A stretch of 64,000 nt of DNA. Source: Patescibacteria group bacterium. GTDB lineage: Bacteria > Patescibacteriota > WWE3 > JAUXAW01 > JAYEID01. Shown piece by piece: positions 1 to 64,000 of this stretch. The DNA lies in contig JAYEID010000013.1 in the NCBI GenBank assembly GCA_034659915.1, forward strand, positions 10,627-74,626, read 5' to 3'. The notes below the pieces were generated by a model, which saw only the letters and a program-made list of their open reading frames with translations, ran no database searches and had not been told where the DNA came from. The position numbers were made by a program, and so were the translations under genes. How positions within the stretch are numbered: the stretch's first letter is position 1; every line of letters begins with the position of its first letter.

Positions 1-7
1 ACATTAT

Positions 8-35
8 TTGGAGCTTAGGTATTAGAATTTAGTAT
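8..35 (+). promoter_or_regulatory. Conserved promoter-like module TTGGAG-16nt-TAGTAT upstream of dnaK
   Basis: TTGGAG (8-13), TAGTAT (30-35); the ATG at 48 has no SD, implying a very short leader. Confidence 0.4.
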
Positions 36-47
36 TTAAACATTATT

Positions 48-1973
48 ATGTCCAAGATTATTGGAATAGATCTAGGTACAACGAACTCAGTTATGGCTGT
101 AATGGAGGGTGGACAGCCAAAGGTGATTCCTAATGCGGAAGGAGACCGTTTAACTCCTTCTGTAGTTGATCCTGTGAAAAATATTGTAGGTGCGCAAGCA
201 AAGCGCCAGATGTTGGTTAATCCCAAAAACACTATTTACGCAATAAAGCGACTAATGGGTCGGAGGTTTGGTGATGATATGGTAACTAAGGCAATGGATA
301 TGGTTCCCTATAATATTGTGGAGGGAAAAAACAGCTTGGCTGTAGTGAAGGTGGAGGGGAAAGAATATACTCCGCAGGAAATTTCCGCAATGGTCCTTTC
401 TAAAATGAAGCGCGACGCCGAAGATTATTTGGGTGAAGAAATTTCGGAAGCAGTAATTACCGTTCCAGCCTATTTTGACGATTCTCAGCGAAACGCTACC
501 AAAGAGGCTGGTCAGATTGCTGGTTTTGAGGTAAAGCGAATTGTTAATGAGCCTACAGCTTCTAGTCTTGCTTATGGGTTGGCTGAGAAAGGCAATCAAA
601 AGATTGCAGTTTATGACCTTGGCGGGGGGACTTTTGATATTTCAATTCTTGAAATTGGTGAAGGAGTTTTTGAAGTACTTTCCACCAACGGTGATACCTT
701 TCTTGGTGGGGAGGATTTTGATGATCGAGTAATTGATTATCTTTTGGAAGAGTTTAAAAAGGAACAGGGTGTGGATCTTTCTACAGATGCGCAAGCAATG
801 CAGCGCCTTAAAGATGCGGCTGAGAAAGCAAAAATTGAGCTTTCCTCCAAACAAGAAACTAATGTAAACATACCCTACATTACAATGACCGATTCTGGTC
901 CCAAGCACCTGGATATTACCCTCACCCGTGCTAAGCTCGAGCAGCTTACTGATGATTTAGTTAAGAAAACTTTTGATCCTTGCCAAAAATCTCTGGATGA
1001 TGCCGGGCTTTCTTCGGAAGATATTGATGAAGTAATCCTGGTTGGTGGACAGACGCGTATGCCTAAGATTATTGAAGAGGTGACCGAGTTTTTTGGTAAG
1101 GAACCCCATAAAGGAGTGAATCCTGATGAGGTGGTAGGGGTTGGTGCGGCAGTGCAGGCGGGGGTGCTTAAGGGAGATGTGGAAGATGTTGTGCTCTTGG
1201 ATGTTACTCCGTTGACGCTGGGCATTGAGACTTTAGGTGGAGTAACAACCCCAATGATTGAACGAAATACTACTATTCCGACTTCCGCTTCTAAAACATT
1301 TTCTACAGCAGCAGATAATCAGACTTCTGTTGATATTCACGTCTTGCAGGGTGAAAGGGAAATGGCTGCAGATAATAAATCTTTAGGACGATTTATCTTG
1401 GACGGTATACCACCTGCACCGCGAGGAGTTCCCCAGATCGAGGTAACTTTTGATATTAATGCTGACGGTATTGTGGAAGTGAGTGCCAAAGATAAGGGAA
1501 CGGGTAAGGAGCAATCAATTAAAGTAAAAGGAGCAACAGGGCTTACTGAGGATGAGGTGGAGAAAATGAAACAAGAAGCTGAGGCACATGCAGAGGAAGA
1601 CAAGAAAAAGAGGGAAAAGGCAGAAGCGCGCAATCAAGCAGATAATGTAGCTTATACAGCGGAGCAAGCTTTGGAAAAAGCAGGTGATGAGGTGGATGAC
1701 GAAACAAAGGAAAAGATCAAAGGCATGGTAGAAGAACTTCGCGGTATGTTGGATAGTGCCAGCCCCGAGGAACTCAAGAGCAAATCCGAGGCTCTTTCTA
1801 AGGAGCTGCAAAAGATTGGAGAAGCGATTTATGGTTCGACAAGCTCACCACAGGGTGGTGAGCAAGCTAGTCCGGGTGGGGTTCAACCGGATGAGGAGGG
1901 AAGAATGTCCGGCGGTGATGAGAAGAAAGACGAAGACGAAGATGTTAAGGAAGGTGAAGTTGTAGACGAGTAA
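48..1973 (+). CDS. dnaK: Molecular chaperone DnaK (Hsp70)
   Basis: 641 aa; N-terminal [16 protein letters not shown] and the full Hsp70 ATPase and substrate-binding architecture; acidic C-terminus. Confidence 0.97.
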
Positions 1974-2281
1974 TGAAAGATGCAATTGTCGGGGCGTGCG
2001 GTATTTGCTGCAGCGCTTGCGAGTTACATGAAAAACTTGGGTGTTTTTGTAGTTCCGGAACAGAAAAACGAGCAAAAGAGAAAGTAGAATCCAATTGGAA
2101 TGGTAAAGGTGTCTTGTGTTTGGTTTGCAAATGCGCTGTGGAGCGTGGAGTTTCCTATTGTCCTCGAGACTGTGAAGATTTCCCTTGCGAGAAATTCAGA
2201 GAATGGGACTTTCCTTATGGTGAGGCTTATTTAGATATGCACAAGCGCCGACGTGAGGAGGCTGAATCGGGAGAGAAGTAA
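1973..2281 (+). CDS. Cys-rich small protein, DUF3795-like (putative metal-binding)
   Basis: 102 aa with ~14 Cys in CGxCCxxC ... CxxCxC ... CPRDCEDFPCEKF pattern typical of DUF3795; ATG overlaps the dnaK stop (TAATG), implying translational coupling. Confidence 0.55.
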   Translation: MKDAIVGACGICCSACELHEKLGCFCSSGTEKRAKEKVESNWNGKGVLCLVCKCAVERGVSYCPRDCEDFPCEKFREWDFPYGEAYLDMHKRRREEAESGEK

Positions 2282-2393
2282 AGAGGAGTGGATCCCTCGA
2301 CTTTGCTCAGGATTAGTTCGACTTGCGAAAAGTTCTGCTTCCGACAAATCGGAACCGAACTTTTTGAGTCTCACTAAATTTATCAATTGATAA

Positions 2394-2418
2394 AGGGCGC
2401 TCCTCGCCCTTTTTTTGT
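2394..2418 (+). terminator. Rho-independent terminator candidate after the dnaK/DUF3795 pair
   Basis: GGGCG-ctcct-CGCCC hairpin followed by TTTTTTT. Confidence 0.55.
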
Positions 2419-2632
2419 ATACTTAACTCATGGTTACAATCATCTTCGAATCGCACGGGACAACTTTTGATAATGAGAACGAGATTTCTTCCGGGCACGC
2501 GAATATTTAGTTATTTTCCCCCAACAAAAACTTTTACGTTGAAATTTTGCGGAACAATATATTGGCACGGCGACCCTGCCTTTTTGGTGGACAAGCGTCG
2601 TGCGTTTATGTTGGTTTTTTTATATTATAAGC

Positions 2633-2661
2633 TTCCAAAATTTTGCAATTGTTGGTAGAAT
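2633..2661 (+). promoter_or_regulatory. Sigma70-like promoter candidate for the NUDIX gene
   Basis: TTCCAA, 17 nt spacer, TAGAAT; about 50 nt upstream of the GTG start, which has an AAGGAGG RBS. Confidence 0.3.
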
Positions 2662-2709
2662 TAATTTGTAGGCAGGTACTTAGAAGAGATTTGGAAAGGA
2701 GGTTAGCCC

Positions 2710-3201
2710 GTGGGTATTGAAGGAAATGCAAATGTTTCGTGTGGGGTTATTGTCTCGCGGGGTGAACCCCGTATAGAAGAGTGGGAAGCCCTTTTTCTTG
2801 AAAGAGAGAATGGCAAGTTTTGTTTCCCTAGTGGGCATTGGGAGGTTGGAGAAGATTTACCGGCGTGTGCGGCAAGGGAATTCTGTGAGGAGACGGGATA
2901 TGAAGTGGCGCTCTTGGGTACGGTTGGAATATATACTCTCGAGCCCAAAACTGGTGGGGTCCCCTCACTAGGGGTAGTTTACTACGGTGTGCTGGGTGAG
3001 AAAGTAGGCGAACCGGAGGGCGGGCTGTGCTGGTTGGGTACTAAAGATATGCTTCTGATGCACGCTCTAAGACACGGTCTTTTTCTGCCGTGGCTGCACT
3101 TACTTGGCTTTTTCGAAAGCTGTGCCCGCTATCCAGCGTTTTTGCCTCTGGACATCTTTTCCTCAGGTAACCTTCCCCGCAATGAGCGGGAGATTGTTTG
3201 A
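2710..3201 (+). CDS. NUDIX hydrolase
   Basis: Nudix box GHWEVGEDLPACAAREFCEETGYEV (GX5EX7REUXEEXGU); GTG start preceded by AAGGAGG. Confidence 0.8.
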   Translation: MGIEGNANVSCGVIVSRGEPRIEEWEALFLERENGKFCFPSGHWEVGEDLPACAAREFCEETGYEVALLGTVGIYTLEPKTGGVPSLGVVYYGVLGEKVGEPEGGLCWLGTKDMLLMHALRHGLFLPWLHLLGFFESCARYPAFLPLDIFSSGNLPRNEREIV

Positions 3202-3282
3202 TAAAATCACTTTAAGATCCGTAACCCGGCGCTTATTTCGAGGACCGTCGGGTTCTTTCTTTTTTGTGATATAATTTTTCCA

Positions 3283-3624
3283 ATGAACATCGTTGCTTTT
3301 TTGTTTATACTTCTTGTTCGTGGGTTGGCGGTTTTTACTGCTTCTTATGTTATACCGGGTGTGGAGATAGCCTCTTTTGGGGTGGCAGTGATTACGGCGA
3401 TTGTTCTTGGGGTTCTCAATACTTTTCTCCGTCCGATTTTGATTTTCCTCACCTTACCTGTAAATATTTTAACTTTGGGGCTTTTTACCTTGGTTATAAA
3501 TATTTTAATTATTTTGCTTACTAGCAGGCTGGTTCCAGAGTTTAGTGTTTCTGGCTTGCTGCCCGCGTTAGTTTTTAGTATTATGTTGGTACTTACCAAT
3601 TGGTTTCTGAGTTTACTCGTCTAG
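3283..3624 (+). CDS. Small integral membrane protein, DUF360/phage-holin-4-like (YvlD-like)
   Basis: 113 aa, four predicted TM helices, motif LNTFLRPILIFLTLPVNILTLGLFTLVIN typical of the DUF360 family. Confidence 0.55.
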   Translation: MNIVAFLFILLVRGLAVFTASYVIPGVEIASFGVAVITAIVLGVLNTFLRPILIFLTLPVNILTLGLFTLVINILIILLTSRLVPEFSVSGLLPALVFSIMLVLTNWFLSLLV

Positions 3625-3626
3625 TT

Positions 3627-4172
3627 ATGGGTTCCAAAGAACACGGATTTTCACTTATTCCAATAATAATCATTGCCCTGGTTTTGGTTGGTGGGGTAGC
3701 CTTTGCGGTTAATTATATTGTGAGTACAGAGAAGGTCGCGGAAATCCCTAAAGAAGAAACGACGGTCACGGAAGAAGAAGAAGCAGCAGCAGCAGAAGAA
3801 GCAGGAGCAGAAAGAGAAGAAGAGGTAAAAAACCCGCGAGAAGTAGTTGAAGAATTTTACACTTGGTATATTTCTAATGAGGGCCGCCCTCTTTCCAGTG
3901 GGGCATATAAGGAAAGCCCTTACCTAGCTCCCAGTTTCAAAGAATATTTGGATGGCGGTTACGGTCGTGGGGCGGATCTTATTCTTTGTGCGCAAGATAT
4001 TCCACCAAGTTTTGAGGTGGAAGATGTTTCTATTTCGGGTAACACTGCGCGGGTTAATCTAAGACAAGCTTTTGGACCTAGCGGGAGGATTGTGCCGGTT
4101 GAACTTGAAAAGGTGGAAGGTGAATGGCTTATTTCCGATGTCCTTTGTGCCGATGTTGAAGATGTAGAGTAG
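3627..4172 (+). CDS. Membrane-anchored hypothetical protein (DUF3828-like C-terminal domain)
   Basis: N-terminal TM helix, an E/A-rich linker, then a C-terminal globular domain. The ORF track starts at 3600, overlapping the previous gene; the ATG at 3627 just after the upstream stop is the more likely start. Confidence 0.4.
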   Translation: MGSKEHGFSLIPIIIIALVLVGGVAFAVNYIVSTEKVAEIPKEETTVTEEEEAAAAEEAGAEREEEVKNPREVVEEFYTWYISNEGRPLSSGAYKESPYLAPSFKEYLDGGYGRGADLILCAQDIPPSFEVEDVSISGNTARVNLRQAFGPSGRIVPVELEKVEGEWLISDVLCADVEDVE

Positions 4173-4425
4173 GAAACCGGATAAATAAGAACTGTTATTT
4201 TGTACTACCCCAATTAAGAGAAGATCCCGAAGGGGTGAGCACAAATTGGACTGCAAAAGATGTAATTTTTGCCATTAACAGTGATCCCGAAACCTTTTGT
4301 GAATGGATGCAAGTTAGCTGCACCGAAGAAACAACGTCTGCGACCCTACCCCCCTTTGAGGGGTAGTTTTTTTTATTAGCTATGAATTAGTTCCTACCTC
4401 CTTTGAAAATTTTTGGATAATCCCC

Positions 4426-4869
4426 TTACAAATTTCTTTTGTTTCCGAGCCTGATATCTCTGTTGACGCTCGGGCAATGAGTAACGCAAGATTGTAAAGT
4501 GCTTCGTAACTTAGTGTCAGATCGAGACCATGAACCAGTAAGAAAATGTGGGTTAGGAGAACTGCAATTCTTTTGTTTCCATTTTGGAACTGGTGGCTCC
4601 TTATTAATTAGTTGATTAAAATACGCTGCGGCAGCATCGAGTATTGTGGGATTTAGATGTTTCTTTTCGTAAGTTTGTCTAACTGAGTTAAGAATACTTT
4701 CAAGTTTTCCGGGAATCCTTGAATCAAAAGGGGGAATTGGCTCATCAAATTGGATGAGGTGGTTAAACTGTTCAAAAATATTTTTGGATATTTTTTTTGT
4801 CTTATAAACTTTGTAATTATCAGGTTTGTTGGTATAATCATTTTTACAATAGAAAGGAGACAGTGCCAA
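4426..4869 (-). CDS. Hypothetical protein (147 aa), no confident family
   Basis: Complete ORF on the minus strand with an AAAGGAG RBS. There is a weak, degenerate resemblance to a Fido/Doc motif region (AAAY...NPHFLTGSWSR), which is not convincing. Confidence 0.4.
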   Translation of the reverse strand: MALSPFYCKNDYTNKPDNYKVYKTKKISKNIFEQFNHLIQFDEPIPPFDSRIPGKLESILNSVRQTYEKKHLNPTILDAAAAYFNQLINKEPPVPKWKQKNCSSPNPHFLTGSWSRSDTKLRSTLQSCVTHCPSVNRDIRLGNKRNL

Positions 4870-4938
4870 GCGGCCCGCGGGTTATCATATAAAATTCGTG
4901 TTGGCGAGTTCTCCGTTTATACATAAGGAGGGACGGCG

Positions 4939-5973
4939 ATGTCCAGGCGCAAAAACTCGTATGCGAGTTTTGGTAAGGGGGTAGATACACTTGAATCGTG
5001 GAGCTTTGAGGAACTAAAAAGGGCGGTGCAACTACCCGAAGATTTGTTGGAATGGGAGTCAACACCGTACCGCAAGGATCAGGCAAAAAGAGTTTTGCTC
5101 GGTGCTGCGCGAGAGTTACGCCTTGCCGCTCTTCGCGTTATAGCTGAGCAGATGAGACATGTAGCCCGTCGCGGGAGCCCCTCTTGGGCTGGTAGTTCCT
5201 ATTCCCCAGCTTTGCGCAACCGGGTACTCTTTTTATTGGAACAACTGTCCTCTGAGCAATTGCCACAGCCAACTGGGGGTCTGGTCTGGCAGCAAAGGTT
5301 CGCGATTGAGGAACTTGTTCTTAATGTGTTCGCTGATGAGTGTTTCGAAAGAACTCTGTACGGCGATAGCTTTGGTAGGGAATATTTTCATGTGTTTCAG
5401 CGGATTTGGGAATGTACGATAGCCTTGCCGGAGAAGCGCTATTCACCTACACGAGAGTTTGTTGAGCTGTACGATATGTTCTGGAGGAGATTTGTCGATA
5501 AAAGCAAAGCACCTCCTTTAGGTGCTCATATGGAAATGCTCCTTCGTAAGAGAGCTTACAGCAACACCTCAGAAGAGTTTTCGGAGGAGCTAAAAGAGTT
5601 CATTGACAGCGTGTGTGCGTGGTTAATTCGAGACGAAAAGAATGATGACCTGCTTCACTACATACGCCGTTATGGATTTTCGCAGACACGGCACGTACTC
5701 GAAAGACGTTTTTGGAAGATGCTCCTCAGGGCTGCGGAGCTGAGTGTGACAGATGACGAAGACCGCACTGCTTTTATGAAAATGCCTGTTCAGTGGGTAT
5801 TCGGGAATACAGAGGCTTGTAAGCACATCTCTAACCGGGTGGTTACCTCGTGGTGTGTAATGACAAGCCGCTCCATTGATGGCGCTGTGCGCGAGCCGTT
5901 CGAGGTTCCGCAATGGGTGAAGCGGACAAAGGTTTGGCTGGAATTTGAGAAGTGTGTGGAAACCTATACTTGA
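4939..5973 (+). CDS. Hypothetical protein (344 aa), Arg/Trp-rich, no recognised domain
   Basis: Long ORF with AAGGAGG RBS (4926-4932); local GC visibly higher than neighbouring genes; followed by a hairpin and T-run terminator at 6071-6118. Confidence 0.5.
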   Translation: MSRRKNSYASFGKGVDTLESWSFEELKRAVQLPEDLLEWESTPYRKDQAKRVLLGAARELRLAALRVIAEQMRHVARRGSPSWAGSSYSPALRNRVLFLLEQLSSEQLPQPTGGLVWQQRFAIEELVLNVFADECFERTLYGDSFGREYFHVFQRIWECTIALPEKRYSPTREFVELYDMFWRRFVDKSKAPPLGAHMEMLLRKRAYSNTSEEFSEELKEFIDSVCAWLIRDEKNDDLLHYIRRYGFSQTRHVLERRFWKMLLRAAELSVTDDEDRTAFMKMPVQWVFGNTEACKHISNRVVTSWCVMTSRSIDGAVREPFEVPQWVKRTKVWLEFEKCVETYT

Positions 5974-6070
5974 AGAAAACCTTACCAACCTAAACATATA
6001 CTTGAGCGTGCCTCTTGCGCGGCCGCCGTAAAGTACGCTCTTGACTGGGAGGTAAGGAGAACGTGACCTG

Positions 6071-6118
6071 AATGCTCTTCGAGCGCAGCATGCTTCGGAG
6101 AGCATTTTTCTTTTTTCT
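6071..6118 (+). terminator. Rho-independent terminator candidate
   Basis: AATGCTCTTCGAGC-gcagcat-GCTTCGGAGAGCATT hairpin followed by TTTTCTTTTTTC. Confidence 0.5.
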
Positions 6119-6435
6119 AAGGTTCCCTGAAAAGTTATGAAAACAGGTGACGTTCGTCATGCTTCTTCGTATTTAATAGAGGGTGTCTTCTTTCTTTTGT
6201 TCTTTTTTTGGTGGGTGGTTTTTGGTATTGTTTTGGAGAGGCGGGAAGGTAGGTGATTTCTACAACCCCATCCTTTTTCGGTAATAACTCCTGTATACCA
6301 TCCCTATAGCATTCTTTTTCCGAGACTTTGGTTTGCTTGGGGTGGCGGTTCGTTTGTGTTGTTCTTTTTTAGCGACTTTGCAACGGCCGGGAGATTTGGA
6401 GTTTAGTTTGGTTTAGGTAAGAAGCAAGGGGGTTT

Positions 6436-6729
6436 ATGATGGATAGCTGTGTAGATGATGTTTTGTTAGGATTTCGGCGCTGCTTGGGGAGAGTACCACT
6501 GAGAGAAGTGGAAGCTTTCTGTGTAACTCTTGAGGAATCGGATTCTTCCGGGGTTTTTGTGGAGAAGACCCCCCTCGGAAGGGAGTCTTTACTCTATCTG
6601 GTTGCTGAGATTTTGGAAGTTGATCCAGAGGTGCTACTTGTGGAGATGCGTAACTGGGTTGCGGATGTTCGTGCTATCCAGCATCTTAAGATGGAGGAAG
6701 CGGAGAGACGTCACCAGCCTTGTATTTAG
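6436..6729 (+). CDS. Small acidic hypothetical protein (97 aa)
   Basis: ORF with AAGGGGG RBS 7 nt upstream; followed by its own terminator (6757-6800). Confidence 0.45.
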
Positions 6730-6756
6730 TTTGTATTTAGGTTGGTTTTTCCTTTT

Positions 6757-6800
6757 AGGGGGTCTAGAATCGCGCTGGGTTCTAGATTCCCTTCTTTTTT
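6757..6800 (+). terminator. Rho-independent terminator
   Basis: GGGGGTCTAGAATC-gcgctgg-GTTCTAGATTCCC hairpin followed by TTCTTTTTTAT. Confidence 0.6.
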
Positions 6801-6823
6801 ATAATTGCAAAGAAGGTATTGTG

Positions 6824-7114
6824 ATGGTAGTATCAAAGATAGAAATGAGTTTAGAAAAAGAAAAAAAGCAAGAAATAATTGAAGAATTTAGTAACCACGA
6901 GGAAGATACGGGATCTGCCGAGGTGCAGATAGCTCTTCTTACTGAAAAGATTAGTAAGCTTTCTTCGCATCTTAAAGAGCACAAGAAGGATGAGCACTCG
7001 CGGAGAGGCTTGTTAGGAATGGTTGAAAGAAGAAGGAAACTGCTTCGTCATCTTGAAAAAGAAGACGAAAAGCGGTATAATGCTCTTGTTCAGAAGTTGA
7101 AATTAAGAAAGTAG
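6824..7114 (+). CDS. rpsO: 30S ribosomal protein S15
   Basis: [49 protein letters not shown] matches S15; AAGAAGG RBS 10 nt upstream of the ATG at 6824. An alternative start at 6842 (MSLEK...) matches S15 N-termini better. The ORF-track start at 6530 is a spurious extension. Confidence 0.9.
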
Positions 7115-7208
7115 GAATTAAGAGGTTCAATGGCATCAGTGGCGTCGGTAGGAATTTTCTACTGAGACTATTGGTTCTATTGACCTCTTTAGTTCCTCAA
7201 TAAGTTTT

Positions 7209-9329
7209 ATGTCCGAGATTGTGAAAAAAGAAATAGAATTAGCTGGAAGGACTTTGAGTCTGGAACACGGGCGTGTTGCGGAACGTGCAAATGGTGCTGT
7301 TATTGCCCAGTATGGTGATACCATGGTTTTGGTAGCAGCAACCATAGACGAACCGCGTGAAGGAATAAGTTACTTTCCTTTAAGGGTTGATTTTGTAGAG
7401 AGGCTTTATGCGGGGGGGATAATTAAGGGTTCCCGCTGGGTAAAGCGTGAGGGCCGTCCTTCTGATGAGGCTACTGTTACTGCACGGATGATTGACCGGT
7501 GTATTCGCCCCTTTTTCCCTGAAGGTATGCGTCATGATGTTCAGCTTCTTATTTTACCCCTTTCTGTTGATCAAGAAAACGATGCGGGACTTCTTGCTTC
7601 TGTCGGTGCTTCTGCGGCCCTTGCTATTTCCGATATTCCCTGGGAGGGTCCTATTGCTACTACCCGCGTTGGTTATTTAGAAAATGAAGATGAGTTCCTT
7701 TTGAATCCAACTAATGGCCAGCTTGATCAGAGTGTTATGGATCTTATTGTTTCGGCAACCGAAGAACGTGTAGTTATGTTGGAAGCAGATGCGGAGGAAG
7801 TTAGTGAAAAAAAGATTAAAGAGGGTATTGATTTTGCGCGATCTGGTCAAGATAAGATTATTGATCTTATTCACGAGATAAAGTCCGAAGTGGGTAAGGA
7901 GAAGTTAAGTTTGGAGGATTTGGGATTGGAGGAAGAGGAAGAAAGTGTGAAGCAGGCAAAGGAGGAAGTGTCCGATTACATTCGTGAGAATTTTATTGAG
8001 GAGATTTTGGAAGACGCTTTGGTTGATTCCGATGAATTGGAAAGGTACCGGAAGATTTTGTATGAGGAGTTCGAGGGCAGGCTCACAAAAAGCGATATGA
8101 GTAATCTGCTTAGTAAAGTTCTTAAAGAAGCGGTACGAGAAGATATTTTGAAAAATGAACGCCGTTTGGACGGTCGGGGGATTAAGGAAGTACGCCCCTT
8201 AGAAATGGAAATTGGGATGCTGCCCCGTACCCACGGTTCTGCGCTCTTTAAGCGCGGTTCCACGCAAGCATTAACTGTGGCTACTTTGGGTTCCCCTTCT
8301 TTGGAACAAATTTTTGAGAGTATGACTGGCGAATGGACTAAGCGTTATATTCACCATTATTCTTTCCCACCTTTCTCTGTGGGGGAAACAGCACCTCTCC
8401 ATGGTCCGGGTAGGCGGGAGATTGGCCACGGCTTGTTGGCAGAGCGTGCGCTGAGACCAGTTTTACCACCGCAGGAAGAATTTCCTTATACAATGAGACT
8501 AGTTTCGGAAATCCTTTCGTCTAACGGTTCTAGCTCAATGGCGGCTACTTGTGGTTCAACTTTAGCTCTTATGGATGCGGGTGTTCCTATCAAGACTCCT
8601 GTGGCCGGGATTGCCATGGGTTTGGTCGAAGGCCCCAAAGGCTCTTATAAGGTTGTTACGGATATGGCCGGTACGGAAGATTTCTTTGGCGATATGGATT
8701 TTAAGGTTACCGGAACACGAGACGGGGTTACTGCTATTCAGTTGGATGTAAAAAATGCAGGTTTAACCGATGAGATTATTGAGGACGCTCTACAAGGGGC
8801 ACGTGCTGCGCGGTTGGAGATTCTAGAGGATATGGCCAATGTTATCGGTGAACCAAGAAAGAGTTTGTCAGAATATGCACCCCAAATAACTAGTGTTCAG
8901 ATTGATCCGAAGAAAATTGGTAAAGTTATTGGTCCGGGGGGTAAGACTATTCGAAAAATTATTGAGGAAACCGGTGCACAGATTGATGTGGACGACGACG
9001 GTACAGTATCGATTACCGCAGACGGTTTGGAAAGTATGGAAAGCGCAAAGGAAATGATTGAGAATTTGGTTGAAGAGGTAGAAGTTGGGAAGATTTATGA
9101 AGGCAAAGTTACTCGTGTGGTTGACTTTGGTGCTTTCGTGGAGATTCTTCCTGGTCAGGAAGGTTTGGTGCATGTTTCGGAAATGGCTCACCGATTTGTA
9201 AAAGATCCTCACAATGTGTTGTCCGAAGGTGATGAGGTTGAGGTTAAGGTGACAGAGATAGATGATCGGGGTAGAATTAACCTTTCAATTAAAGCTCTAA
9301 AAGATAGACCTCACCGTGAGCGTAAGTAA
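7209..9329 (+). CDS. pnp: Polynucleotide phosphorylase (PNPase)
   Basis: 706 aa; two RNase PH domains, a KH domain (GKVIGPGGKTIRKI) and a C-terminal S1 domain; canonical rpsO-pnp arrangement. Confidence 0.97.
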   Translation: MSEIVKKEIELAGRTLSLEHGRVAERANGAVIAQYGDTMVLVAATIDEPREGISYFPLRVDFVERLYAGGIIKGSRWVKREGRPSDEATVTARMIDRCIRPFFPEGMRHDVQLLILPLSVDQENDAGLLASVGASAALAISDIPWEGPIATTRVGYLENEDEFLLNPTNGQLDQSVMDLIVSATEERVVMLEADAEEVSEKKIKEGIDFARSGQDKIIDLIHEIKSEVGKEKLSLEDLGLEEEEESVKQAKEEVSDYIRENFIEEILEDALVDSDELERYRKILYEEFEGRLTKSDMSNLLSKVLKEAVREDILKNERRLDGRGIKEVRPLEMEIGMLPRTHGSALFKRGSTQALTVATLGSPSLEQIFESMTGEWTKRYIHHYSFPPFSVGETAPLHGPGRREIGHGLLAERALRPVLPPQEEFPYTMRLVSEILSSNGSSSMAATCGSTLALMDAGVPIKTPVAGIAMGLVEGPKGSYKVVTDMAGTEDFFGDMDFKVTGTRDGVTAIQLDVKNAGLTDEIIEDALQGARAARLEILEDMANVIGEPRKSLSEYAPQITSVQIDPKKIGKVIGPGGKTIRKIIEETGAQIDVDDDGTVSITADGLESMESAKEMIENLVEEVEVGKIYEGKVTRVVDFGAFVEILPGQEGLVHVSEMAHRFVKDPHNVLSEGDEVEVKVTEIDDRGRINLSIKALKDRPHRERK

Positions 9330-9474
9330 AAGACTGCATAACTAATCTCCTTGAACATCTCTGAGGGTTCCCATAAACTAGTGACTAGATGTTAGCTTCT
9401 AAAAACTCTTCAAGTAGTAGTGGGATTGATTGGCAAGAATATTGTTTACTGGGCGGTAATTAATAACTCAATCT

Positions 9475-10572
9475 ATGTCCAAAGATAATAAAGATTTACA
9501 CCAGGAAATTCTTTTTCCCGAAATAGAGGAGCTGGCACATTTGGTAGAGGAAACTACACTCCCTCCTAAATTAGAGGATAAGTTGCAACGGATGGTGGAA
9601 AGTTTGCGGCGAATGGCAAGGTTTAGAACTTATACCTCGGAGTATGAATCTATATCTCGGTACATTGAGCTGGCTACAAAAATACCATGGGATGTTCGTA
9701 CTGAAGATAATTTAGATATAAAGAGAGCAAGAAAAATTTTAAATGCAAACCATTATGGTATGGAGAAAGTAAAAGAAAGAGTTTTGGAATACATAGCAGT
9801 TTTAAATTTGACTCAGGAGAAGAGAGGTCGAAAAATGGAACGAGCTACTGGTCCCTTAGCTTCTACCAAAGCATCTGTGTTGTGTTTCGTTGGCCTTCCT
9901 GGAATTGGTAAAACGTCAGTTGCTTATTCTATTGCAGAAGCTTTGGATCGGAAATTTGTCCGGGTTGCTATGGGTGGTGTGGCAAGTTCGGTGCATCTTA
10001 GAGGACGCTCCCGTGCCTACCCACAGTCAGAGGCTGGGCAGGTTGTAAAGGGACTAGTTCGTTGTGGGAGCAAAAATCCAGTTATACTTATGGATGAGAT
10101 AGATCGTATTTCGGAAGAAGCGCGGACAGAAGTAATGGGTGTCCTTTTAGAACTCTTGGATCCAGAGCAAAATGCGGCGTTTCAAGACCATTACTTGGAT
10201 TATCCCTTGGACTTATCTGAGGTTCTCTTTATTTGTACTGCAAACCACAAGAGAGGTATTGCTAATGCGGTATTGGACCGGTTAGAGGTTATTGAAATGC
10301 CTGCTTATACTGATGAAGAGAAGAAGGTTATTGGTCGCGATTACCTTTTACCTCGGGTTCTTGATGAGTGTGGTTTAGATTCAAGTCAAGTTGAAATTGA
10401 GGAAGAGCTTTGGTCAAGTATAATTCGCCCGCTTGGCTATGACGCTGGGATTAGGACCTTGGAGAGAACTATTCAGGGTATTTGTCGCAAAGCTGCTAAA
10501 GAGATTGTGGAAGAAGGTGTAAGTAAGGTAAAGATAACTGAGGATAATATTGATCAGTATTTACCTAAGTGA
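9475..10572 (+). CDS. Lon-like AAA+ ATPase lacking the S16 protease domain
   Basis: 365 aa; strong match to the Lon ATPase module (Walker A GLPGIGKTS, Walker B VILMDEIDR, ...LDRLEVIEMPAYTDEEK...GIRTLER). The gene ends before any Ser-Lys protease domain and lacks most of the Lon N-domain; the next gene is UDG. Confidence 0.8.
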   Translation: MSKDNKDLHQEILFPEIEELAHLVEETTLPPKLEDKLQRMVESLRRMARFRTYTSEYESISRYIELATKIPWDVRTEDNLDIKRARKILNANHYGMEKVKERVLEYIAVLNLTQEKRGRKMERATGPLASTKASVLCFVGLPGIGKTSVAYSIAEALDRKFVRVAMGGVASSVHLRGRSRAYPQSEAGQVVKGLVRCGSKNPVILMDEIDRISEEARTEVMGVLLELLDPEQNAAFQDHYLDYPLDLSEVLFICTANHKRGIANAVLDRLEVIEMPAYTDEEKKVIGRDYLLPRVLDECGLDSSQVEIEEELWSSIIRPLGYDAGIRTLERTIQGICRKAAKEIVEEGVSKVKITEDNIDQYLPK

Positions 10573-10593
10573 TAAAAATCTTGTGTTTTTCAT

Positions 10594-11196
10594 ATGTCTA
10601 GAATTTTGAGACAAGTTAGAAAACAAATACAAAGATGTGACAAGTGTCGTTTGGCTCGGACAAGAACTAATACCGTTCCTGGAGAAGGGCCCAAGGATGC
10701 AGAAGTAGCCTTTGTTGGGGAGGCTCCAGGTTATAATGAGGATAGGGAGGGACGACCATTTGTAGGAAAGGCAGGGAAGCTTTTGGATAAGTTGCTGCGT
10801 TCTGTTCAAATTAGTCGGAAGGATGTTTGGATTGGTAATGTGATTAAATGCCGACCACCAAATAATCGTAGTCCTCACGTTGATGAGTTGCGGGCTTGCG
10901 AGCCTTATCTTGACTTGCAGTTAAGGGAGATTAGTCCCAAAGTTGTCTGTACCTTAGGAAGGTATGCAACAGAGCATTTCCTGGGAGATATAAAAATTTC
11001 TGAGGTACATGGTACTCCTTTCAATGCAGGGAGATTTGTAGTCTTTCCCCTTTTTCACCCGGCAGCAGCTTTGCGGAGTAAAAATGTTAAACGTGAGCTC
11101 CAGGAGGATTTTCGCAAAATAACTGATTTATTGAATGGAGATTTGAAAGCAGAAGAAGTGAAGAACCAGGATGAAAACCAGATAAGTCTGTTTTGA
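10594..11196 (+). CDS. Uracil-DNA glycosylase, family 4
   Basis: Motifs GEGPxDAEVAFVGEAPGYNEDREGRPFVGKAGKLL and HPAAALR; an N-terminal Cys-containing segment (CDKC) typical of the thermophilic-type UDG. Confidence 0.8.
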   Translation: MSRILRQVRKQIQRCDKCRLARTRTNTVPGEGPKDAEVAFVGEAPGYNEDREGRPFVGKAGKLLDKLLRSVQISRKDVWIGNVIKCRPPNNRSPHVDELRACEPYLDLQLREISPKVVCTLGRYATEHFLGDIKISEVHGTPFNAGRFVVFPLFHPAAALRSKNVKRELQEDFRKITDLLNGDLKAEEVKNQDENQISLF

Positions 11197-11291
11197 ATAT
11201 TTATTTGAGTATTTTAACTTAGAAACACTTGAGCACCAATTTACTATATGTTTGTATGCTTTAGTGTTTTATGTTTTGATGACCTTTATTT

Positions 11292-13007
11292 ATGCCAAAG
11301 TTTAAGAAAATTGACAAAAAAACATTACGTTTTATACCTTTGGGGGGCTCTGGGCAGGTAACTCGAAATATGTTTGCTTATGAGTGTGGCAGGGATATTG
11401 TTATTTTGGATTGCGGTGTGGGTTTTCCTGATTTTGAAACACCGGGGGTTGATGCAGCTATTCCTGATATTTCTTATTTGGAGGAAGAGGGAAAGCTTTC
11501 TAATATTCGAGGTATTATTATTACCCACGCTCATTATGATCACTTTGGAGCTCTTCCCCATCTATTACCCAAATTAGATGCTCCTGTTTATGCATCAAAG
11601 CTAGCTTTGGAATTTGCTCGTGCTACTTTGGACGAGGCTGGAATAAAGAGTGATAAAAAACTTTTTGAGATTGATCCGGATAATGGCGCTTTTGACCTAG
11701 GTTGTTTTCATATTGAACCTTTCCGGGTATGCCACTCAGTACCCGACTCTTTGGGTTTTCTACTTTCTACTCCAATTGGGAATATTTTTCATGTTTCTGA
11801 TTACAAATTTGATTGGACTCCGGTCGATGGGCGCCTTTTTGACGTGCGCAAATTAAGCAAGCTTGCAGGGCAAGAAAAACCGATGCTATTAGCTTCAGAT
11901 TGCTTAGGAGCTAATACCGAAGGCTATACCCAATCCGAGAAAGTATTAACAGATTCAATAGAAAAGCTTATTAGCGAGGCAGAGCACCAAATTTTCTTTA
12001 CTACTGTTTCTTCTAACATTTCTAGAATTCAACAAGCTGTTTGGGCAGCAGTGCGACACGGCCGTAAGGTCTGCTTTCTTGGTCGGTCCATGGAACAAAG
12101 CGCTTTGGTTGCCCGAAAACTTGGCTATCTGGAAGTTGAGAAAAAGAATTTGGTTCACCCTAAGCAGGCTCGCCGGTTTGATCAGTCAAAGTTGGCTTAT
12201 GTTGTAGCCGGGTGTTATGGTCAGGTAGGTTCTAGTTTGGAACGCCTTGCGCGCGGTGAGCACAGTTTGGTAGAGCTTGAGGGGAAGGTAGCAGTTATTT
12301 TTTCCGGTGACCCAGAGCCTCCTGGATCCAAGGAAGCAGTGGATAAAGTGGTGGACCAGCTTATTATGAGGGGGGCGGAAGTTTCCTATTATAAAATTCA
12401 GGATAATATGCATGTTTCGGGGCACGGTTCTGCATTAGATATTCAAATGCTTATGGGGTTGGTGCAATCAAAGTATTTTGTTCCCATTGGAGGTATGCCG
12501 CGTCATATGCAGGCATATTCAAAATTAGCTCAGGAAATGGGGGTTCCCCGGGAAAATGTTTTTGAATTGCAGGCAGGCGAGTATTTAGAATTTTCTGAAA
12601 ATTGGAAGAAAGGGAAGGGAGGAAAGCCACCGGAGAAGGGGGAATTCCCCTTCCGGGATATTTTAGTAGATGGTACCAGAATTGGAGATGTAGGTGATGT
12701 TGTCTTGCGGGACCGACAGCTGTTAGCTGATGATGGTATTGTTGTTCTAATTGTTCCTATTGATCCTAAGACAGGTAATATTTCAGGTTCTGTTGAAATT
12801 GCTACTCGCGGGTTTGTTTATGTACGCAAATCTCGGCAAATAATTTCTGATCTGGTGGGCATTGTGAAAAGTACAGCAGGATCCGAACCTTCAAAGAAAG
12901 AGGATTGGGGGGAACTGAAAAAGCAGCTTAGTACTAATGTCTTAAATTATATCCAGCAAAAAACAGGTCGTACACCTCTTATTCTTCCTGTAATAGTGGA
13001 AGTGTAG
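11292..13007 (+). CDS. rnj: Ribonuclease J (metallo-beta-lactamase/beta-CASP RNase)
   Basis: HAHYDHFGALP (HxHxDH), a beta-CASP region and the C-terminal domain characteristic of RNase J; 571 aa. Confidence 0.9.
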   Translation: MPKFKKIDKKTLRFIPLGGSGQVTRNMFAYECGRDIVILDCGVGFPDFETPGVDAAIPDISYLEEEGKLSNIRGIIITHAHYDHFGALPHLLPKLDAPVYASKLALEFARATLDEAGIKSDKKLFEIDPDNGAFDLGCFHIEPFRVCHSVPDSLGFLLSTPIGNIFHVSDYKFDWTPVDGRLFDVRKLSKLAGQEKPMLLASDCLGANTEGYTQSEKVLTDSIEKLISEAEHQIFFTTVSSNISRIQQAVWAAVRHGRKVCFLGRSMEQSALVARKLGYLEVEKKNLVHPKQARRFDQSKLAYVVAGCYGQVGSSLERLARGEHSLVELEGKVAVIFSGDPEPPGSKEAVDKVVDQLIMRGAEVSYYKIQDNMHVSGHGSALDIQMLMGLVQSKYFVPIGGMPRHMQAYSKLAQEMGVPRENVFELQAGEYLEFSENWKKGKGGKPPEKGEFPFRDILVDGTRIGDVGDVVLRDRQLLADDGIVVLIVPIDPKTGNISGSVEIATRGFVYVRKSRQIISDLVGIVKSTAGSEPSKKEDWGELKKQLSTNVLNYIQQKTGRTPLILPVIVEV

Positions 13008-13032
13008 ATTAGTAGATTAGTAGACAGTAGTA

Positions 13033-13058
13033 AGTAGACCTGCCTGCCGGCAGGCAGG
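13033..13058. repeat. Short intergenic copy of the GC-rich palindromic element (perfect palindrome CCTGCCTGCCGGCAGGCAGG)
   Basis: Matches the 5' module of the intragenic copies at 18913 and 29191. Confidence 0.6.
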
Positions 13059-13322
13059 AGCTGGTAACACGTAAATCGTAATTAGATATCCGTTTTTAGC
13101 TTTTAGCAATTAACAATAAACAATTATTTTCTACCAAGACCTTGAGGGATTACGTACGCAAAACCTTACGGACTTTCAGGTTCAAGCCCTTGCCCGGTAT
13201 TCCTTGTCTCCAGTTACGAGGTTCCTGTTTCCAGCCTCTCTCATGCGCTTATGTTTTAACGGTGCTATTATTCTTCTACTAGATTGCACCCCACACCCTT
13301 TTTATGGTTAAATTAATACACG

Positions 13323-15605
13323 ATGGGAAAGAGAGGACGTCCCCGAAAAGTTAAATTTGAGTTAGAGAGAGATGCTGCACATTCTATTGCAGCAGTAGCA
13401 ATTTTGGCTTTATCTATTCTTACTCTTCTCTCCTTTTTTGGTCAGGCTGCAGGTTTTGGTTCTATGCTACAGAAGCTATTGAATCGTGTTTTTGGGTGGG
13501 GTGCTTTTTTAGTTCCTTTTATTCTTGCCCTTTCTAGCCTTATTCTTTTTCGCAAATTGAAATGGAAGATTATTCAGCCTCGGATACTTACGGGTTTGGT
13601 TCTTTTTTTGCTATCTTTTGATGGTACTGTTCATTTTTTCTTTTCTCCAGCTGTTGCTAAAGAGGAAGCTCTTATGGGCCAAGGAGGTGGAATGTTGGGG
13701 TATATTATTCAGAAATATCTTCGCACTTTTTTAGGTCCCTTTGGTGCTATTTTAATTTTGGCCTCATTTCTTTTAGTTTCTGTTTTGGTTATCTTTAATG
13801 CATCATTGGATGAAACCTTAGTATTTTTGGGTAATGTTTTAAGCGGGATAGGGAGATTTTTTGAAAACTTTGTTTTTAGAGGCACTTTGAAAGTTGTTCG
13901 GAAGCTTATTGGTCGGGAAGATGATTTGGAGGCTGAGGTTGTGGAAGGTAAAGAAGGTAGTTCTGAGTTGTCCTATGTGGGTGACGATGATGAGGAATCT
14001 GAAGGCGAGGTGGAGGAAGAGAAACAAGTTGAGAAAGTGCGGAGAGATGATTTGGTTGTTGTACAAGCTACTTATACTCCGCTTGGTGTAGAAGAGGATT
14101 CTGAGGATGTTGGGGAAGATGTAGAAAAAGCTCCATTGCGGCACGAAACTGTAGCAAATCTTCCGGAGAGTAAGAAAGAATGGGAGTATCCCCCACTAAG
14201 TATATTGGAAGATATACCTCCTTATAAGAAGGATCAGGAGGAGATGAAAGATGAGGCGCAGAAGATTGAAGATACTTTGGAGTCTTTTGGAATTAAAGCA
14301 AATGTTGCAGATGTAAAAATAGGACCTACTGTTACTCAATATGCTTTGGAAGCTGCTTCTGGTACAAAGCTTACAAAAATAACTACGCTCCATAAAGATC
14401 TTGCTATGGCTTTAGCCTCCTCTACTGGATCTGTGCGAATAGAGGCACCTATTCCAGGGAAGTCGTTAGTAGGTATTGAGGTACCCAATAAAAAGCCGGC
14501 AACGGTAGGGTTGAAGAGTGTGTTAACTTCCGAAGCAATGAAAAAATCTTCTTCTGTTTTGAGTGTGGCGCTTGGGAAGAATGTTTCCGGGCGGCCCCAA
14601 GTGGCTGATTTGGCTAGGATGCCTCACGTGTTAATTGCTGGTGCTACGGGGAGTGGTAAGTCAGTTCTTATTCACTCCTTCATCTGTTCATTGCTTTTTC
14701 GAACTACTCCAGAGGAGGTTCGACTGATTTTGGCAGACCCTAAGAGGGTTGAACTTTCAATTTATAGAGAAATTCCCCACCTTTTGACTCCTGTTATTTT
14801 GGATTCGGATAAGATGCTCCCTACTTTAGATTGGGCTGTGGAAGAGATGGAACGAAGATATAAACTCTTTCAAGATGCTGGGGCTAAAGATATTGATTCT
14901 TATAATGAAATTTCTGGTTTTCAGGCACTCCCTAAGATTGTTTTGGTTGTGGATGAATTAGCGGACTTGATGGCAGCAGCAGCGAACGAAGTTGAGAAAG
15001 CGGTTGTCCGGTTGGCCCAGATGTCAAGGGCTACCGGTGTTCACTTGGTTCTTTCCACACAGCGGCCTTCTACTGATGTTTTGACTGGGTTGATCAAGGC
15101 AAATATTCCTTGTCGGATAGCGCTGAATACAACCTCGGGAGTAGATTCACGGGTAATTATTGATCAGCCTGGGGCAGATAAGCTCTTGGGGCGCGGAGAT
15201 ATGCTGTACTTACCTCCTGAAGCGTCTACGCCCAAGCGAATTCAAGCTCCCTTTATTTCACTTATTGAAATTAAAGCCCTTGTTGATTTCCTACGAGAAG
15301 AGATGGAGGAAGAACCGGAGTTTGAGGAAAGTCTTCAGGAGGCTCAAGAGAAAATTAGCCAAAGGAACAAGTTGGCTGAGGAGGAGAATTTGGAAGGGCT
15401 TAGTGATGAGCTGTTCCCAGATGCTGTGGAGGTTGTTTGTCGTCATGATCGTGGTTCCGCTTCTCTTCTTCAGCGAAAGCTTTCTATTGGTTATGCGAGG
15501 GCTGCAAGGCTTTTGGATGCTCTAGAGGCTAAGGGCGTGGTTGGTCCTAAGGATGGTTCCAAACCCCGCGAACTTTTGGTTTCCGATCCCAGCGAAGTGC
15601 TGTAG
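13323..15605 (+). CDS. ftsK: DNA translocase FtsK/SpoIIIE
   Basis: N-terminal TM helices, an acidic linker, motor domain with Walker A GATGSGKSV, and a C-terminal gamma winged-helix domain. Confidence 0.92.
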   Translation: MGKRGRPRKVKFELERDAAHSIAAVAILALSILTLLSFFGQAAGFGSMLQKLLNRVFGWGAFLVPFILALSSLILFRKLKWKIIQPRILTGLVLFLLSFDGTVHFFFSPAVAKEEALMGQGGGMLGYIIQKYLRTFLGPFGAILILASFLLVSVLVIFNASLDETLVFLGNVLSGIGRFFENFVFRGTLKVVRKLIGREDDLEAEVVEGKEGSSELSYVGDDDEESEGEVEEEKQVEKVRRDDLVVVQATYTPLGVEEDSEDVGEDVEKAPLRHETVANLPESKKEWEYPPLSILEDIPPYKKDQEEMKDEAQKIEDTLESFGIKANVADVKIGPTVTQYALEAASGTKLTKITTLHKDLAMALASSTGSVRIEAPIPGKSLVGIEVPNKKPATVGLKSVLTSEAMKKSSSVLSVALGKNVSGRPQVADLARMPHVLIAGATGSGKSVLIHSFICSLLFRTTPEEVRLILADPKRVELSIYREIPHLLTPVILDSDKMLPTLDWAVEEMERRYKLFQDAGAKDIDSYNEISGFQALPKIVLVVDELADLMAAAANEVEKAVVRLAQMSRATGVHLVLSTQRPSTDVLTGLIKANIPCRIALNTTSGVDSRVIIDQPGADKLLGRGDMLYLPPEASTPKRIQAPFISLIEIKALVDFLREEMEEEPEFEESLQEAQEKISQRNKLAEEENLEGLSDELFPDAVEVVCRHDRGSASLLQRKLSIGYARAARLLDALEAKGVVGPKDGSKPRELLVSDPSEVL

Positions 15606-15670
15606 TTTTTGCGCCGGGGGTACGCGTTTTCAAGAACCGCGCGCCCGACTAGTGACTTTGGTGACTGCGC

Positions 15671-15760
15671 GCTTAGAGAAAAATTTGCTTTGGTCCGGGG
15701 TTAGTAGATAACTAATTGTAAGCAAATTTTTCTATGCTCTTGAAAACGGCACCCCCGCCA
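15671..15760. repeat. Diverged partial copy of the 172-nt element (3' module) downstream of ftsK
   Basis: GCTTAGAGAAAAATTTGCTTT...AAGCAAATTTTTCTATGCTCTTGAAAACGGCACCCCCGCC aligns with the 3' half of the 172-nt element plus the GGCACCCCCGCC boundary motif. It is flanked by ~45-nt direct repeats (15577-15625 and 15801-15850). Confidence 0.75.
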
Positions 15761-15867
15761 TGCTTACAGCGTGAAAGTATCTGTTCTTAATCTGATTAGC
15801 GTATTTTGATTTCCAATCCCAGCGAAGTGACGTAAATTTCGGGGGTCCGCCGGATTCGCGCGAGACT

Positions 15868-15985
15868 TTGACAGGCACCCCCCTTTCAGGGCCGCTCGCA
15901 CCGTTCAGCGTTGGAGAGTAGGAAAGAGAACCGCTCGCTTTGTGATCAAAACCCTTCATGGCGGGAGCCTGCCAAGTCCCTTTCC
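15868..15985. repeat. Intergenic repeat family B, copy 2 (upstream of rodZ-like)
   Basis: Shares GGCACCCC..CT.TCAGGGCCGCTCGC.CC ... CGCT.GCTTTGTGATCAAAA..CCCTTCA.GGCGGGAGCC.GCCAA with 53603-53760. Confidence 0.75.
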
Positions 15986-16030
15986 TTTTATCCGCGTAAA
16001 TCCGTATTAAATCTGCGAGAATCCTATTCT

Positions 16031-16768
16031 ATGAAATCTGTTGGCGAAATTCTAAAGAAAACACGTAAAAAACAAGGTTATTCTCTTTTAGAAGTTTCAG
16101 AAGAATTAAAAATCCACCCCCGGTTCCTAAAGGCGTTGGAAAGCGGGGATTATAATGTTTTTGCACACACTTTGCATGCAAAGGGTTTTTTGAAAAACTA
16201 TGCCGATTTTTTGGGATTAAATGTTTCTGAGGTTTTAGCTTTTTGGCGGCGTGAATATAAAGATTTTTCTGAGGAACCTGAAATTTGTGATGTTACTAAG
16301 CCTTTGGATCAACCTAGGGTTGTAATAACTCCAAAGAAACTTATTGCCTTTATATCTGCTTTCTTTGTGTTGGGGTTTTTAGCTTATGTCTTTTGGCAAT
16401 ACCGGTCTATTGCTGGTCCTCCGCGTTTGGAGGTGGTGGTACCCAAGCAAGATATGATAGTTTCGGAACCGCAAATAACTTTAAAGGGAAGTGCGGATCC
16501 AGCAGCCACACTTACTATTAACGGTCAGGAAGTTTTGTTGGGTGATGATGGTAGGTTTGCTTTTGATTATGTTCTTTCTGATGGTCCTAACACTTTGACC
16601 TTTACTGCAGTGAATGAGTTTGGAAAAGAAGCAGAGGTTACCCGTACTCTCATTTATGATCGTCCTAGGGATGTGACTTTGCCGCCTCCCGCATCAACGC
16701 CATCAGCTACTCCATCTGCTGAGCAAGAATCTACACCTTCTGCAATACCGGAGATGGATAGCGAATAG
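16031..16768 (+). CDS. rodZ: RodZ-like cytoskeleton protein (XRE-type HTH, TM helix, C-terminal beta domain)
   Basis: MKSVGEILKKTRKKQGYSLLEVSEELKIHPRFLKALESGDY HTH, one TM helix, a DUF4115-like C-terminus and a Pro/Ser/Thr tail. The ORF-track extension to 15911 overlaps a repeat element, so it is most likely not coding. Confidence 0.7.
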   Translation: MKSVGEILKKTRKKQGYSLLEVSEELKIHPRFLKALESGDYNVFAHTLHAKGFLKNYADFLGLNVSEVLAFWRREYKDFSEEPEICDVTKPLDQPRVVITPKKLIAFISAFFVLGFLAYVFWQYRSIAGPPRLEVVVPKQDMIVSEPQITLKGSADPAATLTINGQEVLLGDDGRFAFDYVLSDGPNTLTFTAVNEFGKEAEVTRTLIYDRPRDVTLPPPASTPSATPSAEQESTPSAIPEMDSE

Positions 16769-16933
16769 ATGCGGATAAGAAAGGAGGACTCTATCATTCT
16801 GATAGATTGGGGTTCCGGAGTGACGGTTAATTGGTAATTGTTAACTGTTGATGGTTAGTAGCTGGTGTGTTTTTAAAACAAGAACTCGTTGACAGTGAGA
16901 TGAATGTTTTTTAAACTGGAGGGAGGACTGCCC

Positions 16934-17221
16934 ATGGACACTAACACGCTTCTAATACTCATAATAGGTCTTCTTACCTGCAACCTTCTTTTTGTGGGTG
17001 TTTATATTGTTTTGGTTCTCAAAGAAGTCCGAAAATCAATAAAGCAGCTTAATGTTATTTTGGAGAATGTGGCAGAAGTTTCGGAATCTGTTTCTCGACC
17101 TTTGATTGGGGTTTCCAGTGCAGTTACAGGTATTGTAGAGGGTTTTAATCTTTTTCAGAAACTTAGATCCCTTGGCAGTCGAGATGCTTTGGAGGGAAAG
17201 GAGGTGTCCAATGAGCAATAA
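16934..17221 (+). CDS. Small membrane protein (DUF948/YtxG-like)
   Basis: GGAGGGAGG RBS before the ATG at 16934; one N-terminal TM helix and a coiled-coil tail; paired with the downstream YtxH-like gene. Confidence 0.45.
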   Translation: MDTNTLLILIIGLLTCNLLFVGVYIVLVLKEVRKSIKQLNVILENVAEVSESVSRPLIGVSSAVTGIVEGFNLFQKLRSLGSRDALEGKEVSNEQ

Positions 17222-17519
17222 CAATTCGGGAGAGAGTTTTGTAAAAGGACTTTTCATTGGTGCCCTTGGTGGTGCTATTTTGGGTGTTCTTTTTGCGCCG
17301 GATGAGGGTAGGGAAACGCGGAGAAAGCTTAAAGAAAAAGGCGAGGAGATCCAGAAAAAGGCAGAGCCATTTGTTGAAGAAGCGCGTGAAAGTGTAAAAA
17401 AAATAGCAGAAGACTTGGAGACTGCGTCAGGTCCGGCGAAAGAAGAAGCAAAAAAGAAATTGAAAGATTTGGAAGGAGAAATAGCTAAAACCAAGAAAAG
17501 ATTTTTTAAAGGTGTGTAG
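17211..17519 (+). CDS. YtxH-like protein
   Basis: GLFIGALGGAILGVLFAPDEGRETRRKL matches the YtxH signature; AAGGAGG RBS 7 nt before the ATG at 17211; overlaps the previous gene by 11 nt. Confidence 0.55.
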   Translation: MSNNNSGESFVKGLFIGALGGAILGVLFAPDEGRETRRKLKEKGEEIQKKAEPFVEEARESVKKIAEDLETASGPAKEEAKKKLKDLEGEIAKTKKRFFKGV

Positions 17520-17592
17520 AGCTTCCTCTAATTCTGTTTTTTTCTAGGCTCAGATAGAAAGATAGATGTTTGGTTAGTTTTGTCCTCAAAGC

Positions 17593-19629
17593 TTGCAACC
17601 ACCGCTTTTTTCCGTTATTCTTAAGAACACAGTGACAGCTAGAGAATTGATTGAAAAGTATATTTCCTTTTTTGAGGCGCGTGGTCATGTTGAGATTGCT
17701 GGGGCTTCCTTAGTACCAGAAAATGATCCTTCTGCACTTTTTATCTCTGCTGGTATGCACCCTCTAATTCCCTTCTTGTTGGGAGAAGAACACCCTGCTG
17801 GTAAGCGCTTAGTTAGCTTACAAAAATGTATTCGAACAAATGATATTGAGCAAGTAGGTGACGGGTTTCATCATACCTTCTTCTTAATGCTTGGAAACTG
17901 GTCTTTGGGTGATTATTTTAAAAAAGAGGCAATCTCTTTTAGTTTTGAATTTCTTACTTCTTCTGAGTGGTTAGGGTTAGCTCCGGAAAGGTTGTATGTT
18001 TCTGTTTTTGCTGGTGATGAGACTGCTTCCCGGGATAAGGAGTCAATTAAGTATTGGAAGTTAGAATTTAAGAAAGTAGGGATTAAGGCTGAGGTGGGTG
18101 AGAGGATATTCTTCTTTGGAAAAGAAGAAAACTGGTGGGGACCTGTAGGTGATACAGGACCTTGCGGACCTGATACAGAAATATTTTATGATATAGGCAA
18201 AGACCATTGTGGTCCTAATTGCGATCCCTCTTGTCAATGTGGGAAATATATTGAAATTTGGAATGATGTGTTTATGGAATTTAAAAGAATCCGCCGGTTG
18301 GCGGACCGCAAACCGCAAACCGTGAACCGTGAACCGCAAGATAAAGAGCGGAAGGCGGAGAGCGGTTCGCGGAATGCCGATTACGAATATGTTCCTTTAG
18401 AGCAGAAAAATGTAGATACGGGGATGGGTGTAGCTAGGGTTGTTGCAGTTACTAGCGGCTACGCAGATGATGATTATAAAACCGACCTTTTCCACCCTAT
18501 TATTTCCAAGATTGAAGACTTGTCTGGTAAAGAATACCAGCAATTAGAAGTTAACAATGAACAATCGTTAGTTAGTTCAATGCGCATTATTGCTGATCAT
18601 GTACGGGCAGCTGTTTTTGCTATCAGTGATGGTGTAGTACCTTCAAATACAGATCGAGGTTACGTGGTTAGGCGACTAATTCGCCGTGCTGTTCGTCATG
18701 GACATGCTTTAAACATCCAAGATAGCTTTTTGGGGCAAGTTGCAGAGGTTGTAATTGAGAATTATAAGGATCTTTTTCCTGGGTTGGAAAGTGAGGAGGA
18801 AACAATACTTACTGAGATTTCCGATGAGGAAAAAAGATTTGGTAAGGTTTTGCGGAGAGGTTTGAAGCATTTTGAAAAGTTGGTTGAACAAAAAGTTGGT
18901 GATGAAACGCTGCCGCACCTGCCTGCCGGCAAGGCAGGTTCCCCAGCCCCTGGGGCTGCGGCCAAAGAAGCCCCAGGGGCTTCTCCTGCGCTGGGCGAGC
19001 GAATTACCGGGGAAGAAGCCTTCGACCTTTACCAAACATATGGGTTTCCGTTGGAGTTAACCAAAGAGCTGGCAGAGGAAAGGGGTTTAGCGGTTGATAG
19101 AAAGGGGTTTGAAGAGGCCTACAAAAAGCACCAAGAGAAATCCCGTTCTGGTGCAGATAAGAAATTTAGTGGGGGTTTGGTAAGTGAATCTGAAGAAGTT
19201 ATAAAACTGCATACAGCTACCCATCTTTTGCACGAAGCTCTGCGCCAGGTATTGGGTGCTCATGTAAAGCAGGAAGGGTCGAACATTACTCCCCAAAGAT
19301 TGCGGTTCGATTTTTCCCATCCAAAAGCAATGACGGAGGAGGAGATTGGAGAAGTCGAAGCTCTAGTTAATGAAAAAATAGAGGAAGATTTGCCCGTGCG
19401 GAAAGAGACCATGTCATTAGAGGAGGCAAGGGAGCGGGGTGCTTTAGCGTTTTTTACAGATAAATATGGAGATGAGGTGAAAGTTTATTCTATTGGCGGA
19501 TTTTCAAAAGAAGTTTGCGCTGGTCCTCATGTTGATTCTACCGGGAAACTTGGTAAATTTGAGATAATAAAGGAAGAATCTGTGGGTCGCGGTAAACGGA
19601 GAATCCGTGCTATACTGAAAAAGGATTAG
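17593..19629 (+). CDS. alaS: Alanyl-tRNA synthetase, short form (catalytic, tRNA-binding and editing domains; no C-Ala domain)
   Basis: Class II AlaRS core (ARGHVEIAGASLVP...FISAGMHP...QKCIRTNDIE..GDGFHHTFFLMLGNWSLGDYFK) and an editing domain with HxxxH...CAGPH. The start is uncertain: TTG at 17593 or GTG at 17630 (MTARELIEKY). The gene carries an in-frame 78-nt GC-rich repeat at 18913-18990. Confidence 0.9.
   Translation: MQPPLFSVILKNTVTARELIEKYISFFEARGHVEIAGASLVPENDPSALFISAGMHPLIPFLLGEEHPAGKRLVSLQKCIRTNDIEQVGDGFHHTFFLMLGNWSLGDYFKKEAISFSFEFLTSSEWLGLAPERLYVSVFAGDETASRDKESIKYWKLEFKKVGIKAEVGERIFFFGKEENWWGPVGDTGPCGPDTEIFYDIGKDHCGPNCDPSCQCGKYIEIWNDVFMEFKRIRRLADRKPQTVNREPQDKERKAESGSRNADYEYVPLEQKNVDTGMGVARVVAVTSGYADDDYKTDLFHPIISKIEDLSGKEYQQLEVNNEQSLVSSMRIIADHVRAAVFAISDGVVPSNTDRGYVVRRLIRRAVRHGHALNIQDSFLGQVAEVVIENYKDLFPGLESEEETILTEISDEEKRFGKVLRRGLKHFEKLVEQKVGDETLPHLPAGKAGSPAPGAAAKEAPGASPALGERITGEEAFDLYQTYGFPLELTKELAEERGLAVDRKGFEEAYKKHQEKSRSGADKKFSGGLVSESEEVIKLHTATHLLHEALRQVLGAHVKQEGSNITPQRLRFDFSHPKAMTEEEIGEVEALVNEKIEEDLPVRKETMSLEEARERGALAFFTDKYGDEVKVYSIGGFSKEVCAGPHVDSTGKLGKFEIIKEESVGRGKRRIRAILKKD
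18913..18990. repeat. GC-rich palindromic repeat element inserted in-frame in alaS (copy 1)
   Basis: ~78 nt, ~90% identical to 29191-29269. Contains palindrome CCTGCCTGCCGGCAAGGCAGG and the inverted pair AGCCCCTGGGGCT / AGCCCCAGGGGCT. It is translated as PAGKAGSPAPGAAAKEAPGASPA. Confidence 0.85.
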
Positions 19630-19684
19630 CTTGAACTTGTTAATCAACTATTGCAAATTATTAGTTTAAAGCGCTATTGAAGTT

Positions 19685-20905
19685 ATGTTTCCTGCCATAA
19701 ATTTATTTAAAAGTAAGTCCTCCACTCCCTGTTATCTTTCTCTAGATGTTGGTTCTGGTTCTTGTAAAGCCCTTTCTTTTTCCTGTGTTGTTTTGGAGGG
19801 AGAAAGTGAGGAACGGAAAAGGATAAAAGCTTTAGGAGCGGGTAGTGTTTCCCAGAACTCTTCCGAGATGAGTATGGGTGTACCGGCGGATATTAAGGCG
19901 GTGACTAATCATATTGGAGATGCGGTAGACGAGGCTACTCTTCCTCTGGAGGGACTGAAAATTAAGAACAGAATTTTAGGGCTTTCAGGAGAGATGATTT
20001 CTTTCCTTACTACTAGAATGCGTTTAACTAGGGCAAATCCGGATAAGCCCATTTCAAAAAAAGAGATTGCCCGAATAGAAAGGAAAGCGCAACAAGCTGC
20101 ATTTCTTGAGGCGCATAAGGAGTTGGCAGCAAGAAAAGGTTACCAAGACCTTGATTTAGAAATAGTAGATTCAGCAATAACCGGAGTGGAGGTTGATGGG
20201 TTTCCTGCTACTGAGCCTGAGGGATTTAAGGGAGAGAAGGTGGAGCTTTCCTATTTTAATTCTTTTGCTCCTCAGGACCGACTCTATACTTTGGAATCTA
20301 TTCTTCGTAATTTGAAACTCAAACCACAATTGGTCACAGCTAGTATGTATGCACTTTTACATGCTTTATTGGAAAATTCTCCCAGTACAGGAGTTTCATC
20401 TGTTTTGATAGATATGGGAGCGGATAAAACAGATGTGGGTGTTGTTTTTGATAGTTCTATAGTTTCTAATCGCACACTTCCTATTGGTGGCCGGGATTTT
20501 ACAGAGGCTATCGCGCATAGTTTGGAAATTTCTTTTTCTGAAGCTGAAGGATTGAAACGCAATTATAGTGAAGATGGTGATGATAACGCTAGGATTCAGA
20601 GTGCGGTTGCTGATGTTTTAGAGGTGTGGTCACAGGGATTAATAGATGCATTAATGAATATTAAGGAGGTGAAAGCGTTTCCACCTCAAGTTAATATTTA
20701 TGGTGGTGGTGCGGAATTTAAGGTAGTGTTAGAGCATTTGAGATCTCTGTCTTGGAAACAGAATTTGCCGTTTCACAGCGATCCGCGCGTAAGTATTCTT
20801 AGGCCAGAGGATTTTGATTTTTTTGAGGATGAAACAGGTCAAGTAAGTAAGTCTGATTGGGTTGTACCTGTTGTTTTGAGTTGGTTTGGTTGTAAGGTTC
20901 TTTAG
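19685..20905 (+). CDS. Actin-like ATPase of the FtsA/PilM family
   Basis: LSLDVGSGSCKAL phosphate-1 motif and VLIDMGADKTDVGVV...LPIGGRDFTEAIA motifs of the FtsA/PilM/MreB superfamily; 406 aa. Confidence 0.7.
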   Translation: MFPAINLFKSKSSTPCYLSLDVGSGSCKALSFSCVVLEGESEERKRIKALGAGSVSQNSSEMSMGVPADIKAVTNHIGDAVDEATLPLEGLKIKNRILGLSGEMISFLTTRMRLTRANPDKPISKKEIARIERKAQQAAFLEAHKELAARKGYQDLDLEIVDSAITGVEVDGFPATEPEGFKGEKVELSYFNSFAPQDRLYTLESILRNLKLKPQLVTASMYALLHALLENSPSTGVSSVLIDMGADKTDVGVVFDSSIVSNRTLPIGGRDFTEAIAHSLEISFSEAEGLKRNYSEDGDDNARIQSAVADVLEVWSQGLIDALMNIKEVKAFPPQVNIYGGGAEFKVVLEHLRSLSWKQNLPFHSDPRVSILRPEDFDFFEDETGQVSKSDWVVPVVLSWFGCKVL

Positions 20906-20933
20906 TGTTTTGTTAGGTTGTTTGGTTTAGCTT

Positions 20934-22415
20934 ATGGCTAATATAACTCTTTCTGAAAAGCCAAATATCGTGTCTGTTCTAGAACAAGTAAAGGAGGCTT
21001 CTGCTTCTGAAGTGAAGCTTCTATTGCCTAAAGATACTAGTTATTGGAATGTTCTTGCGCTAAAGACTCTTTCCAGACAGGCGAAGGCTTATGGCAAAGA
21101 GTTGAAATTCGTAGCCCAAAATGAGCAGGGAAAGAGCTTGTTAGCTGCATTTCGAGGGGAACTACCATCGGCAAGAGGTGTGAAAGCAGCGAGTCCTTCT
21201 ATTTTGGACCAAGTCCTTATATTTTTTCAAGTTGCGCGATGGAAGGTTTTAGCTATTTTTGGTGGTTTGGTTTTATTTGTGGTTGCGGTTGTGTTTGTGA
21301 CGCTTTTTTACCTTTCTGAAGCAATAGTTACTGTTAACTTTAATACTTCTCCTCTAGTAAAGACAGCTGCTGTTAGTCTTGATCCTCAGGTTTCTGCACC
21401 AGAGATAGAGGGTATGGTTATTCCTGCAATTTCTGTAGATGTTCAGGAATCAGGGGTGTACGAAGTTGAGACTACAGGAGAAAAGGAAGTTGGAACTAAA
21501 GCAGAAGGGACAATAACAGCTTACAATTATGATACCAGTAATTCTAAGAGTTTTTCTGAGGATGACGAATTGATTACAGAAGAGGAAGGGCTTCGGTTTT
21601 TGTTAAATGAATCTATTGAAGTTGAGGAAGCTTCAGCTAGTGCGGAAGGCGCCGATAGGCTTATTAGTCCCGGAACTACAGAGGTTAAGGTTACAGCGGA
21701 GAAGATTGGGAGCAGTTACAACATTGCGAAGGGTACTAACCTTTATTTTGAAAGTTTGGATGATGATTTTTGGGATGATGTTTATGCGCGGGCTGCTGAA
21801 GATTTTTCTGGAGGGGAAAGTAGAACAGTTTCTGTGGCTACAGTCCAAGACCAAGAGCAGCTACTTGCTGAGGGGTTAGAGCAGATTAAGTCTAAGTGTT
21901 CGGAAAGTCTTTCTGGCAAGCTTTTAGAAGATCAGAAGTTAACAGGGAAAGCAGTAGTGGCAACTCCCCTGGAGCAAAGCTATACTCCCGCTATAGGCGA
22001 AGAGGCAGATAACTTGAGCCTATCTTTGAAAGTTAGGTGTAGTACTCTTGCTTATTCTGGAGGAGATTTAAACGATGTGTGGCAGGGTAGGCTTGCAGGT
22101 TTAGTTCCGGAAGGATTTGAGCTAAGAGATGATGATTTGGAGGTAAGTATCCTTACTGTTGAAAGGCCTCCGGAAGCACAAGGGCTTGTACTTCAGACAG
22201 AGGTTGAGACTAAGTTGGCTCCAAAAGTAGATGAAGAAAAAATTAGGGAAGATTTAGTTGGGAGATCTTTTTCTGATTTAGATGCTTATTTTTCAACCCT
22301 GCCAGATATTAATTCTTATGAATTGCAACTCAAGCCCCCAATTATTCCTGGAATATTGGGGAGATTTCCCCTTAATAAAGATAGAATACATGTTATTTTT
22401 GGGGATAATTCCTAG
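20934..22415 (+). CDS. Hypothetical single-pass membrane protein (493 aa) with a large extracytoplasmic domain
   Basis: A ~100-aa cytoplasmic N-terminus, one TM helix (LAIFGGLVLFVVAVVFVTLFY), then an acidic, Ser/Thr-rich domain; no family recognised; lies directly downstream of the FtsA/PilM-like gene. Confidence 0.5.
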   Translation: MANITLSEKPNIVSVLEQVKEASASEVKLLLPKDTSYWNVLALKTLSRQAKAYGKELKFVAQNEQGKSLLAAFRGELPSARGVKAASPSILDQVLIFFQVARWKVLAIFGGLVLFVVAVVFVTLFYLSEAIVTVNFNTSPLVKTAAVSLDPQVSAPEIEGMVIPAISVDVQESGVYEVETTGEKEVGTKAEGTITAYNYDTSNSKSFSEDDELITEEEGLRFLLNESIEVEEASASAEGADRLISPGTTEVKVTAEKIGSSYNIAKGTNLYFESLDDDFWDDVYARAAEDFSGGESRTVSVATVQDQEQLLAEGLEQIKSKCSESLSGKLLEDQKLTGKAVVATPLEQSYTPAIGEEADNLSLSLKVRCSTLAYSGGDLNDVWQGRLAGLVPEGFELRDDDLEVSILTVERPPEAQGLVLQTEVETKLAPKVDEEKIREDLVGRSFSDLDAYFSTLPDINSYELQLKPPIIPGILGRFPLNKDRIHVIFGDNS

Positions 22416-22418
22416 ATT

Positions 22419-22775
22419 TTATTTTTTTCCTCGCGAGAATTCAAAACCCTTTCCTTCCCTTAGTAAGTCTGTTTTGATTAGCTTGTCAATTAATCTTAGT
22501 GACTTTGCTGAGGATTGTTTTAGAGCATTGCTCATTTGAGCAATAGTGTTGTCGGAGACTTTAAGTGATTCTTTAATTTTGCTGTAGGAAGTATCACGAC
22601 GTAGTTCTTTTAGAATAGCTAGCCTTTTGCCTATTCGTTCTTTTTCGGTGGGGGAAAGAAGAAGGTTTAGAAGAATTCGGCTTTTTTCTGGGTCCTGGAT
22701 AGAGGCAAAAGCTTCCCCTAATTGGGTGATTAGTATTCTTTGTAGCCTTTCTTTTTCTGGTGTTATAGAATTCAT
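22419..22775 (-). CDS. TrpR-like DNA-binding protein (YerC/YecD family)
   Basis: 118 aa; the LLSPTEKERIGKRLAILKEL...SYSKIKESLKVSDNTIAQMS helix-turn-helix is typical of the Trp-repressor/YerC family. Confidence 0.6.
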   Translation of the reverse strand: MNSITPEKERLQRILITQLGEAFASIQDPEKSRILLNLLLSPTEKERIGKRLAILKELRRDTSYSKIKESLKVSDNTIAQMSNALKQSSAKSLRLIDKLIKTDLLREGKGFEFSRGKK

Positions 22776-23038
22776 TCGTTTTCTACTTTATAGACTAGAT
22801 CGCCCTCTCTAACCCTGTTTTCTACTTTTAATCCCACCGCATCCCCAGCTGAAGCCTCTTTAACTGGCTCCTTGTTTGCTTGCATAGAACCCACTTCTTG
22901 AGTGAAATCTGTAGTTGCGCCTTGAATGTGAATCTTGTCTCCTATTTTTAGTGTATCGGACAATTCCAAGACACCCACTCCAATATTGGTGTAGTAGTGT
23001 GTAATTTCTCCAACTTTAGTTTCCAAGATGTTCTTCAC
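22772..23038 (-). CDS. Small beta-barrel protein resembling EF-Tu domain 2 (translation-protein fold)
   Basis: 88 aa; GVGVLELSDTLKIGDKIHIQG...GDAVGLKVENRVREGDLV resembles EF-Tu/SelB domain II; its stop overlaps the start of the TrpR-like gene by 4 nt. Confidence 0.4.
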   Translation of the reverse strand: MKNILETKVGEITHYYTNIGVGVLELSDTLKIGDKIHIQGATTDFTQEVGSMQANKEPVKEASAGDAVGLKVENRVREGDLVYKVENE

Positions 23039-23223
23039 CTCCTTTATTAAGAGTAAGAGCAGATTTAAATAAATGTGTGGTAGGCATGTTTACATTGAGC
23101 AGGGTCAACATGAGGATAAACCTAACCTAATTTTAAAGTTAATGATGATAAATGTCAACCCCACAGTATTTTTTAAGTAGTTGTATATCTTAGACTCAAG
23201 CCACATGTTAGAATAAATAAGCA

Positions 23224-23628
23224 GTGTTACTAGGAATTGATTGGGGGAAAAGACGTATGGGAGTAGCTTATTCCAGTGGTAAGGTGGCTTCACCTTTGAA
23301 GGTTCTTGTGGTTAGGAATAAGTCGGAAGCAGTTGATGCGGTGATTAATCTTTGTGAGGAGCTAAGTGTTGATAAAGTAGTGGTAGGTGTGCCGTTAGAT
23401 TCTGAAGGCAACGAAACTGAACAAGCAAGGGAAATAAAAGAATTTGGAAAAATGCTGAGGAGGGATGGGGAGATGGAGGTTGTTTTTTGGAATGAGGCCC
23501 TTACCTCTAAGCAAGCTTTGTGGGGAAAAATTAGAAGTGGTCAGGGCAAAAAAAAGCGGAAAGACTTAGATGCAACTTCAGCTGCTTACATTTTGCAGAG
23601 CTATTTAGATTCTCGTACTTCATCCTAA
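23224..23628 (+). CDS. ruvX: Holliday-junction resolvase-like RuvX/YqgF
   Basis: MLLGIDWGKRRMGVAYSSG and the downstream acidic-residue pattern of the YqgF RNase H-like family. Confidence 0.85.
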   Translation: MLLGIDWGKRRMGVAYSSGKVASPLKVLVVRNKSEAVDAVINLCEELSVDKVVVGVPLDSEGNETEQAREIKEFGKMLRRDGEMEVVFWNEALTSKQALWGKIRSGQGKKKRKDLDATSAAYILQSYLDSRTSS

Positions 23629-23673
23629 CAATAAATTAGTTTATTAATATTTAAAAAGTCCGGGCGAGATATT

Positions 23674-24393
23674 ATGAAGTATCTTTTGATTGCGGATATT
23701 CATGGCAATAATACTGCTTTGAAGGCTGTTTTTGAAAATGCAACAAGTTTTGATGAGGTATTGGTATTGGGTGATTTTGTTGGTTACGGACCTAGACCAA
23801 ATAAGTGTGTGGAAACTATTCAGCAACACAAGATTCGTGCTGTGAAAGGTAATCACGATGCTGCTGTTTTGGGGAACATAGACCTTTCATGGTTCAATAC
23901 TGCTACTCGTGACGCACTTGAGATAACTCAGAAGTTGCTTTCCAGAAAGACTTGGTTGTTTTTAAAGAAACTGCCTTTAACACGTGTAATTGATAATCAG
24001 CTTACACTTGTTCACGGCAGTCCCCGAAAACCTCTAACTGAGTACATCAGGGGTGAATATTCAGTTAAAGCTAATGTGGGCTATTTAAGTACTTTTATTA
24101 CGTTAGTAGGGCACACCCATGTTCCTACAGTTTATGAAAATTCAGATAACAATATTAAGAAATTGAGAACAGCCGACATTAAATTGGACTCAGACTCACA
24201 GTATATTGTAAACCCAGGTAGTGTCGGTCAACCTCGAGACGGAGATCCCAGAGCTAGTTATGCTTTGCTAGATTTGGATTCTGACAAGTTGATTTTTAAG
24301 CGAGTTACATATGATATCCAAAGTGTTCAAAAAGAAATGCGTAGCCTTGGGTTTCCCAACCCTCTGCAAAGGCGCCTTTCCCATGGAATTTAG
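23674..24393 (+). CDS. Calcineurin-like metallophosphoesterase (YfcE-like)
   Basis: DIHGN ... GDFVGYGP ... GNHD ... GHTH motifs. Confidence 0.8.
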   Translation: MKYLLIADIHGNNTALKAVFENATSFDEVLVLGDFVGYGPRPNKCVETIQQHKIRAVKGNHDAAVLGNIDLSWFNTATRDALEITQKLLSRKTWLFLKKLPLTRVIDNQLTLVHGSPRKPLTEYIRGEYSVKANVGYLSTFITLVGHTHVPTVYENSDNNIKKLRTADIKLDSDSQYIVNPGSVGQPRDGDPRASYALLDLDSDKLIFKRVTYDIQSVQKEMRSLGFPNPLQRRLSHGI

Positions 24394-24433
24394 GTAGAAA
24401 GGGGCCCCACTTTCAATTTAGTGTTGTTGATGA

Positions 24434-24655
24434 TTAGCGGGGCCCCCTTCTAAGACTTTCTAGTGGTCGTTGAAGAGCTGCCCAATGGGCTAGGAACTTA
24501 AAGTCTTCTTCTCGAATTTTGCCTGAGTAATATAAACGACACTGGATTTGCAGGCTTTTCTTTCTCCTTTCTTTTGTTTTTGAGAGTTTTATACACTCTT
24601 CGCAAAGTTTTATTAGGCGTGCTCGTGTACCTGGTAGCTTTTTTAGGTCAATCAC
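24434..24655 (-). CDS. Hypothetical small basic protein (73 aa)
   Basis: ORF only, with no homology signal; may be non-coding. Confidence 0.2.
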   Translation of the reverse strand: MIDLKKLPGTRARLIKLCEECIKLSKTKERRKKSLQIQCRLYYSGKIREEDFKFLAHWAALQRPLESLRRGPR

Positions 24656-24875
24656 ATTTCCTCCAAGTCGTATTTTTAGGGCGTGTTTGGGTGCGCGTGC
24701 TCCTTATCTTACTAGATAAAACGGGTTTATGCACTTTTGTCACAGGAGTTAGATTTGCTAGGATTAAGGAGTTACATATAAATCTACTTATTTAGTTGGA
24801 TGCTCCAGTGAAGGAGCTGCTTTGGGGAAAGGGTTTGCAGCCTGTTTTATGAGTTTTGGCAAGGGTACAGTTTAG

Positions 24876-25790
24876 TTGAGAAAGAGTAAGATGCTAAAGA
24901 TTGTTTGGTCCGAGGAATATTTAAAATATAAGTTTGGTCCTAATCATCCTTTTTGGCCGGAACGGGGACGAGTTTTTCTTGATCTGATTGATGAAGCTGG
25001 GCTTAGGTATGATCTAGCGGAACCGGAAAAAGCTAGTGATAGCGATGTTCTTCTTGTTCATGTACAAGGTTATTTGGATGGGGTTAAGAAATTGTATCAA
25101 GAAGGAGGGAGCCTTTCTCCTGATACCCCACTTTATTCAGGTGTTTTGGAAGCTGCTTACTATTCTGTGGGGGGTTCGATTCTTGCTGCTCGTTTAGCTC
25201 TTTCTGGTGAGAAAGTTATTAATCCTCTTGGAGGTTGGCACCATGCAAAGACAGCTCGCGGTGGGGGTTTTTGTATCTTTGCTGATCACGCAATTGCAAT
25301 TCGAAAGTTGCAACAAGAAAGTGTTATTGAAAAAGCAATGGTTTTTGATTTGGATGCACATGCAGGAAATGGTACCCAAGAAATTTTTTATAGCGATCCT
25401 GCGGTTTTTAATATTTCACTGCATCAAGATCCACACACTTTATATCCTGGAACTGGGTTTGCTCACCAACGTGGACAAGGAGAGGGTAAGGGCTTCAATC
25501 TTAATGTCCCACTTTCTCCCGGAGCAACGGGGTCTAGGTATCTAGAAGAGTTGGACAGTGTTTTACCGTTACGGGGAGAATATCAGCCGGATTTGACGTT
25601 TCTTATTTTGGGAGTGGATACTTATAAGGAAGATCCTTTAACTCAGTTGGGTTTGGAAGAGGATGATTACTTTAAGATTGGAAAACGGTTTAATGAGTTT
25701 CGGAATCTGGCTGTACTTTTTGCTGGCGGCTATTCTAAGAAAACACCAGAACTGTGGCTGAATTTTATCCGAGGGCTTATGTTAAAATAA
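24876..25790 (+). CDS. Histone deacetylase-family amidohydrolase (AcuC/HDAC-like)
   Basis: GGWHHAKTARGGGFCIFADHAIA, DLDAHAGNGTQEIF and GGY motifs of the arginase/deacetylase fold. Confidence 0.85.
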   Translation: MRKSKMLKIVWSEEYLKYKFGPNHPFWPERGRVFLDLIDEAGLRYDLAEPEKASDSDVLLVHVQGYLDGVKKLYQEGGSLSPDTPLYSGVLEAAYYSVGGSILAARLALSGEKVINPLGGWHHAKTARGGGFCIFADHAIAIRKLQQESVIEKAMVFDLDAHAGNGTQEIFYSDPAVFNISLHQDPHTLYPGTGFAHQRGQGEGKGFNLNVPLSPGATGSRYLEELDSVLPLRGEYQPDLTFLILGVDTYKEDPLTQLGLEEDDYFKIGKRFNEFRNLAVLFAGGYSKKTPELWLNFIRGLMLK

Positions 25791-25794
25791 ATTT

Positions 25795-26559
25795 GTGAAG
25801 GTGTCTCTGTGGCTGGTATTTTTAATTGCCTTAGCTTTTTTGGGGGGTTCTGTGTTTGTTGCTTTGAGAAATAGGGGTATTGTTAAAGACGATAGTGCTG
25901 ACGATATAGTAGATAGTGTTTCATTAAGTTCTGAAATGAAACAAAAGAATTCTGAAAAGATAAAGCTTCCTGATCCGCGAACCTCAAGCGAAATTTCAGT
26001 AGAGGAAGCTATTGCAAAAAGGCGTTCGCGGCGAGAGTTTACTTCCCAACCATTGAGTGCGGGACAAATTTCCCAAATTCTTTGGGCAGTGCAAGGCATA
26101 ACTGGTGAAAGTTCGGGACACCGAGCAGCTCCTTCGGCTGGAGCTTTGTACCCTTTGGAAGTTTACATGGTGGCTAAGAGTGGTGGGGTTTCTGGTTACC
26201 AAGCCGGAGTTTATCATTACTTACCTCTTGAGCATTCAGTAGAAAAGATTGGGCAAAAAGACTTAGCTCGCGATTTGGCAGCGGCTGCTTTGGGCCAATC
26301 TTTTATTGCCGATGCTCCTATCTCGTTAGTCATAACAGCGAAATATTCGCGCGTGACTAATAAATATGGTGAGCGGGGAAGGCAGTATGTACATATGGAA
26401 GCAGGGCATGCTGCTCAGAATGTTTATTTACAAGTTGAGACTTTAGGTTTGGGTACTGTAGTGGTTGGTGCATTTGATGGTGAACGGATTGTTGAACTTC
26501 TCCAAATTCCTGCAGAACACGAACCTCTTTACGTTATGCCGATTGGTAATCTCAAATAA
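25795..26559 (+). CDS. SagB/ThcOx-type dehydrogenase (nitroreductase superfamily) with an N-terminal TM helix
   Basis: RRSRREFTSQPLSAGQISQILWAVQGITG...PSAGALYPLEVY...YVHMEAGHAAQNVYL match the SagB-type nitroreductase domain; GTG start. Confidence 0.7.
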   Translation: MKVSLWLVFLIALAFLGGSVFVALRNRGIVKDDSADDIVDSVSLSSEMKQKNSEKIKLPDPRTSSEISVEEAIAKRRSRREFTSQPLSAGQISQILWAVQGITGESSGHRAAPSAGALYPLEVYMVAKSGGVSGYQAGVYHYLPLEHSVEKIGQKDLARDLAAAALGQSFIADAPISLVITAKYSRVTNKYGERGRQYVHMEAGHAAQNVYLQVETLGLGTVVVGAFDGERIVELLQIPAEHEPLYVMPIGNLK

Positions 26560-26775
26560 CTGCCCCCTTTCAATTTTGATGTATTATTAGTTTAGTTCGC
26601 TAGCCCGCTTCGCGACTTGTGTCGACACCGGTGCAAGGCGAGCTGGTGGATTGGCATCCTGTTAGTTATTTACTTATGAATTTAAAAACTTCGCAACAAG
26701 CTCTGTCTTTTTTTTACGGAAGAGGGAAATCCTTTTTGGGTTTTTTACAAAACTTCCACGGGAAATATTTATCCT

Positions 26776-27447
26776 TTGGAAGTGGGTTATGGAGAAATTA
26801 GTTCTGGCAATGTTCCCTATGATAAAAAAGTAACAGTAGAGGCATGTAAAACAGGCTGTGCTCTTTTCGGCAAAGGTGGTGGCTGTCCGCCGTATTCTCC
26901 GGATTTTCAACAAATTAAAAAGAAATTTCCTTATGCACAAGCAATTTATTCTCGCCTTTATACTCGTTACTACCCGCCAAAAGTGGCCCGCGCAAGTTTT
27001 TATATCCGCTGGAATTTCGTTAAGGCGCTAATGGAAAGAAAAATTGCAAATGTGGGTTATTTTTTAAGGGAACAGTTGGGAGGTTTTTTCTTGTCAGCGG
27101 GTCCTTGCCACGGCTGCGGCAACAAAACTTGTGCCTTTAAAGAAGGTGAAAAGAAATGTAGAAAGCCAGAAAAGAGAGTGTTTTCGCTGGAATCAACAGG
27201 AGTTTTGGCAAATGAGTTAGTGGAAAAATTGTTTGGGTTTAGGCTCTTGTGGTTTGATAAAGAGCGTGAGGATTATATTCCCGAATATATGGTAAACGTA
27301 ATTTTACTGATGACCAAGAACAGCGTACCAGAGAATTTGTTGGGTGATTGTGTGCGCGAATATTACCAAAATATACCCGGTGCTTATTTTCCCGTTACTG
27401 ATGAGGAGAGAGAAAACATACTTGGAAGGAATTGGGAGGATAGATGA
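26776..27447 (+). CDS. Cys-rich predicted metal-binding protein (DUF2284-like)
   Basis: Motifs CKTGCALFGKGGGCPPY and GPCHGCGNKTCAFKEGEKKC; the TTG start is uncertain, and an upstream ORF in another frame (26619-26801) overlaps it. Confidence 0.45.
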   Translation: MEVGYGEISSGNVPYDKKVTVEACKTGCALFGKGGGCPPYSPDFQQIKKKFPYAQAIYSRLYTRYYPPKVARASFYIRWNFVKALMERKIANVGYFLREQLGGFFLSAGPCHGCGNKTCAFKEGEKKCRKPEKRVFSLESTGVLANELVEKLFGFRLLWFDKEREDYIPEYMVNVILLMTKNSVPENLLGDCVREYYQNIPGAYFPVTDEERENILGRNWEDR

Positions 27448-27495
27448 GAAGGGTGTTGTTTCATTAATTTAGTGTATTGATATACCGAAGGGGGT

Positions 27496-27810
27496 GTGAC
27501 TTTTGTGACGAAAATATCTCGATATGGTTTAAAAGGAGAGCAAAAAGAAAAATTTATTAAGGAGCTTTGGGATCTTTTTGCGTCCTTTGAAGATGCTGAA
27601 GCAGCCAAAAACTTTCTTGCACATTATTTAACATCTGCTGAAGTAATTATTTTTGCCAAAAGATGGCAAGCGCTCAAGTGCCTTGCGAAAAAACAATCTT
27701 ATGGTGAAATCGGAAAGAAGCTAAAAATGAGTTCGACAACTCTTTCTCGTTATAGCAATCGTATGCGGGCAAATAATAAGTTTTGCGATGAGGTAGCTCG
27801 ACGCTTGTAG
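27496..27810 (+). CDS. TrpR-like DNA-binding protein (YerC/YecD family), second paralog
   Basis: LTSAEVIIFAKRWQALKCLAKKQSYGEIGKKLKMSSTTLSRYS HTH; the GTG at 27505 fits the AAGGGGG RBS better than the GTG at 27496. Confidence 0.6.
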   Translation: MTFVTKISRYGLKGEQKEKFIKELWDLFASFEDAEAAKNFLAHYLTSAEVIIFAKRWQALKCLAKKQSYGEIGKKLKMSSTTLSRYSNRMRANNKFCDEVARRL

Positions 27811-27974
27811 AAGAGCTGCGGGGTGGTATACCATTAATTTAGTTTATTGATACACTAGCTGGGGAGCTACGAATTAGAAGTCTGGAGAAGATATGGATGT
27901 TTTATCATGGACGTTTTATTAAAGGATTTCTATTTTTGTAATAGGACACTAGGATCTTGTGGTAGTATTTCAGC

Positions 27975-28706
27975 ATGACTCCGGAAGAATTTGTTCAAAA
28001 AGTAGTTTTTAGCTATGAACAAGGAGAGGGTGTTTTTATGGATAAGGTTAATGCAGAGGATCACTTACCTTCCAATGCTAGTGCTTTGTCCAAAGCACTT
28101 TTCCTTTTTTATGTAATTCAGTTGGATTACGCAACAAGGTCGCAGAGGTTGTATGCTAATGCGAGGAGTTTGGTTGAAGAGAATTCACGTGCGTTCAGCC
28201 CTTATTATATTTCCAGTTTGGATAACGAAGAATTGAGGGAATTACTTGATAAGTTGTCTCCTCGTTATAGCAACGAAGCAGCCCGGCGCTATAAAGTAAA
28301 CTCTTTGAAACTTCTTGAAGAATATTCTGGGGATCCCCGAATAATTTTTGAAAGCTACGGCCAGGCAGTTAAGGTGCTGGGAAGGGTTAAGGAGTTTCGC
28401 GGGTTTGGGCCCAAGATTGGTAATTTTTTTGTTCGGGCTATGGTTAATACCTTTGGTTATGAATATGATGACGTTGAGGAGTTGCTGCCTCCAGTGGATA
28501 TACATGATGTACGCATTGCTTATTTATTAGGTTTTGTGAATAATGCTGAGATGACAGGGGCAAATGTGAATAGGGTAAAAGAACTTTGGGGCTCCGCGTG
28601 TAAAAACGCCGGTGAAAGTTGGTTGGTTTTTGACAGGGCTTTATGGCTTTTGGGTTCAGAGGGTAAACCCGGTTCCAAAGATGATGTTCTAAATCTTATT
28701 AGGTAA
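27975..28706 (+). CDS. HhH-GPD superfamily protein (putative DNA glycosylase)
   Basis: Helix-hairpin-helix GFGPKIGNFFVRAM followed by PPVDIHDVRIAYLLG (VDxH, Asp-containing GPD-like segment). Confidence 0.55.
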   Translation: MTPEEFVQKVVFSYEQGEGVFMDKVNAEDHLPSNASALSKALFLFYVIQLDYATRSQRLYANARSLVEENSRAFSPYYISSLDNEELRELLDKLSPRYSNEAARRYKVNSLKLLEEYSGDPRIIFESYGQAVKVLGRVKEFRGFGPKIGNFFVRAMVNTFGYEYDDVEELLPPVDIHDVRIAYLLGFVNNAEMTGANVNRVKELWGSACKNAGESWLVFDRALWLLGSEGKPGSKDDVLNLIR

Positions 28707-28708
28707 AA

Positions 28709-29416
28709 ATGTCTGTTGTCGCACGAAGTTTTTATAAGGGAAAGACTACGAGTATTGCTAAAAACCTTTTGGGAAAGGTTTTGGTTCGCCACGTAAAGCC
28801 CACGGAGAGTGGGTCACGTGCCACCGAAGTTGAGAATGAAATAAACAAGAAAGGAATAATCGTAGAGACGGAGGCTTATTTAGGACCGGAGGATAAGGCT
28901 TGCCATTCCTTCAGAGGGAAGACAGAAAGAACGGAGGTAATGTTTGGACCGGCGGGGCATGCTTATGTTTATTTGGTTTACGGAATTCATTATATGTTTA
29001 ATATTGTGACTGAGGCTCCGGGAGAAGCTGTTTTGGTTCGAGCACTTGAACCCCTTGGTGGTGAATTTGGTAAACGCATTGCTTCCGGTCCGGGTAAACT
29101 GACAAAGTGGCTTAATATTGATAAAAGCTTCAACGGTTGGGATTTGACCAAGGGGGAGGGGTTGTGGATTTCCCATGAGCCGCGATCTTCGCCGTACCTG
29201 CTTGCCGGCAAGGCGGGTTCCCCAGCCCATGGGGCTGCGGCCAGAGAAGCCCCAGGGGCGTCTCTTGCGGCGGAGGATTTAGACCACGGAAATTTCGAAA
29301 TTTCTTCCGCAAAAAGAGTTGGTGTAGATTACGCCGAAGAGTGGTCGGAAAAACCGCTTCGTTTTTTCATCAAAGATAATCCCGCTGTTTCTACAGCGCA
29401 GGACTCCTTATGTTAA
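28709..29416 (+). CDS. 3-methyladenine DNA glycosylase (MPG/AAG family)
   Basis: VETEAYLGPEDKACHSFRGKTERTEVMFGPAGHAYVYLVYGIHYMFNIV matches the MPG family; carries the in-frame GC-rich repeat at 29191-29269. Confidence 0.8.
   Translation: MSVVARSFYKGKTTSIAKNLLGKVLVRHVKPTESGSRATEVENEINKKGIIVETEAYLGPEDKACHSFRGKTERTEVMFGPAGHAYVYLVYGIHYMFNIVTEAPGEAVLVRALEPLGGEFGKRIASGPGKLTKWLNIDKSFNGWDLTKGEGLWISHEPRSSPYLLAGKAGSPAHGAAAREAPGASLAAEDLDHGNFEISSAKRVGVDYAEEWSEKPLRFFIKDNPAVSTAQDSLC
29191..29269. repeat. GC-rich palindromic repeat element inserted in-frame in the MPG glycosylase gene (copy 2)
   Basis: Same element and same translated frame as copy 1 (LAGKAGSPAHGAAAREAPGAS). Confidence 0.85.
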
Positions 29417-30331
29417 GTGATCAAAGCGCCAAAGGCCTACCTCTCGTGCCTTTTGTACCGCGTTTTTAAACTCTTCCTTAGTAATTGTGCGAGAAAGTTT
29501 GGGGTAATTGGATGCATTGTGTGTGGGGCGATACTGGTCCATAATATTTACGTAAGTATTTTTCGAAATTTTTTTGGCGAGGAAGTTCATCACTTGCTTT
29601 GTTCCTGCAATATTGTTGGGTAAGATTAAGTGCCGGACCAAAAGACCTTTTTTAGCAATTCCTTCATCATTTATTTTTAGGTCTCCCGCTTGATGGTGCA
29701 TTTCCTTTATAGCTTTGCGTGCTGTGTCCCAATAATCTGGTACTCCCGAATATTTTTCCCCCATTTTATTTTCCGAATATTTGATATCTGGCATGTAAAT
29801 AGCGATAACCCCTTCCAACAGTTTTAGTGTTTCAGGACGGTCGTAGCCTCCTGTGTTGTAGACGAGAGGGAGATTTAAGCCATCTTTTTTCGCAAGTGAA
29901 AGCGCTTTCAAAATTTGGGGCACCCAGATGGAGGGGGAGACGAGGTTGATATTGTGACAGCCTTGTTTTTGTAACTTGAGCATTGTTTGTGCTAATTCTT
30001 GAATAGTGATAACTTGCCCCATTCTTTGTTGAGAAATCCTAAAGTTTTGGCAGTACACACAGGAGAGGTTACAAGAAGTGAAGAAAATGGTTCCGGAACC
30101 GTTGTGACCCACAAGACATTTTTCCTCACCAAAGTGGGGGTGAGCAGAAGATATTACTGGAGCTTCCCTCATACCACAGATCCCGGTAGGTGCGTTTTTA
30201 TCGGTCCGGCTAACTCCACATTCCCAAGGACAAATTTGGCATGGAGCTAATAATTCTTGTCCCCTTTCAATTTTATGCTTCCAATCCTTTTTGGAAAGTG
30301 ACAGATATTTTGGTTTCATCATTTTTATCAT
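29408..30331 (-). CDS. Radical SAM protein (PflX/PflA-like activating-enzyme family)
   Basis: CNLSCVYCQN radical-SAM cluster motif and an N-terminal CQICPWEC; 307 aa. Confidence 0.8.
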   Translation of the reverse strand: MIKMMKPKYLSLSKKDWKHKIERGQELLAPCQICPWECGVSRTDKNAPTGICGMREAPVISSAHPHFGEEKCLVGHNGSGTIFFTSCNLSCVYCQNFRISQQRMGQVITIQELAQTMLKLQKQGCHNINLVSPSIWVPQILKALSLAKKDGLNLPLVYNTGGYDRPETLKLLEGVIAIYMPDIKYSENKMGEKYSGVPDYWDTARKAIKEMHHQAGDLKINDEGIAKKGLLVRHLILPNNIAGTKQVMNFLAKKISKNTYVNIMDQYRPTHNASNYPKLSRTITKEEFKNAVQKAREVGLWRFDHLT

Positions 30332-30357
30332 AGCAAATAACCTGTTTTTTAGTAGTT

Positions 30358-30387
30358 TGGCTTTTAGTATGGAAAATTAGTATAATG
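30358..30387 (+). promoter_or_regulatory. Sigma70-like promoter candidate for the yjbQ-mscL unit
   Basis: TTGGCT, 18 nt spacer, TATAAT (30382-30387); about 28 nt upstream of the GTG at 30415. Confidence 0.4.
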
Positions 30388-30414
30388 CGAAGACAACTGT
30401 GTTAAAATAAATTT

Positions 30415-30833
30415 GTGAAGGAACTAGAGTTTGAGACAAATCGAAAGTACCAGCTAATAGACATAACTTCGGAGGTAGAGGAGGTCGTTGTTAATGCTGG
30501 TGTAGAAGAAGGTCTGTGTCTTGTTTTTGTGCCCACGCCACAGCAGCAATAATTTTGGAAGAAAATGAAAGCGGATTGAAGCAGGACTTTGTTAAGTTCT
30601 TTAAGAACTTAGCAGAGAAAGAAGGCTGGAAACATGATTGTATTGATGACAACGCCTCAGCGCATTTATTGGCAGGGTTTATTGGACAGTCTCGTGTTTT
30701 ACCAATTTCCGAAGGTGAGCTTGTACGCGGTACTTGGCAAAATATTTTTCTTGTGGAGTTAGACGGCCCACGCAGATTGCGGCGTGTTTGTATTTCTATT
30801 CAACCCGGAAATGGAAAGTATCAAAGAATTTAA
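30415..30833 (+). pseudogene. YjbQ/UPF0047-family gene interrupted by a 1-nt frameshift at a CCC homopolymer (30532-30534)
   Basis: N-terminal part (ELEFETNRKYQLIDITSEVEEVVVNAGVEEGLCLVFVP) reads in frame +1 from the GTG at 30415 and stops at 30549. The rest (HATAAIILEENESGL...GTWQNIFLVELDGPRRLRRV) continues in the frame of ORF 30516-30833. Inserting one C in CCC restores VFVPHATAAI. Confidence 0.6.
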
Positions 30834-31149
30834 GAAAAACAATAAATTCCTTAGCGAGTTCTTCTCCTTTCTAAAGGAGTATAAGATTATTGGGTTGGGT
30901 ATAGCTGTTGTTGTTGGTGGGGCTGTGCGGGACCTTTCTACTTCTTTAGCTGAAGATATAATTATGCCTATTGTTGAGGTTTTGATCCCTGGTGGTGGCT
31001 GGCGGGAAGCGGTGCTAAAGATTGGTCCGGTTCAGTTATCTATCGGCAGCTTTTTGGGTTCAGTTATTGATTTTCTAATTATTGCATTAGTAGTTTTTAT
31101 TTTCTACAAATTTATTTTAGGGAAAGAAGAGATTGATAAGGTTGGTTAG
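30811..31149 (+). CDS. mscL: Large-conductance mechanosensitive channel MscL
   Basis: MESIKEFKKNNKFLSEFFSFLKEYKIIGLGIAVVVGGAVRDLSTSLAEDIIMP matches MscL TM1; the ORF-track start at 30784 is an extension overlapping yjbQ. Confidence 0.85.
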   Translation: MESIKEFKKNNKFLSEFFSFLKEYKIIGLGIAVVVGGAVRDLSTSLAEDIIMPIVEVLIPGGGWREAVLKIGPVQLSIGSFLGSVIDFLIIALVVFIFYKFILGKEEIDKVG

Positions 31150-31395
31150 TTAGAGAGGTTAGCAAACCCCTAAGTTTCTCAACAGTTTTTGTTGAAACAC
31201 CTTCCCAAAGCCCTTTTATCTGTTTCCTGTTTTTAGCTTCCGGCTTCTATACTTTAGTACTTAAAATTTTGAATTTGAAATTTAGAAATTGAAGTCCGTC
31301 TTAATTTTTGTATTAACAGAGTTCGGGTTTTACCGAGACCATTGCTGTAAACATCTGCCTGTGTTATCATCTTTTCCTAGAAAGGCAATTTTATT

Positions 31396-32694
31396 ATGAT
31401 CCAAACGGAATTTTCAGCAGCATTGAACCAAGTTTGTGCTGAACGAGGTTTAGAGCCAGAAAAAGTATTAGAAGCGGTAGAAGAAGCCCTTCTTACAGCT
31501 TATCTTAAAGATCATCCCGAGGTGGAAAGTGAGTCCGAATCCTTTGAAGTTAAATTGGATCCGGAAACAGGTGAGGCACGTATTTTGAAGGAGGGTGATG
31601 ATGTGACACCTTCGGGGTTTGGACGCATTGCAGCTCAGACAGCAAAGCAAATTATTTTTCAGAGAGTTCGCGAGGCAGAGAAGGAGGCTTTAGCAGGGGA
31701 ATATGAGAAAAAAATAGGTGCTATTGTGAATGGTTATATTTTTAGGAAGGATAAAGGTGTAGTTGTTTTGGATCTGGAGCGTACTCAGGGAATTATGCCT
31801 CCGGGAGAGCAGGTTCCGGGCGAGAATTATTCTTTGAACCAGCAGCTCAAGGTTTTGGTAGCTGAGGTGCGCGAAGGTCCGCGAGGTCCTGAAGTAATAG
31901 TTTCTAGATCTAGACCTGAGTTTGTGAAACAGCTTTTTGTATTGGAAGTTCCAGAAATAGATTCCGGTACGGTAGTGATAGAGGCAGTGGCGAGAGAAGC
32001 AGGGCAAAGGACCAAGATTGCAGCTTCTTCTGCAAGTAAAAATGTGGATCCTGTAGGTTCTTTGGTAGGTCAAAAAGGCGTACGTGTTCAATCTGTGATT
32101 AGGGAATTAGGTCATGAGAAGATTGATATTATTGAGTATAGTGCAGATCCAGCCCGGTTTATTGCTAATGCCCTTTCTCCGGCAGATGTAACAAGTGTAG
32201 TTTTGGATGAAGAAACAGAAACAGCAACCGTTTCTGTTCCAGAGGACCAGCTATCTTTGGCAATTGGTAAAGGTGGTCAAAATGTGAGGTTAGCCGCTAA
32301 ATTAACAGGTTGGCGTATTGATATTCGTGGTCCTGAGGGCCAGCCGTTGGGTAGTGGTGTTGAAGGTGCTACAAGTTTAGAGGTGTTGGACCTTCCTACT
32401 CGAGTGGAAAATTGTTTGGAGGAAGCAGGGTTTTCTACAGTCGAAGAATTAGCTTCTCTGTCCGAGGAGGAGTTAAGTGAAATGGAGGGAATTGGGGCTA
32501 AATCTATTGAGAAAATTGTGAAAGCTTTAGAAACAGCAGATTTAGAGGAAGCGGGGGAAGAGGATAAAGAAAGTGAAGATGAGGATAGTGAAAATGTGCT
32601 TGAAGAGGAAATAGAGGAAGAAGGTGTTGAGGAGGAAAGGGAACCGGAGGACGAGGAGGAAAAGGAAAAAGATGTGGAAAAGCAGGAAAATTAA
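31396..32694 (+). CDS. nusA: Transcription termination/antitermination factor NusA
   Basis: N-terminal domain, S1, two KH domains (GQKGVRVQSVIRELG; GKGGQNVRLAAKLTG), a C-terminal HhH-like segment and an acidic tail. Confidence 0.92.
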   Translation: MIQTEFSAALNQVCAERGLEPEKVLEAVEEALLTAYLKDHPEVESESESFEVKLDPETGEARILKEGDDVTPSGFGRIAAQTAKQIIFQRVREAEKEALAGEYEKKIGAIVNGYIFRKDKGVVVLDLERTQGIMPPGEQVPGENYSLNQQLKVLVAEVREGPRGPEVIVSRSRPEFVKQLFVLEVPEIDSGTVVIEAVAREAGQRTKIAASSASKNVDPVGSLVGQKGVRVQSVIRELGHEKIDIIEYSADPARFIANALSPADVTSVVLDEETETATVSVPEDQLSLAIGKGGQNVRLAAKLTGWRIDIRGPEGQPLGSGVEGATSLEVLDLPTRVENCLEEAGFSTVEELASLSEEELSEMEGIGAKSIEKIVKALETADLEEAGEEDKESEDEDSENVLEEEIEEEGVEEEREPEDEEEKEKDVEKQEN

Positions 32695-32807
32695 ACCAGG
32701 TAAGGAATAAACCTTTTTGGACACAGGTAAAAAAGTTAAATTAGGCAGGATTAATTAGGTCAATTTTAAGAAATTGTTGTGAATTGTAAATACGTTAGCA
32801 AAATCAA

Positions 32808-34265
32808 ATGTCAGAAGAAAGCCCCGCCAAAAATTTGGTTCCGCGTCCCCCTGTGGTTACTCTTCTTGGCCATGTAGACCATGGCAAAACCTCTCTTTTG
32901 TCAAGAATTAAAGATCAAGATCTAACTCTCAAAGAGTTTGGTGGTATTTCTCAACACACTAATGCATACCAAGTAACTACAGAATTTGAGGGAGAAGAGA
33001 AGAAAATTACTTTTATTGATACTCCTGGGCATGCTGCTTTTTCGAAAATGCGGTCTCGCGGTGGACAAATTGCTGATCTTGTCATTCTTGTGGTAGCAGC
33101 AGATGACGGTGTCCAACCTCAGACTAAGGAGGCTGTTCAATTTGCGCGGGAAGCAGGTGTAGAAATAATGGTCGCATTGAACAAAATAGATTTAGATCAC
33201 GCTCGACCAGAGGAAGTAAAACAAGAACTCACTGAACTTGGATTGAATCCTGAAGATTGGGGCGGTACTACAACAATTATTGAAACTTCTGCTATAAGTG
33301 GAAAGGGTGTGGAGGAGCTTTTGGAAATGATCTTGCTTTGGGCAGAAACTACTGGGTTAGTGGCTGATATTGAAGCTCCCTTTGATGGTGTAATTGTTGA
33401 ATCGCATTTAGACCCTCGTTGTGGACCAGTAGCAACTGTGCTGGTGCGAGAAGGGATGTTGAAGAAAAGTATGGTAGTTTATGCTGGTGAAACAGAAGCT
33501 AAGGTTAAAGCAATGTTTCTAGGTAAAGAAGGTGTGGAAAAAGCGATGCCTGCTGATCCCGTGGAGGTGTTGGGTTTTAAAGATGTACCTACAGTAGGAA
33601 GTCCAGTTTCGGAAGAGAAGGTGCAGCACGAGAAGGGGAGGAGAAAGATGCTGATTGATTTAAATAAGAAGGATGAAAAGACCCTAAATTTGGTGCTTAA
33701 AGCAGATGCGGTGGGAACAGCACAAGCGGTAGAAGCTTCGGTAGAAAATATTAGCATGGGAGATTTTAAAACGCAGATTGTACACTGTGGAGTGGGAAGT
33801 ATTACGGAAAATGATATTCGCTTGGCTGCGGATTCTGATGCATATGTTCTTGCTTTTAACACCAGTTTTTCCTTAGGTGCGGAGAATCTTGCGGAGGAGT
33901 TGGGTGTTCCAGTGGCAAAGTTCAATATTATTTATAAGTTGATTGAAAGAGTTAACGACCTGCTTGAGGAAAAGAAAAGGGAATATGAAGGTCAGCTTCC
34001 GGGTATGGGTCAGGTTATTAAGGTTTTTACTCTCCCCCTTTCTGATGACAAGATAGCTGGTTCCAGACTCTTAGCTGGTTCGATGGAGGTGGGAGACCGA
34101 GTAAAGATTACTAGAGATGCTGATGAAGTTCATAAAGCGCGAATTAAATCTATAGAGAGTAAAAGGGAGGAAGTTGAAAAAGCAGTGAAAGGTCAGGAAG
34201 TTGGCCTTTACCTCAAGCCCCAGTTCAAAAACATTAAAGTAGGAGATGTTATTGAGGTAATTTGA
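32808..34265 (+). CDS. infB: Translation initiation factor IF-2 (minimal form, 485 aa)
   Basis: G domain [20 protein letters not shown]; the C-terminal beta-barrels; nusA-infB synteny. Confidence 0.9.
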
Positions 34266-34269
34266 TTAA

Positions 34270-34340
34270 GAATTAGTAACTGGTAACTTGTTACAGGTTA
34301 AGAGTTAAAATGGGTTGTTACTAGTTACGAGTCTCGTGTT
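34270..34340. repeat. Palindrome-rich convergent intergenic region (likely bidirectional terminator)
   Basis: AGTAACTGGTAAC (34275-34287) pairs with GTTACTAGTTAC (34317-34328); internal palindromes GTAACTTGTTAC and ACGAGTCTCGT; lies between convergent infB and the dnaJ-like gene. Confidence 0.4.
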
Positions 34341-34439
34341 ACCAATTTCTATTTTCCTCCTTTCCGCACAATTTTGTTATACCAACACCTATTAACTAAC
34401 TAGTAATGTTTCTTCTGTAGTAATTCTCTGGCAAGCTGC

Positions 34440-35393
34440 TTAGGATTTCCTCAGTTTTTTTAACAAATCTCGTTCTTTTTTCGATAAGCTTTTTGGAATT
34501 CTAATATTTATTTTTACATAAGCGTCCCCCCTACCCCGTCCGTGAAGATAAGGCATACCTTTTCCTCTAAGGCGAAAAACATCTCCAGGTTGGGTGCCGG
34601 CAGGAATTTTTAGTTTGGATATTTCCACGGCGTTAGGCTTTTGGGGGTCAACGACCTTGACCGGGACTTCGGTTCCCAGCATAGCGTCAATTGCTGAAGT
34701 TTCCTTTTCAATATAGATGTCCGACCCTCGTAATGTGATTCCGGGTGGTGTTTGTACTCTTACACGCACATAAAGGTCGCCTTGCGGGAGTTTGTGACCT
34801 TCTCTATCCCGTGCTTGTCCGCCCGCCCCGGCAAATTTTAGTTCCAACCCATCCCGTGCTCCTTCGGGAATTCGGATTTTTATCTCCCGCCCGTTGTAAT
34901 TAATTTTCTCCTGAGTTCCTTTTACAGCCTTGGGAAAATCTATAGTGATTTCCGCACGTAGGTCTTTTCCCTTTCTTTTACGACGGAACCCGCTAAAGGG
35001 AGACCCACCGCCAAAAAAAGTTGAAAATGCGTCCCCGAAAAGATCTTCAAAATCAATATCCTCTCCGCCGCTGGTATAGGTGTAAGTAAACGGCCCTTGC
35101 CGTCTGCCCCCTGAGGTTTGACCAAACCCAAAGGGCCCGCCGCCGCCAAATCCTTGTCCAAAACCTCCGGTTTCCGAAAAAGCCGCATCGCCAAACTGGT
35201 CATAGGCTTGTTTCTTTTTAGGATCTGACAAAACTTGGTAAGCTTCGTTTATCTTTTTGAAGCGTTCTTCGTCCTTCTCACTAGATTTTGCATCTGGGTG
35301 ATACTTCTTAGCCTTTTCCCGGTAAGCTTTCTTTATTTCCTCTTGATTTGCATTTTTTGACACGCCTAAAATGTCATAATAGTTTTTAGCCAT
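34440..35393 (-). CDS. J-domain co-chaperone (DnaJ/CbpA-like, no zinc-finger domain)
   Basis: J domain YYDILGV...[14 protein letters not shown]; G/F-rich region; C-terminal substrate-binding domains; no CxxCxGxG repeats. Confidence 0.8.
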
Positions 35394-35569
35394 TGCTTTT
35401 AAATTTTAACAAGAAACGCCCCAATTTTTAAGTGGTGGTAGCGGTTTTCCTATAGAAGAAATTTGGCTTTGGTATAATAAAGTCAGGTTACTGAGTAGTA
35501 TTGGGTTGGGATGTTGATTGTCTACCTTGCGTATTTAATCTTTTGGTTTTCAATTGGGTATGATAGGAT

Positions 35570-36604
35570 GTGCTGGTAGAAAAAAAAAGAATGTCTAAGT
35601 TTTTAAAAGTTACAATCTTCTTCCTCTTTTTACTTCCCATTTTGTTTTTTGGGGCTCGTGCTTATTATAAATTTGCCTTAAATCGGGAAGCGCAAATAGA
35701 TACTCCTAAGACTATAATTATTGAACCCGGGATGGGAATTTCTGAGATTGCAACACTTTTAAGTGATCAGGGTGTTATTAATTCCGAAGTTCTTTTTATA
35801 ATTTATGTCAAGCTTAATCACGGGAGCGCAAAATTACAGGCTGGCGAGTATCAAATTCCTGCTGACTTAAACTTGAAAGAGGTGGTTGAGCTATTGCAGC
35901 ATGGTACATTTGATATTAACCTCACTTTTTTGGAAGGGTGGCGTCGGGAGCAAATGGCAGAGTACTTACAAAAGGACCCACGTGCTCGAGGATTGGAGAA
36001 TATTTCTGGTGATGAGTTTTTGGCTTTGACCCAAGGCGAAGAAGGTTATTTATTTCCAGATACGTACCGTATTCCAAGAGATACTAGTACAAAAGAGCTG
36101 GTAGATCTAATGCGTAAAACTTTTGCGGAGAAAGTTGGAGAGGATCTTAGAGAAGATGCCAAAGAGACAGGTTTGTCCTTTCCAGAAGTGATTGTTTTGG
36201 CTTCTGTAGTGGAAAGAGAAGTACCTTCTGCTGAAGACCGTTCCAAAGTTGCGGGTATTTTGATTAAGAGGTTGCAAAATAATTGGCCCTTGGAAGCAGA
36301 TGCGACTGTTCAATACGCGGTGGCGAATGTTAGGTGTGGTGAGGGTAGTTTGGAGTGTGAGAATTGGTGGCCAAATCAACTAACTAAGACTGATTTGGCA
36401 TTAGATGATCCCTATAATACTCGAAAACATAAAGGTCTTCCTCCCGCTCCAATTTGCAATCCGGGCATTGATTCTATAAAGGCAGTGGTTAATTACGAAA
36501 AATCTCCGTATTGGTTTTATCTTTCTGATAAAGAGGGAAATACGCACTACTCTAAAACCCTTGACGAGCACCAGCAGAAGGTGTTAAAGTACTTGAGCGG
36601 CTAA
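35570..36604 (+). CDS. mltG: Endolytic murein transglycosylase MltG (YceG-like)
   Basis: N-terminal TM helix, YceG-like domain with LASVVEREV...LQ...DATVQYA motifs. Confidence 0.8.
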   Translation: MLVEKKRMSKFLKVTIFFLFLLPILFFGARAYYKFALNREAQIDTPKTIIIEPGMGISEIATLLSDQGVINSEVLFIIYVKLNHGSAKLQAGEYQIPADLNLKEVVELLQHGTFDINLTFLEGWRREQMAEYLQKDPRARGLENISGDEFLALTQGEEGYLFPDTYRIPRDTSTKELVDLMRKTFAEKVGEDLREDAKETGLSFPEVIVLASVVEREVPSAEDRSKVAGILIKRLQNNWPLEADATVQYAVANVRCGEGSLECENWWPNQLTKTDLALDDPYNTRKHKGLPPAPICNPGIDSIKAVVNYEKSPYWFYLSDKEGNTHYSKTLDEHQQKVLKYLSG

Positions 36605-36656
36605 AGGTTATTCCTTGCTGAGCTAAGGTAAATATTGATGTTTAATAGGTGGCCAG

Positions 36657-36690
36657 ACGGGCGCAAACCTGATTTGCGCTTGCTTTTTTA
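36657..36690 (+). terminator. Rho-independent terminator after mltG
   Basis: GGGCGCAAA-cctga-TTTGCGC hairpin followed by TTGCTTTTTTA. Confidence 0.55.
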
Positions 36691-36745
36691 TTGTTTACCT
36701 TAGAAATAATTTTGGAATTATTTTAGACAGAAACTCCTCTACTTT

Positions 36746-39700
36746 ATGCGGCATTATTTTGACCAAAAAAGAAGTATCTTGCCCCTTCCAGATTTAACTT
36801 CGCACCAACAGGATTCTTTTTCCTGGTTTAAGGGAGAAGGAATTGCAGAAATATTGGAAGAAATTAATCCTATTGAGGACCAAACTGGGCGTGGGTGGAA
36901 GCTTTATTTTGAAGACCCAAGGTTTGAAGAACCGGAAGTTACTGCGCAGGAAGCAATGAAACGGGGTCTTGTTTACTCCTCTCCTTGGTACTTAACTGCA
37001 AGGTTGGTTGAAGAAGAAAGTGGGAAAGAAAAGAAAAAAGACATTTTTATGGGAGATTTTCCTGAAATGACGGAACGAGGGACTTTTATTATTAATGGTG
37101 TACAGCGCGTGGTTGTGGGACAGCTTACACGTTCGGAGGGCGTACATTTTTCAGGAGAGATCGACCCTTCCACAGGTAATAATCTAACTACAGTTAAGGT
37201 GATACCCAAAAACGGTGCTTGGTTAGAATTTTCAACTTATAAAAGAGATGAGCTTGTTGTTTCTATTAATAGAAGTCGGAAATTTCCGGTAACTACGCTA
37301 CTTCGCGCTTTTGGTGTGGGCAATGATAAGGAAATGCTAGAGATTTTTGATGACGTAGATACGGATCCAAACCGCAAGTTTATTCCCACAACATTGGAGG
37401 CTGACGAAACCCCCAATTATGAAGAAGCAATTTTGGAGTTGTTTAGAAAAGTTCGCCCTGGTGAGCGGGTGATTTTGAAAAATGCTGAAGATTTGTTTAC
37501 GCAGATGTTTAGGGATCCGCAACGGTTTGATTTGGGAGCTCCAGGACGGTTTTTGCTTAACCAGCGTTTGGGACTTGATTATCCGTTGGATAATGACCGC
37601 TATCGGCTTTTGACAAAAGAGGATCTTATTCAGATTGTTAGGAGAATGATTCGGTTAAACAATGGTGAGGGTGATTATATTGATACTGATCACCTTAGTA
37701 ATAGACGAGTGAAGAGAATTGGAGAGCTAGCCCAAGCCCAACTTCGGACTGGATTCTTGCAAATGTCTAGAAATATTCAGGGAAGGATGAGTATACAGCC
37801 TCGAGGTGAGTTTCCTTCTCCAAAAAAGCTTATTTCAGCTCGCCCGGTAAGTGCTCGGATTCTTAGTTTTTATGCTTCAAGCCAATTGGCTCAGTTCCAC
37901 GATCAAAATAATCCTTTAGCCTTTCTTTCTCACCTTAGACGCCTTACAGTAAAAGGTCCCGGTGGTCTTACTCAGCGGAGTGCTTCTATTTCTGTCCGGG
38001 ATGTGCACCCCTCGCATTATGGGAGAATTTGCCCCATTGAAACTCCGGAAGGTGCCAATATTGGTTTTACTACTCACATGGCTTTGTATGCAAGAATAAA
38101 CGAACTTGGTTTTCTGGAGGCACCTTACCGGAAAGTAATTGAAGATGAAAAAGGAATGAAGGTTACGGAAGAAATTGAATACCTACCTTCTTGGGAGGAA
38201 GAAGAACACTTTATTACTAGTGCATCTGTGGATTTAGATGAGAATGGCTATATTGTGTCTGAGCGCGTTCCGTTGCGAAAAGAAGGCAGATTTTTCTCTG
38301 GTTCCAGAGAACCAGTAGAGTATATTGATGTAACACCTACCCAGTTAGTTGGAGCTGCTGCTTCTAGTGTGCCTTTTTTGTCGCACGACGATCCCAACCG
38401 GGCCTTAATGGCTTCCAATATGTCACGTCAGGCTGTTCCTCTGATTAAGCCTGAGTCTCCCATTGTTGGTACTGGATTAGAGAAAGACCTAGCGTTAAAT
38501 TCAGGTGCTATGGTTATAGCTCAAAGTAAGGGAAAGGTGATTTATGTAGACTCCAAGCAAATTAAGGTGCAGACCAAAGACGGCATTGAAGAGTACGAAC
38601 TTACCAAATTTAAAAAATCAAATAACGACACCTGTCTAAATCAGGTGCCCCGGGTTTCTGTTGGTGATAAAGTTAAAAAAGGTGACCTTCTTGCAGATGG
38701 GTCCTCAACTGACTATGGGGATTTGGCTTTGGGTACTAATTTGAAAATTGCGTATGTTTCTTTTAAAGGGCTAAACTACGAAGATGCTTTTGTTGTTTCA
38801 AGACGGTTGGTGGAAGAAGATGTTCTTACCTCTATTCATATTTCAGAATACGAAACTTCAGTTTTAGAGACCAAGTTGGGACCAGAACAGGTAACTCGGG
38901 ATATCCCAAATGTTTCAGAGGAGGCACTTCGAAACTTGGGGGAGGACGGCATTGTTGCTGTTGGTTCAGAAGTTAAATCGGGAGATATTTTGGTAGGAAA
39001 GATTGCGCCTAAAGGAGAAAGTGAACTTTCGGCAGAAGAGAGGTTGCTCCGATCTATTTTTGGTGAAAGAGCGCGGGATGTCCGGGACAATTCGTTACGA
39101 ATGCCTCACGGGGATTATGGTACAGTGGTTGGAATAAAGGTATTAACTGATGAAAATTCTGATTTGGAGCCGGGGGTGTTGCGGAAAATTCAAGTTAGAG
39201 TTGCTCAAAGAAGGAAATTAGCTGTGGGCGATAAATTAGTTGGGAAACACGGTAATAAAGGTGTAGTTGCGGCAATTTGGCCTGAGGAAGACATGCCTTA
39301 TTTGGAGGATGGTACTCCTGTTGATATTATTATGAGTTCTTGCTCGGTTATTTCTCGAATGAATACTGGTCAATTACTTGAAACTCATCTTGGTGCAGCT
39401 GGAGCCAAATTAGGTAAGAGATATGCTGTACCTCCTTTTTCTAAGTTTGATCCTGAGCAACTTCGTGCGGAGCTTGAAGCTGCTGGTCTTTCCAAAGATG
39501 GTAAACAGGTCCTTTACGATGGTTTTACAGGGGAGGCGTTTGAGCAGAAGGTAGTGGTTGGTAACTCCTATATTTTGAAATTAGAGCATTTGGTTGAGGA
39601 TAAGATACACGCCCGATCTACCGGGCCTTATGCACTTATTACTCAGCAGCCACTGGGGGGTAAGGCTCAATTTGGTGGTCAACGGTTTGGTGAGATGGAA

Positions 39701-39910
39701 GTATGGGCTTTGGAGGCGTATAGTGCTGCGGATATGTTACACGAAATGTTGACTATTAAATCTGATGATATAGTTGGACGCGGCCGTGCGTATAAGGCAT
39801 TAATTCAGGGGCAAGAAGTTCCAGAACCAACATTGCCGGAATCGTTTAAGCTTTTGGTTCGCGAGCTAAATGGTTTGGGTTTGGATATTGAAGGAGTAAA
39901 CAAAGAATAA
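36746..39910 (+). CDS. rpoB: DNA-directed RNA polymerase subunit beta
   Basis: 1054 aa with canonical RpoB motifs throughout. Confidence 0.97.
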   Translation: MRHYFDQKRSILPLPDLTSHQQDSFSWFKGEGIAEILEEINPIEDQTGRGWKLYFEDPRFEEPEVTAQEAMKRGLVYSSPWYLTARLVEEESGKEKKKDIFMGDFPEMTERGTFIINGVQRVVVGQLTRSEGVHFSGEIDPSTGNNLTTVKVIPKNGAWLEFSTYKRDELVVSINRSRKFPVTTLLRAFGVGNDKEMLEIFDDVDTDPNRKFIPTTLEADETPNYEEAILELFRKVRPGERVILKNAEDLFTQMFRDPQRFDLGAPGRFLLNQRLGLDYPLDNDRYRLLTKEDLIQIVRRMIRLNNGEGDYIDTDHLSNRRVKRIGELAQAQLRTGFLQMSRNIQGRMSIQPRGEFPSPKKLISARPVSARILSFYASSQLAQFHDQNNPLAFLSHLRRLTVKGPGGLTQRSASISVRDVHPSHYGRICPIETPEGANIGFTTHMALYARINELGFLEAPYRKVIEDEKGMKVTEEIEYLPSWEEEEHFITSASVDLDENGYIVSERVPLRKEGRFFSGSREPVEYIDVTPTQLVGAAASSVPFLSHDDPNRALMASNMSRQAVPLIKPESPIVGTGLEKDLALNSGAMVIAQSKGKVIYVDSKQIKVQTKDGIEEYELTKFKKSNNDTCLNQVPRVSVGDKVKKGDLLADGSSTDYGDLALGTNLKIAYVSFKGLNYEDAFVVSRRLVEEDVLTSIHISEYETSVLETKLGPEQVTRDIPNVSEEALRNLGEDGIVAVGSEVKSGDILVGKIAPKGESELSAEERLLRSIFGERARDVRDNSLRMPHGDYGTVVGIKVLTDENSDLEPGVLRKIQVRVAQRRKLAVGDKLVGKHGNKGVVAAIWPEEDMPYLEDGTPVDIIMSSCSVISRMNTGQLLETHLGAAGAKLGKRYAVPPFSKFDPEQLRAELEAAGLSKDGKQVLYDGFTGEAFEQKVVVGNSYILKLEHLVEDKIHARSTGPYALITQQPLGGKAQFGGQRFGEMEVWALEAYSAADMLHEMLTIKSDDIVGRGRAYKALIQGQEVPEPTLPESFKLLVRELNGLGLDIEGVNKE

Positions 39911-39972
39911 CCTTGATGGCAGAACTTTAGCAGGCACCTCGCCCGTAGAAAGTTTCCGGTTGCGGAACGCGT

Positions 39973-40144
39973 CGGTGCTACACGCTTTCAAGAGCCCTTG
40001 TACTACATAGAGTACAGGGCAGGCCGTGCTTAGGATTGAGCGCGTTTACCCCGAACCCTGCGTGGTTTGGGGCTTAGAGAAAAATTTGCTTTTAGTTTAT
40101 TGTTAATTGATAGGTTATTGTGGGCAAATTTTTCTATGCTCTTG
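39973..40144. repeat. 172-nt structured intergenic repeat, copy 1 (between rpoB and rpoC)
   Basis: 100% identical to 50854-51025; internal hairpins (CTTGTACT/AGTACAGG; CCCCGAACC/GGTTTGGGG with a G-U pair) and a long-range inverted repeat TTAGAGAAAAATTTGC / GCAAATTTTTCTATGC. Confidence 0.9.
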
Positions 40145-40227
40145 GAAACGGTACCCCCGCCGCGCTCGACTCTGTTTATTAATCGTCCTGCTGATAGCTG
40201 ACTGCGGAAAGCTGTTAGCAGATTATT

Positions 40228-43200
40228 ATGTCTAACGACTTATCACAGTTCGAAAAATTTGATGCATTAAAAATAACTTTGGCTAGTCCCCAAGAGGTTC
40301 GTTCTTGGTCTCACGGGGAGGTTACAGAGCCAGAGACTATTAATTACCGTACTTTTAGGGCGGAGAAGGATGGTTTGTTTTGTGAGAAGATTTTTGGTCC
40401 AACAAAAGATTTTGAATGCTATTGCGGTAAATACAAAAAAATTCGCTTCAAAGGTGTTATTTGTGACAAATGTGGGGTTGAGGTTACCCGGAGAAGGGTA
40501 CGCCGGGAGCGAATGGGACATATTGAACTTGCTTCCCCTTGTGGTCACGTGTGGTTCTTTGGTACTGTGCCTTCTAAAATGGCTCGGCTGTTGGGCATGC
40601 GTTCTCGTGACCTTAAAGCTGTTATTTATTACTCAAAGTATTTAATTTTGAGTGTGGACGAAGATGAGCGAGAAAAAGTAGTTTCTGTTTTGGAAAAAGA
40701 TTTGGAGAAAGAAAAGGAGCAACTTCGCGAGGAAACTGAGGCAGAGATTGAAAAGATTGAAAACCAGATTGAGGAAAGAGCAGAAGAAGCTGATAGCGAG
40801 GAGGAAAGGGAGGAAATTCTCTTTTCGGGACGGAAAGAAATTGCACAACTTCGCGATGATTTGGTTACCAAGAAAAACAATTTAGAAAAGAAGTATGATG
40901 TTCTTTCAGCCCATTTAGAAGAAATTGAACCTCTTTCTGTTATTGGTGAGGCTGAGTATCGAAGTTTGCAAAAATATTTAGATAAGTTTTCGCAGGTTGG
41001 GATTGGAGCTCCGGGAGTTAAACGGGTATTAGAAGAGTTGAATACAGAAGAAATTGCCACGGAGCTGCGAGAAAAATTAAGAGAAACTAGTTCTAAGAGT
41101 AAAAGAAAGAAATACACTAGGCGCCTTAAAGCTGTTGAGCAATTTAATCGTTCTGATGTAGAACCAGCGTGGATGATTTTGGATGTTTTGCCTGTGATTC
41201 CTCCCGAACTGCGACCAATGGTCCAATTGGAGGGGGGACGATTTGCAACTTCTGATCTAAACGACCTTTACCGGGCTGTAATAAATCGAAATAATCGGTT
41301 GAAAGAATTGCTAGAATTAGGCGCGCCCGAACTTATTTTAAAAAATGAGCGGAGAATGCTTCAGGAAGCAGTGGATGCTCTAATTGATAGCAGCCGCTCG
41401 CGTCGGCGCCGCTACCGTGGGCAGAAAAAGCTCCGTTCTCTTTCAGATCTTATAAAAGGTAAACAGGGTCGGTTTAGAAGGAATTTACTTGGTAAGCGCG
41501 TAGATTATTCAGGGCGCTCAGTTATTGTAGTTGGTCCCGAGCTCAAAATTTCCGAGTGTGGTGTTCCAAAAGAAATGGCTTTAGAGCTTTTTAAGCCTAT
41601 GGTAATTAGGGAAGTATTGGCAGAGGGGCTAGCGCCTAATGTAAAGATGGCTAAGGAATTTATTAAACAGGAGCCACCTGAAGTGTGGGATATTTTGGAG
41701 CGGGTAGTTGAGGGTTGGCCTGTTCTTCTGAATCGGGCACCCACCTTGCATCGCTTGGGAATTCTTGCCTTTTATCCAAAACTTCTAGATGGTAAAGCGT
41801 TGAGTATTCACCCTTGTGTCTGTGCCGGTTATAATGCAGACTTTGACGGCGATCAAATGGCTGTTCATGTTCCTCTTTCTAAAGAAGCAAAAAGAGAAGC
41901 AGAAGAAATTATGCTTTCGACCAAAAACCTGCTTAAGCCAGCTTCGGGCAGCCCAGTAGTATCACCTTCCAAGGATATGGTCTTGGGTCTGTATTGGTTA
42001 ACAAGAGGACAGGGAGAGTTAGCTGAGGATAAGTTTTACTACTTAGAAGAGGCAAAAGTTGCTTGGGGAGAGGGCTACCTTAAGTTAAGACAGTTAACTA
42101 GGATTGAAATTGATGGAGTAGTTAGGGAAACTACTTTGGGTCGTGCTTTAGTAAATGAGAAAATTCCTAACAGCTTGGGATACGTAAACAAGGTAATGGA
42201 TAAAGATGTAGTCAAAGATGTTTTGAATCGTTGTTTGGAAGAGGAAGGTGAGGAAAGAACCGTTCAGTTGGTGGATGATTTGAAGTCTCTTGGATTTAAG
42301 TATGCTACTGAGTCAGGTATATCTATGGGTATCTTTGATACAGATGTACCAATTGATAAGCAAGAGAAGATTGAGGAGGCTGAGGAAAAAGTAGCAGAAA
42401 TTGAACACAACTTCCGGCGCGGGCTTTTGACTGAGGGTGAGATGCGGAGGCTTTCGCAGGAAATATGGCTGGATTTGACAAACGAATTAGAAGAGCTGAC
42501 CTGGAATTCGATGCGGAAGGAAAACCCAATGCGGATCTTGATTGAATCTGGTGCGCGCGGTTCTCCCGACCAGGTTAAGCAAATTTCAGGAATGAAGGGT
42601 TTGGTTGTTGATCCTACTGGTAAGATTGTAGAGTTGCCAACCAAATCTAACTATTTTGAAGGACTTTCCGAGTTTGAATATTTTGCAGGGGCTCGTGGTG
42701 CACGTAAAGGTTTGGCTGACACAGCGCTGAAGACGGCTGATGCTGGGTACCTCACACGGCGCCTCGTGGATGTTTGTCAGGAAGTTCTTGTTCGGGAAGA
42801 GGACTGTGGTACCCGAGCAGGTTTGGAAATTTCACGTGATGATGGTGAAGAGTTTGGTAGCTTTGCTTCAAGGTTAGAAGGGCGCGTAGCTGCAGACACA
42901 GTAAAAGATTCTGATGGTAATATTCTGGCTCGGCGTAATGACTTGATAGATAAGAGAAAGGCGGAAGAAATTGCAGAACAAGGACCCGATAGTGTGTTAC
43001 TGCGGTCCCCTATGACGTGTGAAACACCGTATGGTATCTGTCAAAAGTGCTATGGTTGGGATTTGGGCTGGCGCCAATTAGTGGAGTTGGGCTCACCCGT
43101 GGGTGTTATTGCTGCTCAATCAATTGGAGAGCCTGGCACTCAGCTGACACTACGAACTTTCCACTTTGGTGGTATTGCTAAAGAGGATATTACTCGTGGG

Positions 43201-43896
43201 CTCCCCCGTGTAACTCAACTATTTGAAGCACGCACCCCTAAAGTGTTGGCAGCAATGACGGAATTTGGTGGTAAGGTGAGTATTGAGGAGTTGGAAGAGG
43301 GGACTACTGTTGTTACTGTTACTTCTGAGGAGGGTGAGGCTGAGGAGTATCGAGTACCACCTACCCGAGAGGTTAGGGTTGAAGATGGTGATGTTGTTCC
43401 TGCTGGTTATGCCCTATCCTTGGGTTATCTTGATCCTGAAGAAGTTTTGGAAACGCTTGGACTTCGGGATGCTCAGAAATATATGCTTTCCGAAATCAAG
43501 AAGGTATACGCTTCCCAGGGTGTGGATTTGGATTCAAAACATGTTGAGGTTGTACTTCGACAAATGGTTTCTCAGGTTAAGATTGTTGAGGCTGGGGATA
43601 CGAACTTATTACCTGGGGAGGTTGTATCGCGGGAGCGCCTTGCTCAAGAAAACAAAAAAGCTCGCGAGGCAGATGGTAAGAAGGCAGAGGCGCAGCAATT
43701 GATTCTTGGTATTACTAAAGTCTCGTTGAATACTGAGTCGTGGCTTTCAGCAGCATCTTTCCAGGCAACGCGAAGAGTGCTTACTGATTCAGCAGTAAAG
43801 GGGGCTACTGATGTTTTACGAGGACTTAAGGAAAATGTAATTGTTGGGAAAAAAATTCCAATTGAGCCAGAAATTTATAAGGAAGAAAAAGAATAA
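40228..43896 (+). CDS. rpoC: DNA-directed RNA polymerase subunit beta'
   Basis: 1222 aa; zinc-binding CxxC...CxxC N-terminus, NADFDGD catalytic motif, and the trigger-loop and bridge-helix regions. Confidence 0.97.
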   Translation: MSNDLSQFEKFDALKITLASPQEVRSWSHGEVTEPETINYRTFRAEKDGLFCEKIFGPTKDFECYCGKYKKIRFKGVICDKCGVEVTRRRVRRERMGHIELASPCGHVWFFGTVPSKMARLLGMRSRDLKAVIYYSKYLILSVDEDEREKVVSVLEKDLEKEKEQLREETEAEIEKIENQIEERAEEADSEEEREEILFSGRKEIAQLRDDLVTKKNNLEKKYDVLSAHLEEIEPLSVIGEAEYRSLQKYLDKFSQVGIGAPGVKRVLEELNTEEIATELREKLRETSSKSKRKKYTRRLKAVEQFNRSDVEPAWMILDVLPVIPPELRPMVQLEGGRFATSDLNDLYRAVINRNNRLKELLELGAPELILKNERRMLQEAVDALIDSSRSRRRRYRGQKKLRSLSDLIKGKQGRFRRNLLGKRVDYSGRSVIVVGPELKISECGVPKEMALELFKPMVIREVLAEGLAPNVKMAKEFIKQEPPEVWDILERVVEGWPVLLNRAPTLHRLGILAFYPKLLDGKALSIHPCVCAGYNADFDGDQMAVHVPLSKEAKREAEEIMLSTKNLLKPASGSPVVSPSKDMVLGLYWLTRGQGELAEDKFYYLEEAKVAWGEGYLKLRQLTRIEIDGVVRETTLGRALVNEKIPNSLGYVNKVMDKDVVKDVLNRCLEEEGEERTVQLVDDLKSLGFKYATESGISMGIFDTDVPIDKQEKIEEAEEKVAEIEHNFRRGLLTEGEMRRLSQEIWLDLTNELEELTWNSMRKENPMRILIESGARGSPDQVKQISGMKGLVVDPTGKIVELPTKSNYFEGLSEFEYFAGARGARKGLADTALKTADAGYLTRRLVDVCQEVLVREEDCGTRAGLEISRDDGEEFGSFASRLEGRVAADTVKDSDGNILARRNDLIDKRKAEEIAEQGPDSVLLRSPMTCETPYGICQKCYGWDLGWRQLVELGSPVGVIAAQSIGEPGTQLTLRTFHFGGIAKEDITRGLPRVTQLFEARTPKVLAAMTEFGGKVSIEELEEGTTVVTVTSEEGEAEEYRVPPTREVRVEDGDVVPAGYALSLGYLDPEEVLETLGLRDAQKYMLSEIKKVYASQGVDLDSKHVEVVLRQMVSQVKIVEAGDTNLLPGEVVSRERLAQENKKAREADGKKAEAQQLILGITKVSLNTESWLSAASFQATRRVLTDSAVKGATDVLRGLKENVIVGKKIPIEPEIYKEEKE

Positions 43897-43968
43897 AGTA
43901 GTATAAAGGATTTTGGAGAGGTACTTTTTCTTACGTACCCTTGCTAGGGTGCGTCTTTTTATGCTTTT

Positions 43969-43993
43969 TGTTATAATATAGGTAGTAACTACC
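43969..43993 (+). promoter_or_regulatory. Extended -10 promoter candidate (TGtTATAAT) plus palindrome GGTAGTAACTACC upstream of rpsL
   Basis: TG at 43969-70, TATAAT at 43972-43977; palindrome at 43981-43993; rpsL ATG at 44040. Confidence 0.4.
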
Positions 43994-44039
43994 AAATGAT
44001 AGGTTTAGATGTTTTTTATTGGCTTAAATTTGTCAAGCA

Positions 44040-44498
44040 ATGCCAACTATTCAACAACTTGTCCGAAAAGGACGCAAAAAACCAAAAAAGGAAAAGAGCA
44101 CTCCAGCGTTGGGGGATATTTATTCTTCTCTTAACAGAGAAAGGAAGGAGTTAGAGGCACCTTTTAAGAGGGGTGTAGTTTTAGACGTTCGAACAAGGGC
44201 TCCTAAGAAACCTAACTCTGCGCTTAGGAAAGTTGCTCGAGTACGCCTTTCAAATGGAAAAGAGGTCACTGCTTACATTCCGGGTGAGGGGCATAACATT
44301 ACAGAGCACGCTGTGGTTTTGGTTCGGGGTGGGCGTGTTCAGGACCTTCCTGGTATTAAATATACAATTGTTCGGGGGCATTATGATGTAGCGGGGGTGG
44401 AAGGGCGAGTAACATCGCGCTCTAAGTATGGAACAAAGGAAAGCGGGGAGATTGGTGGCGCAACTGTGACGGGGGGAGAAGAGTCTGCGGAAGTATGA
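44040..44498 (+). CDS. rpsL: 30S ribosomal protein S12 (with ~14-aa internal insertion and C-terminal extension)
   Basis: [13 protein letters not shown]...[55 protein letters not shown]. Confidence 0.95.
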
Positions 44499-44592
44499 TT
44501 TAACTAGATTGTTATCTTGCTAGCCAGTTAGCCAGCTATCTTGTTAAGTGTTAAGGAGTTAAAGGATATACAATAGATATACGGTAGATATG

Positions 44593-44670
44593 CAATTGTT
44601 CATCTATTGTTTATCGCGATTCTGATCGCAGTTTAACGGCAACTTCTGAGTTGCATTTTACGAGTGTTTA
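44593..44670 (+). ncRNA. Conserved intercistronic structured element (rpsL-rpsG), copy 1
   Basis: CAATTGT...CGCGATTCTGATCGCAGTTTAACG shared with 56461-56535; hairpin GCGAT-tctg-ATCGC and a second hairpin GCAACT-tctg-AGTTGC whose stem covaries with GCAGTT-tccg-AACTGC in copy 2. Confidence 0.5.
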
Positions 44671-44731
44671 GTGAGTTTATCTAGTAGTTAAGTTATGATT
44701 ATTTTATCGATTACCTTTTTGGCTTAAAGTC

Positions 44732-45196
44732 ATGCGTGGAAAAAAAGCAAAAAAGCGAGAAAAAGAAGAAGATTTGCTCTATAATTCTGAGCTTGTGACT
44801 CGGCTAATTAATCAGGTTATGGAAAGTGGTAAGAAAAATGTAGCAGAGGAAATAGTTTATGGGGCACTAGAACGCCTTTCTGAGGATAGGAACGAGGCGC
44901 TCAACCTTTTGGAGCAAGCTGTAAGTAATGTTGTTCCTGATGAGGAAGTTCGTTCTCGGCGGGTGGGAGGTGCAACCTATCAAGTTCCCATTCCTCTAAA
45001 GCGGGATCGGGCTGTGACCTTGGCAATTCGTTGGATAGTTGATGCAGCAAAGAAAAGGAGCGGCGAGCCGATGGTGGTGAGTCTTACTTATGAGCTCCAG
45101 GATGCTCTTCGCGGTGAAGGAACGGCAGTAAAGAAGCGAGAGCAAGTACACCGTACTGCGGACGCAAACCGTGCTTTTGCCCATTTTCGATGGTAG
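44732..45196 (+). CDS. rpsG: 30S ribosomal protein S7
   Basis: S7 family sequence; str-operon synteny. Confidence 0.95.
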   Translation: MRGKKAKKREKEEDLLYNSELVTRLINQVMESGKKNVAEEIVYGALERLSEDRNEALNLLEQAVSNVVPDEEVRSRRVGGATYQVPIPLKRDRAVTLAIRWIVDAAKKRSGEPMVVSLTYELQDALRGEGTAVKKREQVHRTADANRAFAHFRW

Positions 45197-45322
45197 TTTT
45201 CTTTTGATAAGGAACTCTGCTGCGGTGGGCAATCTTGCGCTAAAGCCTTTTCTACAGTATAATTCCTGTATACAAGGGGTCAGGTCTCCTCTATAAATAT
45301 CTGGGAGGTGTCTCTTATCAAG

Positions 45323-45350
45323 AAAACCTTTGCAAGGTTTTTATTTTTTT
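45323..45350 (+). terminator. Weak hairpin and T-run (attenuator or terminator candidate) between rpsG and fusA
   Basis: AAAACCTT-tgc-AAGGTTTT followed by TATTTTTTT. Confidence 0.3.
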
Positions 45351-45432
45351 GCTTATATTGCAAGCACGAGGTACTTTTGCCTGTTGGGTATGGTTCCAGA
45401 AAAACTGTAGGTTATTATTTTTTATTATTATT

Positions 45433-47532
45433 ATGTCTGAACAAGAAGAATACCCGTTAGAGAAAATTAGAAATATTGGGATTATTGCCCACATTGATGC
45501 TGGTAAAACCACTGCTACTGAACGTATTCTTTATTACAGCGGCAAAACTTATAAGATTGGTGACATTGATGAGGGTACTACGCAAATGGATTGGATGGAG
45601 CAGGAACGCGAGCGCGGTATTACAATCCAATCTGCTGCTACTACTACCTTTTGGACTCCTCTTCGTTTTGAGGGAGCGGAGGAACATACCCACCGGATAA
45701 ATATCATTGATACTCCTGGCCACGTAGATTTTACAGCTGAAGTAGAGCGTTCTTTGCGTGTTCTTGATGGCGCTGTGGTTGTTTTTGACGGTGTGGCTGG
45801 TGTTGAACCGCAGTCAGAAACAGTTTGGCGCCAAGCTGATAAGTATGAAGTGCCGCGAGTTTGTTTTATTAATAAAATGGATAAAACTGGGGCAGACTTT
45901 TACAATTCAGTAGAAACTATTAAGGATCGACTTGGTGCTCGAACTGCTATAATTCAGCTCCCAATTGGATCTGAAAGTGATTTTGAAGGTGTGGTAGATT
46001 TAATTGAGATGCGTGCTCTTTATTGGGAAGGTGGTCTAGGAGAGAAGGTTAGATACGGTGAAATCCCTTCGGGTTTAGAGGAAAGAGCTAAGGAAAAGAG
46101 AAATGATCTTTTGGAAATGGCGGCGGAGCAAAGTGAACAGCTTTTTGAACATTATTTGGAAAATCAAGATCTTACTCCTGATGAGATTAGGAATGGTCTT
46201 CGAATAGGTACGTTAAATGGTGATTTTGTTCCTGTAATGTGCGGAAGCGCGCTTCGTAATCGCGGTATTCAACCTCTGCTTGATTCTATTGTTGATTATC
46301 TCCCCTCCCCTTTAGATGTTCCACCTATTACTGGTGTTAATCCAGAAACAAATGAAGAAGAAGTTCGGGAGGCAGATCCGAATGGGCCTTTTGCTGCATT
46401 GGCGTTTAAGATCCAAACTGATCCCTATGTTGGTCGGCTTTGCTATTTTCGTGTTTATTCTGGAACGTTGGATGCTGGTGACGAGGTTTTGAATGCTTCT
46501 AAGGATGAGAAAGAACGGATGGGAAGGATTTTATTAATGCACGCAAATACCCGCGAGGAAATTGATAAAACATCGGCGGGGAAGATTGGCGCAACTGTAG
46601 GTCTTAAGAATACCTTTACGGGTGATACTCTTTGCGATAAGGAAAGCCCTATTGAGTTAGAGAAAATATCGTTTCCGGAGCCAGTTATCTCAGTAGCTAT
46701 TGAACCAAAGACCCGTGCAGATCAGGAAAAGTTGGGTAAAGCACTTAGGCGTCTTTCTGAGGAAGACCCTACTTTTGAAATTAGAGCAAACAAAGAGACG
46801 GGAGAAACTTTAATTTATGGTATGGGTGAGTTGCATTTAGAGATTTTGGTTGAACGGATGAAGCGTGAGTTTGGGGTTGAAGCTAAGATTGGTAAACCGA
46901 GGGTTGCGTATCGAGAGACTATTCGTAACACTGCAGAAGCTGAGGGTGAGTATATTCGCCAATCTGGAGGTCGCGGGCAGTATGGGCATTGTTTTCTTCG
47001 TTTGGAACCTTTGGCACAAGGAGAGGGTTTTGAGTTTGAGAATGAAATTAAGGGCGGTACAATTCCGCGCGAATTTATTCCTGCTGTAGAAAAAGGTGCA
47101 GTTGAAGCGCGAGATAAAGGTATTTTGGCAGGGTACCCTATGGTTGACATTAAAGTTACTGTTTTTGATGGGAGTTATCACGAAGTTGATTCTTCTGAGG
47201 CAGCTTATAAGATTGCAGCTTCTCAAGCCTTCCAGAAAGCTGCTAAGCAAGCAAGGCCTGTTCTTTTAGAACCTATAATGCAGGTAGAAGTTGTAACTCC
47301 TGATGAGTATTTAGGTTCAGTGGTAAGCGATCTTTCTTCTAAACGAGCGAAGATCAGGAAAACATGGGTTCAAGGTAACTCTCGTCGTATTTCAGCTGAG
47401 GTTCCCTTAGCTGAAATGTTTGGATATGCGACGCGGATTCGTTCCTTGACAAAGGGGCGCGCAACCTTTACAATGGAGCCTAGCCATTATGAGGAAGTTC
47501 CTCAAAATGTAGCTGAAGAATTAATTAGCTAA
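45433..47532 (+). CDS. fusA: Elongation factor G
   Basis: [27 protein letters not shown]...; 700 aa; the ORF-track start at 45349 is an upstream extension. Confidence 0.96.
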
Positions 47533-47690
47533 CATATCTGATAGTTGTAAGTTGGTGTTTTGTTGTTGGTTAGGCTAGCAACAAGAAACTAACTTTTGCT
47601 TGTTTTTATTTGTTTAGATTGTTAACTGCAGTGGTCTGGTACATCCAAGACGCGCGGATGCACTAGCTCGCAGCAGTGAAAGGAGGCCGT

Positions 47691-48875
47691 ATGGCTAAAG
47701 AAAAGTTTGAGAGAACTAAACCCCATGTTAATGTGGGTGCTATTGGTCACGTTGACCATGGCAAAACTACTCTTCTTGCTGCGATGACTAAAGTTCTTAG
47801 CGAGAAGGGTTTATCGGATGAGGTGCCCTTTGAGGATATTGATAAAGCTCCTGAGGAACAAGAAAGGGGTATCACAATTGCTATTTCTCATGTGGAGTAT
47901 GAAACTGAGAATAGGCACTATGCCCACATTGATTGTCCTGGTCACGCAGACTATGTGAAGAATATGATTACTGGTGCTGCTCAGATGGATGGGGCTATTC
48001 TAGTAGTGGCTGCGGACGATGGTCCAATGCCTCAGACTAGGGAGCATATCCTTCTTGCGCGTCAGGTGAATGTACCGGCAATGGTTGTTTTCTTGAATAA
48101 GACTGATTTAGTTGAGGATGAAGAACTTCTAGATTACGTAGAAGAAGAAGTAAGGGATCTTCTTAACCAGTATGAATTTCCTGGGGACAAAATTCCTGTT
48201 ATTCGCGGTTCTGCTGAACAAGCCTTGCAGGGCGATGAAAAGGCCAAGGAGCAGGTTTATAAACTTGTTCAAGCTTTGGATGATTATATTCCCGAGCCTG
48301 AGCGAGAACTTGATAAGCCATTTCTAATGCCTGTGGAGGACGTATTTTCCATTGAAGGCCGTGGTACTGTTGCAACTGGAAGGATTGAACGCGGAACTGT
48401 TGATTTGAAGGACGAAGTTGAGATTATAGGTATTAAAGAAACAGAGGAAAGTGTTGTTACTGGTATTGAGATGTTTAGGAAGCAGATGGATAGTGCTCAA
48501 GCCGGCGACAACGTTGGTATTCTTCTTCGAGGTATTAATAAGGACGATATTGAGCGTGGGCAGGTTCTGGCCGAGCCGGGAACTGTTACTCCTCACACTG
48601 AGTTTGAAGCAGAGGTTTATATTCTTACTAAGGAAGAGGGCGGGCGTCATACTCCCTTCTTTTCAGGATACCGTCCACAGTTTTACATTCGGACTACGGA
48701 TGTGACTGGTGAGGTGGAACTGCCTGAGGATGTGGAAATGGTAATGCCTGGCGACAATGTAAAAATGAAGGTAAAACTAATTACTCCGATTGCTATGGAA
48801 GAGAACTTGCGTTTTGCTATTCGTGAGGGTGGAAAAACTGTAGGAGCAGGTGTTGTTTCGAAAGTAATTAAATAA
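47691..48875 (+). CDS. tuf: Elongation factor Tu
   Basis: [28 protein letters not shown]...; AAGGAGG RBS at 47679-47685. Confidence 0.97.
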
Positions 48876-48937
48876 TAATTACGAGGTTAGGAACGAAGTG
48901 CTAAGAATAGGGTGTGGCCTGCCCAAGGTGCATTGCA

Positions 48938-49249
48938 ATGGTTAAAGGTAATAAAATTAGAGTACGCTTAAAAGCTTATGATCATCGAGTAATTGATCAA
49001 TCAGCAGAGAAGATTGTGGATGTGGCAATAAGGACGGGAGCAAGAGTTTCGGGGCCAGTACCCCTGCCAACTGAGATTGAGCGTTGGACAGTTTGTGCTA
49101 GTCCTCATGTTGATAAGCGCTCGATGGAACAGTTTGAGCGGCGCACGCACAAGAGACTAGTTGATATTTTGGAGCCGACTCCAAAAACTTTAGATGAGCT
49201 TTCTCATCTCAACCTTCCTGCGGGTGTGGGAATTGAGATTGAAGGCTAG
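48938..49249 (+). CDS. rpsJ: 30S ribosomal protein S10
   Basis: [45 protein letters not shown]... Confidence 0.93.
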
Positions 49250-49430
49250 GTTTTTCTATTTATTTTTTTTTTGGAAGATGGGATTGTTTAGGTTAATTTC
49301 AAAAATAAACCTCAAGAATATTGTATTCATGGGAATAGACATTTTTGATTCATAAGAAGATTTGGTATAAATTTCGTCTCTTGCGTGGGCGCCAAATCGG
49401 CGTCTTTTTTAATGCCAAAATAAGGGAAAA

Positions 49431-49856
49431 ATGGAAGTAAAAGCAAAGAAACTAAACATGAGTAGAATTTTTACTAAGGGAGGTGCTCCCCAGCCAGTTA
49501 CTCTTGTCAAGGTTGATGATCTTGAAGATTTTGAAGTGGGTGACTTAGTTGTCGTTTCGGGAAAGACTAAAGGTAAGGGGTTTGCTGGTGTTATAAAGCG
49601 GTGGGGGTTTAAAGGTGGTCCGCGAACACACGGCCAGTCAGATCGAGAGCGTGCTCCAGGTTCTATTGGTGGTACTACTGACCCAGGTCGAGTATGGCCC
49701 GGGAAAAAAATGCCAGGGAGGATGGGAGGAAATAATATAACTGTGAAGGGATTGGAGATATTAGAAATTGACGAGGAAAATAATATTTTAAAGATAAAAG
49801 GCTCGATTCCTGGACCTCGGGGTAATGAGGTTACTATTACAAAAAAAGAAAGGTAG
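49431..49856 (+). CDS. rplC: 50S ribosomal protein L3, shortened form (141 aa)
   Basis: N-terminus MSRIFTKGGAPQPVTLVKV joins directly onto the conserved C-terminal core GKTKGKGFAGVIKRWGFKGGPRTHGQSDRERAPGSIGGTTDPGRVWPGKKMPGRMG; about 60 residues present in E. coli uL3 (approx. 35-95) are absent. Confidence 0.85.
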   Translation: MEVKAKKLNMSRIFTKGGAPQPVTLVKVDDLEDFEVGDLVVVSGKTKGKGFAGVIKRWGFKGGPRTHGQSDRERAPGSIGGTTDPGRVWPGKKMPGRMGGNNITVKGLEILEIDEENNILKIKGSIPGPRGNEVTITKKER

Positions 49857-49879
49857 CACTTTTTGTTTGTTGATTTGTT

Positions 49880-50533
49880 ATGAAAGTAAGTATTTTTAAT
49901 ACAAAAGGAGAAGAATTAAAGACTCTAGCAACACTTGCACCAGAGATTTTTGAGGTAGAGCCAAAAGAAGAGCTTCTAGCTCGGTACGTTCGGACCTATC
50001 AACATAACCAAAGGCAAGGTACTGTTAAAACAAAGAATCGGAAGGATGTTTCTGGTGGTGGTCGCAAACCGTGGCCGCAAAAAGGTACTGGGCGAGCGCG
50101 CCATGGGTCAATTCGTTCACCGCTTTGGGTTGGTGGTGGTACTGTGTTTGGTCCGCAACCGCGGGATTGGGGGTTGAAGCTTCCAAAGAAAATGCGAAGA
50201 AAAGCTTTATTTATGGCATTGTCTGATAAAGTGCAGGAAGATGGCGTTGTTGTTTTGAACAAGTTAACACTATCAAAAATAAGCACAAAGGAAATAAATA
50301 GGATTATTGAGAATGTTTTGGGGGAAAAGCTGGAAATTGTCGGTAAAATCTTGATAGTTTTACCTGGTAGTGGTGAAGAAGAAAATGTTTATCTTTCGGC
50401 GCGGAATATTCCCAATGTGCAGTGTGTTCCTGTTCAGAGTTTAAACGCGTACCTGGTATTGGAAGCAGATAAGATAATTTTTACTAAGAACAGCTTGTCT
50501 TTGCTGGAGGATATATTTTTTGCTAAGGGTTAA
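49880..50533 (+). CDS. rplD: 50S ribosomal protein L4
   Basis: [29 protein letters not shown]. Confidence 0.95.
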
Positions 50534-50535
50534 TT

Positions 50536-50832
50536 ATGAAAAAGTACCGAGAGATTTTGAAAAAACCTATTGTAACTGAGAAGACTTTGCGGTTGGCGCG
50601 TGAAAATAATGACTATACTTTTGAGGTTGCATTAAAAGCTTCCAAGGGAGCTATTAAAGAAGCTGTTGAGGAAATGTTTAATGTTGAGGTAGAGGATGTT
50701 CGAACTTTGAAAAGAGCTGCTAAGAATAAAAGGGTTTGGGGAACGTGGAGATACACGCGAAAAGGTCCGTGGAAAAAAGCAGTTGTCAAATTGGCAGAAG
50801 GTGACGAAATCGAAGGTTTTGGGATTGAATAG
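50536..50832 (+). CDS. rplW: 50S ribosomal protein L23
   Basis: L23 family, 98 aa; synteny. Confidence 0.92.
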   Translation: MKKYREILKKPIVTEKTLRLARENNDYTFEVALKASKGAIKEAVEEMFNVEVEDVRTLKRAAKNKRVWGTWRYTRKGPWKKAVVKLAEGDEIEGFGIE

Positions 50833-50853
50833 TAGGTAGTATTGTGGATGCGC

Positions 50854-51025
50854 CGGTGCTACACGCTTTCAAGAGCCCTTGTACTACATAGAGTACAGGG
50901 CAGGCCGTGCTTAGGATTGAGCGCGTTTACCCCGAACCCTGCGTGGTTTGGGGCTTAGAGAAAAATTTGCTTTTAGTTTATTGTTAATTGATAGGTTATT
51001 GTGGGCAAATTTTTCTATGCTCTTG
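50854..51025. repeat. 172-nt structured intergenic repeat, copy 2 (between rplW and rplB)
   Basis: Identical to 39973-40144. Confidence 0.9.
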
Positions 51026-51185
51026 ATCCCCGCCGCATCTTCGAGTTTGGGGGGTTACAACTTGAAAGATTCCGTTCTAATTCGCGTAAATTCGTTTTAG
51101 ATTAGTGTGAATTCGTGTGGGTTCCGGAAACAATGCGATCACATTTCTTTTATCGATTAACTGTCAAAGCTGTCTAGTTGATATT

Positions 51186-52010
51186 ATGAAAAAGTATAAA
51201 CCGACATCCCCGGGGCGACGGCACCGTGTGGATATAGATAAAAGTAAATTATCTAAAAAAGGACCGGAAAAGAAGCTTTCTTCTGGTGTTAAAGAGAAGG
51301 CTGGTCGTTCAGGTGGTAAAATTTCTGTTCGCCACAAAGGGAGTCGGGTAAAAAGGAAATTTAGGAATATTGATTTTAAAAGGAAGAAAAGAAGTATTCC
51401 CGGTGAGGTAGTTTCTTTGGAATATGATCCTAATCGGAGTGCGCATATTGCACTAATAAAATACGCGGATGGTGAAAAAAATTATATAATTGCACCTCAT
51501 GGCTTAGAAGTCGGAGAAAAAATTGTGGCAGGGGAAGATGTGGAGGTTAAAAGGGGTAATGCTATGCCTCTAGCTAATGTTCCTTTAGGAGAAGAGGTAC
51601 ACAATGTGGAGCTCCATCCTGGCGGTGGGGGGCAAATGGTTAGATCTGCTGGTACCAGTGCTCGGGTTATTGCCAAACCTGGTAAATATGTGCACTTGAA
51701 AATGCCTTCTGGTGAGGTCCGAAAGGTTTTGTCTTCTTGTTATGCTACCGTAGGTGGTGTGTCCAATCCTGATTGGGAAAATAAGAATTGGGGTAAGGCT
51801 GGTCGTAAGCGCCACTTAGGTATTAGACCAACGGTAAGGGGTTCGGCTATGGCTCCGGATGCTCACCCTCATGGTGGTGGAGAAGGAAGGACTGGGGAAG
51901 GGATGCCTTCTCCTAAGACTCCTTGGGGAAAGAAAACTCGTGGTAAGAAAACCCGAAAACGAAAACATACGGATAAGTACATAGTAAAAGATAGGCGGGA
52001 GAAGAAATAA
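51186..52010 (+). CDS. rplB: 50S ribosomal protein L2
   Basis: MKKYKPTSPGRRHRV...; GGGGQ...HPHGGGEG motifs; the ORF-track start at 51117 is an extension. Confidence 0.96.
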   Translation: MKKYKPTSPGRRHRVDIDKSKLSKKGPEKKLSSGVKEKAGRSGGKISVRHKGSRVKRKFRNIDFKRKKRSIPGEVVSLEYDPNRSAHIALIKYADGEKNYIIAPHGLEVGEKIVAGEDVEVKRGNAMPLANVPLGEEVHNVELHPGGGGQMVRSAGTSARVIAKPGKYVHLKMPSGEVRKVLSSCYATVGGVSNPDWENKNWGKAGRKRHLGIRPTVRGSAMAPDAHPHGGGEGRTGEGMPSPKTPWGKKTRGKKTRKRKHTDKYIVKDRREKK

Positions 52011-52068
52011 GCATTTTTAAAAGCACCAAACATCAAATACCAAGTTCCAGAAGTTTGTTATTTGAAGT

Positions 52069-52096
52069 TTGGAGTTTGGAATTTAAAATTTAGTAT
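52069..52096 (+). promoter_or_regulatory. Conserved promoter-like module TTGGAG-16nt-TAGTAT upstream of rpsS
   Basis: Same architecture and spacer-sequence family as modules upstream of dnaK (8-35) and rplV (52447-52474). Confidence 0.4.
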
Positions 52097-52113
52097 TTAG
52101 AATTTAAAAAATT

Positions 52114-52407
52114 ATGTCTAGATCAACAAAAAAAGGTCCTTATGTGGACCCGAGACTATTGGAAAAAGTTAAAAAAGCAAAAAAGACTAGCTCTCAGGAG
52201 CCGATAAAAACATGGGCGCGAGGTAGTAATATAAGCCCAGAAATGGTGGGTGTAACTATAGCTGTTCATAATGGGCGGGAGCATGTGCCTGTTTTTATTA
52301 CTGAGGCTATGGTGGGCCACAAATTAGGTGAGTTTGTGCCAACTCGTACTTTCCGTAAGCACGGGAAGAAGGGTGTCAAATCAACCCTTTCCGAAGGCCG
52401 TGTTTAA
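52114..52407 (+). CDS. rpsS: 30S ribosomal protein S19
   Basis: S19 family ([29 protein letters not shown]). Confidence 0.95.
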
Positions 52408-52446
52408 GGGAGAATTTCGAAATTCGAATCTCGAAATCCAAAATAT

Positions 52447-52474
52447 TTGGAGCTTAGGATTTAGAATTTATGAT
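52447..52474 (+). promoter_or_regulatory. Conserved promoter-like module TTGGAG-16nt-TATGAT upstream of rplV
   Basis: ATTTGGAGCTTAGG.ATTTAGAATTTA is shared almost verbatim with positions 6-29 upstream of dnaK. Confidence 0.4.
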
Positions 52475-52484
52475 TTAAATTATT

Positions 52485-52823
52485 ATGGTTGTTTATGCTC
52501 GAAGCAAAAGTTTACCAATATCTCCGCAGAAGATGAACTTGGTTTTGGATTTAATTCGGGGAAAAGATATTGCAGAAGCAAGGAAGATACTTACTTTTTC
52601 TACAAAGAAGGCAGCCGGTCTTGCTAAGAAGGCTTTGAATTCAGCTGTAGCAGATGCTAAGCACAATGAGGGTTTAAGAGAAGATGAGCTAAAAATAGTG
52701 GAAGCCCGAGCAGATAAGGCTCCTACTTTGAAGCGGATCCGGCCTAGAGCTAGGGGGCGTGCTGATAGAATTTTAAAAAGACGTACACATCTTACCATTG
52801 GTGTAGGGACGGAAGAAGGATAA
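52485..52823 (+). CDS. rplV: 50S ribosomal protein L22
   Basis: L22 family, 112 aa. Confidence 0.93.
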
Positions 52824-52958
52824 TCGCAGGTTTTTTTGTCTGTGTAAATCCTTGTTTATACAGTTAACACTTTATTGGTAGTTGCGCATTTATTGATAAT
52901 TTATTTGTTTTGAATTTCCGCGGATATGTAGATTCGCGTTAATTCTACGAGGTTAAAT

Positions 52959-53591
52959 ATGGGTCAAAAAACACATCCGATTGGATTTAGATTAGGGACA
53001 ACTTCAGATTGGAAATCACAGTGGTTCGAGGAAGATCCAGAAGCCTATGCGGAAAAAGTTTTGGAAGATAGGAAGATTAGAGAGTTTATTCGGGAGAATG
53101 TTGGTAGGGCTGGTGTTAGCGAGATACGAATTGAACGATCTCTGGATGATATTAAAGTAACTATTAAGGTTGCTCGACCAGGTATGGTAATTGGGCGTGG
53201 TGGTTCTAGAATTGAACTTTTGCGCGACGGTTTAGAAGATATTTGTAGTAAAAAACCAGAGATCTCGGTTGAGGAGGTCAAGACTCCCGCACTTTCTGCT
53301 AGGTTAATTGCTGAAAATATAGCTCGGCAAATTGAACGACGCCGCTCCCCCATTGGAGTTATGAACTCGCAAGCTAGCAAAGCAATTTATAAAGGGGCAA
53401 AGGGAATAAAGATTCAAGTACGAGGGCGGTTATATGGTAGCCAGTATGCGCGGAAAGCAGAGGTTACTGAAGGTTCAGTTCCTTTGCAAACAATTCGTGC
53501 AAGTATTGATTATGCTTTTGATGAAGCAAGAACTAAGTATGGGAAAATCGGGGTTAAAGTTTGGGTTTATTTGGGAGAAGAGGAAATATAA
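52959..53591 (+). CDS. rpsC: 30S ribosomal protein S3
   Basis: KH domain and the S3 C-terminal domain. Confidence 0.96.
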   Translation: MGQKTHPIGFRLGTTSDWKSQWFEEDPEAYAEKVLEDRKIREFIRENVGRAGVSEIRIERSLDDIKVTIKVARPGMVIGRGGSRIELLRDGLEDICSKKPEISVEEVKTPALSARLIAENIARQIERRRSPIGVMNSQASKAIYKGAKGIKIQVRGRLYGSQYARKAEVTEGSVPLQTIRASIDYAFDEARTKYGKIGVKVWVYLGEEEI

Positions 53592-53602
53592 TATGAAAAG
53601 AC

Positions 53603-53760
53603 TTTGGCGGGCACCCCGCCTCTCAGGGCCGCTCGCGCCTGTCGAAGTTTAAGTCTGATTTGGTTAAGCGCTTGCTTTGTGATCAAAAGTCGAATGGTGT
53701 CAGTGAATAATTGTAGCGACTTTTGATCAAAACCCTTCAAGGCGGGAGCCAGCCAACGTC
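53603..53760. repeat. Intergenic repeat family B, copy 1 (between rpsC and rplP), with a nested hairpin insertion
   Basis: Same modules as 15868-15985, plus a ~45-nt insert forming TGATCAAAAGTCG...CGACTTTTGATCA (53680-53730), flanked by direct repeat GATCAAAA. Confidence 0.75.
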
Positions 53761-53850
53761 TTGTTAGATTCTTAGTTTGGAGTTTTTGATTTGTTGTTTA
53801 TTTGAAATTTGTAATTTGTTCCGCCGGCCGGCGGATTGGAATTATTAACT

Positions 53851-54270
53851 ATGTTGTATCCAAAAAAGAAGAAATATAGAAGAGAATTTAGAGGAACTCT
53901 TAAAGGTGTTGCTCAACGAGGGACAACACTGGCTTTTGGTGATTATGGTTTAAAAGCCTTGGGTAATGGTTGGATAACTATGCGCCAAATAGAAGCAGCA
54001 CGGAGGGCTATAGTTCATTCTACCAAGAGAAGTGGGAAAATGTGGATAAGGATTTTTCCAGATAAGCCTGTTACAGCTAGACCTGCGGGAATGAGAATGG
54101 GTCGGGGTAAGGGTCCTGTTGACCATTATGTGGCGCCAGTTAAGGCTGGAAGAATTCTGTTTGAGTTGGGAGGATTAGATGAGGGTGCTGCTCGAGAAGC
54201 TTTGCGGCGTGCTGCTAACAAGCTTCCAACTAAGACAGAAATAGTTACTCAAGAGGATTTTGTAGTTTAA
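53851..54270 (+). CDS. rplP: 50S ribosomal protein L16
   Basis: MLYPKKKKYRREFRG...; start at 53851 rather than the ORF-track start at 53836. Confidence 0.94.
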   Translation: MLYPKKKKYRREFRGTLKGVAQRGTTLAFGDYGLKALGNGWITMRQIEAARRAIVHSTKRSGKMWIRIFPDKPVTARPAGMRMGRGKGPVDHYVAPVKAGRILFELGGLDEGAAREALRRAANKLPTKTEIVTQEDFVV

Positions 54271-54285
54271 ATTTTTTAAAATAAA

Positions 54286-54492
54286 ATGACGAAGGCGCAA
54301 GAATTACGACAAGAAAGTAAAGAAAGTTTGGAAAAGAAATTAAAGGATTTGCAAAAAGAGTTAATGAATTTACAGATGGAGCACCGAACTGATGGGTTGG
54401 TGGATACTACCGTTTTAAGTAAAAAGAGAAGGGAAATAGCAAAGATAAAAACAGTGTTACGAGAAAAAGAGGTTTTAGCTCAGATTGAGTAA
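54286..54492 (+). CDS. rpmC: 50S ribosomal protein L29
   Basis: L29 family, 68 aa, coiled-coil. Confidence 0.9.
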   Translation: MTKAQELRQESKESLEKKLKDLQKELMNLQMEHRTDGLVDTTVLSKKRREIAKIKTVLREKEVLAQIE

Positions 54493-54509
54493 GCAGCTGA
54501 TTAACTATT

Positions 54510-54875
54510 ATGTTGCAGCCAGGATCTATTCTAAAAGTAGCTGACAATTCCGGAGCAAAGGAGCTAAAGGTTATTACTATTATTGGTTCCAAAAACTGGG
54601 CAGAGGTTGGGGATGTGGTGTCGGGTTCTGTTCAAGGTGTGACTTCGGGCGAAAGCGAGGTTTCGGACCACGAGGTAGTGAGAGCAGTTGTGGTTCGTAC
54701 TAAGAAGGAGAAAAGGCGTAAGGACGGTTCTTATATTCGTTTTGATGACAATGCTTGTGTTATCTTGGACAAGCGGGGCCTCCTCTTGGGAACACGGGTT
54801 CTTGGTCCGGTTGCTCGTGAAGTTCGAAAATCCGGCTTTGTAGATGTTGCATCCAAAGCGCCGGAAGTTATTTGA
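54510..54875 (+). CDS. rplN: 50S ribosomal protein L14
   Basis: VADNSGAKE...AVVVRTKKEKRRKDGSYIRFDDNACV...GTRVLGPVAREVR. Confidence 0.95.
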   Translation: MLQPGSILKVADNSGAKELKVITIIGSKNWAEVGDVVSGSVQGVTSGESEVSDHEVVRAVVVRTKKEKRRKDGSYIRFDDNACVILDKRGLLLGTRVLGPVAREVRKSGFVDVASKAPEVI

Positions 54876-54900
54876 TTTGTAATTAAATTCCGATTTTAGT

Positions 54901-55140
54901 ATGCCAAAGAAAACTCTAGAAGGAAAAGTTATTTCTGACAAAATGGATAAAACTGTGGTGGTTGAAGTTATGCGGACATACCACCACCCGCGCTATAAGA
55001 AGCGCGTTGAGAAACACAAGAAGTATAAGGCTCATGATTCGTTGGGAGCTAAAGTGGGAGATGTTGTGCAAATAGAGGAATGTCGTCCTCTTAGTAAGGA
55101 TAAACACTTTAAGGTGATTAGGATACTCGCGGATTCTTAA
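54901..55140 (+). CDS. rpsQ: 30S ribosomal protein S17
   Basis: GKVISDKMDKTVVVEV...HDSLGAKVGDVVQIEECRPLSKDKHFKV; lies after rplN, the reverse of the usual order. Confidence 0.93.
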   Translation: MPKKTLEGKVISDKMDKTVVVEVMRTYHHPRYKKRVEKHKKYKAHDSLGAKVGDVVQIEECRPLSKDKHFKVIRILADS

Positions 55141-55250
55141 ATTTGGTGGAGATCCAATAAGCATATTCTATTAACAACCTATTTGTTGCCTAATTGCGGA
55201 CAGTAGTTTGAAAGCTTTTCGCAGATGGAATCTGCGGGAGTTAGCATTAA

Positions 55251-55559
55251 ATGAAAATACATTCTGGTGATAAGGTAAAAATAATTTCTGGTAAAGACCG
55301 TAGTAAGACTGGTACTGTAGAAAAGGCTTACCCGAAAAAGGGTAAGGTTTTGGTGCCAGGAATACATGTAGTTAAAAAACATGTACCACCTACTGAAGAT
55401 AAACCTGAGGGTGGTTACATTGAAAAGTCATTGCCAATTGATGTTTCCAACGTTATGTTAATTTGTTCCAATTGTGGAGAACCCACAAGAGTTGGATTCT
55501 CTTTTGAGGGAGGTCGAAAGTTACGTAAGTGTAAAAAGTGCGGTTCCATGTTGAGTTGA
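55251..55559 (+). CDS. rplX: 50S ribosomal protein L24 with a C-terminal Cys4 zinc-ribbon
   Basis: KOW domain MKIHSGDKVKIISGKDRSKTGTV; C-terminus CSNCGEPTRVGFSFEGGRKLRKCKKCGSML with CxxC...CxxC. Confidence 0.9.
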   Translation: MKIHSGDKVKIISGKDRSKTGTVEKAYPKKGKVLVPGIHVVKKHVPPTEDKPEGGYIEKSLPIDVSNVMLICSNCGEPTRVGFSFEGGRKLRKCKKCGSMLS

Positions 55560-55569
55560 AGTTTAAATT

Positions 55570-56115
55570 ATGAATCTTGAAGAGCGATTTGAAAAAGAAA
55601 TAGTCCCAGAGCTGCAGGAGAATTTGGATATATCTAATATTTTGGCTGTGCCGCGCCCCAAGAAAGTTGTGGTTAATATGGGTATTGGTGAGGCGAAAGA
55701 TGATAAAGATTTGTTAGAGGAGGCAAGGCGGGAATTAGCTCAGATAACGGGGCAAGTTCCAAATGTTCGGCGTGCCAAGCATTCGGAAGCAGGTTGGGGT
55801 ATTACTAAAGGTGATCCAATTGGGTTAGCTGTTACCTTACGTGGTACTCGAATGTGGTCTTTCTTGGACAAAATTGTGAAAGCAGCCTTGCCGCGAGTTA
55901 GGGATTTCCAAGGAGTGAAAAAAACTGCTTTTGATGGGCACGGTAATTATTCGTTAGGTTTTAAGGACCATACTATCTTTCCAGAAATGGATGCGGATGA
56001 AGTGGATAGGTCCAAAGGGTTACAAGTAACAATTGTTACCAGTACTGAAAGTGACCAAGAGGGTTATGCATTATTGAGCGCCCTAGGATTCCCATTTATA
56101 GAAGAGGAATCTTAA
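55570..56115 (+). CDS. rplE: 50S ribosomal protein L5
   Basis: L5 family, 181 aa. Confidence 0.95.
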
Positions 56116-56230
56116 GATTGGCCTTAATGGCTTCAGTGGTATCAGTAGATTCAATAGTTTTTATCCGGCTCCTGAATCTATTGAAGCCCTTGAGGCTCTT
56201 GAAGCTCTTTTGTTTCCGAAGGAAGCTATT

Positions 56231-56416
56231 ATGGCGAGAAAAGCATTAGAAGAAAAGCAAAGAAAAGAGAAAAAGTATGATACGCGTGATTATACGCGTT
56301 GTAAGCTTTGTGGTCGATCGCGTGGTTACATGAGAGATTTTGGCATGTGTCGAATTTGTTTTAGAGAGCTGGCTTTAAAAGGAGAATTGCCTGGCGTAAA
56401 AAAAGCCAGTTGGTAA
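56231..56416 (+). CDS. rpsZ: 30S ribosomal protein S14, type Z (zinc-binding)
   Basis: 61 aa [12 protein letters not shown]...[23 protein letters not shown] with the C4 motif. Confidence 0.92.
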
Positions 56417-56460
56417 TTGCAATTGTAATGCAGTGGTAATATGGTGGTAAAACAGTAAAA

Positions 56461-56535
56461 CAATTGTATTACTATCGTTTTACGCGATTCTGATCGCAGT
56501 TTAACGCAGTTTCCGAACTGCATTTAACGTGAGCG
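56461..56535 (+). ncRNA. Conserved intercistronic structured element (rpsN-rpsH), copy 2
   Basis: See copy 1; compensatory base changes keep the second hairpin. Confidence 0.5.
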
Positions 56536-56547
56536 TAGCGAGCTATT

Positions 56548-56940
56548 ATGGATACTATTGCGAATATGTTAACAAAAATAAAAAATGTGCAAGCAGTAAG
56601 GAAGCCAAAGGTAGAGATTCCTTATTCCCAAAATCGAGAAGCAATAGCTAGCGTTCTGGAAGAGTATGGGTATCTTTCTAAAGTTCGAGTTTATAAGCCG
56701 AAGGGGAAAAGGTTTAAAATGCTTTCGCTGGATCTGAAGTATCTTGATGGGGATCCATTTATTTCTAAGGTGAGAAAGATTTCTAAGCCTGGGCAGAGAA
56801 TATATTCCTCGGCGGAAGATTTACCGCTGGCTTTGGGCGGCAAAGGTTTAGTAATAGTATCTACTTCTCAGGGAGTTATGAGCGCGAAAGAGGCTAAGAA
56901 ACGGAACCTTGGTGGGGAGATTATTTGTGAAGTGTGGTAG
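56548..56940 (+). CDS. rpsH: 30S ribosomal protein S8
   Basis: MDTIANMLTKIKNVQ... S8 family. Confidence 0.95.
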   Translation: MDTIANMLTKIKNVQAVRKPKVEIPYSQNREAIASVLEEYGYLSKVRVYKPKGKRFKMLSLDLKYLDGDPFISKVRKISKPGQRIYSSAEDLPLALGGKGLVIVSTSQGVMSAKEAKKRNLGGEIICEVW

Positions 56941-57198
56941 TGACAAACGCGAATCTACACAAATTAAAAGCGAACGAACGCTAATGGAAAAGGAAAGAAG
57001 TAGCAGATTTTCTCGTCCCTGGAAGCCCGCGCTCCTTGTAATGTCCATTTCGAGTTCCGACACTGGTCGAAATGAGAAATCTCAAGAGTAAATAACTATT
57101 GTTTTATGTGGGTCTGCCCGCGATTTAGTGAGGAGTTCTGACGACGAACAATTAACGTGGCTTCTTAGCCACAAATTACGCGCTTTTGGCGCATTATT

Positions 57199-57756
57199 AT
57201 GTCTAGAATAGGTATACAGCCAATACAAATTCCAGAAAAAGTAAGTGTAGAGATTAAACACAATCAGGTGTTAGTTTCTGGTCCAAAAGGGACTGTTGTT
57301 GTTCCTTTTCGGCCTGAAGTTGGGGTGGAGTTGGAGGGGGATCAGCTGGTTGTAAGGAGAAAATCCTCCTCTCGGTTTGCGCGGGCTTTGCATGGTACTG
57401 TGAGAGCTACTCTTGCCAATGCAGTGGAGGGTGTTCAGGAGTTGCACGAGAAAAACCTTGTTTTAAAGGGTTTGGGTTATCGGGCAAGAAAACAAAAGGA
57501 TCAGCTTGTTCTAGATGTTGGTTTTTCTCATCCTGTTAGTTTTAATATTCCCCAAGATCTGCAAGTGACGGTAGAGGGAAGGAGCGAGATTTCGATAAAG
57601 GGGGCTGATAAAGCTGAGGTGGGAAAATTTGCTTCGGAAGTTCGTAGTGCTCGACCCCCAGAACCTTACCAGGGTGAGGGAATACGTTACAAAGGCGAGA
57701 AAATTAGAAGAAAGCCAGGTAAGGCTGCTAAGATGGGGGAGGGTTTTGGTGCGTAA
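57199..57756 (+). CDS. rplF: 50S ribosomal protein L6
   Basis: MSRIGIQPIQIPEKVSVEI... L6 family. Confidence 0.95.
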   Translation: MSRIGIQPIQIPEKVSVEIKHNQVLVSGPKGTVVVPFRPEVGVELEGDQLVVRRKSSSRFARALHGTVRATLANAVEGVQELHEKNLVLKGLGYRARKQKDQLVLDVGFSHPVSFNIPQDLQVTVEGRSEISIKGADKAEVGKFASEVRSARPPEPYQGEGIRYKGEKIRRKPGKAAKMGEGFGA

Positions 57757-57779
57757 TAGTTTAGTAGGTTTTAATAAAA

Positions 57780-58130
57780 ATGATAGTTAAGCATTATAAG
57801 GACAAAAAAGAAAGACGGAGGCAGCGAATTCGGGGCAAGATTCAGGGAACATCCCAGAAGCCGCGCCTTTCAGTTTTTAAGTCAAATAAGCATATTTATG
57901 CTCAGTTGATAGACGATACTGTTGGTGAAACTCTTGTATCGGCATCGGATAATGATTTGGAAGTAAGTGGGAAAAATAAGGAAGTTGCTCGAAAAGTTGG
58001 TCAGGAGTTGGCGAAAAAAGCAAAGAAGAAGGGGATTGAGGAGGCTGCCTTTGATCGTAGTGGTTATCCTTTCCATGGTCGGGTAAGGGCTGTGGCAGAG
58101 GGAGCCCGGGAAGGAGGTTTAAAGTTCTAA
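57780..58130 (+). CDS. rplR: 50S ribosomal protein L18
   Basis: L18 family, 116 aa. Confidence 0.93.
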
Positions 58131-58139
58131 TTTATTATT

Positions 58140-58616
58140 ATGGAAGAAAGAAATCAGAAGGAACAAAAAGAGTTTGAAGAAAAAGTGCTTGAGATTCGAC
58201 GTGTTTCTAAAAAGACAGAGGGAGGTAACCGTTTTAGGTTTACAGCCTTGGTAGTAGTTGGAGATCGTAAAGGTAGGGTAGGAATGGCTTTGGGGAAGGC
58301 TCCGGGGGTAAGACCAGCTATAGACAAAGCTACTTCTAAGGCAAAAAAGAATCTGCAAAAAGTTGTTTTGGAGAATGGTACTATCCCCTTTGAGATTAGG
58401 GTAAAGGAGGGCGCTGCTGATATTTTGCTTCGCCCCGCACCGGCAGGAACTGGAATCTCGTTGGGAGGTGCAGCACGGACAATTGCGGAGTTAGCTGGAA
58501 TTCAAGATATTACTGGAAAGATTTTAGGTACTAGGAATAAATATTCTAATGCTCTAGCAATGTTTAAAGCTTTAGAGAGGATTAGAGAACTCTCTCGTAA
58601 ATATGAAACTAAATAA
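58140..58616 (+). CDS. rpsE: 30S ribosomal protein S5
   Basis: S5 dsRBD and C-terminal domain. Confidence 0.95.
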   Translation: MEERNQKEQKEFEEKVLEIRRVSKKTEGGNRFRFTALVVVGDRKGRVGMALGKAPGVRPAIDKATSKAKKNLQKVVLENGTIPFEIRVKEGAADILLRPAPAGTGISLGGAARTIAELAGIQDITGKILGTRNKYSNALAMFKALERIRELSRKYETK

Positions 58617-59016
58617 GTTACCAAAAATTAAAAAAGGGAAGAAAAAGCGGGTGGGACGTGGGTATGGTAGTGGTAAGGGAGGTCATACTACGGGCCGCGG
58701 TCAAAAGGGTCAGAAGGCGCGATCGGGGGGGACAGCAAAGAAGCCACGAGACTATGGTAAGGAAAAGGGTTTTGAACCACCAACCAGGAAAGAACCTGCA
58801 ATTTTAAACGTTTCTAGCTTAAATGTGTTTTCAGATGGTGCAGATGTAAATCCCGATACTTTGGTGGAGGTTGGTTTACTGGAGAGAATTCCAAAAGACG
58901 GTGTTAAAGTTTTAGGTAAAGGTGTTTTGGAAAAGAGTTTATCTGTTGAAGGTATGGAGGTGTCAAAAAAGGCAAAAGAAAAAATAGAGGCGGCAGGAGG
59001 TGCAGTTAAAAATTGA
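58603..59016 (+). CDS. rplO: 50S ribosomal protein L15
   Basis: MKLNKLPKIKKGKKKRVGRGYGSGKGGHTTGRGQKGQKARSGG; overlaps the rpsE stop; there is no rpmD (L30) between S5 and L15. Confidence 0.94.
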   Translation: MKLNKLPKIKKGKKKRVGRGYGSGKGGHTTGRGQKGQKARSGGTAKKPRDYGKEKGFEPPTRKEPAILNVSSLNVFSDGADVNPDTLVEVGLLERIPKDGVKVLGKGVLEKSLSVEGMEVSKKAKEKIEAAGGAVKN

Positions 59017-59067
59017 TAATTTATGGGAAAAGCTTTGGAATTTGCGTAAAAACTGCTTAAGAATTAA

Positions 59068-60342
59068 ATGCTAGAGAAAATAAGTACAGTATTTAAAATA
59101 AAGGACCTTCGTCGAAAAATTCTTTTTACCCTTTTTATCCTTGTTGTTTTCAGATTGGCAGCTAGTATCCCAGTGCCTGGTGTAGATAGAGCAGCTTTAC
59201 AACAACTTTTTCAAGCTAGTGAGTTGTTGGGTCTTTTGGATATGTTTTCTGGGGGAACGATGCAGCAGTTTTCTATTGTAACCTTAGGTCTGAACCCATT
59301 TATAAATGCTTCTATTATTATGCAGTTGCTTACCGTGGTTTTTCCCAAACTGGAAGAACTTTCCAAAGAAGGAGATTACGGAAGAGCAAAAATTGAGCAA
59401 TACACAAGATTTTTAACTGTGCCCCTAGCGCTTGTCCAGGGATTTGGAATGTATAGTTTGTTTAGACGGCAGGGCGTGTTACCCGCAGTTTCGATCTTTG
59501 CTTTGATTTTGTTAATTGTAACATTGGTTTGTGGCACAATGTTTTTAGTTTGGTTAGGGGGTTTGATTTCAGAATATGGACTTGGAAACGGCACTTCCGT
59601 AGTTATCTTGGCTGGTATTTTGAGCCGAGTACCTTTGAATGTAGTTCAGATCACCTCTACTTTGCGAGGAACTGATGCCTTTGCTTTTCTTGCGTACTTG
59701 GCATTTATTTTGGCGAGTTTTGCTTTGGTGGTTGTGGTTAGTGAAGGAACCAGGCGGGTGCGAGTGGAATATGCGCGAAGGTCGCGGGGCAATACTTCGA
59801 CAGGGGTGCAAAATTATATCCCATTAAGAGTTAACCAAGCAGGCATGATTCCTATTGTGTTTGCAGTTTCCCTGACTCTAATTCCCTCACTGATTGGTCA
59901 GTATATAGGGGATACTTCCCTTCCCTTGCTTGGCTCTGTCTTGGGTACTTTAACAAATATTTTCAATCCTGATTCTCCAGTCTATAACTTGCTTCTTTTT
60001 TCTTTAGTGGTTGCATTTACGTATTTTTATACTGCTGTTACTTTTGACCCAGCAAAGATTGCTGATGATATAAAGAAGCGCGGCGGTTTTATTCCTGGCA
60101 TTAGACCAGGTAAAGCCACAGAAAGTTACTTGGAATGGGTATTAGTTAGAATAACATTGGTGGGAGGTGTTTTCTTAGGCTTAATGGCAATATTGCCAAG
60201 TCTTCTACGCGCGCTTACTGGTATATCAGGTACTATTATTCAAGGTTCTGGATTGCTAATTGTTGTTTCTGTAGTATTAGATATTTTGAAAAAGGCTGAG
60301 GCGCGAATGGTAATGAGTGATTATGACGGCTTTTTAGATTAA
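59068..60342 (+). CDS. secY: Preprotein translocase subunit SecY
   Basis: 424 aa, 10 TM helices, SecY signatures. Confidence 0.96.
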
Positions 60343-60389
60343 CTTGTTGTTGTGCGTATGCTCTTCCTGAAAGGAGGTTGTAAATAAAA

Positions 60390-60659
60390 TTGATACTAGA
60401 TAAAGCTAAAAGACTCTATAATTTAAAAAAGAAAGCAGATAAGATGAAGAAGAAGATGCGCAAGATTGAAGTGGATACCCAAGTTGGCAATGTACGGGTT
60501 GTGATGCGGGGTGACCAGAGTGTGAAATTAATAGAAATAGATGGTAAAAGAGTAGAAAATGTGGAAAAGGCCCTAAACAAAGCATCGAACAGGATTCAGA
60601 AAAAGGTAGCAAAGCAAATGCAGGGGCAAATGGGGGATTTGGGAATACCGGGATTGTGA
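60390..60659 (+). CDS. ybaB: YbaB/EbfC-family nucleoid-associated protein
   Basis: KKADKMKKKMRKIEVDTQVGNVRVVMRGDQSVKLIEID matches the YbaB core; TTG start with AAAGGAGG upstream; placed unusually between secY and adk. Confidence 0.65.
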   Translation: MILDKAKRLYNLKKKADKMKKKMRKIEVDTQVGNVRVVMRGDQSVKLIEIDGKRVENVEKALNKASNRIQKKVAKQMQGQMGDLGIPGL

Positions 60660-60931
60660 TGTTTAACCTGTCTCACTGCTTTTTGGCATGCTAGTTATTT
60701 TTAGTAGTGTTAAGTGTAGTAAAGATTAGTAAAGTAGTTGTAAAGTGTTGAGGAGAATTGTTGCTTTTTTAACTCGTTAAGAGTTAAAGAGTTAAGGGTT
60801 AAAAAGAGGGAGAAAGCTAGGTTTGAATACTTAACTTTTTAACAGTTTAACGCGAGCTCTTGCGAGCACTTAACGATTGTGGAATTAGTTTTAGAATTAT
60901 TGAGAAGTTGCCTTAATGGCCCGCTTTACCT

Positions 60932-61471
60932 ATGAACATAGTGATTATAGGCCCACCGGGGTCGGGAAAATCTACTCAGGCAGATCTTTTAGCTAAGGAA
61001 TTGGGTGTTCCCCATATTTCTACTGGGATTATTTTTCGTGAAATTGCGGATCGGGATTCAGGATTAGCACGAAGTGTAGAAAATTATTTGGAAAAGGGCG
61101 AATTTGTGCCTGACGAAGTTGTGATGAAGGTTTTAGAGGAGGAACTGCCTAGAGAAAAGTACCGACAAGGTTTTGTTTTGGAAGGCTACCCCCGAAACAT
61201 TTGGCAGGCAAAAAACGCACCTTTTCAGCCGGACAAGGTTTTTTATTTGGATGTTTCGGATGAGGAAAGTATGCACCGCCTGTTGAAACGTGGTCGTGAG
61301 GACGATACAGAAGAAATAATCGAAAAACGGTTGGCTGATTATCATCAGCAGACAGAGCCGGTTCTATCTTTTTATAGTGAGAAGGGGGTTTTAGAGCCTG
61401 TGGATGGTGAGCAAAAAATTGAGGAGATTTTTGAAGACTTAAAAGGTTATTTTAGTAATGATAAAGATTAA
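60932..61471 (+). CDS. adk: Adenylate kinase (short, zinc-less lid)
   Basis: IIGPPGSGKSTQ P-loop; 179 aa. Confidence 0.93.
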   Translation: MNIVIIGPPGSGKSTQADLLAKELGVPHISTGIIFREIADRDSGLARSVENYLEKGEFVPDEVVMKVLEEELPREKYRQGFVLEGYPRNIWQAKNAPFQPDKVFYLDVSDEESMHRLLKRGREDDTEEIIEKRLADYHQQTEPVLSFYSEKGVLEPVDGEQKIEEIFEDLKGYFSNDKD

Positions 61472-62249
61472 GTCAAAGAAAGATATTGAAAAGATGGCAA
61501 AGGGCGGTCTGATTACTGCTAAAGCACGCGAAGAGGTATTAAAAGCTGCTGTTCCCGGTGTAAAGACGGCGGATTTGGAGGAATTGGCTGTAAATAGAAT
61601 TAAAGAGTTGGGCGGGGAGCCCGGTTTTATGAAGGTTCCCGGTTATGATTGCGCTACCTGCATTAACCTTAATGCGGGTTTGGTTCACGGAGTACCATCC
61701 GAAAACGTAACAGTAGAAGAAGGTGATGTTTTTACCGTGGATTTAGGTACTTTTTATAAGGGTTTTCACACCGATGCCGCTTGGAGTATTGTAGTCGGAA
61801 ATCGGCGTACCGCGTTCCGCGGACTGCAGGAAAAGGAGCATAAAGAGAAGAAAAGGTTTTTGGAGGTGGGGGAGGAGGCGTTGGAAAGGGCGACGGAGCA
61901 GTGTGTTCCGGGGAATTTTGTGGGGGATATTTCCCATGCAATTCAGGAAACAGTTGAAGGTGCCGGTTATAATGTGATTCGGGCTTTGGTTGGACACGGT
62001 GTTGGCGAAGAGTTGCACGAGGGACCGCAAATTCCTTGTTTTGGCAAACCGGGCGAAGGGTCAATGTTAGAAGAGGGTTTAGTTTTAGCTGTAGAGATAC
62101 TTTATGCAGAAGGTGGTCCTGCTATTGAAACTTTAGACGATGGTTGGACAATAAAGACCAAGGACAACTCACTTTCGGCACTTTTTGAAAATACAATTGC
62201 AGTCACTGAGGGTGGTTCTCGAGTGCTAACACCAAACCCCAAATTTTAA
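61458..62249 (+). CDS. map: Methionine aminopeptidase, type I
   Basis: Pita-bread fold with the metal-binding residue pattern (D..D..H..E..E); overlaps the adk end by 14 nt. Confidence 0.93.
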   Translation: MIKIKSKKDIEKMAKGGLITAKAREEVLKAAVPGVKTADLEELAVNRIKELGGEPGFMKVPGYDCATCINLNAGLVHGVPSENVTVEEGDVFTVDLGTFYKGFHTDAAWSIVVGNRRTAFRGLQEKEHKEKKRFLEVGEEALERATEQCVPGNFVGDISHAIQETVEGAGYNVIRALVGHGVGEELHEGPQIPCFGKPGEGSMLEEGLVLAVEILYAEGGPAIETLDDGWTIKTKDNSLSALFENTIAVTEGGSRVLTPNPKF

Positions 62250-62330
62250 TGTTATTAGTACTCCAGGCTTGCGCCTTATGGGTTCTTATGATAAGATAAG
62301 CACTGAGACTCCCATAGGGGAGTGCTTATT

Positions 62331-62549
62331 ATGCCAAAAAAAGATTTGGTAAAAAAACGTGGTACAGTTGTTAAATCTTTGCCTAATGCAACTTTTGAGG
62401 TTGAGTTGGAAGATGGTTCTAAGGTTTTGGCTCACACATCGGGAAAGATGCGTCGATATAAGATTAATATTCTGCCTGGAGATGAGGTTGATTTAGAAAT
62501 GAGTAAGCATGATTTGAGCAAGGGTAGAATTGTTTATCGATACAAGTAG
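62331..62549 (+). CDS. infA: Translation initiation factor IF-1
   Basis: [54 protein letters not shown]1-like OB fold. Confidence 0.93.
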
Positions 62550-62557
62550 TGAATGGA

Positions 62558-62606
62558 TTATCACGGAATTTAATAAGGATTATCACTGAAATTCCGTGAT
62601 TTTTTT
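62558..62606 (+). terminator. Rho-independent terminator or attenuator between infA and rpmJ
   Basis: 12-bp perfect stem ATCACGGAATTT / AAATTCCGTGAT with a 17-nt loop, followed by TTTTTTT; also three copies of GATTATCAC (two direct, one inverted) at 62553-62630. Confidence 0.55.
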
Positions 62607-62633
62607 GATATTTTTCGGTGATAATCTCTTTTT

Positions 62634-62747
62634 ATGAAAGTAAGGTCGAGCGTTAAGAAAATTTGTAAAAAATGCAAAATTGTCCGGCGAAAGGGCAGGG
62701 TGTATGTAATTTGTGAAAATCCGAAGCACAAGCAACGTCAAGGCTAA
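62634..62747 (+). CDS. rpmJ: 50S ribosomal protein L36
   Basis: [37 protein letters not shown] (37 aa, C-x2-C-x12-C-x4-H zinc ribbon); absent from the ORF track because of its size. Confidence 0.9.
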
Positions 62748-62828
62748 GATGCGGAGAATGCGGAAGCAGAACGGAGAACACGGATTTTTCAGTGTTATCA
62801 GTTTCTTATCAGTTTTATCAGTGTAACC

Positions 62829-63212
62829 ATGGCTAGAATAGCAGGTGTTGAAATACCAGGTAACAAAAAAATAAAAGTCGCTCTTACCAATATCAAGGGT
62901 ATTGGCAGGTCAGCTGCTGAGGATATTTTGGATAAGGTTGGTGTTGATAAAGAACTCCGAACTAAGGAGGTCTCAGCTGATGACTTGGCAAAAATAAGAG
63001 CAGAAATTGATAATAGTTACACTGTAGAAGGTGTACTGACAAGGCAAGTTCGTTTAAATATTAAAAGACTTAAGGACATTGGCTCTTACCGTGGTATGAG
63101 ACACGAGCGAGGATTGCCTGTGCGAGGTCAGCGCACTAAGACCAACGCGCGTACTCGTAAGGGGAGGAAACAAACTGTTGGCGGGACTGGTACAGTTCGA
63201 GAAAAACACTAA
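62829..63212 (+). CDS. rpsM: 30S ribosomal protein S13
   Basis: [26 protein letters not shown]... Confidence 0.95.
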
Positions 63213-63296
63213 GAGGAACTATCAATTTCCAATTATCAATTTTAAATTGGTTGACATTACGAGCTACCAGTTACTGGTTACTAATTACTAATTTTT

Positions 63297-63698
63297 ATGG
63301 CTAAGAAAAAGAGGAATTCAAGAAATAAAAAAAAGAAAAGTCGCAGAAAGTTTCCTGCTGAGGGAAAAGCTTATATTACTGCTACCTTTAATAATACTTT
63401 GATTACCGTTACCACACCTTCTGGAGATAAGGTGTGTAGTGCCAGTGCAGGAACAGCGGGTTTTAGAGGTACTAGAAAGTCTACGCCGTTTGCAGCTTCT
63501 CAGGCAGCTCGTCAGGCTGCGGAAGAAGCTACCAACAAAGGTGTGAAGGAGGTGCATGTTTTTGTCAAGGGTCCGGGAATGGGAAGAAATACAGCTATAA
63601 AATCCTTAGAAGCTGGGGGGTTGGAGGTGTTAAGTATTAAGGATATAACACCCATTCCGCACAACGGCTGCAGACCGAAGAAAAGAAGAAGGGTGTAG
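63297..63698 (+). CDS. rpsK: 30S ribosomal protein S11
   Basis: S11 family ([22 protein letters not shown]...). Confidence 0.95.
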
Positions 63699-63809
63699 TG
63701 ATAAGCACCAACTTCCAAATAAATAGCAAGCGCCAAATTACAAGATACAAACGAAGCTTTGTTTGTGTTTTGTAAATTGGAATTTGTGTTTTATTTGTAA
63801 TTTCGACTT

Positions 63810-64000
63810 ATGTCTCGTTATACTGGACCAAAATGTAAAATTTGCCGCCGTGAGGGGGAAAAACTTTTTCTCAAGGGGGAGAAGTGTGAAACTCGTAAGT
63901 GTCCCCTTTTCCGGCGTCAACAAGCCCCTGGCCAGCACGGAGATTCTCGGCGTCGTGTGAGTGAATATGGGCAGCAGCTCCGTGAAAAGCAAAAGCTAAA
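63810..64000 (+). CDS. rpsD: 30S ribosomal protein S4 (5' partial; runs off the window)
   Basis: [44 protein letters not shown]... N-terminal zinc-finger region of S4; no stop before position 64000. Confidence 0.85.

Follow-up and report, generated by a model that had tools for sequence, protein, structure and literature searches.

Why should an essential gene of a Patescibacteria genome, the alanyl-tRNA synthetase gene alaS, carry within its reading frame a GC-rich palindromic segment? The gene lies in a stretch of 64 kb, which was analysed as a whole and is referred to here as the window. Our answer, which we hold with a probability of roughly 0.75, is that the segment belongs to a set of small non-autonomous palindromic repeats similar to MITEs and REPs, and that this set, present in a narrow clade of Patescibacteria, has entered spacers and unrelated genes alike. 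The host gene (17593 to 19629, forward strand) is a 678-codon ORF for the short Patescibacteria form of AlaRS, with matches to the Pfam families tRNA-synt_2c (3e-132) and tRNA_SAD; the start codon of the corresponding NCBI protein (P0001) is the GTG at 17632. A preliminary description of this DNA had placed a GC-rich 78-mer at 18913-18990, and the 78-mer is present exactly there, in frame within the AlaRS ORF. Comparison with empty orthologous sites upholds the in-frame insertion, and sets its net size at 87 nt rather than 78 (29 codons, LPHLPAGKAGSPAPGAAAKEAPGASPALG, 18910 to 18996, forward strand). The GC content of the insert is 73%, as against 42.3% for the entire window, and a profile calculated in 100-nt windows reaches a peak of 0.70 at this position. 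From left to right the insert consists of a left terminal repeat (CTGCCGCA, 18910-18917), an add-on palindrome to which we refer as hp1 (CCTGCCTGCCGGCAAGGCAGG, 18918-18938), a first spacer (TTCCCC, 18939-18944), a first stem arm (AGCCCCTGGGGCT, 18945-18957), a loop (GCGGCCAAAGA, 18958-18968), a second stem arm (AGCCCCAGGGGCT, 18969-18981), a second spacer (TCTCC, 18982-18986) and a degenerate right terminal repeat (TGCGCTGG, 18987-18994). In the protein this location, which we call site B, comes after the catalytic/tRNA-recognition core and before the conserved GEEAFDLYQTYGFP segment.

A near-identical second copy had also been reported, at 29191-29269 in an unrelated gene. It is indeed there, in frame, and 72 of its 79 nt (91.1%) are identical to the alaS copy in an ungapped MAFFT alignment; blastn between the two copies yields E-values of 1e-24 to 1e-27, and the same pair was grouped as one repeat family by a repeat search. 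An alignment of five copies sets the limits of this second copy at 29189 and 29273 (forward strand), inside the gene for a DNA-3-methyladenine glycosylase of the MPG/AAG family (28709 to 29416, forward strand; Pfam Pur_DNA_glyco, 4.8e-52), and the whole of it is found unchanged in an independently assembled Logan contig (L026). It comprises a left repeat (TCGCCGTA, 29189-29196), hp1 (29197-29217), a first spacer (29218-29223), a first arm (AGCCCATGGGGCT, 29224-29236), a loop (29237-29247), a second arm (AGCCCCAGGGGCG, 29248-29260), a second spacer (29261-29265) and a right repeat (TGCGGCGG, 29266-29273). The alaS and MPG copies are translated in the same phase, giving the peptide L(P/L)AGKAGSPA(P/H)GAAA(K/R)EAPGAS. 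The MPG copy, in which pairing is lost in both stems, is an older, decayed copy of the element.

Four additional copies were recognized beyond these two: one in grpE, two in the alaS gene of a related genome (GCA_964476415.1, L002), and one between genes on a JGI metagenome contig (L016), 34 nt downstream of a stop codon. Six copies are thus known, in three genomes; 5 are intragenic and one is intergenic. The grpE copy is on the same 184-kb contig as the window; the last 30 nt of its DNA (the 3' end) were recovered from the ends of Logan contigs, and the peptide SPHLPAGKAGSPAPGAAAKEAPGASPAAGE is identical in AlaRS and GrpE. In L002 one copy occupies site B, the same site as in the window, and is shortened, with half of the main stem missing, while the other is at a new site, A. 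Between genomes, copies are identical over 52/52 and 46/46 nt; the first of these values refers to the L002 site-A copy and the alaS copy of the window, although the alaS genes themselves match at only 73%. The copies vary in length by 21 nt and, through a deletion between AGCCCC repeats, by 24 nt, in every case a multiple of 3.

The search for relatives was extended to several large collections. A pattern covering four known variants produced 0 matches in a JGI metagenome scan and 0 in an IMG/VR scan. With a generic stem pattern, a second metagenome scan produced 14 loci, among which the L016 contig was the sole relative, the other 13 being unrelated GC-rich repeats on high-GC contigs. The only exact match to GGGGCTGCGGCCANAGAAGCCCC among GTDB representative genomes, a collection that evidently does not include the source MAG, was in a Burkholderiaceae MAG (L001) and was discarded as a chance match without palindrome context. 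A six-frame peptide query against an index of 5.8 billion proteins, which is lossy for a low-complexity insert peptide, returned GrpE and MPG only and missed AlaRS itself. A peptide profile recognized no protein family among 1.84 billion cluster representatives; its single match, a 3346-aa repeat protein in which 'APGAAAKEAPGA' occurs 16 times, was judged to reflect low complexity. There is no Rfam family for the element (the best match, sX13, reaches 19 bits, where the gathering score is 50), and a tRNA scan revealed nothing relevant to it. The string ESGSR, present both in an insert at AlaRS site C and at MPG residues 33-37, was also considered as a common element, and was rejected because the underlying DNA differs (GAGAGCGGTTCGCGG and GAGAGTGGGTCACGT) and gives no blastn match.

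The independent assemblies also bear on whether the inserts are real. An artefact of assembly or binning, by which foreign GC-rich sequence would have been stitched into AT-rich genes, might be suspected from the presence of a GC-rich island within a metagenome-assembled genome and from the fact that short-read assemblies break at the element: Logan contig SRR26901925_17310 begins inside the grpE copy and finishes inside the alaS copy, and the next Logan contigs start inside the alaS copy. Breaks inside these two copies are expected, because the element is a repeat. On the other hand, independent Logan assemblies from two runs recover the two junctions of the alaS copy as well as the 3' junction in grpE, the MPG copy is reproduced in full, further copies are present in a different MAG and in a JGI contig, and the frame is preserved every time. 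We consider an artefact extremely unlikely.

The basic unit of the element is 64 nt long, CCGCCGCA-TTCCCC-AGCCCCTGGGGCT-GCGGCCAAAGA-AGCCCCAGGGGCT-TCTCC-TGCGGCGG, and the 8-nt terminal inverted repeat (CCGCCGCA/TGCGGCGG) recognized in the five-copy alignment provides defined ends that are common to all copies. As single-stranded DNA or RNA this core would form one long hairpin, in which an 8-bp terminal stem leads through an internal loop to a 13-bp stem closed by a loop of 11 nt. The calculated DNA folds of the core are strong (−26.2 and −25.1 kcal/mol, corresponding to z = −5.0 and −5.3; none of 200 shuffles folded as well); this strongly folding form is the one found in related contigs and not in the window copies, which fold only modestly better than shuffled sequences (RNA, z = −1.9 and −1.6; DNA, z = −2.2 and −1.5). 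The palindromes named in the preliminary description are real (AGCCCCNGGGGCT occurs 4 times in the window, always within the alaS and MPG copies, with 0.10 occurrences expected), and the element is hairpin-forming as proposed there; its two-hairpin structure, however, is better described as a single-hairpin core of 64 nt to which a 21-nt palindrome may be added. Among the five copies, a set of low statistical power, covariation amounts to one compensatory pair, a result reached in 133 of 500 shuffles and therefore not significant.

The optional palindrome, hp1 (21 nt with a bulged A), belongs to the copies at three loci, alaS, MPG and grpE, and is missing from the site-A copy of L002 and from the more distant L016 copy, as expected from the copying of a derived master. 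A derived subfamily, to which the alaS and MPG copies belong, has probably gained hp1 just inside its left end and then multiplied. A perfect solo palindrome of 20 nt (CCTGCCTGCCGGCAGGCAGG, 13039 to 13058, no strand assigned) is found in the spacer between the RNase J gene and ftsK. It corresponds to hp1 minus the bulged A (1 match in the window, 0.01 expected), folds with an 8-bp stem (z = −2.7), and is not present at the syntenic loci L005 and L007; the sequence match suggests that hp1 is a separable unit. As a separate observation, offered only as a lead, GTAG-A directly precedes the solo palindrome.

It had been claimed that homologs of this AlaRS lack the insert, and this is true of 17 of the 18 aligned sequences (including P0003 and P0004); the claim fails for P0002, a 75%-identical ortholog which carries a shortened copy at the same site as in the window plus another copy elsewhere. 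Empty alaS sites are seen at the DNA level in L005 and L007, and the MPG insert is absent from all 19 aligned orthologs. The AlaRS loop in question accommodates unrelated inserts in P0012, P0099 and P0111. When the window proteins are aligned to solved structures, 35-38 or about 25 residues face 6, 6 and 0 residues: AlaRS residues 435-469 face 6 residues in the A. aeolicus enzyme (1riq), and MPG residues 160-197, between two conserved blocks, face 6 residues in human AAG (1bnk), while the AlaRS and GrpE inserts are likewise between aligned blocks. In the AF2 model of MPG (mean pLDDT 81.6) the insert residues 170-192 have values below 50 and no secondary structure, with the rest of the fold confident. 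The suggestion that these inserts are tolerated in surface loops is plausible: AlphaFold predicts a disordered loop at the MPG insert, and those of AlaRS and GrpE are placed between structure-aligned blocks.

Survival of the copies in coding sequence can be understood from their composition. All six frames are open in both window copies because the sequence is GC-rich, so that an insertion that adds a multiple of three nucleotides leaves the host protein untruncated. In essential genes, the copies to persist would be those in permissive surface loops, read in the single phase that yields a small flexible peptide of Pro, Ala, Gly, Ser and Lys; the tryptic peptides expected from the translated inserts are AGSPAPGAAAK, EAPGASPALGER and VGDETLPHLPAGK. 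We also looked for signs of splicing. The 29-codon segment has no intein motifs and no Rfam match, and the frame is kept by every variant; since all length variants are multiples of 3, translation is favored over splicing. The four independent insertions into genes agree in orientation and phase, for which the chance probability is about (1/6)^3, and therefore, if insertion is random, a selective filter is needed.

One might read this uniformity as the mark of an adaptive peptide module, that is a Pro/Ala/Gly-rich segment recruited as a flexible linker, as an interaction or localisation tag, or as surface decoration; the identity of the AlaRS and GrpE peptides and the persistence of inserts in essential genes would fit this idea. 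We regard it as very unlikely. The alaS and MPG copies differ by 5 non-synonymous and 2 synonymous changes, and this prevalence of non-synonymous substitutions between copies shows, at the level of sequence, an encoded peptide apparently free of constraint. Deletions of 7 or 8 residues are tolerated, an intergenic copy exists, the insert is predicted to be disordered, the host proteins have no common function, and the profile search found, besides one low-complexity repeat protein, no family that contains the peptide. Alternatively, selection could act on the nucleic acid, with the element serving as a functional signal (for instance in protein binding, in transcriptional pausing or termination, in mRNA stability or RNase action, or in recombination or uptake) whose position inside genes is secondary. 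Here the strict nucleotide identity between genomes with 73%-identical alaS genes, the z-score of about −5 for the core fold, a single compensatory swap (T-A to A-T) in the 13-bp stem of the L016 copy, and the location of that copy at a position typical of terminators all speak in favor. This possibility is nonetheless quite improbable: the copies occupy arbitrary loops in genes with no relation to each other, and have a single orientation with respect to translation, the MPG copy persists despite its lost pairing and the site-B copy of L002 without half of the main stem, no Rfam family corresponds to the element, and the identity across genomes is due in part to a shared recombination tract. 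In particular, the 100% identity at alaS site B was considered as a sign of selection on the DNA and then dismissed, as a 4-way sliding comparison shows a recombination tract that includes the host flanks.

The same tract is at the heart of another possibility, according to which the element is a passenger without a dedicated transposase, spread by homologous recombination or gene conversion between strains, with template switching or hairpin-primed fork repair. The alaS genes are mosaic: around site B the identity of the window to L002 is 85-96%, and to L005 59-63%, whereas in the 3' third of the gene L005 is the closer one. The site-B copies of the window and L002 are contained in a tract of ~200 nt with that 85-96% identity, as against 73% for the genes elsewhere, and hence their joint occupancy of the site reflects recombination or common descent and not a second insertion. 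Furthermore, the 21-nt palindrome has been gained or lost precisely and in frame, which, with the deletion of 24 nt between AGCCCC repeats, shows hairpin-driven rearrangement at work here, and no target-site duplication, conserved target or transposase was found in the window. Homologous recombination, however, cannot deliver the same 64-87 nt to sites that lack homology (grpE, MPG, alaS sites A and B, a spacer), and the 8-nt inverted termini common to all copies point to recognition of the ends. We consider this possibility unlikely.

Insertion of a non-autonomous palindromic repeat remains our preferred reading, and we infer a transposition-like movement as the origin of the copies; the term 'mobile' rests here on distribution, not on mechanism. 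There is no transposase or other mobility gene in the 64-kb window, in which the 22 ORFs scanned against Pfam are housekeeping genes or have no match, no RAYT or IS200/IS605-type transposase among the scanned window ORFs or in the gene lists of the compared loci, no target-site duplication or conserved target motif at the six junction pairs, and no parent IS with the ends of the element within the window. The lack of target-site duplication, together with the hairpin architecture, would fit copying by a single-strand mechanism (HUH/tyrosine, IS200/IS605- or RAYT-like) or by repair better than it would the action of a DDE transposase. The element and its flanks have probably also spread between lineages by homologous recombination on at least one occasion.

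These features can be compared with those of known systems. Fungal mitochondria contain GC clusters or double-hairpin elements, GC-rich palindromic mini-elements scattered through an AT-rich genome, some of them in frame in coding sequence (yeast var1), whose mobility has been inferred from presence/absence polymorphism; they belong to another domain and compartment and their sequences are unrelated. In R. conorii, the gmk enzyme, which carries a Rickettsia palindromic element (RPE), reportedly shows equal or better activity after deletion of the insert. The preliminary description had likened the segment in alaS to a selfish repeat of this kind, in a different lineage and with a different sequence, and the multi-copy distribution, the empty orthologous sites and the core hairpin support that likeness. 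Like RPEs, these are dispersed palindromes with terminal inverted repeats, a long stem-loop and open frames, found in spacers and as in-frame fusions in conserved housekeeping genes of a reduced-genome bacterium, absent from orthologs, probably at surface-exposed positions, and not accompanied by a transposase of their own. The families RPE-1 to RPE-10 (Ogata et al. 2000, 2002), which two later papers summarise (PMC2229807, PMC10969869), are 105-146 bp long; the first of these papers also cites protein-coding palindromic repeats of Wolbachia (Ogata 2005). The present element is about half that size (64-87 nt), has a terminal repeat of 8 nt instead of ~12 nt, is modular with its optional 21-nt palindrome, is GC-rich in an AT-rich genome, resides in a different phylum, Patescibacteria, and is known in six copies, as against 44 in R. 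conorii. Judged by the published features of RPEs, it appears unrelated to them in sequence. Neither CGTC, the end tag of R. conorii RPEs (PMC3733652), nor GACG is found in the consensus of this family or at its termini.

REP/BIME sequences fall into GTAG- and CGTC-tagged superfamilies with intragenic members, mobilised by RAYT tyrosine transposases (PMC3733652). They too are short GC-rich hairpins without target duplications, occasionally contained wholly inside ORFs and translated, and they occur as dimers and composites; the solo palindrome at 13039-13058, with GTAG before it, is REP-sized. However, neither the consensus nor the alaS copy carries a GTAG or CGTC tag (the only CGTC, in the MPG copy, arises from a substitution specific to that copy), the element exceeds a REP unit in length and is bounded by true terminal inverted repeats, and no RAYT was seen; while REPs are overwhelmingly extragenic and high-copy, this element is intragenic in 5 of 6 known copies. 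Open-frame bacterial MITEs that are known as in-frame fusions (ERIC/IRU, the 107-bp form of Correia/NEMIS, YPAL, Coxiella QMITE1; PMC2229807, PMC10969869) resemble it in being non-autonomous, in having TIRs and transcripts that fold to a stem-loop, and in their occasional in-frame intragenic fusions. MITEs, however, are mostly intergenic, usually leave a duplicated target (TA or other) and can be traced to a parent IS; here neither such a duplication nor a parent IS was found.

Two further families, unrelated to the first, were recognized. One is present in the MPG gene of L023 and in a glycosyltransferase gene of L016 (84% identity over 70 nt, E = 5e-17), and the other twice, in opposite orientations, in the alaS gene of L030 (83% over 99 nt, E = 2e-20). 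Given these, in-frame palindromic insertion looks recurrent in Patescibacteria. The ends of the L023/L016 family read GACG...CGTC, a detail that we record as a lead. A broader proposition is that in-frame palindromic mini-elements are a general source of lineage-specific loop insertions in the housekeeping proteins of Patescibacteria (CPR), that several unrelated families share one architecture (GC-rich inverted ends of 8-9 nt, followed by a 13-bp stem with near-palindromic arms) and repeatedly enter the same permissive loops (AlaRS A/B, MPG), and that they may move between strains with co-conversion of flanks, in a homing-like manner and with no element-encoded enzyme; at present we consider it speculative and rather doubtful.

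Protein-coding palindromic repeats have been described as a peculiarity of Rickettsia, and elsewhere a few intragenic REPs and MITEs are known, mostly in Proteobacteria; no report from Patescibacteria was found in searches of an open-access full-text and preprint collection, which omits most subscription-journal papers. An unrelated element with the same behavior in another lineage of reduced genomes, together with two further families in relatives, suggests a convergent tolerance of selfish hairpins; small genomes are gene-dense and offer little non-coding space in which to land. In practice, such inserts break short-read assemblies within essential genes, inflate the apparent number of 'lineage-specific insertions' in CPR proteins, and can distort phylogenies that rest on alignments of marker genes such as alaS. 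In turn, copies so close in sequence offer a handle on the mobilising enzyme and on the neutrality of the inserts for their host proteins.

The GC-rich segment at 18913-18990 lies in frame in the alaS ORF (17593-19629; Pfam tRNA-synt_2c, 3e-132), and the second copy pointed to in the preliminary description, at 29191-29269, lies in frame in an unrelated gene, that for 3-methyladenine DNA glycosylase (MPG; ORF 28709-29416; Pur_DNA_glyco, 4.8e-52). The two copies align without gaps, with 72 of 79 positions identical (within the window, blastn E values of 1e-24 to 1e-27), share one reading phase and, as had been claimed, are GC-rich (73%, with a maximum of 0.70 in the local GC profile, as against 42.3% for the window); the similarity between them is therefore real and far above chance. 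All other ORFs scanned in the window are likewise housekeeping genes or have no Pfam match: by Pfam we recognize dnaK, PNPase, RNase J, ftsK, ftsA, a histone-deacetylase-like gene, a nitroreductase, dnaJ, rpoB and rpoC, and a downstream ribosomal-protein/secY block is known from the gene list of an overlapping Logan contig. The closest protein matches are to MAGs labelled 'Patescibacteria group bacterium'. Since dnaK occupies 48-1973, grpE is placed just upstream of the window. Neither tRNA genes nor Rfam families reach threshold across window positions 1-64000, including the large ribosomal-protein operon, which in other phyla is a frequent place for leader families.

The window AlaRS corresponds to NCBI protein P0001, from a contig of 184,270 nt. 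Among 19 aligned AlaRS sequences the peptide is present only in P0001 and in its 75%-identical ortholog P0002; in P0003 (72% identity), P0004 (65%) and others the end of a helix (...EKL....) is joined directly to (I/V)SGEEAF. The earlier statement that homologs have no insert thus holds for P0003, P0004 and others, but not for P0002. Empty alaS sites at the DNA level in GCA_964581615.1 (L005) and GCA_048622755.1 (L007) correct the size of the insert from 78 nt to a net 87 nt, or 29 codons (window 18910-18996); residues 435-469 of the window AlaRS face 6 residues in A. aeolicus AlaRS (1riq). The MPG insert is absent in all 19 aligned orthologs, the closest one (P0123) included, and residues 160-197 of the window MPG face 6 residues in human AAG (1bnk). 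With the ortholog alignment as input, AlphaFold2 models the window MPG confidently overall (pLDDT 81.6, pTM 0.81), with pLDDT below 50 and no secondary structure for insert residues 170-192.

A protein search with all six reading frames of the element as the query identified GrpE (P0121), encoded on the same 184-kb contig, which contains SPHLPAGKAGSPAPGAAAKEAPGASPAAGE, the same peptide as in AlaRS; this insert of ~25 residues faces 0 residues in M. tuberculosis GrpE (8gb3). Two independent Logan assemblies (runs SRR26901925 and SRR26901928) start exactly within the grpE copy, at the AAGAAGCCCCAGGGGCTTCTCCTGCGGCGG/GAGAG boundary, a 19,099-nt Logan contig terminates within the alaS copy, at ...CACCTGCCTGCCGGCAAGGCAGGTTC, and the following Logan contigs begin within that same copy: such breaks are the signature of a repeat in the de Bruijn graph. 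Through the more diverged MPG copy the Logan assembly passes unbroken, with a sequence identical to that of the window. Two copies are found in the alaS gene encoding P0002 (L002, GCA_964476415.1). At the orthologous site (site B) the copy has lost 24 nt from the main stem by deletion between AGCCCC repeats; the other copy, in another loop (site A), matches the window alaS copy at 52/52 positions and does not have the optional 21-nt palindrome (hp1). When metagenomes were scanned with the stem motif, 14 loci were returned, only one of them with a true relative: in the JGI contig L016 a copy (CCGCCGCATTCCCCAGCCCCAGGGGCTGTGGCCAAAGAAGCCCCTGGGGCTTTTCCTGCGGCGG; 1249-1312) falls within the 106 nt that separate an htpX-like gene from a glycosyltransferase gene, and therefore a non-coding copy exists.

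The core of the element, defined by alignment of five full copies, is 64 nt long and consists of terminal inverted repeats (CCGCCGCA/TGCGGCGG), spacers TTCCCC and TCTCC, 13-nt arms AGCCCC(T)GGGGCT and AGCCCC(A)GGGGCT, and a loop of 11 nt. As single-stranded DNA, the L016 and L002 core copies form one long hairpin (−26.2 and −25.1 kcal/mol; z −5.0 and −5.3), equalled by 0 of 200 shuffles. For the window copies the advantage over shuffles is slight; of these two, the alaS copy has a degenerate right terminal repeat, and the MPG copy has mismatches in both stems. The central T-A stem pair is A-T in L016, one compensatory change, which in five sequences is not significant. The hp1 palindrome (CCTGCCTGCCGGCAAGGCAGG) lies immediately 3' of the left repeat in both window copies and in the L002 site-B copy, is present in grpE judging from the peptide, and is absent in the L016 and L002 site-A copies. 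All hp1 copies known as DNA have a bulged A in common; in the simplest history, a derived composite would have arisen and then multiplied. At 13039-13058, in the RNase J-ftsK spacer, hp1 occurs by itself in a perfect version. Ahead of this solitary 20-nt palindrome, right behind the RNase J stop codon, is a series of 8-mers with GTAG in them (GTAGATTAGTAGATTAGTAGACAGTAGTAAGTAG; 13008-13060); RAYT-type REPs are laid out in this way, with GTAG before a GC-rich hairpin (PMC3733652). At the junctions of the copies we found neither target-site duplications nor a conserved flanking motif; the family consensus has no GTAG or CGTC tag, and the element has no match in Rfam.

Because all six frames are open in both window copies, the absence of stop codons is uninformative. 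The length variants are all multiples of three (the 87-nt insertion, the 21-nt difference and the 24-nt deletion), as would be expected with translation, and not with splicing out. The 7 differences between the window copies comprise five non-synonymous and two synonymous changes, a ratio that would be as expected without constraint on the peptide, and a peptide profile compared with 1.84 billion representative proteins yielded no family. The independent intragenic insertions share orientation and phase in 4 cases out of 4, a bias not predicted by a purely random-insertion model. The frame used is the only one without Cys, Trp and Arg, and four of the other five would give peptides rich in these residues; from these frame contents, selection against damaging insertions can explain much of the bias. 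It does not explain all of it, as the remaining reverse frame, reading AGEAPGASLAAAPGAGEPALPAGRCG, would look nearly as benign.

Over the whole of alaS (window 17632-19629 compared with L002, L005 and L007) the window, L002 and L005 are equidistant (73.3, 73.1 and 73.0% nucleotide identity). Near site B (18826-19000) the window is 85-96% identical to L002 and 59-63% to L005; in the 3' third (19126-19560) window and L005 are the closer pair (75-88%). The gene is thus a recombination mosaic, and for this reason the occupancy of site B in both the window and L002 is ascribed to descent or transfer of an element-bearing tract. Independent insertion at this site was rejected, as the element lies within the shared high-identity tract, and so was selection on its DNA, because the shared tract explains the likeness. 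What argues for copying is the occupancy of sites without homology to one another, in grpE, MPG, alaS (site A) and the L016 spacer.

Other repeats are dispersed in the window. One of 176 nt occurs at 39969-40144 (rpoB-rpoC spacer) and 50850-51025 (spacer after rplW), 99% identical, with a partial third copy (82%) at 15671-15759, after ftsK. It contains the inverted repeat AAAAATTTGC...GCAAATTTTT, and the Logan contig L028 begins within it, at window 50996, so that it is a repeat node in an independent assembly too; this repeat may represent another mobile element, of a non-coding type, or else a promoter/terminator cassette. Three short spacer repeats (15863-15975 and 53599-53756, 73-92% identity, GC-rich, with ..GGCACCCC..CAGGGCCGCTCGC..; 44593-44675 and 56461-56542, 77%; 5-50 and 52444-52487, 87%) are all upstream of genes, and may be shared leaders or promoters, or additional small repeats.

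Rickettsia palindromic elements are 105-146 bp long, with ~12-bp terminal inverted repeats and open frames, and occur as in-frame fusions in 19 R. conorii genes and also in spacers; in gmk, the only case tested, the insert left enzyme function unaffected or slightly impaired (as summarised in PMC2229807, PMC10969869). The window family behaves like these elements and overlaps in behaviour with intragenic REPs (PMC3733652), but is not a sequence member of either, being set apart by size, composition, ends and the lack of a CGTC tag. Our searches of open-access full texts and preprints brought up no account of such elements for Patescibacteria/CPR. The initial comparison to a selfish, Rickettsia-like repeat in another lineage and with another sequence is therefore supported: the element is of a known kind, with both the family and the host phylum new.

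The element is palindromic and multi-copy, with defined inverted ends; there are orthologs without it, its copies resemble one another more closely than the genes that host them do, several loci carry a derived subfamily, and it is tolerated in loops predicted to be disordered. We assign a probability of about 0.75 to the reading that it is selfish and mobile, a palindromic repeat whose in-frame presence is tolerated, and have far less confidence in any particular enzyme as its mobiliser. Spread would be transposition-like, with the enzyme supplied in trans; given a hairpin architecture and junctions free of target duplications, a single-strand tyrosine (HUH) transposase of the IS200/IS605-RAYT type would fit better than DDE enzymes. 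No gene of this type was seen among the window ORFs scanned and the fetched loci, and the tag defining RAYT substrates is absent from the element (features per PMC3733652).

Two further families were recognized. One, unrelated to the window family (GACGGCGAA...AAAGCTAAGCTTT...AAAGCTTAGCTTT...TTCGCCGTC; ends GACGGCGAA/TTCGCCGTC, 13-bp stem AAAGCTAAGCTTT/AAAGCTTAGCTTT), has a copy in frame in MPG of the Patescibacteria locus L023 (9153-9224, + strand), in the same loop as the window MPG copy, and another in frame in a glycosyltransferase in L016 (408-477, − strand); they are 84% identical over 70 nt (E 5e-17), with peptide KKLSFK..QSLAL and a GACG/CGTC tag at the ends. The other (~99 nt, with the 37-nt near-perfect palindrome AAAGAGTCAGACTCTTTACGCCGTAAAGAGTCTGACTCT) is in alaS of L030 (P0012), at sites A and B (4921-5019 and 5365-5459), in opposite orientations and both in frame; the copies are 83% identical over 99 nt (E 2e-20) and occupy the same two AlaRS loops as the window family in L002. 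At a third site, AlaRS of the window clade has an older, lineage-specific insert (RRLADRKPQTVNREPQDKERKAESGSRNADYE; 18289-18387, ORF residues 233-265, facing 5 residues in A. aeolicus AlaRS), encoded by 7-nt units (five CGCAAAC-like, then four GCGGAAG-like) that together make an imperfect palindrome; the insert is orthologous in four genomes with ordinary divergence (L002 82%, L005 76%, L007 73% identity). A related 'RKAESG.R.A' segment is seen at site A in L005 and L023. The AlaRS alignment also displays PASPDGVGEAG before YFK in P0004 and P0014, SSRSAGSPRLHSGQAGQ in P0014, a further lineage-specific insert (KFQIPNSKYQINAKSQIQNSE) in P0099, and short inserts in P0111. The alignments suggest that AlaRS loop insertions are common across the phylum. 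That the same loops are repeatedly occupied by unrelated families is most simply explained by permissiveness; a target preference would be a less simple reading. These observations hint that palindromic elements of this kind are perhaps recurrent in Patescibacteria.

What the first reader, a model, noticed from the sequence alone, without database searches (positions are those of the whole stretch)
29191..29269. Second in-frame copy of the same palindromic element in the MPG glycosylase, plus a short intergenic relative
This copy is about 90% identical to the alaS copy (GCCGTACCTGCTTGCCGGCAAGGCGGGTTCCCCAGCCCATGGGGCTGCGGCCAGAGAAGCCCCAGGGGCGTCTCTTGCGG). It is translated in the same element frame (LAGKAGSPAHGAAAREAPGAS) near the C-terminus of the MPG-family glycosylase. 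A short perfect palindrome CCTGCCTGCCGGCAGGCAGG at 13037-13056 (RNase J-ftsK intergenic region) matches the 5' module. Together these define a small repeat family that tolerates, or is selected for, in-frame insertion. The opposite-strand ORFs in the six-frame track (18709-19035, 28880-29230, 28990-29211, 29130-29312) are shadows of this GC-rich repeat.
Basis: seen in the sequence. Interest (0 to 1): 0.75.

Follow-up and report, generated by a model that had tools for sequence, protein, structure and literature searches.

The report
In-frame palindromic repeat in housekeeping genes
A small GC-rich, hairpin-forming DNA repeat has been copied in frame into surface loops of two essential enzymes of an uncultivated Patescibacteria bacterium, much like the "selfish" palindromic elements of Rickettsia and yeast mitochondria, and its first hairpin is a 20/21-base palindrome that also turns up as a clean insertion in genes of many unrelated uncultivated phages.

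Summary
Window 29191-29269 is 91% identical to 18912-18990, with 0 such matches expected by chance. Both copies are sense-strand and in the same frame, one in the MPG-family glycosylase gene and one in alaS. The intergenic palindrome is real but lies at 13039-13058, not 13037-13056.

The element is a composite: a 7-9 bp terminal inverted repeat brackets two or three hairpin modules. It is 70-73% GC in a 42% GC genome. More than 20 MPG homologues lack the insert. A related genome (L008) carries two more copies in alaS. One is at the same site, 24 nt shorter. The other is at a third site, without module 1. Copies differ only by 21- or 24-nt blocks. AlphaFold models place both window copies in low-confidence loops.

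The composite was found nowhere else in the genome, metagenome, viral or protein collections searched. Module 1 is different. Its 20-nt palindrome occurs exactly in 35 viral contig loci, against 0 for two controls. Filled and empty alleles show it as a precise 20-nt insertion in a phage tRNA-Met gene. The same comparison shows a 21-nt in-frame insertion in a phage ORF.

Best reading: a low-copy, translated, selfish palindromic element resembling Rickettsia RPEs and yeast mitochondrial GC clusters. The copying mechanism is unknown.

The parts
29190..29273 (+). MPG copy of the composite element (84 nt, 28 codons, residues about S161-A188). It contains all three modules and the terminal inverted pair CGCCGTA / TGCGGCG.
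   Evidence: Absent from 20+ homologues. Replaces 6 residues of human AAG 1bnk with 38. AlphaFold pLDDT below 50 for residues 170-190, between strands 152-155 and 198-201.
29197..29217 (+). Module 1 of the MPG copy, CCTGCTTGCCGGCAAGGCGGG. This is the 21-nt palindrome unit with two transitions, which become G.U pairs in sense RNA.
   Evidence: The same 21-mer is a discrete in-frame insertion in a phage ORF.
29220..29237 (+). Module 2 hairpin, CCCCAGCCCATGGGGCTG.
29246..29262 (+). Module 3 hairpin, GAAGCCCCAGGGGCGTC. It lies within the 24-nt block that is missing from the L008 site-B copy.
18912..18990 (+). alaS copy (site B) of the same element, residues about 440-466. Modules lie at 18918-18938, 18941-18958 and 18967-18983. 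The 3' terminal repeat is partly decayed.
   Evidence: Inserted between residues 371 and 378 of Aquifex AlaRS 1riq. pLDDT below 50 for residues 440-465. Orthologous shorter copy in L008.
13039..13058 (.). Solo 20-nt perfect palindrome CCTGCCTGCCGGCAGGCAGG, between the RNase J and ftsK genes. It is the non-coding form of module 1.
   Evidence: No T-tail, so not called as an intrinsic terminator. Exact copies in 35 viral contig loci against 0 for two control palindromes.
28709..29416 (+). Host gene: DNA-3-methyladenine (MPG/AAG family) glycosylase, 235 aa.
   Evidence: Pfam PF02245, E 5e-52, with the match interrupted at the insert. PDB 1bnk E 1e-30. 100% identical to an NCBI Patescibacteria MAG protein.
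17593..19629 (+). Host gene: alanine-tRNA ligase (short form with editing domain), 678-aa ORF.

Best explanation
The feature is one copy of a low-copy, non-autonomous, GC-rich palindromic repeat that has been copied into loop-coding parts of essential genes.

Shown:
- A 7-9 bp terminal inverted repeat, (G)CCGCCGCA...TGCGGCGG(C), encloses two or three hairpin modules.
- The same sequence sits at three non-homologous positions (alaS site B, alaS site X, the MPG C-terminal loop) in two related Patescibacteria genomes. Other relatives have empty sites.
- Every copy is on the sense strand and in one reading frame.
- Copies differ by whole blocks of 21 and 24 nt.
- Module 1 is identical to a 21-nt palindrome that is a self-contained insertion unit elsewhere.

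Inferred:
- The insert is transcribed and translated with its host gene into a Pro/Ala/Gly-rich disordered surface loop of about 28 residues that the enzymes tolerate.
- Purifying selection on essential genes removes every insertion that shifts the frame or encodes a harmful peptide. That is why only this strand and frame are seen.
- The hairpins reflect how the DNA is copied: a single-strand hairpin or inverted-repeat intermediate, with any enzyme unknown. They do not reflect a service to the host.
- Between lineages the element travels inside short tracts of homologous recombination.
- The MPG copy derives from a long-form alaS-type copy. It keeps the 3' end TCTCTTGCGGCGG still seen in L008 site B but decayed in the window's alaS. 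It has since drifted by 7 changes in 79 nt.
For: - Repeat identity and chance.
- Insert absent from 20+ MPG homologues, including the closest relative. The empty-site codons in L007 and L005 read ..W-V-x-x-G-x-x-K-x-F-E-I...
- The relative L008 (AlaRS 75% identical) has the short form at site B. It also has a module-1-less copy at site X, of which 52 nt are 100% identical to the window's alaS copy. L009, L003 and P0124 are empty at site B.
- GC 70-73% against 42% for the window.
- Hairpins: 92.5% of the proposed pair cells are standard pairs across the four copies, against 37-52% when partners are slid. Fold z-score is -2.6 for the MPG copy.
- Loop location and disorder in both proteins.
- The peptide is not conserved as a peptide: 7 of the 9 codon differences between the two window copies are non-synonymous.
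- Third-codon-position identity between the window and L008 alaS is 0.50 overall but 0.93-1.00 across the element and about 20 flanking codons. The close pair L009/L005 (0.79 overall) falls to 0.12-0.33 around the same site, where L005 carries a different insert.
- Module 1 as an independent unit: filled and empty alleles in a phage ORF (exactly 21 nt, inside a GAG codon, frame kept) and in a phage tRNA-Met gene (exactly 20 nt).
- Known precedents for translated in-frame palindromic repeats: Rickettsia RPEs (PMC10969869, PMC3184786) and GC clusters in yeast mitochondrial var1 (PMC8811140).
Against: - Copy number is very low. I saw four composite copies in two genomes, three of them in alaS. 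There were none in about 80 kb from five other relatives.
- No composite copy was found in 185,579 species-representative genomes, JGI metagenomes or IMG/VR. No further protein carrying the peptide was found in either protein collection.
- No target-site duplication, no conserved target and no transposase were found. Ten unannotated window ORFs were tested.
- Only 64 kb of the source genome could be read, so intergenic or decayed copies are unknown.
- Translation is inferred, not observed.
- The high synonymous-site identity could reflect selection on a nucleic-acid structure rather than recent recombination.
Confidence: 0.68

Rival explanations
1. A few one-off illegitimate recombination or ectopic duplication events copied a piece of alaS into alaS and MPG. 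On this view there is no element-specific mobility and the hairpins merely make the sequence breakage-prone.
For: Three of the four copies are in alaS. Only two genes are affected. There is no target duplication and no enzyme. Nothing was found in any collection scan.
Against: Copies end at the same inverted terminal pair at three unrelated sites, which random breakpoints would not give. Module 1 is independently a discrete insertion unit with the same exact boundaries. A different hairpin family shows the same site-hopping in these alaS genes: the CGGAAGGCGGAGAGCGG motif lies in insert A of the window and at site X of L009 and L005.
Confidence: 0.15
2. The hairpins are a selected nucleic-acid structure inside the mRNAs, for example a translational pause site at a domain boundary, an RNase-protective structure or a protein-binding site. 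The peptide would be incidental.
For: Synonymous sites are nearly frozen across the element between genomes. All six one-sided changes in the proposed stems are to G.U, which pairs only in the sense RNA, and two changes in the MPG copy lengthen stem 3. The peptide itself drifts.
Against: There are only four sequences and no statistically usable covariation: shuffles reach the observed score in 374 of 500 trials. The frozen tract also covers about 20 flanking codons that are not in the hairpins, and other patches of alaS show similar mosaic identity, which points to recombination. Most relatives do without the structure at these sites. No Rfam family matches.
Confidence: 0.1
3. The inserted peptide is a functional module, such as a flexible linker or docking motif, recruited by both enzymes.
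For: The same frame is used in all copies. The Pro/Ala/Gly-rich composition is typical of linkers.
Against: 7 of 9 codon differences are non-synonymous. The segment is predicted disordered. Nearly all homologues lack it. Identity is at the nucleotide level, including synonymous sites. No similar peptide was found in either of two protein collections (5.8 billion clusters and 1.84 billion representatives).
Confidence: 0.04
4. The insert is removed or skipped and never reaches the protein, as an intron-like excision or by translational bypassing as in Magnusiomyces mitochondrial byp elements.
For: GC-rich hairpin inserts in coding regions of an AT-rich genome are bypassed in Magnusiomyces mitochondria (PMC8811140).
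Against: All copies keep the frame, length differences are multiples of three, and there is no stop codon or frameshift to skip. None of that would be required if the segment were not translated.
Confidence: 0.03

Closest known systems
Rickettsia palindromic elements (RPE; Ogata et al. 2000, as summarised in PMC10969869 and PMC3184786)
   Same: Palindromic repeats inserted in frame into unrelated housekeeping genes of a reduced genome. Each family is read in one frame and encodes a peptide compatible with the host protein's fold. No transposase is known.
   Different: RPEs are about 105-150 bp and occur in tens of copies. This element is 63-86 nt, GC-rich in an AT-rich genome, built of separable hairpin modules, and seen only four times. 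The host is Patescibacteria, not Rickettsia. Sequence relationship to RPEs was not tested.
GC clusters of yeast mitochondrial DNA (in-frame in var1; PMC8811140)
   Same: Short GC-rich palindromic clusters in an AT-rich genome. They make optional in-frame insertions in a protein gene. Clusters merge and shuffle into new composites. They are associated with recombination and gene conversion.
   Different: GC clusters are organellar and mostly intergenic, occur in many copies, and have AG/TAG terminal repeats read as target duplications. No such duplication is seen here.
REP / REPIN elements mobilised by RAYT transposases (PMC3733652)
   Same: The solo 20-nt palindrome is extragenic, GC-rich and of REP size. 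In the window it is preceded by GTAG plus one base.
   Different: REPs are species-specific, high-copy and tied to a RAYT gene. This palindrome is identical across contigs of 38-68% GC. It is often not GTAG-tagged and also sits inside genes. No RAYT was seen.
Bacterial MITEs
   Same: Terminal inverted repeats, small size, non-autonomous, and occasional in-frame fusions.
   Different: No target-site duplication and no parent IS. The 20/21-nt unit is far below usual MITE size.
Translational-bypass (byp) elements of Magnusiomyces mitochondria
   Same: GC-rich hairpin inserts inside coding sequence.
   Different: byps are not in frame and are skipped by the ribosome. Frame conservation here argues for translation.

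Membership tests
Rickettsia palindromic elements (RPE) | Palindromic (hairpin-forming) repeat sequence | tested here: met
   Three hairpins plus a closing stem. 92.5% of proposed pairs hold across four copies.
Rickettsia palindromic elements (RPE) | Inserted in frame in unrelated protein genes, always read in the same element frame | tested here: met
   alaS (two sites) and MPG, one strand and one frame.
Rickettsia palindromic elements (RPE) | Tens of dispersed copies per genome, also intergenic | tested here: inconclusive
   Two composite copies and one solo module in 64 kb. The rest of the genome could not be read. Protein-level searches found no other carrier.
Rickettsia palindromic elements (RPE) | Length about 105-150 bp and sequence homology to RPE-1 to RPE-10 | tested here: not met
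   Length is 63-86 nt. Homology to RPE consensus sequences was not tested because no RPE sequences were at hand. The host phylum differs.
Yeast mitochondrial GC clusters | Short GC-rich palindromic cluster in an AT-rich genome, optional between relatives | tested here: met
   70-73% GC against 42%. Filled and empty sites among relatives.
Yeast mitochondrial GC clusters | Terminal AG/TAG repeats interpreted as target-site duplication | tested here: not met
   No flanking duplication at the composite copies, nor at the 21-nt ORF insertion. There is only a 3-nt AGG ambiguity at the tRNA site.
Yeast mitochondrial GC clusters | Merging and shuffling of clusters into composites | tested here: met
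   Copies differ by presence or absence of whole modules: 1+2+3, 1+2 and 2+3.
MITE | Terminal inverted repeats | tested here: met
   (G)CCGCCGCA...TGCGGCGG(C), 7-9 bp.
MITE | Target-site duplication of fixed length | tested here: not met
MITE | Related autonomous IS or transposase in the genome | not testable with these tools
   Only 64 kb of the genome is available. No transposase domain in 10 unannotated ORFs, and no recurrent enzyme family among 122 ORFs of palindrome-rich phage contigs.
REP / REPIN | 20-40 nt extragenic palindrome with a GTAG or CGTC tag, high copy number, linked RAYT gene | tested here: inconclusive
   The solo palindrome is extragenic, with GTAG one base upstream. Most viral copies lack the tag. 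Copy number in this genome is unknown. No RAYT was seen.

The most novel reading that the evidence does not exclude
The 20-bp perfect palindrome CCTGCCTGCCGGCAGGCAGG, and its 21-bp form with one extra A, is itself a mobile unit. It inserts precisely, without target duplication and without any linked gene, into intergenic DNA, a tRNA variable loop and, as the 3n form encoding LPAGKAG, protein-coding sequence. It is shared between many unrelated uncultivated tailed phages and Patescibacteria. Composite in-frame elements such as the one in MPG would then be built by nested insertion and duplication of such micro-hairpins. To my knowledge this would be far smaller than any described prokaryotic mobile DNA, and it implies an unknown trans-acting or replication-based insertion mechanism.
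Probability: 0.35. Interest if true: 0.85.

Novelty: new variant of a known kind. Interest (0 to 1): 0.66.

Why it matters
In-frame palindromic 'selfish DNA' has been a curiosity of Rickettsia and of fungal mitochondria. Finding the same behaviour in Patescibacteria suggests it is a general outcome in small, AT-rich genomes with little non-coding space, where loops of essential proteins are among the few places an insertion can survive.

The finding also bears on annotation. These inserts split Pfam matches, break short-read assemblies (a Logan contig starts inside the alaS copy) and create long antisense ORFs.

The modular anatomy offers a tractable lead on how such elements arise. One module is a 20/21-bp palindrome with clean filled and empty alleles in phage genes. 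It may also trace exchange between phages and ultra-small bacteria.

Tried and rejected
- **Exact-pattern scans for the composite.** The module 2-3 core and a gapped module-2-to-3'-end pattern gave 0 hits in species-representative genomes. The module 2-3 junction gave 0 hits in JGI metagenomes. Module 2 alone gave 24 JGI metagenome hits, all unrelated single hairpins. Module 2 and module 3 gave 0 hits in IMG/VR.
- **Peptide searches.** A 60-aa concatenation of both peptides against 5.8 billion protein clusters gave nothing. The 30-aa peptide against 1.84 billion representatives gave one weak low-complexity hit.
- **Rfam.** No family matched in the window at gathering thresholds. Around the element there was only a sub-threshold chance hit outside it.
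- **Covariation.** Four copies are too few. The shuffle control was uninformative.
- **Six-frame openness as a special property.** Rejected. It is expected for this GC content in 7-8% of shuffles.
- **Intrinsic-terminator role for the solo palindrome.** There is no T-tail and it was not called.
- **Search for a mobilising enzyme.** No transposase among unannotated window ORFs. No recurrent enzyme family in palindrome-rich phage contigs.
- **GenBank phages.** No exact 20-mer in 50,697 records.
- **Literature.** No paper holds the 20-mer. None was found on such elements in Patescibacteria or phages.
- **Adapter or assembly artefact for the palindrome.** Rejected. It sits inside otherwise collinear homologous sequence, occurs in independent datasets, and has diverged in the MPG copy.

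Full report
**1. What is in the sequence**

The window is 42% GC. It matches an NCBI metagenome-assembled genome labelled Patescibacteria group bacterium: the MPG and AlaRS proteins are 100% identical to proteins on a 184-kb contig.

Positions 29191-29269 lie in a 235-aa ORF (28709-29416, +). The ORF is a DNA-3-methyladenine glycosylase of the MPG/AAG family (PF02245, E 5e-52; PDB 1bnk, E 1e-30). The stretch is 91% identical to 18912-18990 in alaS (17593-19629, +). A 39-nt core with up to three mismatches occurs only at these two places, and never in 100 shuffles.

Both copies are read in the same frame. They are the two strongest GC islands in the window, at 70-73% GC. The MPG allele with the insert is also encoded on contigs assembled from two other sequencing runs (L001, L002). 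One of those contigs starts inside the alaS copy, as expected where a repeat breaks a short-read assembly.

The element has no stop in any frame, but 7-8% of composition-matched shuffles share that property. So the ORFs are by-products of GC richness.

**2. It is an insertion**

In an alignment of 24 MPG homologues, only the window protein has the segment SPYLLAGKAGSPAHGAAAREAPGASLAAEDLDH. The closest relative (P0002/L007, 59% identity) and L005 read straight through with about six loop residues.

Against human AAG, 38 residues replace 6, between two beta strands. The AlphaFold model has a confident core (mean pLDDT 83). Confidence falls below 50 at residues 170-190, between strands 152-155 and 198-201.

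In AlaRS the element lies between residues 371 and 378 of the Aquifex enzyme. It coincides with one of two long low-confidence stretches in a model of mean pLDDT 80, at residues 440-465.

**3. More copies and a modular anatomy**

A syntenic relative, L008 (GCA_964476415.1; AlaRS 75% identical), carries two copies inside alaS.
- At the orthologous site B it has a short form lacking 24 nt: GCCGCCGCA CCTGCCTGCCGGCAAGGCAGG TTCCCCAGCCCCTGGGGCT TCTCTTGCGGCGGC.
- At a different loop, site X just before SMRIIADH, it has a form lacking the first hairpin: GCCGCCGCA TTCCCCAGCCCCTGGGGCTGCGGCCAAAGAAGCCCCAGGGGCT TCTCCTGCGGCGG.

Of the site X copy, 52 nt are identical to the window's alaS copy. The window has no element at site X. 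L009, L003 and P0124 have none at site B.

Aligning the four copies (A4) shows a terminal inverted pair of 7-9 bp and three modules. Module 1 is 21 nt. Module 2 is a 13-nt quasi-palindrome. A 24-nt block contains the reverse-complement quasi-palindrome that forms module 3.

All length differences are multiples of three, and all four copies share strand and frame. 92.5% of the proposed base-pair cells are standard pairs, against 37-52% when partners are slid. With four sequences there is no usable covariation.

The MPG copy keeps the 3' end TCTCTTGCGGCGG seen in L008 site B but decayed in the window's alaS. It therefore derives from an older long-form copy. Of the nine codon differences between the two window copies, seven change the amino acid, so the peptide is not conserved as such.

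**4. How rare the composite is**

I found no other copy in any of the following:
- about 80 kb from five other relatives;
- 185,579 species-representative genomes;
- JGI metagenomes, where 24 hits to module 2 alone are unrelated single hairpins;
- IMG/VR.

No other protein carries the peptide in the two large protein collections. Only 64 kb of the source genome could be read, so its total copy number is unknown.

**5. Recombination around the inserts**

Third-codon-position identity between the window and L008 alaS is 0.50 over 638 codons. It rises to 0.93-1.00 across the element and roughly 20 codons on either side. It also reaches 0.93 around a second, unrelated in-frame insert (insert A, residues 233-265).

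The close pair L009/L005 shows the reverse. Their overall identity is 0.79 but drops to 0.12-0.33 around site B, where L005 carries a different three-hairpin insert and L009 has none. Other patches of mosaic identity occur along the gene.

I read this as short homologous-recombination tracts that carry inserts between lineages. That is an inference. Constraint on a nucleic-acid structure is the alternative.

**6. The intergenic palindrome**

The perfect palindrome is at 13039-13058, not 13037-13056. It equals module 1 minus one A. It has no T-tail and is not called as a terminator. A truncated copy lies downstream of infB in the relative L003.

Unexpectedly, the exact 20-mer occurs at 42 sites in 35 loci of IMG/VR contigs of 38-68% GC, with unrelated flanks. 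Two composition-matched control palindromes gave 0 hits. The 21-nt form gave 7 loci.

The contigs are genuine and diverse tailed phages. They encode terminases, lambda-, P22- and Mu-type portal or head genes, with no recurrent enzyme family. No exact copy is in 50,697 GenBank phage records. No paper holds the sequence.

Two filled/empty comparisons show it is a discrete insertion.
- A tRNA-Met gene in L035 (tRNA call: ARAGORN, and Rfam at 50 bits) carries the 20-mer in its variable loop. The 20-mer is also present in L012, where the tRNA T arm is then truncated and ARAGORN calls no tRNA. Syntenic L079, and L080 and L081, have the same tRNA without it. The only ambiguity is a 3-nt AGG.
- A phage ORF reads ..LELEAGDPP.. 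in nine contigs and ..LELD-LPAGKAG-AGDPP.. in three. The difference is exactly CCTGCCTGCCGGCAAGGCAGG, placed inside a GAG codon with no duplication and the frame kept.

That 21-mer, in that frame, is module 1 of the alaS copies; the MPG copy carries it with two substitutions. Its boundaries coincide with the difference between L008 site X and the other copies. Some contigs hold many variants, including a tandem 21-nt array. Flanks show a purine preference next to the palindrome but no fixed duplication.

**7. Interpretation**

The best-supported explanation is a low-copy, non-autonomous palindromic repeat that is tolerated, and presumably translated, in disordered loops of essential enzymes. 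Selection would leave only in-frame, benign insertions.

This is how Rickettsia RPEs are described (PMC10969869, PMC3184786). It also matches yeast mitochondrial GC clusters, which are short GC-rich palindromes in AT-rich DNA, make optional in-frame inserts in var1, merge and shuffle, and are linked to recombination (PMC8811140).

It fails membership tests for both on size, copy number, host and terminal duplications. It also lacks the target duplication and parent transposase of MITEs. I therefore file it as working like these elements, not as a member of any of them.

Rivals, in order of weight:
- a few ectopic duplications without specific mobility (0.15);
- a selected RNA or DNA structure (0.10);
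- a functional peptide (0.04);
- bypass or excision (0.03).

An assembly artefact is excluded by independent assemblies and by divergence between copies.

**8. Limits**

Translation, neutrality, the recombination reading and any copying mechanism are inferences. The remainder of the genome, read-level polymorphism and expression data were out of reach.

Noticed in passing
window 18289-18388 (alaS residues 233-265): A second, unrelated in-frame GC-rich imperfect palindrome (insert A): CCGCCGGTTGGCGG, then ACCGCAAACCGCAAACCGTGAACCGTGAACCGC ... GCGGAAGGCGGAGAGCGGTTCGCGG. It is absent from Aquifex AlaRS and most homologues but shared by the window, L005, L008, L009 and P0124. It is predicted disordered (pLDDT below 50 at residues 237-262). 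Synonymous sites are unusually conserved among all four genomes (third-position identity 0.8-1.0 against about 0.48 for the three distant lineages)..
   Followed up: partly
L009:9920-9960 and L005:2563-2603 (alaS site X) versus window 18343-18375: The motif CGGAAGGCGGA(R)AGCGG, encoding RKAESG, lies in insert A of the window. In L009 and L005 it recurs at a different alaS loop (site X). This suggests a second in-frame hairpin family that changes sites within the same gene.
   Followed up: partly
L005:2930-3063 and protein P0132 (alaS site B): The same alaS loop that holds the element carries unrelated long inserts in other relatives. In L005 there are three tandem hairpins. The last, CCGCCGAGGAAACCCCGGAGGTTTCTTCTGCGGCGG, resembles module 3 plus the terminal repeat, with apparently compensating changes. 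The site looks like a hotspot.
   Followed up: partly
L003:9168-9212 (MPG of a relative, same loop as the window insert): An AT-rich insert with the same architecture as modules 2-3: two 13-nt quasi-palindromic arms, AAAGCTAAGCTTT ... AAAGCTTAGCTTT, 13 nt apart. Its sequence is unrelated to the window element.
   Followed up: no
A2 columns 150-195 (MPG loop after RALEP) in P0002, P0003, P0004, P0005, P0018, P0022: Several Patescibacteria MPG homologues carry different 10-45-residue inserts at another loop. The window protein and P0002 also share an N-terminal insert (residues about 31-45, pLDDT 58)..
   Followed up: no
window 39969-40144 and 50850-51025; partial relative at 15679-15764: A 176-nt intergenic sequence is duplicated at 99% identity. 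One copy lies between the 36746-39910 and 40228-43896 ORFs (the sizes suggest rpoB and rpoC). The other lies upstream of the 51117-52010 ORF. There is an 86-nt relative at 15679. No Rfam match, even at E up to 1.
   Followed up: partly
window about 15864-15905 and 53600-53640: A shared GC-rich motif, GACTTTGNCNGGCACCCC..TCAGGGCCGCTCGC, occurs in two GC islands in or beside intergenic DNA (the second overlaps the 3' end of an ORF). No Rfam match for the first.
   Followed up: no
window 1-64000: No Rfam family reaches its gathering score anywhere in 64 kb, not even a tRNA, although the window holds translation and transcription gene clusters.
   Followed up: no
window 6530-7114: The ORF containing ribosomal protein S15 (Pfam match at residues 113-193) is 194 aa long. 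That implies either a 112-residue N-terminal extension or a mis-set start.
   Followed up: no
L044:3915-4142 (IMGVR_UViG_3300025106_000007): A tandem array of at least ten 21-nt units, CCATGCCTACCGGCAGGCAGG, runs to the end of the locus. The same phage contig has many hybrid variants of the palindrome with mixed arms, and two back-to-back 21-mers between terS and terL (L049:632-673)..
   Followed up: partly
L012:8616 and L042:515: In L012 the tRNA-Met carrying the palindrome has also lost 13 nt of its T arm, and ARAGORN no longer calls it. In L042 the palindrome sits in the D-loop of a tRNA-like sequence (GGTAGCTCAGTTGGTA|pal|GAGC). About 650 nt downstream there is a group I intron (Rfam, 86 bits)..
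   Followed up: partly
viral loci L013:1660, L019:8396, L027:6720, L029:3391, L034:897: The 20-nt palindrome often interrupts short tandem (heptamer-like) repeats, so that 7-14 nt direct repeats flank it. Most other sites have no flanking repeat. The base next to the palindrome is a purine in 60 of 78 symmetrised flanks.
   Followed up: partly

Follow-up and report, generated by a model that had tools for sequence, protein, structure and literature searches.

Palindromic repeats with a three-way-junction fold in essential-operon spacers of Saccharibacteria-like CPR bacteria

Repeat elements in the rpoB-rpoC and rplW-rplB spacers

The 64-kb window, that is, the whole stretch of DNA analysed here, contains rpoB (36746-39910) and rpoC (40228-43896) as well as rplW (50536-50832) and rplB (51117-52010, with a profile match from residue 24), all identified by NCBIfam. 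A previous inspection of the sequence alone (the sequence-only reading) had reported a 172-nt block duplicated at 100% identity inside the rpoB-rpoC and rplW-rplB spacers. Both copies had been placed correctly, and blastn reproduced the identity (172/172) between positions 39973-40144 and 50854-51025, a match that, judged from the sequences, cannot have arisen by chance; a repeat search stretches it to 176 nt at 99%. The operons had been described as otherwise tightly packed, but other repeats occupy many spacers of the window.

The block 39973-40144 is the interior of a longer element, c1, which spans 39966-40168 on the + strand of the rpoB-rpoC spacer and represents the long form of subfamily A (covariance model score 103 bits, E = 1e-25, full model). 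It is bounded by terminal inverted repeats (TIRs) of ~28 nt, which are absent from the sequence-only description. The MFE fold of c1 has an energy of -85.1 kcal/mol (z = -5.6) and contains all three hairpins noted earlier together with the long-range inverted repeat AGAGAAAAATTTGC...GCAAATTTTTCTAT, which encloses a 34-nt loop. The element folds as a three-way junction composed of a closing helix (P1), a small and variable part (P2) and an AT-rich conserved hairpin (P3). P1 comprises at least 20 bp and is formed by the two element ends: in the MFE fold of c1, the 5' TIR GCGTCGGTGCTACACGCTTTCAAGAGC (39969-39995, + strand) is the 5' arm and pairs with 40138-40165 (+ strand), where sequence and fold place the 3' TIR GCTCTTGGAAACGGTACCCCCGCCGCGC as the 3' arm. 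The variable module of c1 (39996-40072, + strand) folds into three hairpins (39996-40019, 40025-40044 and 40049-40072) and appears as a 43-nt extra block in the alignment with short-form copies. By blastn, this three-hairpin module is confined to c1 and c2, and the other members carry a single small GC hairpin instead. P3 of c1 (40076-40137, + strand) is built from the long-range repeat, with arms at 40076-40089 and 40124-40137 and an AT-rich loop; the inverted-repeat search gave 100% complementarity for its 12-nt arms, and a G.A mismatch forms the second pair from the base.

The second copy, c2, spans 50847-51041 (+ strand) in the rplW-rplB spacer and scores 73.7 bits with the covariance model; its interior (50854-51025) equals that of c1. 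The string CCCCGCCGC, reported earlier to follow both copies, was found there and belongs to the 3' TIR, of which copy 2 has lost 10 nt (AT in place of GAAACGGTAC). The outer 5' end of c2 is also unlike that of c1. Downstream of c2 lies a tail (51037-51135, + strand) that is homologous to the tail of a copy in the mreB-mreC spacer of a related MAG (L003) and terminates in a subfamily-C-like 3' arm, GGGTTCCGGAAAC.

Immediately 5' of the rpoC start codon, and outside the repeat, there is a hairpin-like leader, CTGCTGATAGCTGACTGCGGAAAGCTGTTAGCAGATTATT (40188-40227, + strand). The leader and its MAG ortholog are 77% identical, and their alignment scores 57, where shuffles average 12.2 +/- 2.2. This leader is co-conserved with the repeat, though it is no part of it.

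Further members in the window

A diverged third copy had been placed after ftsK (13323-15605, NCBIfam) at 15671-15760. The copy is real, but its extent is 15608-15766 (+ strand). This element, c3, is a short form of subfamily A with P1, one GC hairpin as P2, and P3; it scores 167.7 bits with the covariance model, folds accordingly and begins 3 nt past the ftsK stop codon. It is 88-91% identical to the A copies of the MAG and 72% identical to the same-site copy in a sister genome (L047).

The search for further copies that had been proposed yielded two more diverged members in the window. One, c4 (53601-53762, + strand), lies in the rpsC-rplP spacer and is a diverged subfamily E element (30.1 bits, E = 2.5e-8 in the local search, full model); its P3, TGATCAAAAGTCG / CGACTTTTGATCA, has 16-nt arms with 94% complementarity, and its architecture is the same as that of the family. 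The rpsC-rplP spacer of the MAG holds an A-type copy (L004). The other, c5 (15865-15980, + strand), is a subfamily E element with P3 deleted: P1 and P2 are present in the covariance model alignment, and P3 is collapsed to TGA/TCA. The ends of c5 match c4 and the elements of two relatives, L048 and L050. In L048, L050 and L052 the ftsK end is directly followed by an E/F-type element, and by sequence c5 is likely the ortholog of the F-type elements 3' of ftsK in relatives.

The true 3' end of ftsK (15574-15609, + strand) is duplicated 230 nt downstream, beyond c3, at 83% identity (repeat search). The duplicate is a pseudo-3' end that includes a stop codon (15804-15839, + strand; repeat search and sequence). 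Since this pseudo-3' end was left between c3 and c5, it suggests that c3 may have arrived together with a replacement ftsK end. These 36 nt of ftsK around c3 are the sole flanking duplication near a copy. An inverted repeat at 26230-26317 was rejected as a family member, as it sits within a nitroreductase gene.

A repeat family in related genomes

We searched for the family by an exact 21-mer scan, nhmmer and a covariance model (R1) in a small sample of five MAGs, with ~200 kb of sequence consisting of metagenome assemblies throughout (the MAG of the window, GCA_964581885.1, GCA_964467235.1, GCA_964581615.1 and GCA_964476415.1). The 21-mer scan found seven copies in one related MAG, and the covariance model recovered five members from the window and over 20 from the four related MAGs, belonging to at least six sequence subfamilies. 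The members lie between co-directional genes, in the rpoB-rpoC, rpoC-rpsL, rpsL-rpsG, rplW-rplB, rpsC-rplP, ftsK-rodZ-like, mreB-mreC and pilB-pilT-pilC spacers, among others. A MAFFT core alignment of the subfamilies was left out, as it misaligned the E/F arms.

The elements are ~150-200 nt long, and imperfect TIRs of ~28 nt and the three-way fold were found in every copy. Between subfamilies, the P1 or P3 sequences can be wholly different while the layout is the same. Across the family the AT-rich hairpin P3 has 12-14 bp, a loop of ~33 nt and, near the base, a conserved G.A mismatch; by inspection the mismatch is kept in every subfamily, with G.G in one copy and U.G in one. The architecture is modular, with P1 in all members, P2 consisting of one or three hairpins, and P3 dispensed with in c5. 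No conserved ORF was found in the elements: the frames that open at a start-like RTG are very short or vary between subfamilies. A conserved peptide starting from the RTG at the P3/P1 junction was likewise rejected, as the frames differ and that of subfamily D ends after 3 codons.

Candidates from elsewhere did not extend the family. A locus taken for a solo P3 hairpin lacking terminal repeats (L005) proved by covariance model to be a full element with a different P1, which defines subfamily D, and a match in Chitinophagaceae (L008) was a chance 21-mer within unrelated sequence. Scanning metagenomes with a gapped P3 pattern returned 30 loci, none of them related (an unrelated MITE-like family and chance matches), and a viral scan gave 0 matches; blastn against plasmids and phages gave no match. 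A search of the whole window at gathering score brought 0 Rfam matches, as did one of the two element regions at E <= 5, and literature searches for MITEs or repeats in Saccharibacteria and Patescibacteria turned up nothing relevant. We are confident that c1, whose interior is the 172-nt block, belongs to a lineage-specific interspersed palindromic superfamily. The host range of the family is a small clade of Saccharibacteria-like CPR bacteria, and the family is previously undescribed.

Covariation and strand preference

The sequence-only reading had proposed a covariance model of related copies and had tied its RNA interpretation to structural covariation and to copies in relatives. The model was built, the covariation is strong, and both were found. 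In an alignment that was fitted to the covariance model, compensatory double changes occur in 27 of the 40 pairs, compared with 9.8 +/- 2.0 in shuffles (0/500 reach the observed value) and 6-11 in slid controls. Paired cells amount to 90.9%, against 81.2% in shuffles. Such changes affect 14/20 pairs of P1 and, across subfamilies, 10/14 pairs of P3. The P1 covariation is also expected of co-evolving transposon TIRs.

A G-U pair had been taken earlier as favouring an RNA read from the + strand. This argument does not hold in general: over the family, G-U and A-C mismatches are balanced at 17 vs 17. By helix, P3 leans to the + strand (15:4) and P1 to the opposite one (2:12). Sense and antisense folding energies indicate equal stability overall, the sense RNA being more stable in only 7/16 copies. 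Balanced pairing of this kind is the picture that DNA-level palindromes would give as well.

Occupancy, orientation and conservation of the elements

Orthologous spacers differ in occupancy between sister genomes, and those of outgroups are compact and empty. The rpoB-rpoC spacer measures 317 nt in the window and is filled in the MAG; a sister genome (L040) has 112 nt at this site and no element, and L042 has 21 nt. Between rplW and rplB there are 21 nt in L046 and 35 nt in L042, and L040 again lacks an element. For rpoC-rpsL the window is the empty one, L040 and the MAG both having an element, and the ftsK spacer of an outgroup (L053) is 64 nt and empty. All four of these spacers thus show presence/absence polymorphism, being filled or empty by relative.

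With respect to flanking genes confirmed by Pfam or NCBIfam, the elements are in sense orientation at 16 of 17 sites, the single antisense copy (1/17) being L001. Since the genes in these genomes are mostly co-directional, this bias could follow replication direction rather than transcription.

Four-fold sites of the window and the MAG are 31-37% identical, which is saturated, and this includes the codons adjoining the spacer. At this divergence orthologous copies remain 77-95% identical. The ortholog of c1 is a MAG copy (L006, 6103-6262), and their spacers are 82% identical overall and ~95% over P3 and the P1 3' arm. The core of the F-type elements is invariant across three species. A recent transfer of the rpoB-rpoC region between lineages was ruled out because the four-fold sites beside the spacer are saturated. 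From these comparisons the family looks conserved by selection rather than plain junk DNA. The cross-species similarity of A-type copies (88-91%) could reflect exchange by natural transformation instead of selection.

Origin of the identity and possible function

The identity tract of c1 and c2 ends inside the terminal repeats, and the flanks of the two copies have different relatives. The c1 flank aligns with that of L006, the copy in the rpoB-rpoC spacer of the MAG (score 57, shuffles 12.2 +/- 2.2), and the c2 tail with that of L003 from mreB-mreC (score 44, shuffles 16.5 +/- 2.3; 0/500). Cross-comparisons were not significant, the c2 tail having no similarity to the c1 or L006 flank. These alignments show that c1 and c2 are both old members, each at its own site and with flanks of its own lineage. 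As these lineages are different and independently conserved, the identity is likely the result of a recent gene conversion of c2 by c1, with the conserved arms serving as homology, and not of new transposition. The L006-type P3 loop in the shared interior points to c1 as the donor.

The sequence-only reading had offered a recently transposed MITE-like element as one alternative. It was right about a dispersed, TIR-bounded, non-coding family with polymorphic occupancy, and probably wrong about fresh transposition as the cause of the identity. Carried further, this idea would make c2 a fresh transposase-mediated insertion of c1 within a purely selfish MITE family that has no host function, which we consider unlikely. 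It would account for the TIRs, the small size, the lack of an ORF, the many dispersed copies and their polymorphic occupancy between relatives, and for the break of an independent assembly at the element; covariation of the TIRs is expected where both ends must fit one transposase. Against it, the identity stops within the TIRs and the 3' TIR of c2 is truncated, whereas a new insertion should bring complete ends, and the differing flank lineages of c1 and c2 are anciently conserved. The target-site duplications whose search had been proposed were not visible: there is no short direct repeat at the helix ends, the ends being fuzzy and the filled and empty sister spacers unalignable. Neither the 64-kb window nor those ORFs of the relatives' loci that were checked against Pfam yielded a transposase, and the several TIR sequences among subfamilies would call for several transposases in ~1-Mb genomes. 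Conservation of 77-95% at neutral saturation should not be seen in dead resident copies of a parasite, and an orientation bias of 16:1 also speaks against this view.

The other alternative raised earlier, a constrained cis-RNA, is supported by the covariation, the 16:1 orientation and the 77-95% conservation, and falls short in that there is no strand signal. Overall, the elements are probably best read as a new REP/BOX/Correia-like family whose members would probably act as co-transcribed intercistronic RNA structures, a function that we infer. That they function at the RNA level is a possibility we hold only tentatively. The elements would be retained for acting in cis, as a stable structure, on the polycistronic mRNA. 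The long P1 helix may serve as a target of a double-strand RNase (RNase III-type) or as an exonuclease barrier, and would thereby uncouple adjacent cistrons or tune them; specific recognition would fall to P3 and the junction, and the elements might have spread by recombination, perhaps also with a putative transposase. In a more specific form, which is rather doubtful as a whole, they would be a new class of host-selected, sense-oriented intercistronic RNA modules of CPR bacteria, each a three-way junction whose conserved hairpin contains the G.A mismatch, read by a specific RNase or RNA-binding protein that sets how strongly the cistrons of essential operons are expressed relative to one another. 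Recombination, as gene conversion and, once DNA has been taken up, as homology-facilitated illegitimate recombination, would spread and homogenise them with no transposase. A promoter or terminator role was rejected for want of consensus sites, as no sigma-70-like promoter or intrinsic terminator was found in or beside c1, c2 and c3.

The same palindromes might instead work as DNA, as a single-stranded or cruciform hairpin bound by a HUH/RAYT-type or site-specific recombinase or by a nucleoid or replication factor, with orientation set by replication. A conserved mismatch in a hairpin is typical of single-strand DNA recombinase substrates such as IS200/IS605, REP/RAYT and attC, and here a conserved mismatch lies inside a conserved hairpin. 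Neither strand folds better than the other, G-U mismatches are as many as A-C ones, and the orientation bias is strong in genomes with mostly co-directional genes. We nevertheless regard this reading as quite improbable. Neither the window nor the ORFs of the relatives' loci that were checked against Pfam showed a gene for such an enzyme. IS200/IS605 derivatives and REPs lack the true terminal inverted repeats that these elements have, and inspection revealed no attC core motifs (RYYYAAC / GTTRRRY). In addition, the sense-strand mismatch is G.A in nearly all subfamilies and its adjoining pair covaries, which is more typical of RNA motifs.

It is very improbable that the 100% identity of c1 and c2 was produced by a short-read assembler threading one interior through two members with shared arms. 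Such an error is suggested by the nature of the data (MAG contigs), by the family-conserved segments that bound the identity tract, where graph tangles occur, and by the flanks of c2 being of another lineage than its interior. A contig from an independent assembly (Logan, L039) equals window positions 40115-47987 over 7873 nt with 0 mismatches and opens with exactly the last k-1 = 30 nt of the exact repeat, as a k=31 graph does where a repeat truly ends. Because the c1-type 30-mer at 40115-40144 needs two successors in the reads, a second locus must truly have the c1-type interior over its last 30 nt or more. On the 5' side, the identity does not stop at a k-mer that the family conserves; c3 and the MAG copies differ at that point.

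Finally, independent sRNA genes or known cis-regulators (r-protein leaders, attenuators, ribozymes or Nus boxA sites) are hardly credible, even with a highly stable fold, copies in r-protein and rpoBC operons known for leaders and attenuators, and a boxA-like string in the A-type 3' arm (TGCTCTTGAAAAC, which we take to resemble rrn boxA): no Rfam family matches even at E <= 5, c1, c2 and c3 have no sigma-70-like promoter or intrinsic terminator in or near them, the bases of the boxA-like string are paired and other subfamilies do not retain it, the occurrence of the element at mreB/mreC, at pil genes and after ftsK means that it is not an operon-specific leader, and the merely 0-2 unpaired bases of the three-way junction are too few for a hammerhead-type core.

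Implications

CPR/Saccharibacteria genomes are ~1 Mb in size and are usually called streamlined. Here, structured repeats load the spacers of the most essential operons (rpoBC, str and S10) and are conserved at synonymous saturation. To our knowledge, almost no regulatory RNA is known in the phylum. If the elements act on mRNA, they would provide a first handle on post-transcriptional operon control in the phylum; if they are selfish, they would illustrate that tiny genomes with no visible transposase can retain repeats and homogenise them by gene conversion. In practice, the elements make short-read assemblies break exactly at rpoB/rpoC and in the r-protein genes that serve as markers in CPR phylogeny and binning.

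Comparison with known repeat systems

In attC sites, structure is conserved over sequence, unpaired or mismatched bases are kept, folding is strand-specific, and the sites lie between co-directional genes in one orientation. The present elements are alike in conserving structure rather than sequence, in keeping a mismatch, and in their common orientation between co-directional genes. They differ in that no integrase was found in the window or the relatives' Pfam-checked ORFs, the R' and R'' core motifs (RYYYAAC...GTTRRRY) are absent from the element ends by inspection, and the flanks are essential housekeeping operons (rpoBC and r-protein genes), not cassettes. Furthermore, attC is a single bulged hairpin, while the present element is a three-way junction.

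Prokaryotic MITEs (defined in PMC3049150; reviewed in PMC10969869) resemble the family in having TIRs, small size, non-coding and highly base-paired sequence, dispersed copies and presence/absence polymorphism. The family differs from them in that no target-site duplication was visible and no partner transposase was found in the window or the relatives' Pfam-checked ORFs, in its sense orientation and apparent purifying selection on resident copies, and in that the sole reconstructable copying event looks like gene conversion.

BIMEs act as attenuators or stabilisers, and the influence of ERIC on how stable a transcript is depends on its orientation (PMC3049150, PMC3184786). As in ERIC/IRU and REP/BIME, the present repeats are palindromic and lie within operons, some of them conserved in place, and by analogy they may act on mRNA. 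REPs, however, are GC-rich single hairpins of 20-40 nt mobilised by RAYT, and no HUH gene was found in the Pfam-checked ORFs. ERIC is a simple imperfect palindrome of 127 nt, whereas the element described here, at 150-200 nt, has TIRs and folds as a three-way junction in which an AT-rich hairpin is conserved.

Correia elements of Neisseria (CREE/NEMIS) have a terminal stem that is cut by RNase III (PMC3049150, PMC3184786). The likeness lies in a length of 100-155 nt with ~26-bp inverted repeats, in the intergenic position and in presumed co-transcription, and by analogy RNase III might cleave P1. Correia elements differ in having TA target duplications, IHF sites and promoter elements; the present element shows no TA duplication at its ends and no promoter-like site.

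The BOX elements of S. pneumoniae and S. suis (boxA-boxB(n)-boxC) are modular, intergenic, predicted to be extensively structured if co-transcribed, and thought to affect their neighbours (PMC3049150). The present family is similar in its paired terminal modules and variable internal number, with P1 corresponding to boxA/boxC, P2 present as one or three hairpins, and P3 deletable, as in c5. The host phylum is different, and no sequence resemblance was noticed in a comparison made by description only. BOX ends are linked to an IS (ISSpn2), while no IS was found in the window or the relatives' Pfam-checked ORFs. In further distinction from BOX, the orthologous copies of the present family are conserved across saturated synonymous divergence.

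Two identical copies of a longer element

The 172-nt identity reported by the sequence-only reading was reproduced with blastn (39973-40144 and 50854-51025, 172/172), and a repeat search of the window extended the match to 176 nt at 99%. The flanking genes assigned by NCBIfam were also those claimed: c1 lies between rpoB (36746-39910) and rpoC (40228-43896), c2 between rplW (50536-50832) and rplB (51117-52010), and the short-form copy c3 just after ftsK (13323-15605). The minimum-free-energy structure, at -85.1 kcal/mol with z = -5.6, contains every hairpin named by that reading, and the antisense strand folds nearly as well as the sense strand. The 172-nt block is only part of the element; full c1 spans 39966-40168, and its structure is closed by imperfect terminal inverted repeats (TIRs), GCGYCGG..ACRCGYTTTCAAGAGC upstream and GCTCTTGRAAACGGYACCCCCGCCGC downstream. 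The string CCCCGCCGC, said to follow both copies, belongs to the 3' TIR, and c2 is short of 10 nt of that repeat. The third copy is real, although its extent is 15608-15766 and not 15671-15760.

An assembly artefact could produce such identity, but the independent Logan contig L039, identical to window 40115-47987 throughout, starts exactly 30 nt ahead of the exact-repeat end, where a k=31 graph would break at a real repeat boundary, which argues against it.

Architecture and subfamilies of the family

An exact 21-mer of the conserved hairpin picked out seven copies in the MAG CAYXRZ01 (GCA_964467235.1), an uncultured Candidatus Saccharibacteria bacterium and the nearest element-bearing genome in the GTDB collection; its one other hit was a chance match. 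Nine short-form copies were used to build first a profile and later a covariance model (R1), and these brought the family to over 20 members, found in the window and at loci of four related MAGs. All members share one TIR-bounded three-way-junction architecture, in which the two ends pair to form the closing helix P1, enclosing a short GC hairpin (P2) and an AT-rich hairpin (P3) whose 12-14-bp stem is capped by a loop of ~33 nt.

At least six sequence subfamilies were distinguished. Subfamily A comprises c1, c2, c3, L048 8788-8943 and most copies of CAYXRZ01 (the source of L003-L006; hereafter the MAG); B occupies the spacer between rpoC and rpsL in L040 and in L006; and C is found at rpsL-rpsG and pilT-pilC. 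Subfamily D is represented by L005 5372-5543, with P1 GCCGCTTCCCCAAAAC / GTTTTGGTAAGCGGC. Subfamily E includes window 53601-53762, with P3 TGATCAAAAGTCG / CGACTTTTGATCA, and window 15865-15980 (c5), in which P3 is deleted, while F, with P3 AGATCGAAAGCCG / CGGCTTTCGATCT, lies 3' of ftsK in L048, L050 and L052 and also occurs in L001. Two A-type copies of the MAG (L003 4781-5040 and L005 2495-2710) have extended flanks in common, and each adjoins a lone C-type terminal arm, which lies upstream in L005 (CACATTTCTGAAAAG) and downstream in L003 (GGTTTCAGAAACGGTGCACC). This arrangement suggests that the elements are nested or composite, and the tail following c2 is of the same type.

Rfam gave no match at the gathering score or at E <= 5. 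Its distribution is limited to a narrow clade, as scans of metagenomes and viruses with the exact P3 pattern turned up no additional members. In metagenomes the pattern matched, by accident, a different palindromic repeat (GTGTTTGGACGCAAAGTTGCCCAGATGCAAGGCGCAGAAAAATTTGTAACCGGAGCAACC...GGTTGTGAGGATTGCAAATTTTTCTGCAACGCCGCAG..), which is unrelated to the family, widespread and present in many environmental contigs (L009-L038, e.g. L010 1-190 and L033 2430-2620).

Covariation and orientation

The proposed covariance analysis revealed compensatory evolution. Among 18 sense-strand members, 90.9% of cells paired against 81.2% in shuffles, and two-sided changes were seen in 27 of 40 pairs against 9.8 +/- 2.0; these values were reached by none of 500 shuffles, and slid controls gave 6-11 pairs. 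On inspection, A, C, D, E, F and the L040 copy of B have a G.A mismatch at the second pair from the P3 base; one C copy instead has G.G there, and the B copy of L006 has U.G. The pair adjoining the mismatch covaries.

With genes assigned by Pfam/NCBIfam, the element is co-directional with both neighbours at 16 independent sites and opposite at one (two-sided binomial probability ~3e-4). The lone antisense site is the L001 A copy, between secG-like and solute-binding-protein genes and beside a sense F-type copy. This orientation bias has no counterpart in the pairing. A G-U pair had been taken to favour a + strand RNA, an argument that does not hold across the family, in which G-U and A-C mismatches are equal overall (17:17; 15:4 in P3 and 2:12 in P1); the sense RNA is the more stable strand in only 7 of 16 copies.

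The antitermination boxA of rrn operons is TGCTCTTTAACAA, and the A-type 3' arm TGCTCTTGAAAAC (window 40136-40149, with equivalents in all A copies) resembles it. Because this string is base-paired in P1 and not conserved in other subfamilies, the likeness is probably a coincidence.

Site turnover

RpoC identity to the window is 89.6% in the sister L040, 79% in the MAG and 68% in the outgroups L042 and L043. The rpoB-rpoC spacer is filled in the window and, with homologous flanks, in the MAG, and is without the element in L040 (112 nt) and L042 (21 nt). The rpoC-rpsL spacer is filled at the same junction in L040 and the MAG and is without it in the window. The rplW-rplB spacer is filled in the window and without the element in L046 (21 nt), L042 (35 nt) and L040 (a different repeat), while the site downstream of ftsK is filled in all five clade genomes and without it in L053 (64 nt). 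These differences indicate that sites are gained and lost. Unrelated TIR-bounded palindromic elements (L043 3334-3520, 15234-15552 and 15892-16220; L046 3574-3840; for example CTAAAGATGTCACA...TGTGACATCTTTAG) occupy the same rpoB-rpoC and ribosomal-protein spacers in the outgroups, so colonisation by structured repeats recurs in the wider lineage.

At ftsK, the last 36 nt of the gene including the stop codon (15574-15609) are duplicated at 15804-15839 with 83% identity, and the order is ftsK end, c3, 40 nt, the degenerate second ftsK end and c5. In relatives, an E/F-type element directly follows the ftsK end. The duplication flanking c3 suggests arrival with a replacement gene end rather than transposition; c3 seems to have entered through a recombination event that was homologous at one junction and illegitimate at the other, and not by cut-and-paste insertion.

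Identity of c1 and c2

Recent transposition of a MITE-like element, proposed as one of two explanations of the identity, fits a dispersed TIR-bounded repeat with site turnover, but the simplest history is gene conversion. First, the identity tract stops within the TIRs, and the outer ends of c2 are divergent and truncated. Second, homology links the c1 3' flank with the flank of the MAG rpoB-rpoC copy (score 57 against 12.2 +/- 2.2 shuffled) and the 100 nt that follow c2 with the MAG mreB-mreC tail (44 against 16.5 +/- 2.3), and cross-comparisons of the two flank lineages were not significant. Finally, the P3 loop in the common interior is of the rpoB-rpoC lineage type. Based on these separate flank lineages and this loop, we suggest that c1 and c2 are two old members at separate sites and that the interior of c2 was lately overwritten by c1.

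Conservation above neutral divergence

At four-fold degenerate sites, divergence has reached saturation for most pairs of clade members (ftsK 33-37% identity; window versus MAG, 36.5% in rpoC and 31% in the 3' part of rpoB, without an increase beside the spacer). The orthologous rpoB-rpoC spacers of window and MAG are nevertheless 82% identical, and about 95% over P3 and the P1 3' arm; B copies at rpoC-rpsL show 77% identity, and the F-type core GAAGCGCTCACTCAGAGATCGAAAGCCG...CGGCTTTCGATCTATG is unchanged in three species. Such above-neutral conservation points either to purifying selection on resident copies or to some exchange process keeping them alike. A-type copies are 88-91% identical between window and MAG, whereas c3 is only 72% identical to the same-site copy of the sister genome L047, a hint of movement or exchange of A-type sequences as well.

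Other repeats in the window

A hairpin-like leader (..GCTGATAGCTGACTGCGGAAAGCTGTTAGCAGATTATT-ATG) lies just 5' of the start codons of rpoC, rplB and MAG rpsL (window 40188-40227 and 51140-51165; L006 ~2160-2215) and is 77% conserved between genomes with saturated synonymous sites. CAATTGTTCATCTATTGTTTATCGCGATTCTGATCGCAGTTTAACG-like spacer repeats occur at 44593-44638 (rpsL-rpsG) and 56461-56506 and in the rpoC-rpsL and rplW-rplB spacers of L040. Spacers upstream of genes also hold short AT-rich repeats that resemble TATTTGGAGCTTAGGTATTAGAATTTAGTATTTAAA (5-40, 52066-52101 and 52444-52479) or GGGTGTTGTTTCATTAATTTAGTGTATTGATATAC (27451-27485 and 27821-27855) and may be common expression signals. 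A GC-rich palindromic repeat of ~80 nt (18912-18990 and 29191-29269) sits in frame within alaS and a methylpurine-DNA glycosylase gene, an arrangement reminiscent of Rickettsia palindromic elements, which also insert in frame; the alaS copy adds ~29 aa (LPHLPAGKAGSPAPGAAAKEAPGASPALG) that are missing from L048 AlaRS and shorter in L052.

Possible function and comparison with known repeats

No promoter-like or terminator-like consensus was found within or beside c1, c2 and c3, and no tRNA is present. By analogy with Correia, ERIC, BIME and BOX elements (PMC3049150, PMC3184786, PMC10969869), the elements would be co-transcribed with their operons and work as structured RNA. P1 would serve as a barrier to exonucleases or a target of a double-strand RNase, and P3 together with the junction would provide a feature for recognition. 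Less probably, the role is at the DNA level, where a recombinase would read the hairpins and replication would set their orientation. The choice originally offered between a MITE-like element and a constrained cis-RNA is supported in part, and a selected intercistronic RNA module is one possibility.

The nearest known things are the small interspersed palindromic repeats BOX, Correia, ERIC, BIME and generic MITEs. BOX is modular and its ends pair (PMC3049150), the TIR stem of Correia is cut by RNase III (PMC3049150, PMC3184786), and ERIC and BIME lie inside operons with orientation-dependent effects on mRNA (PMC3049150, PMC3184786). The element has the TIRs, size, copy number and polymorphism of MITEs; however, the target-site duplications expected at the copy boundaries were not seen at the helix ends, and neither the window nor the ORFs checked at the relatives' loci have so far yielded a partner transposase. 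The searchable literature gave no account of such repeats from Saccharibacteria or Patescibacteria. The element is best classed as a new family within the known class of small interspersed palindromic repeats.
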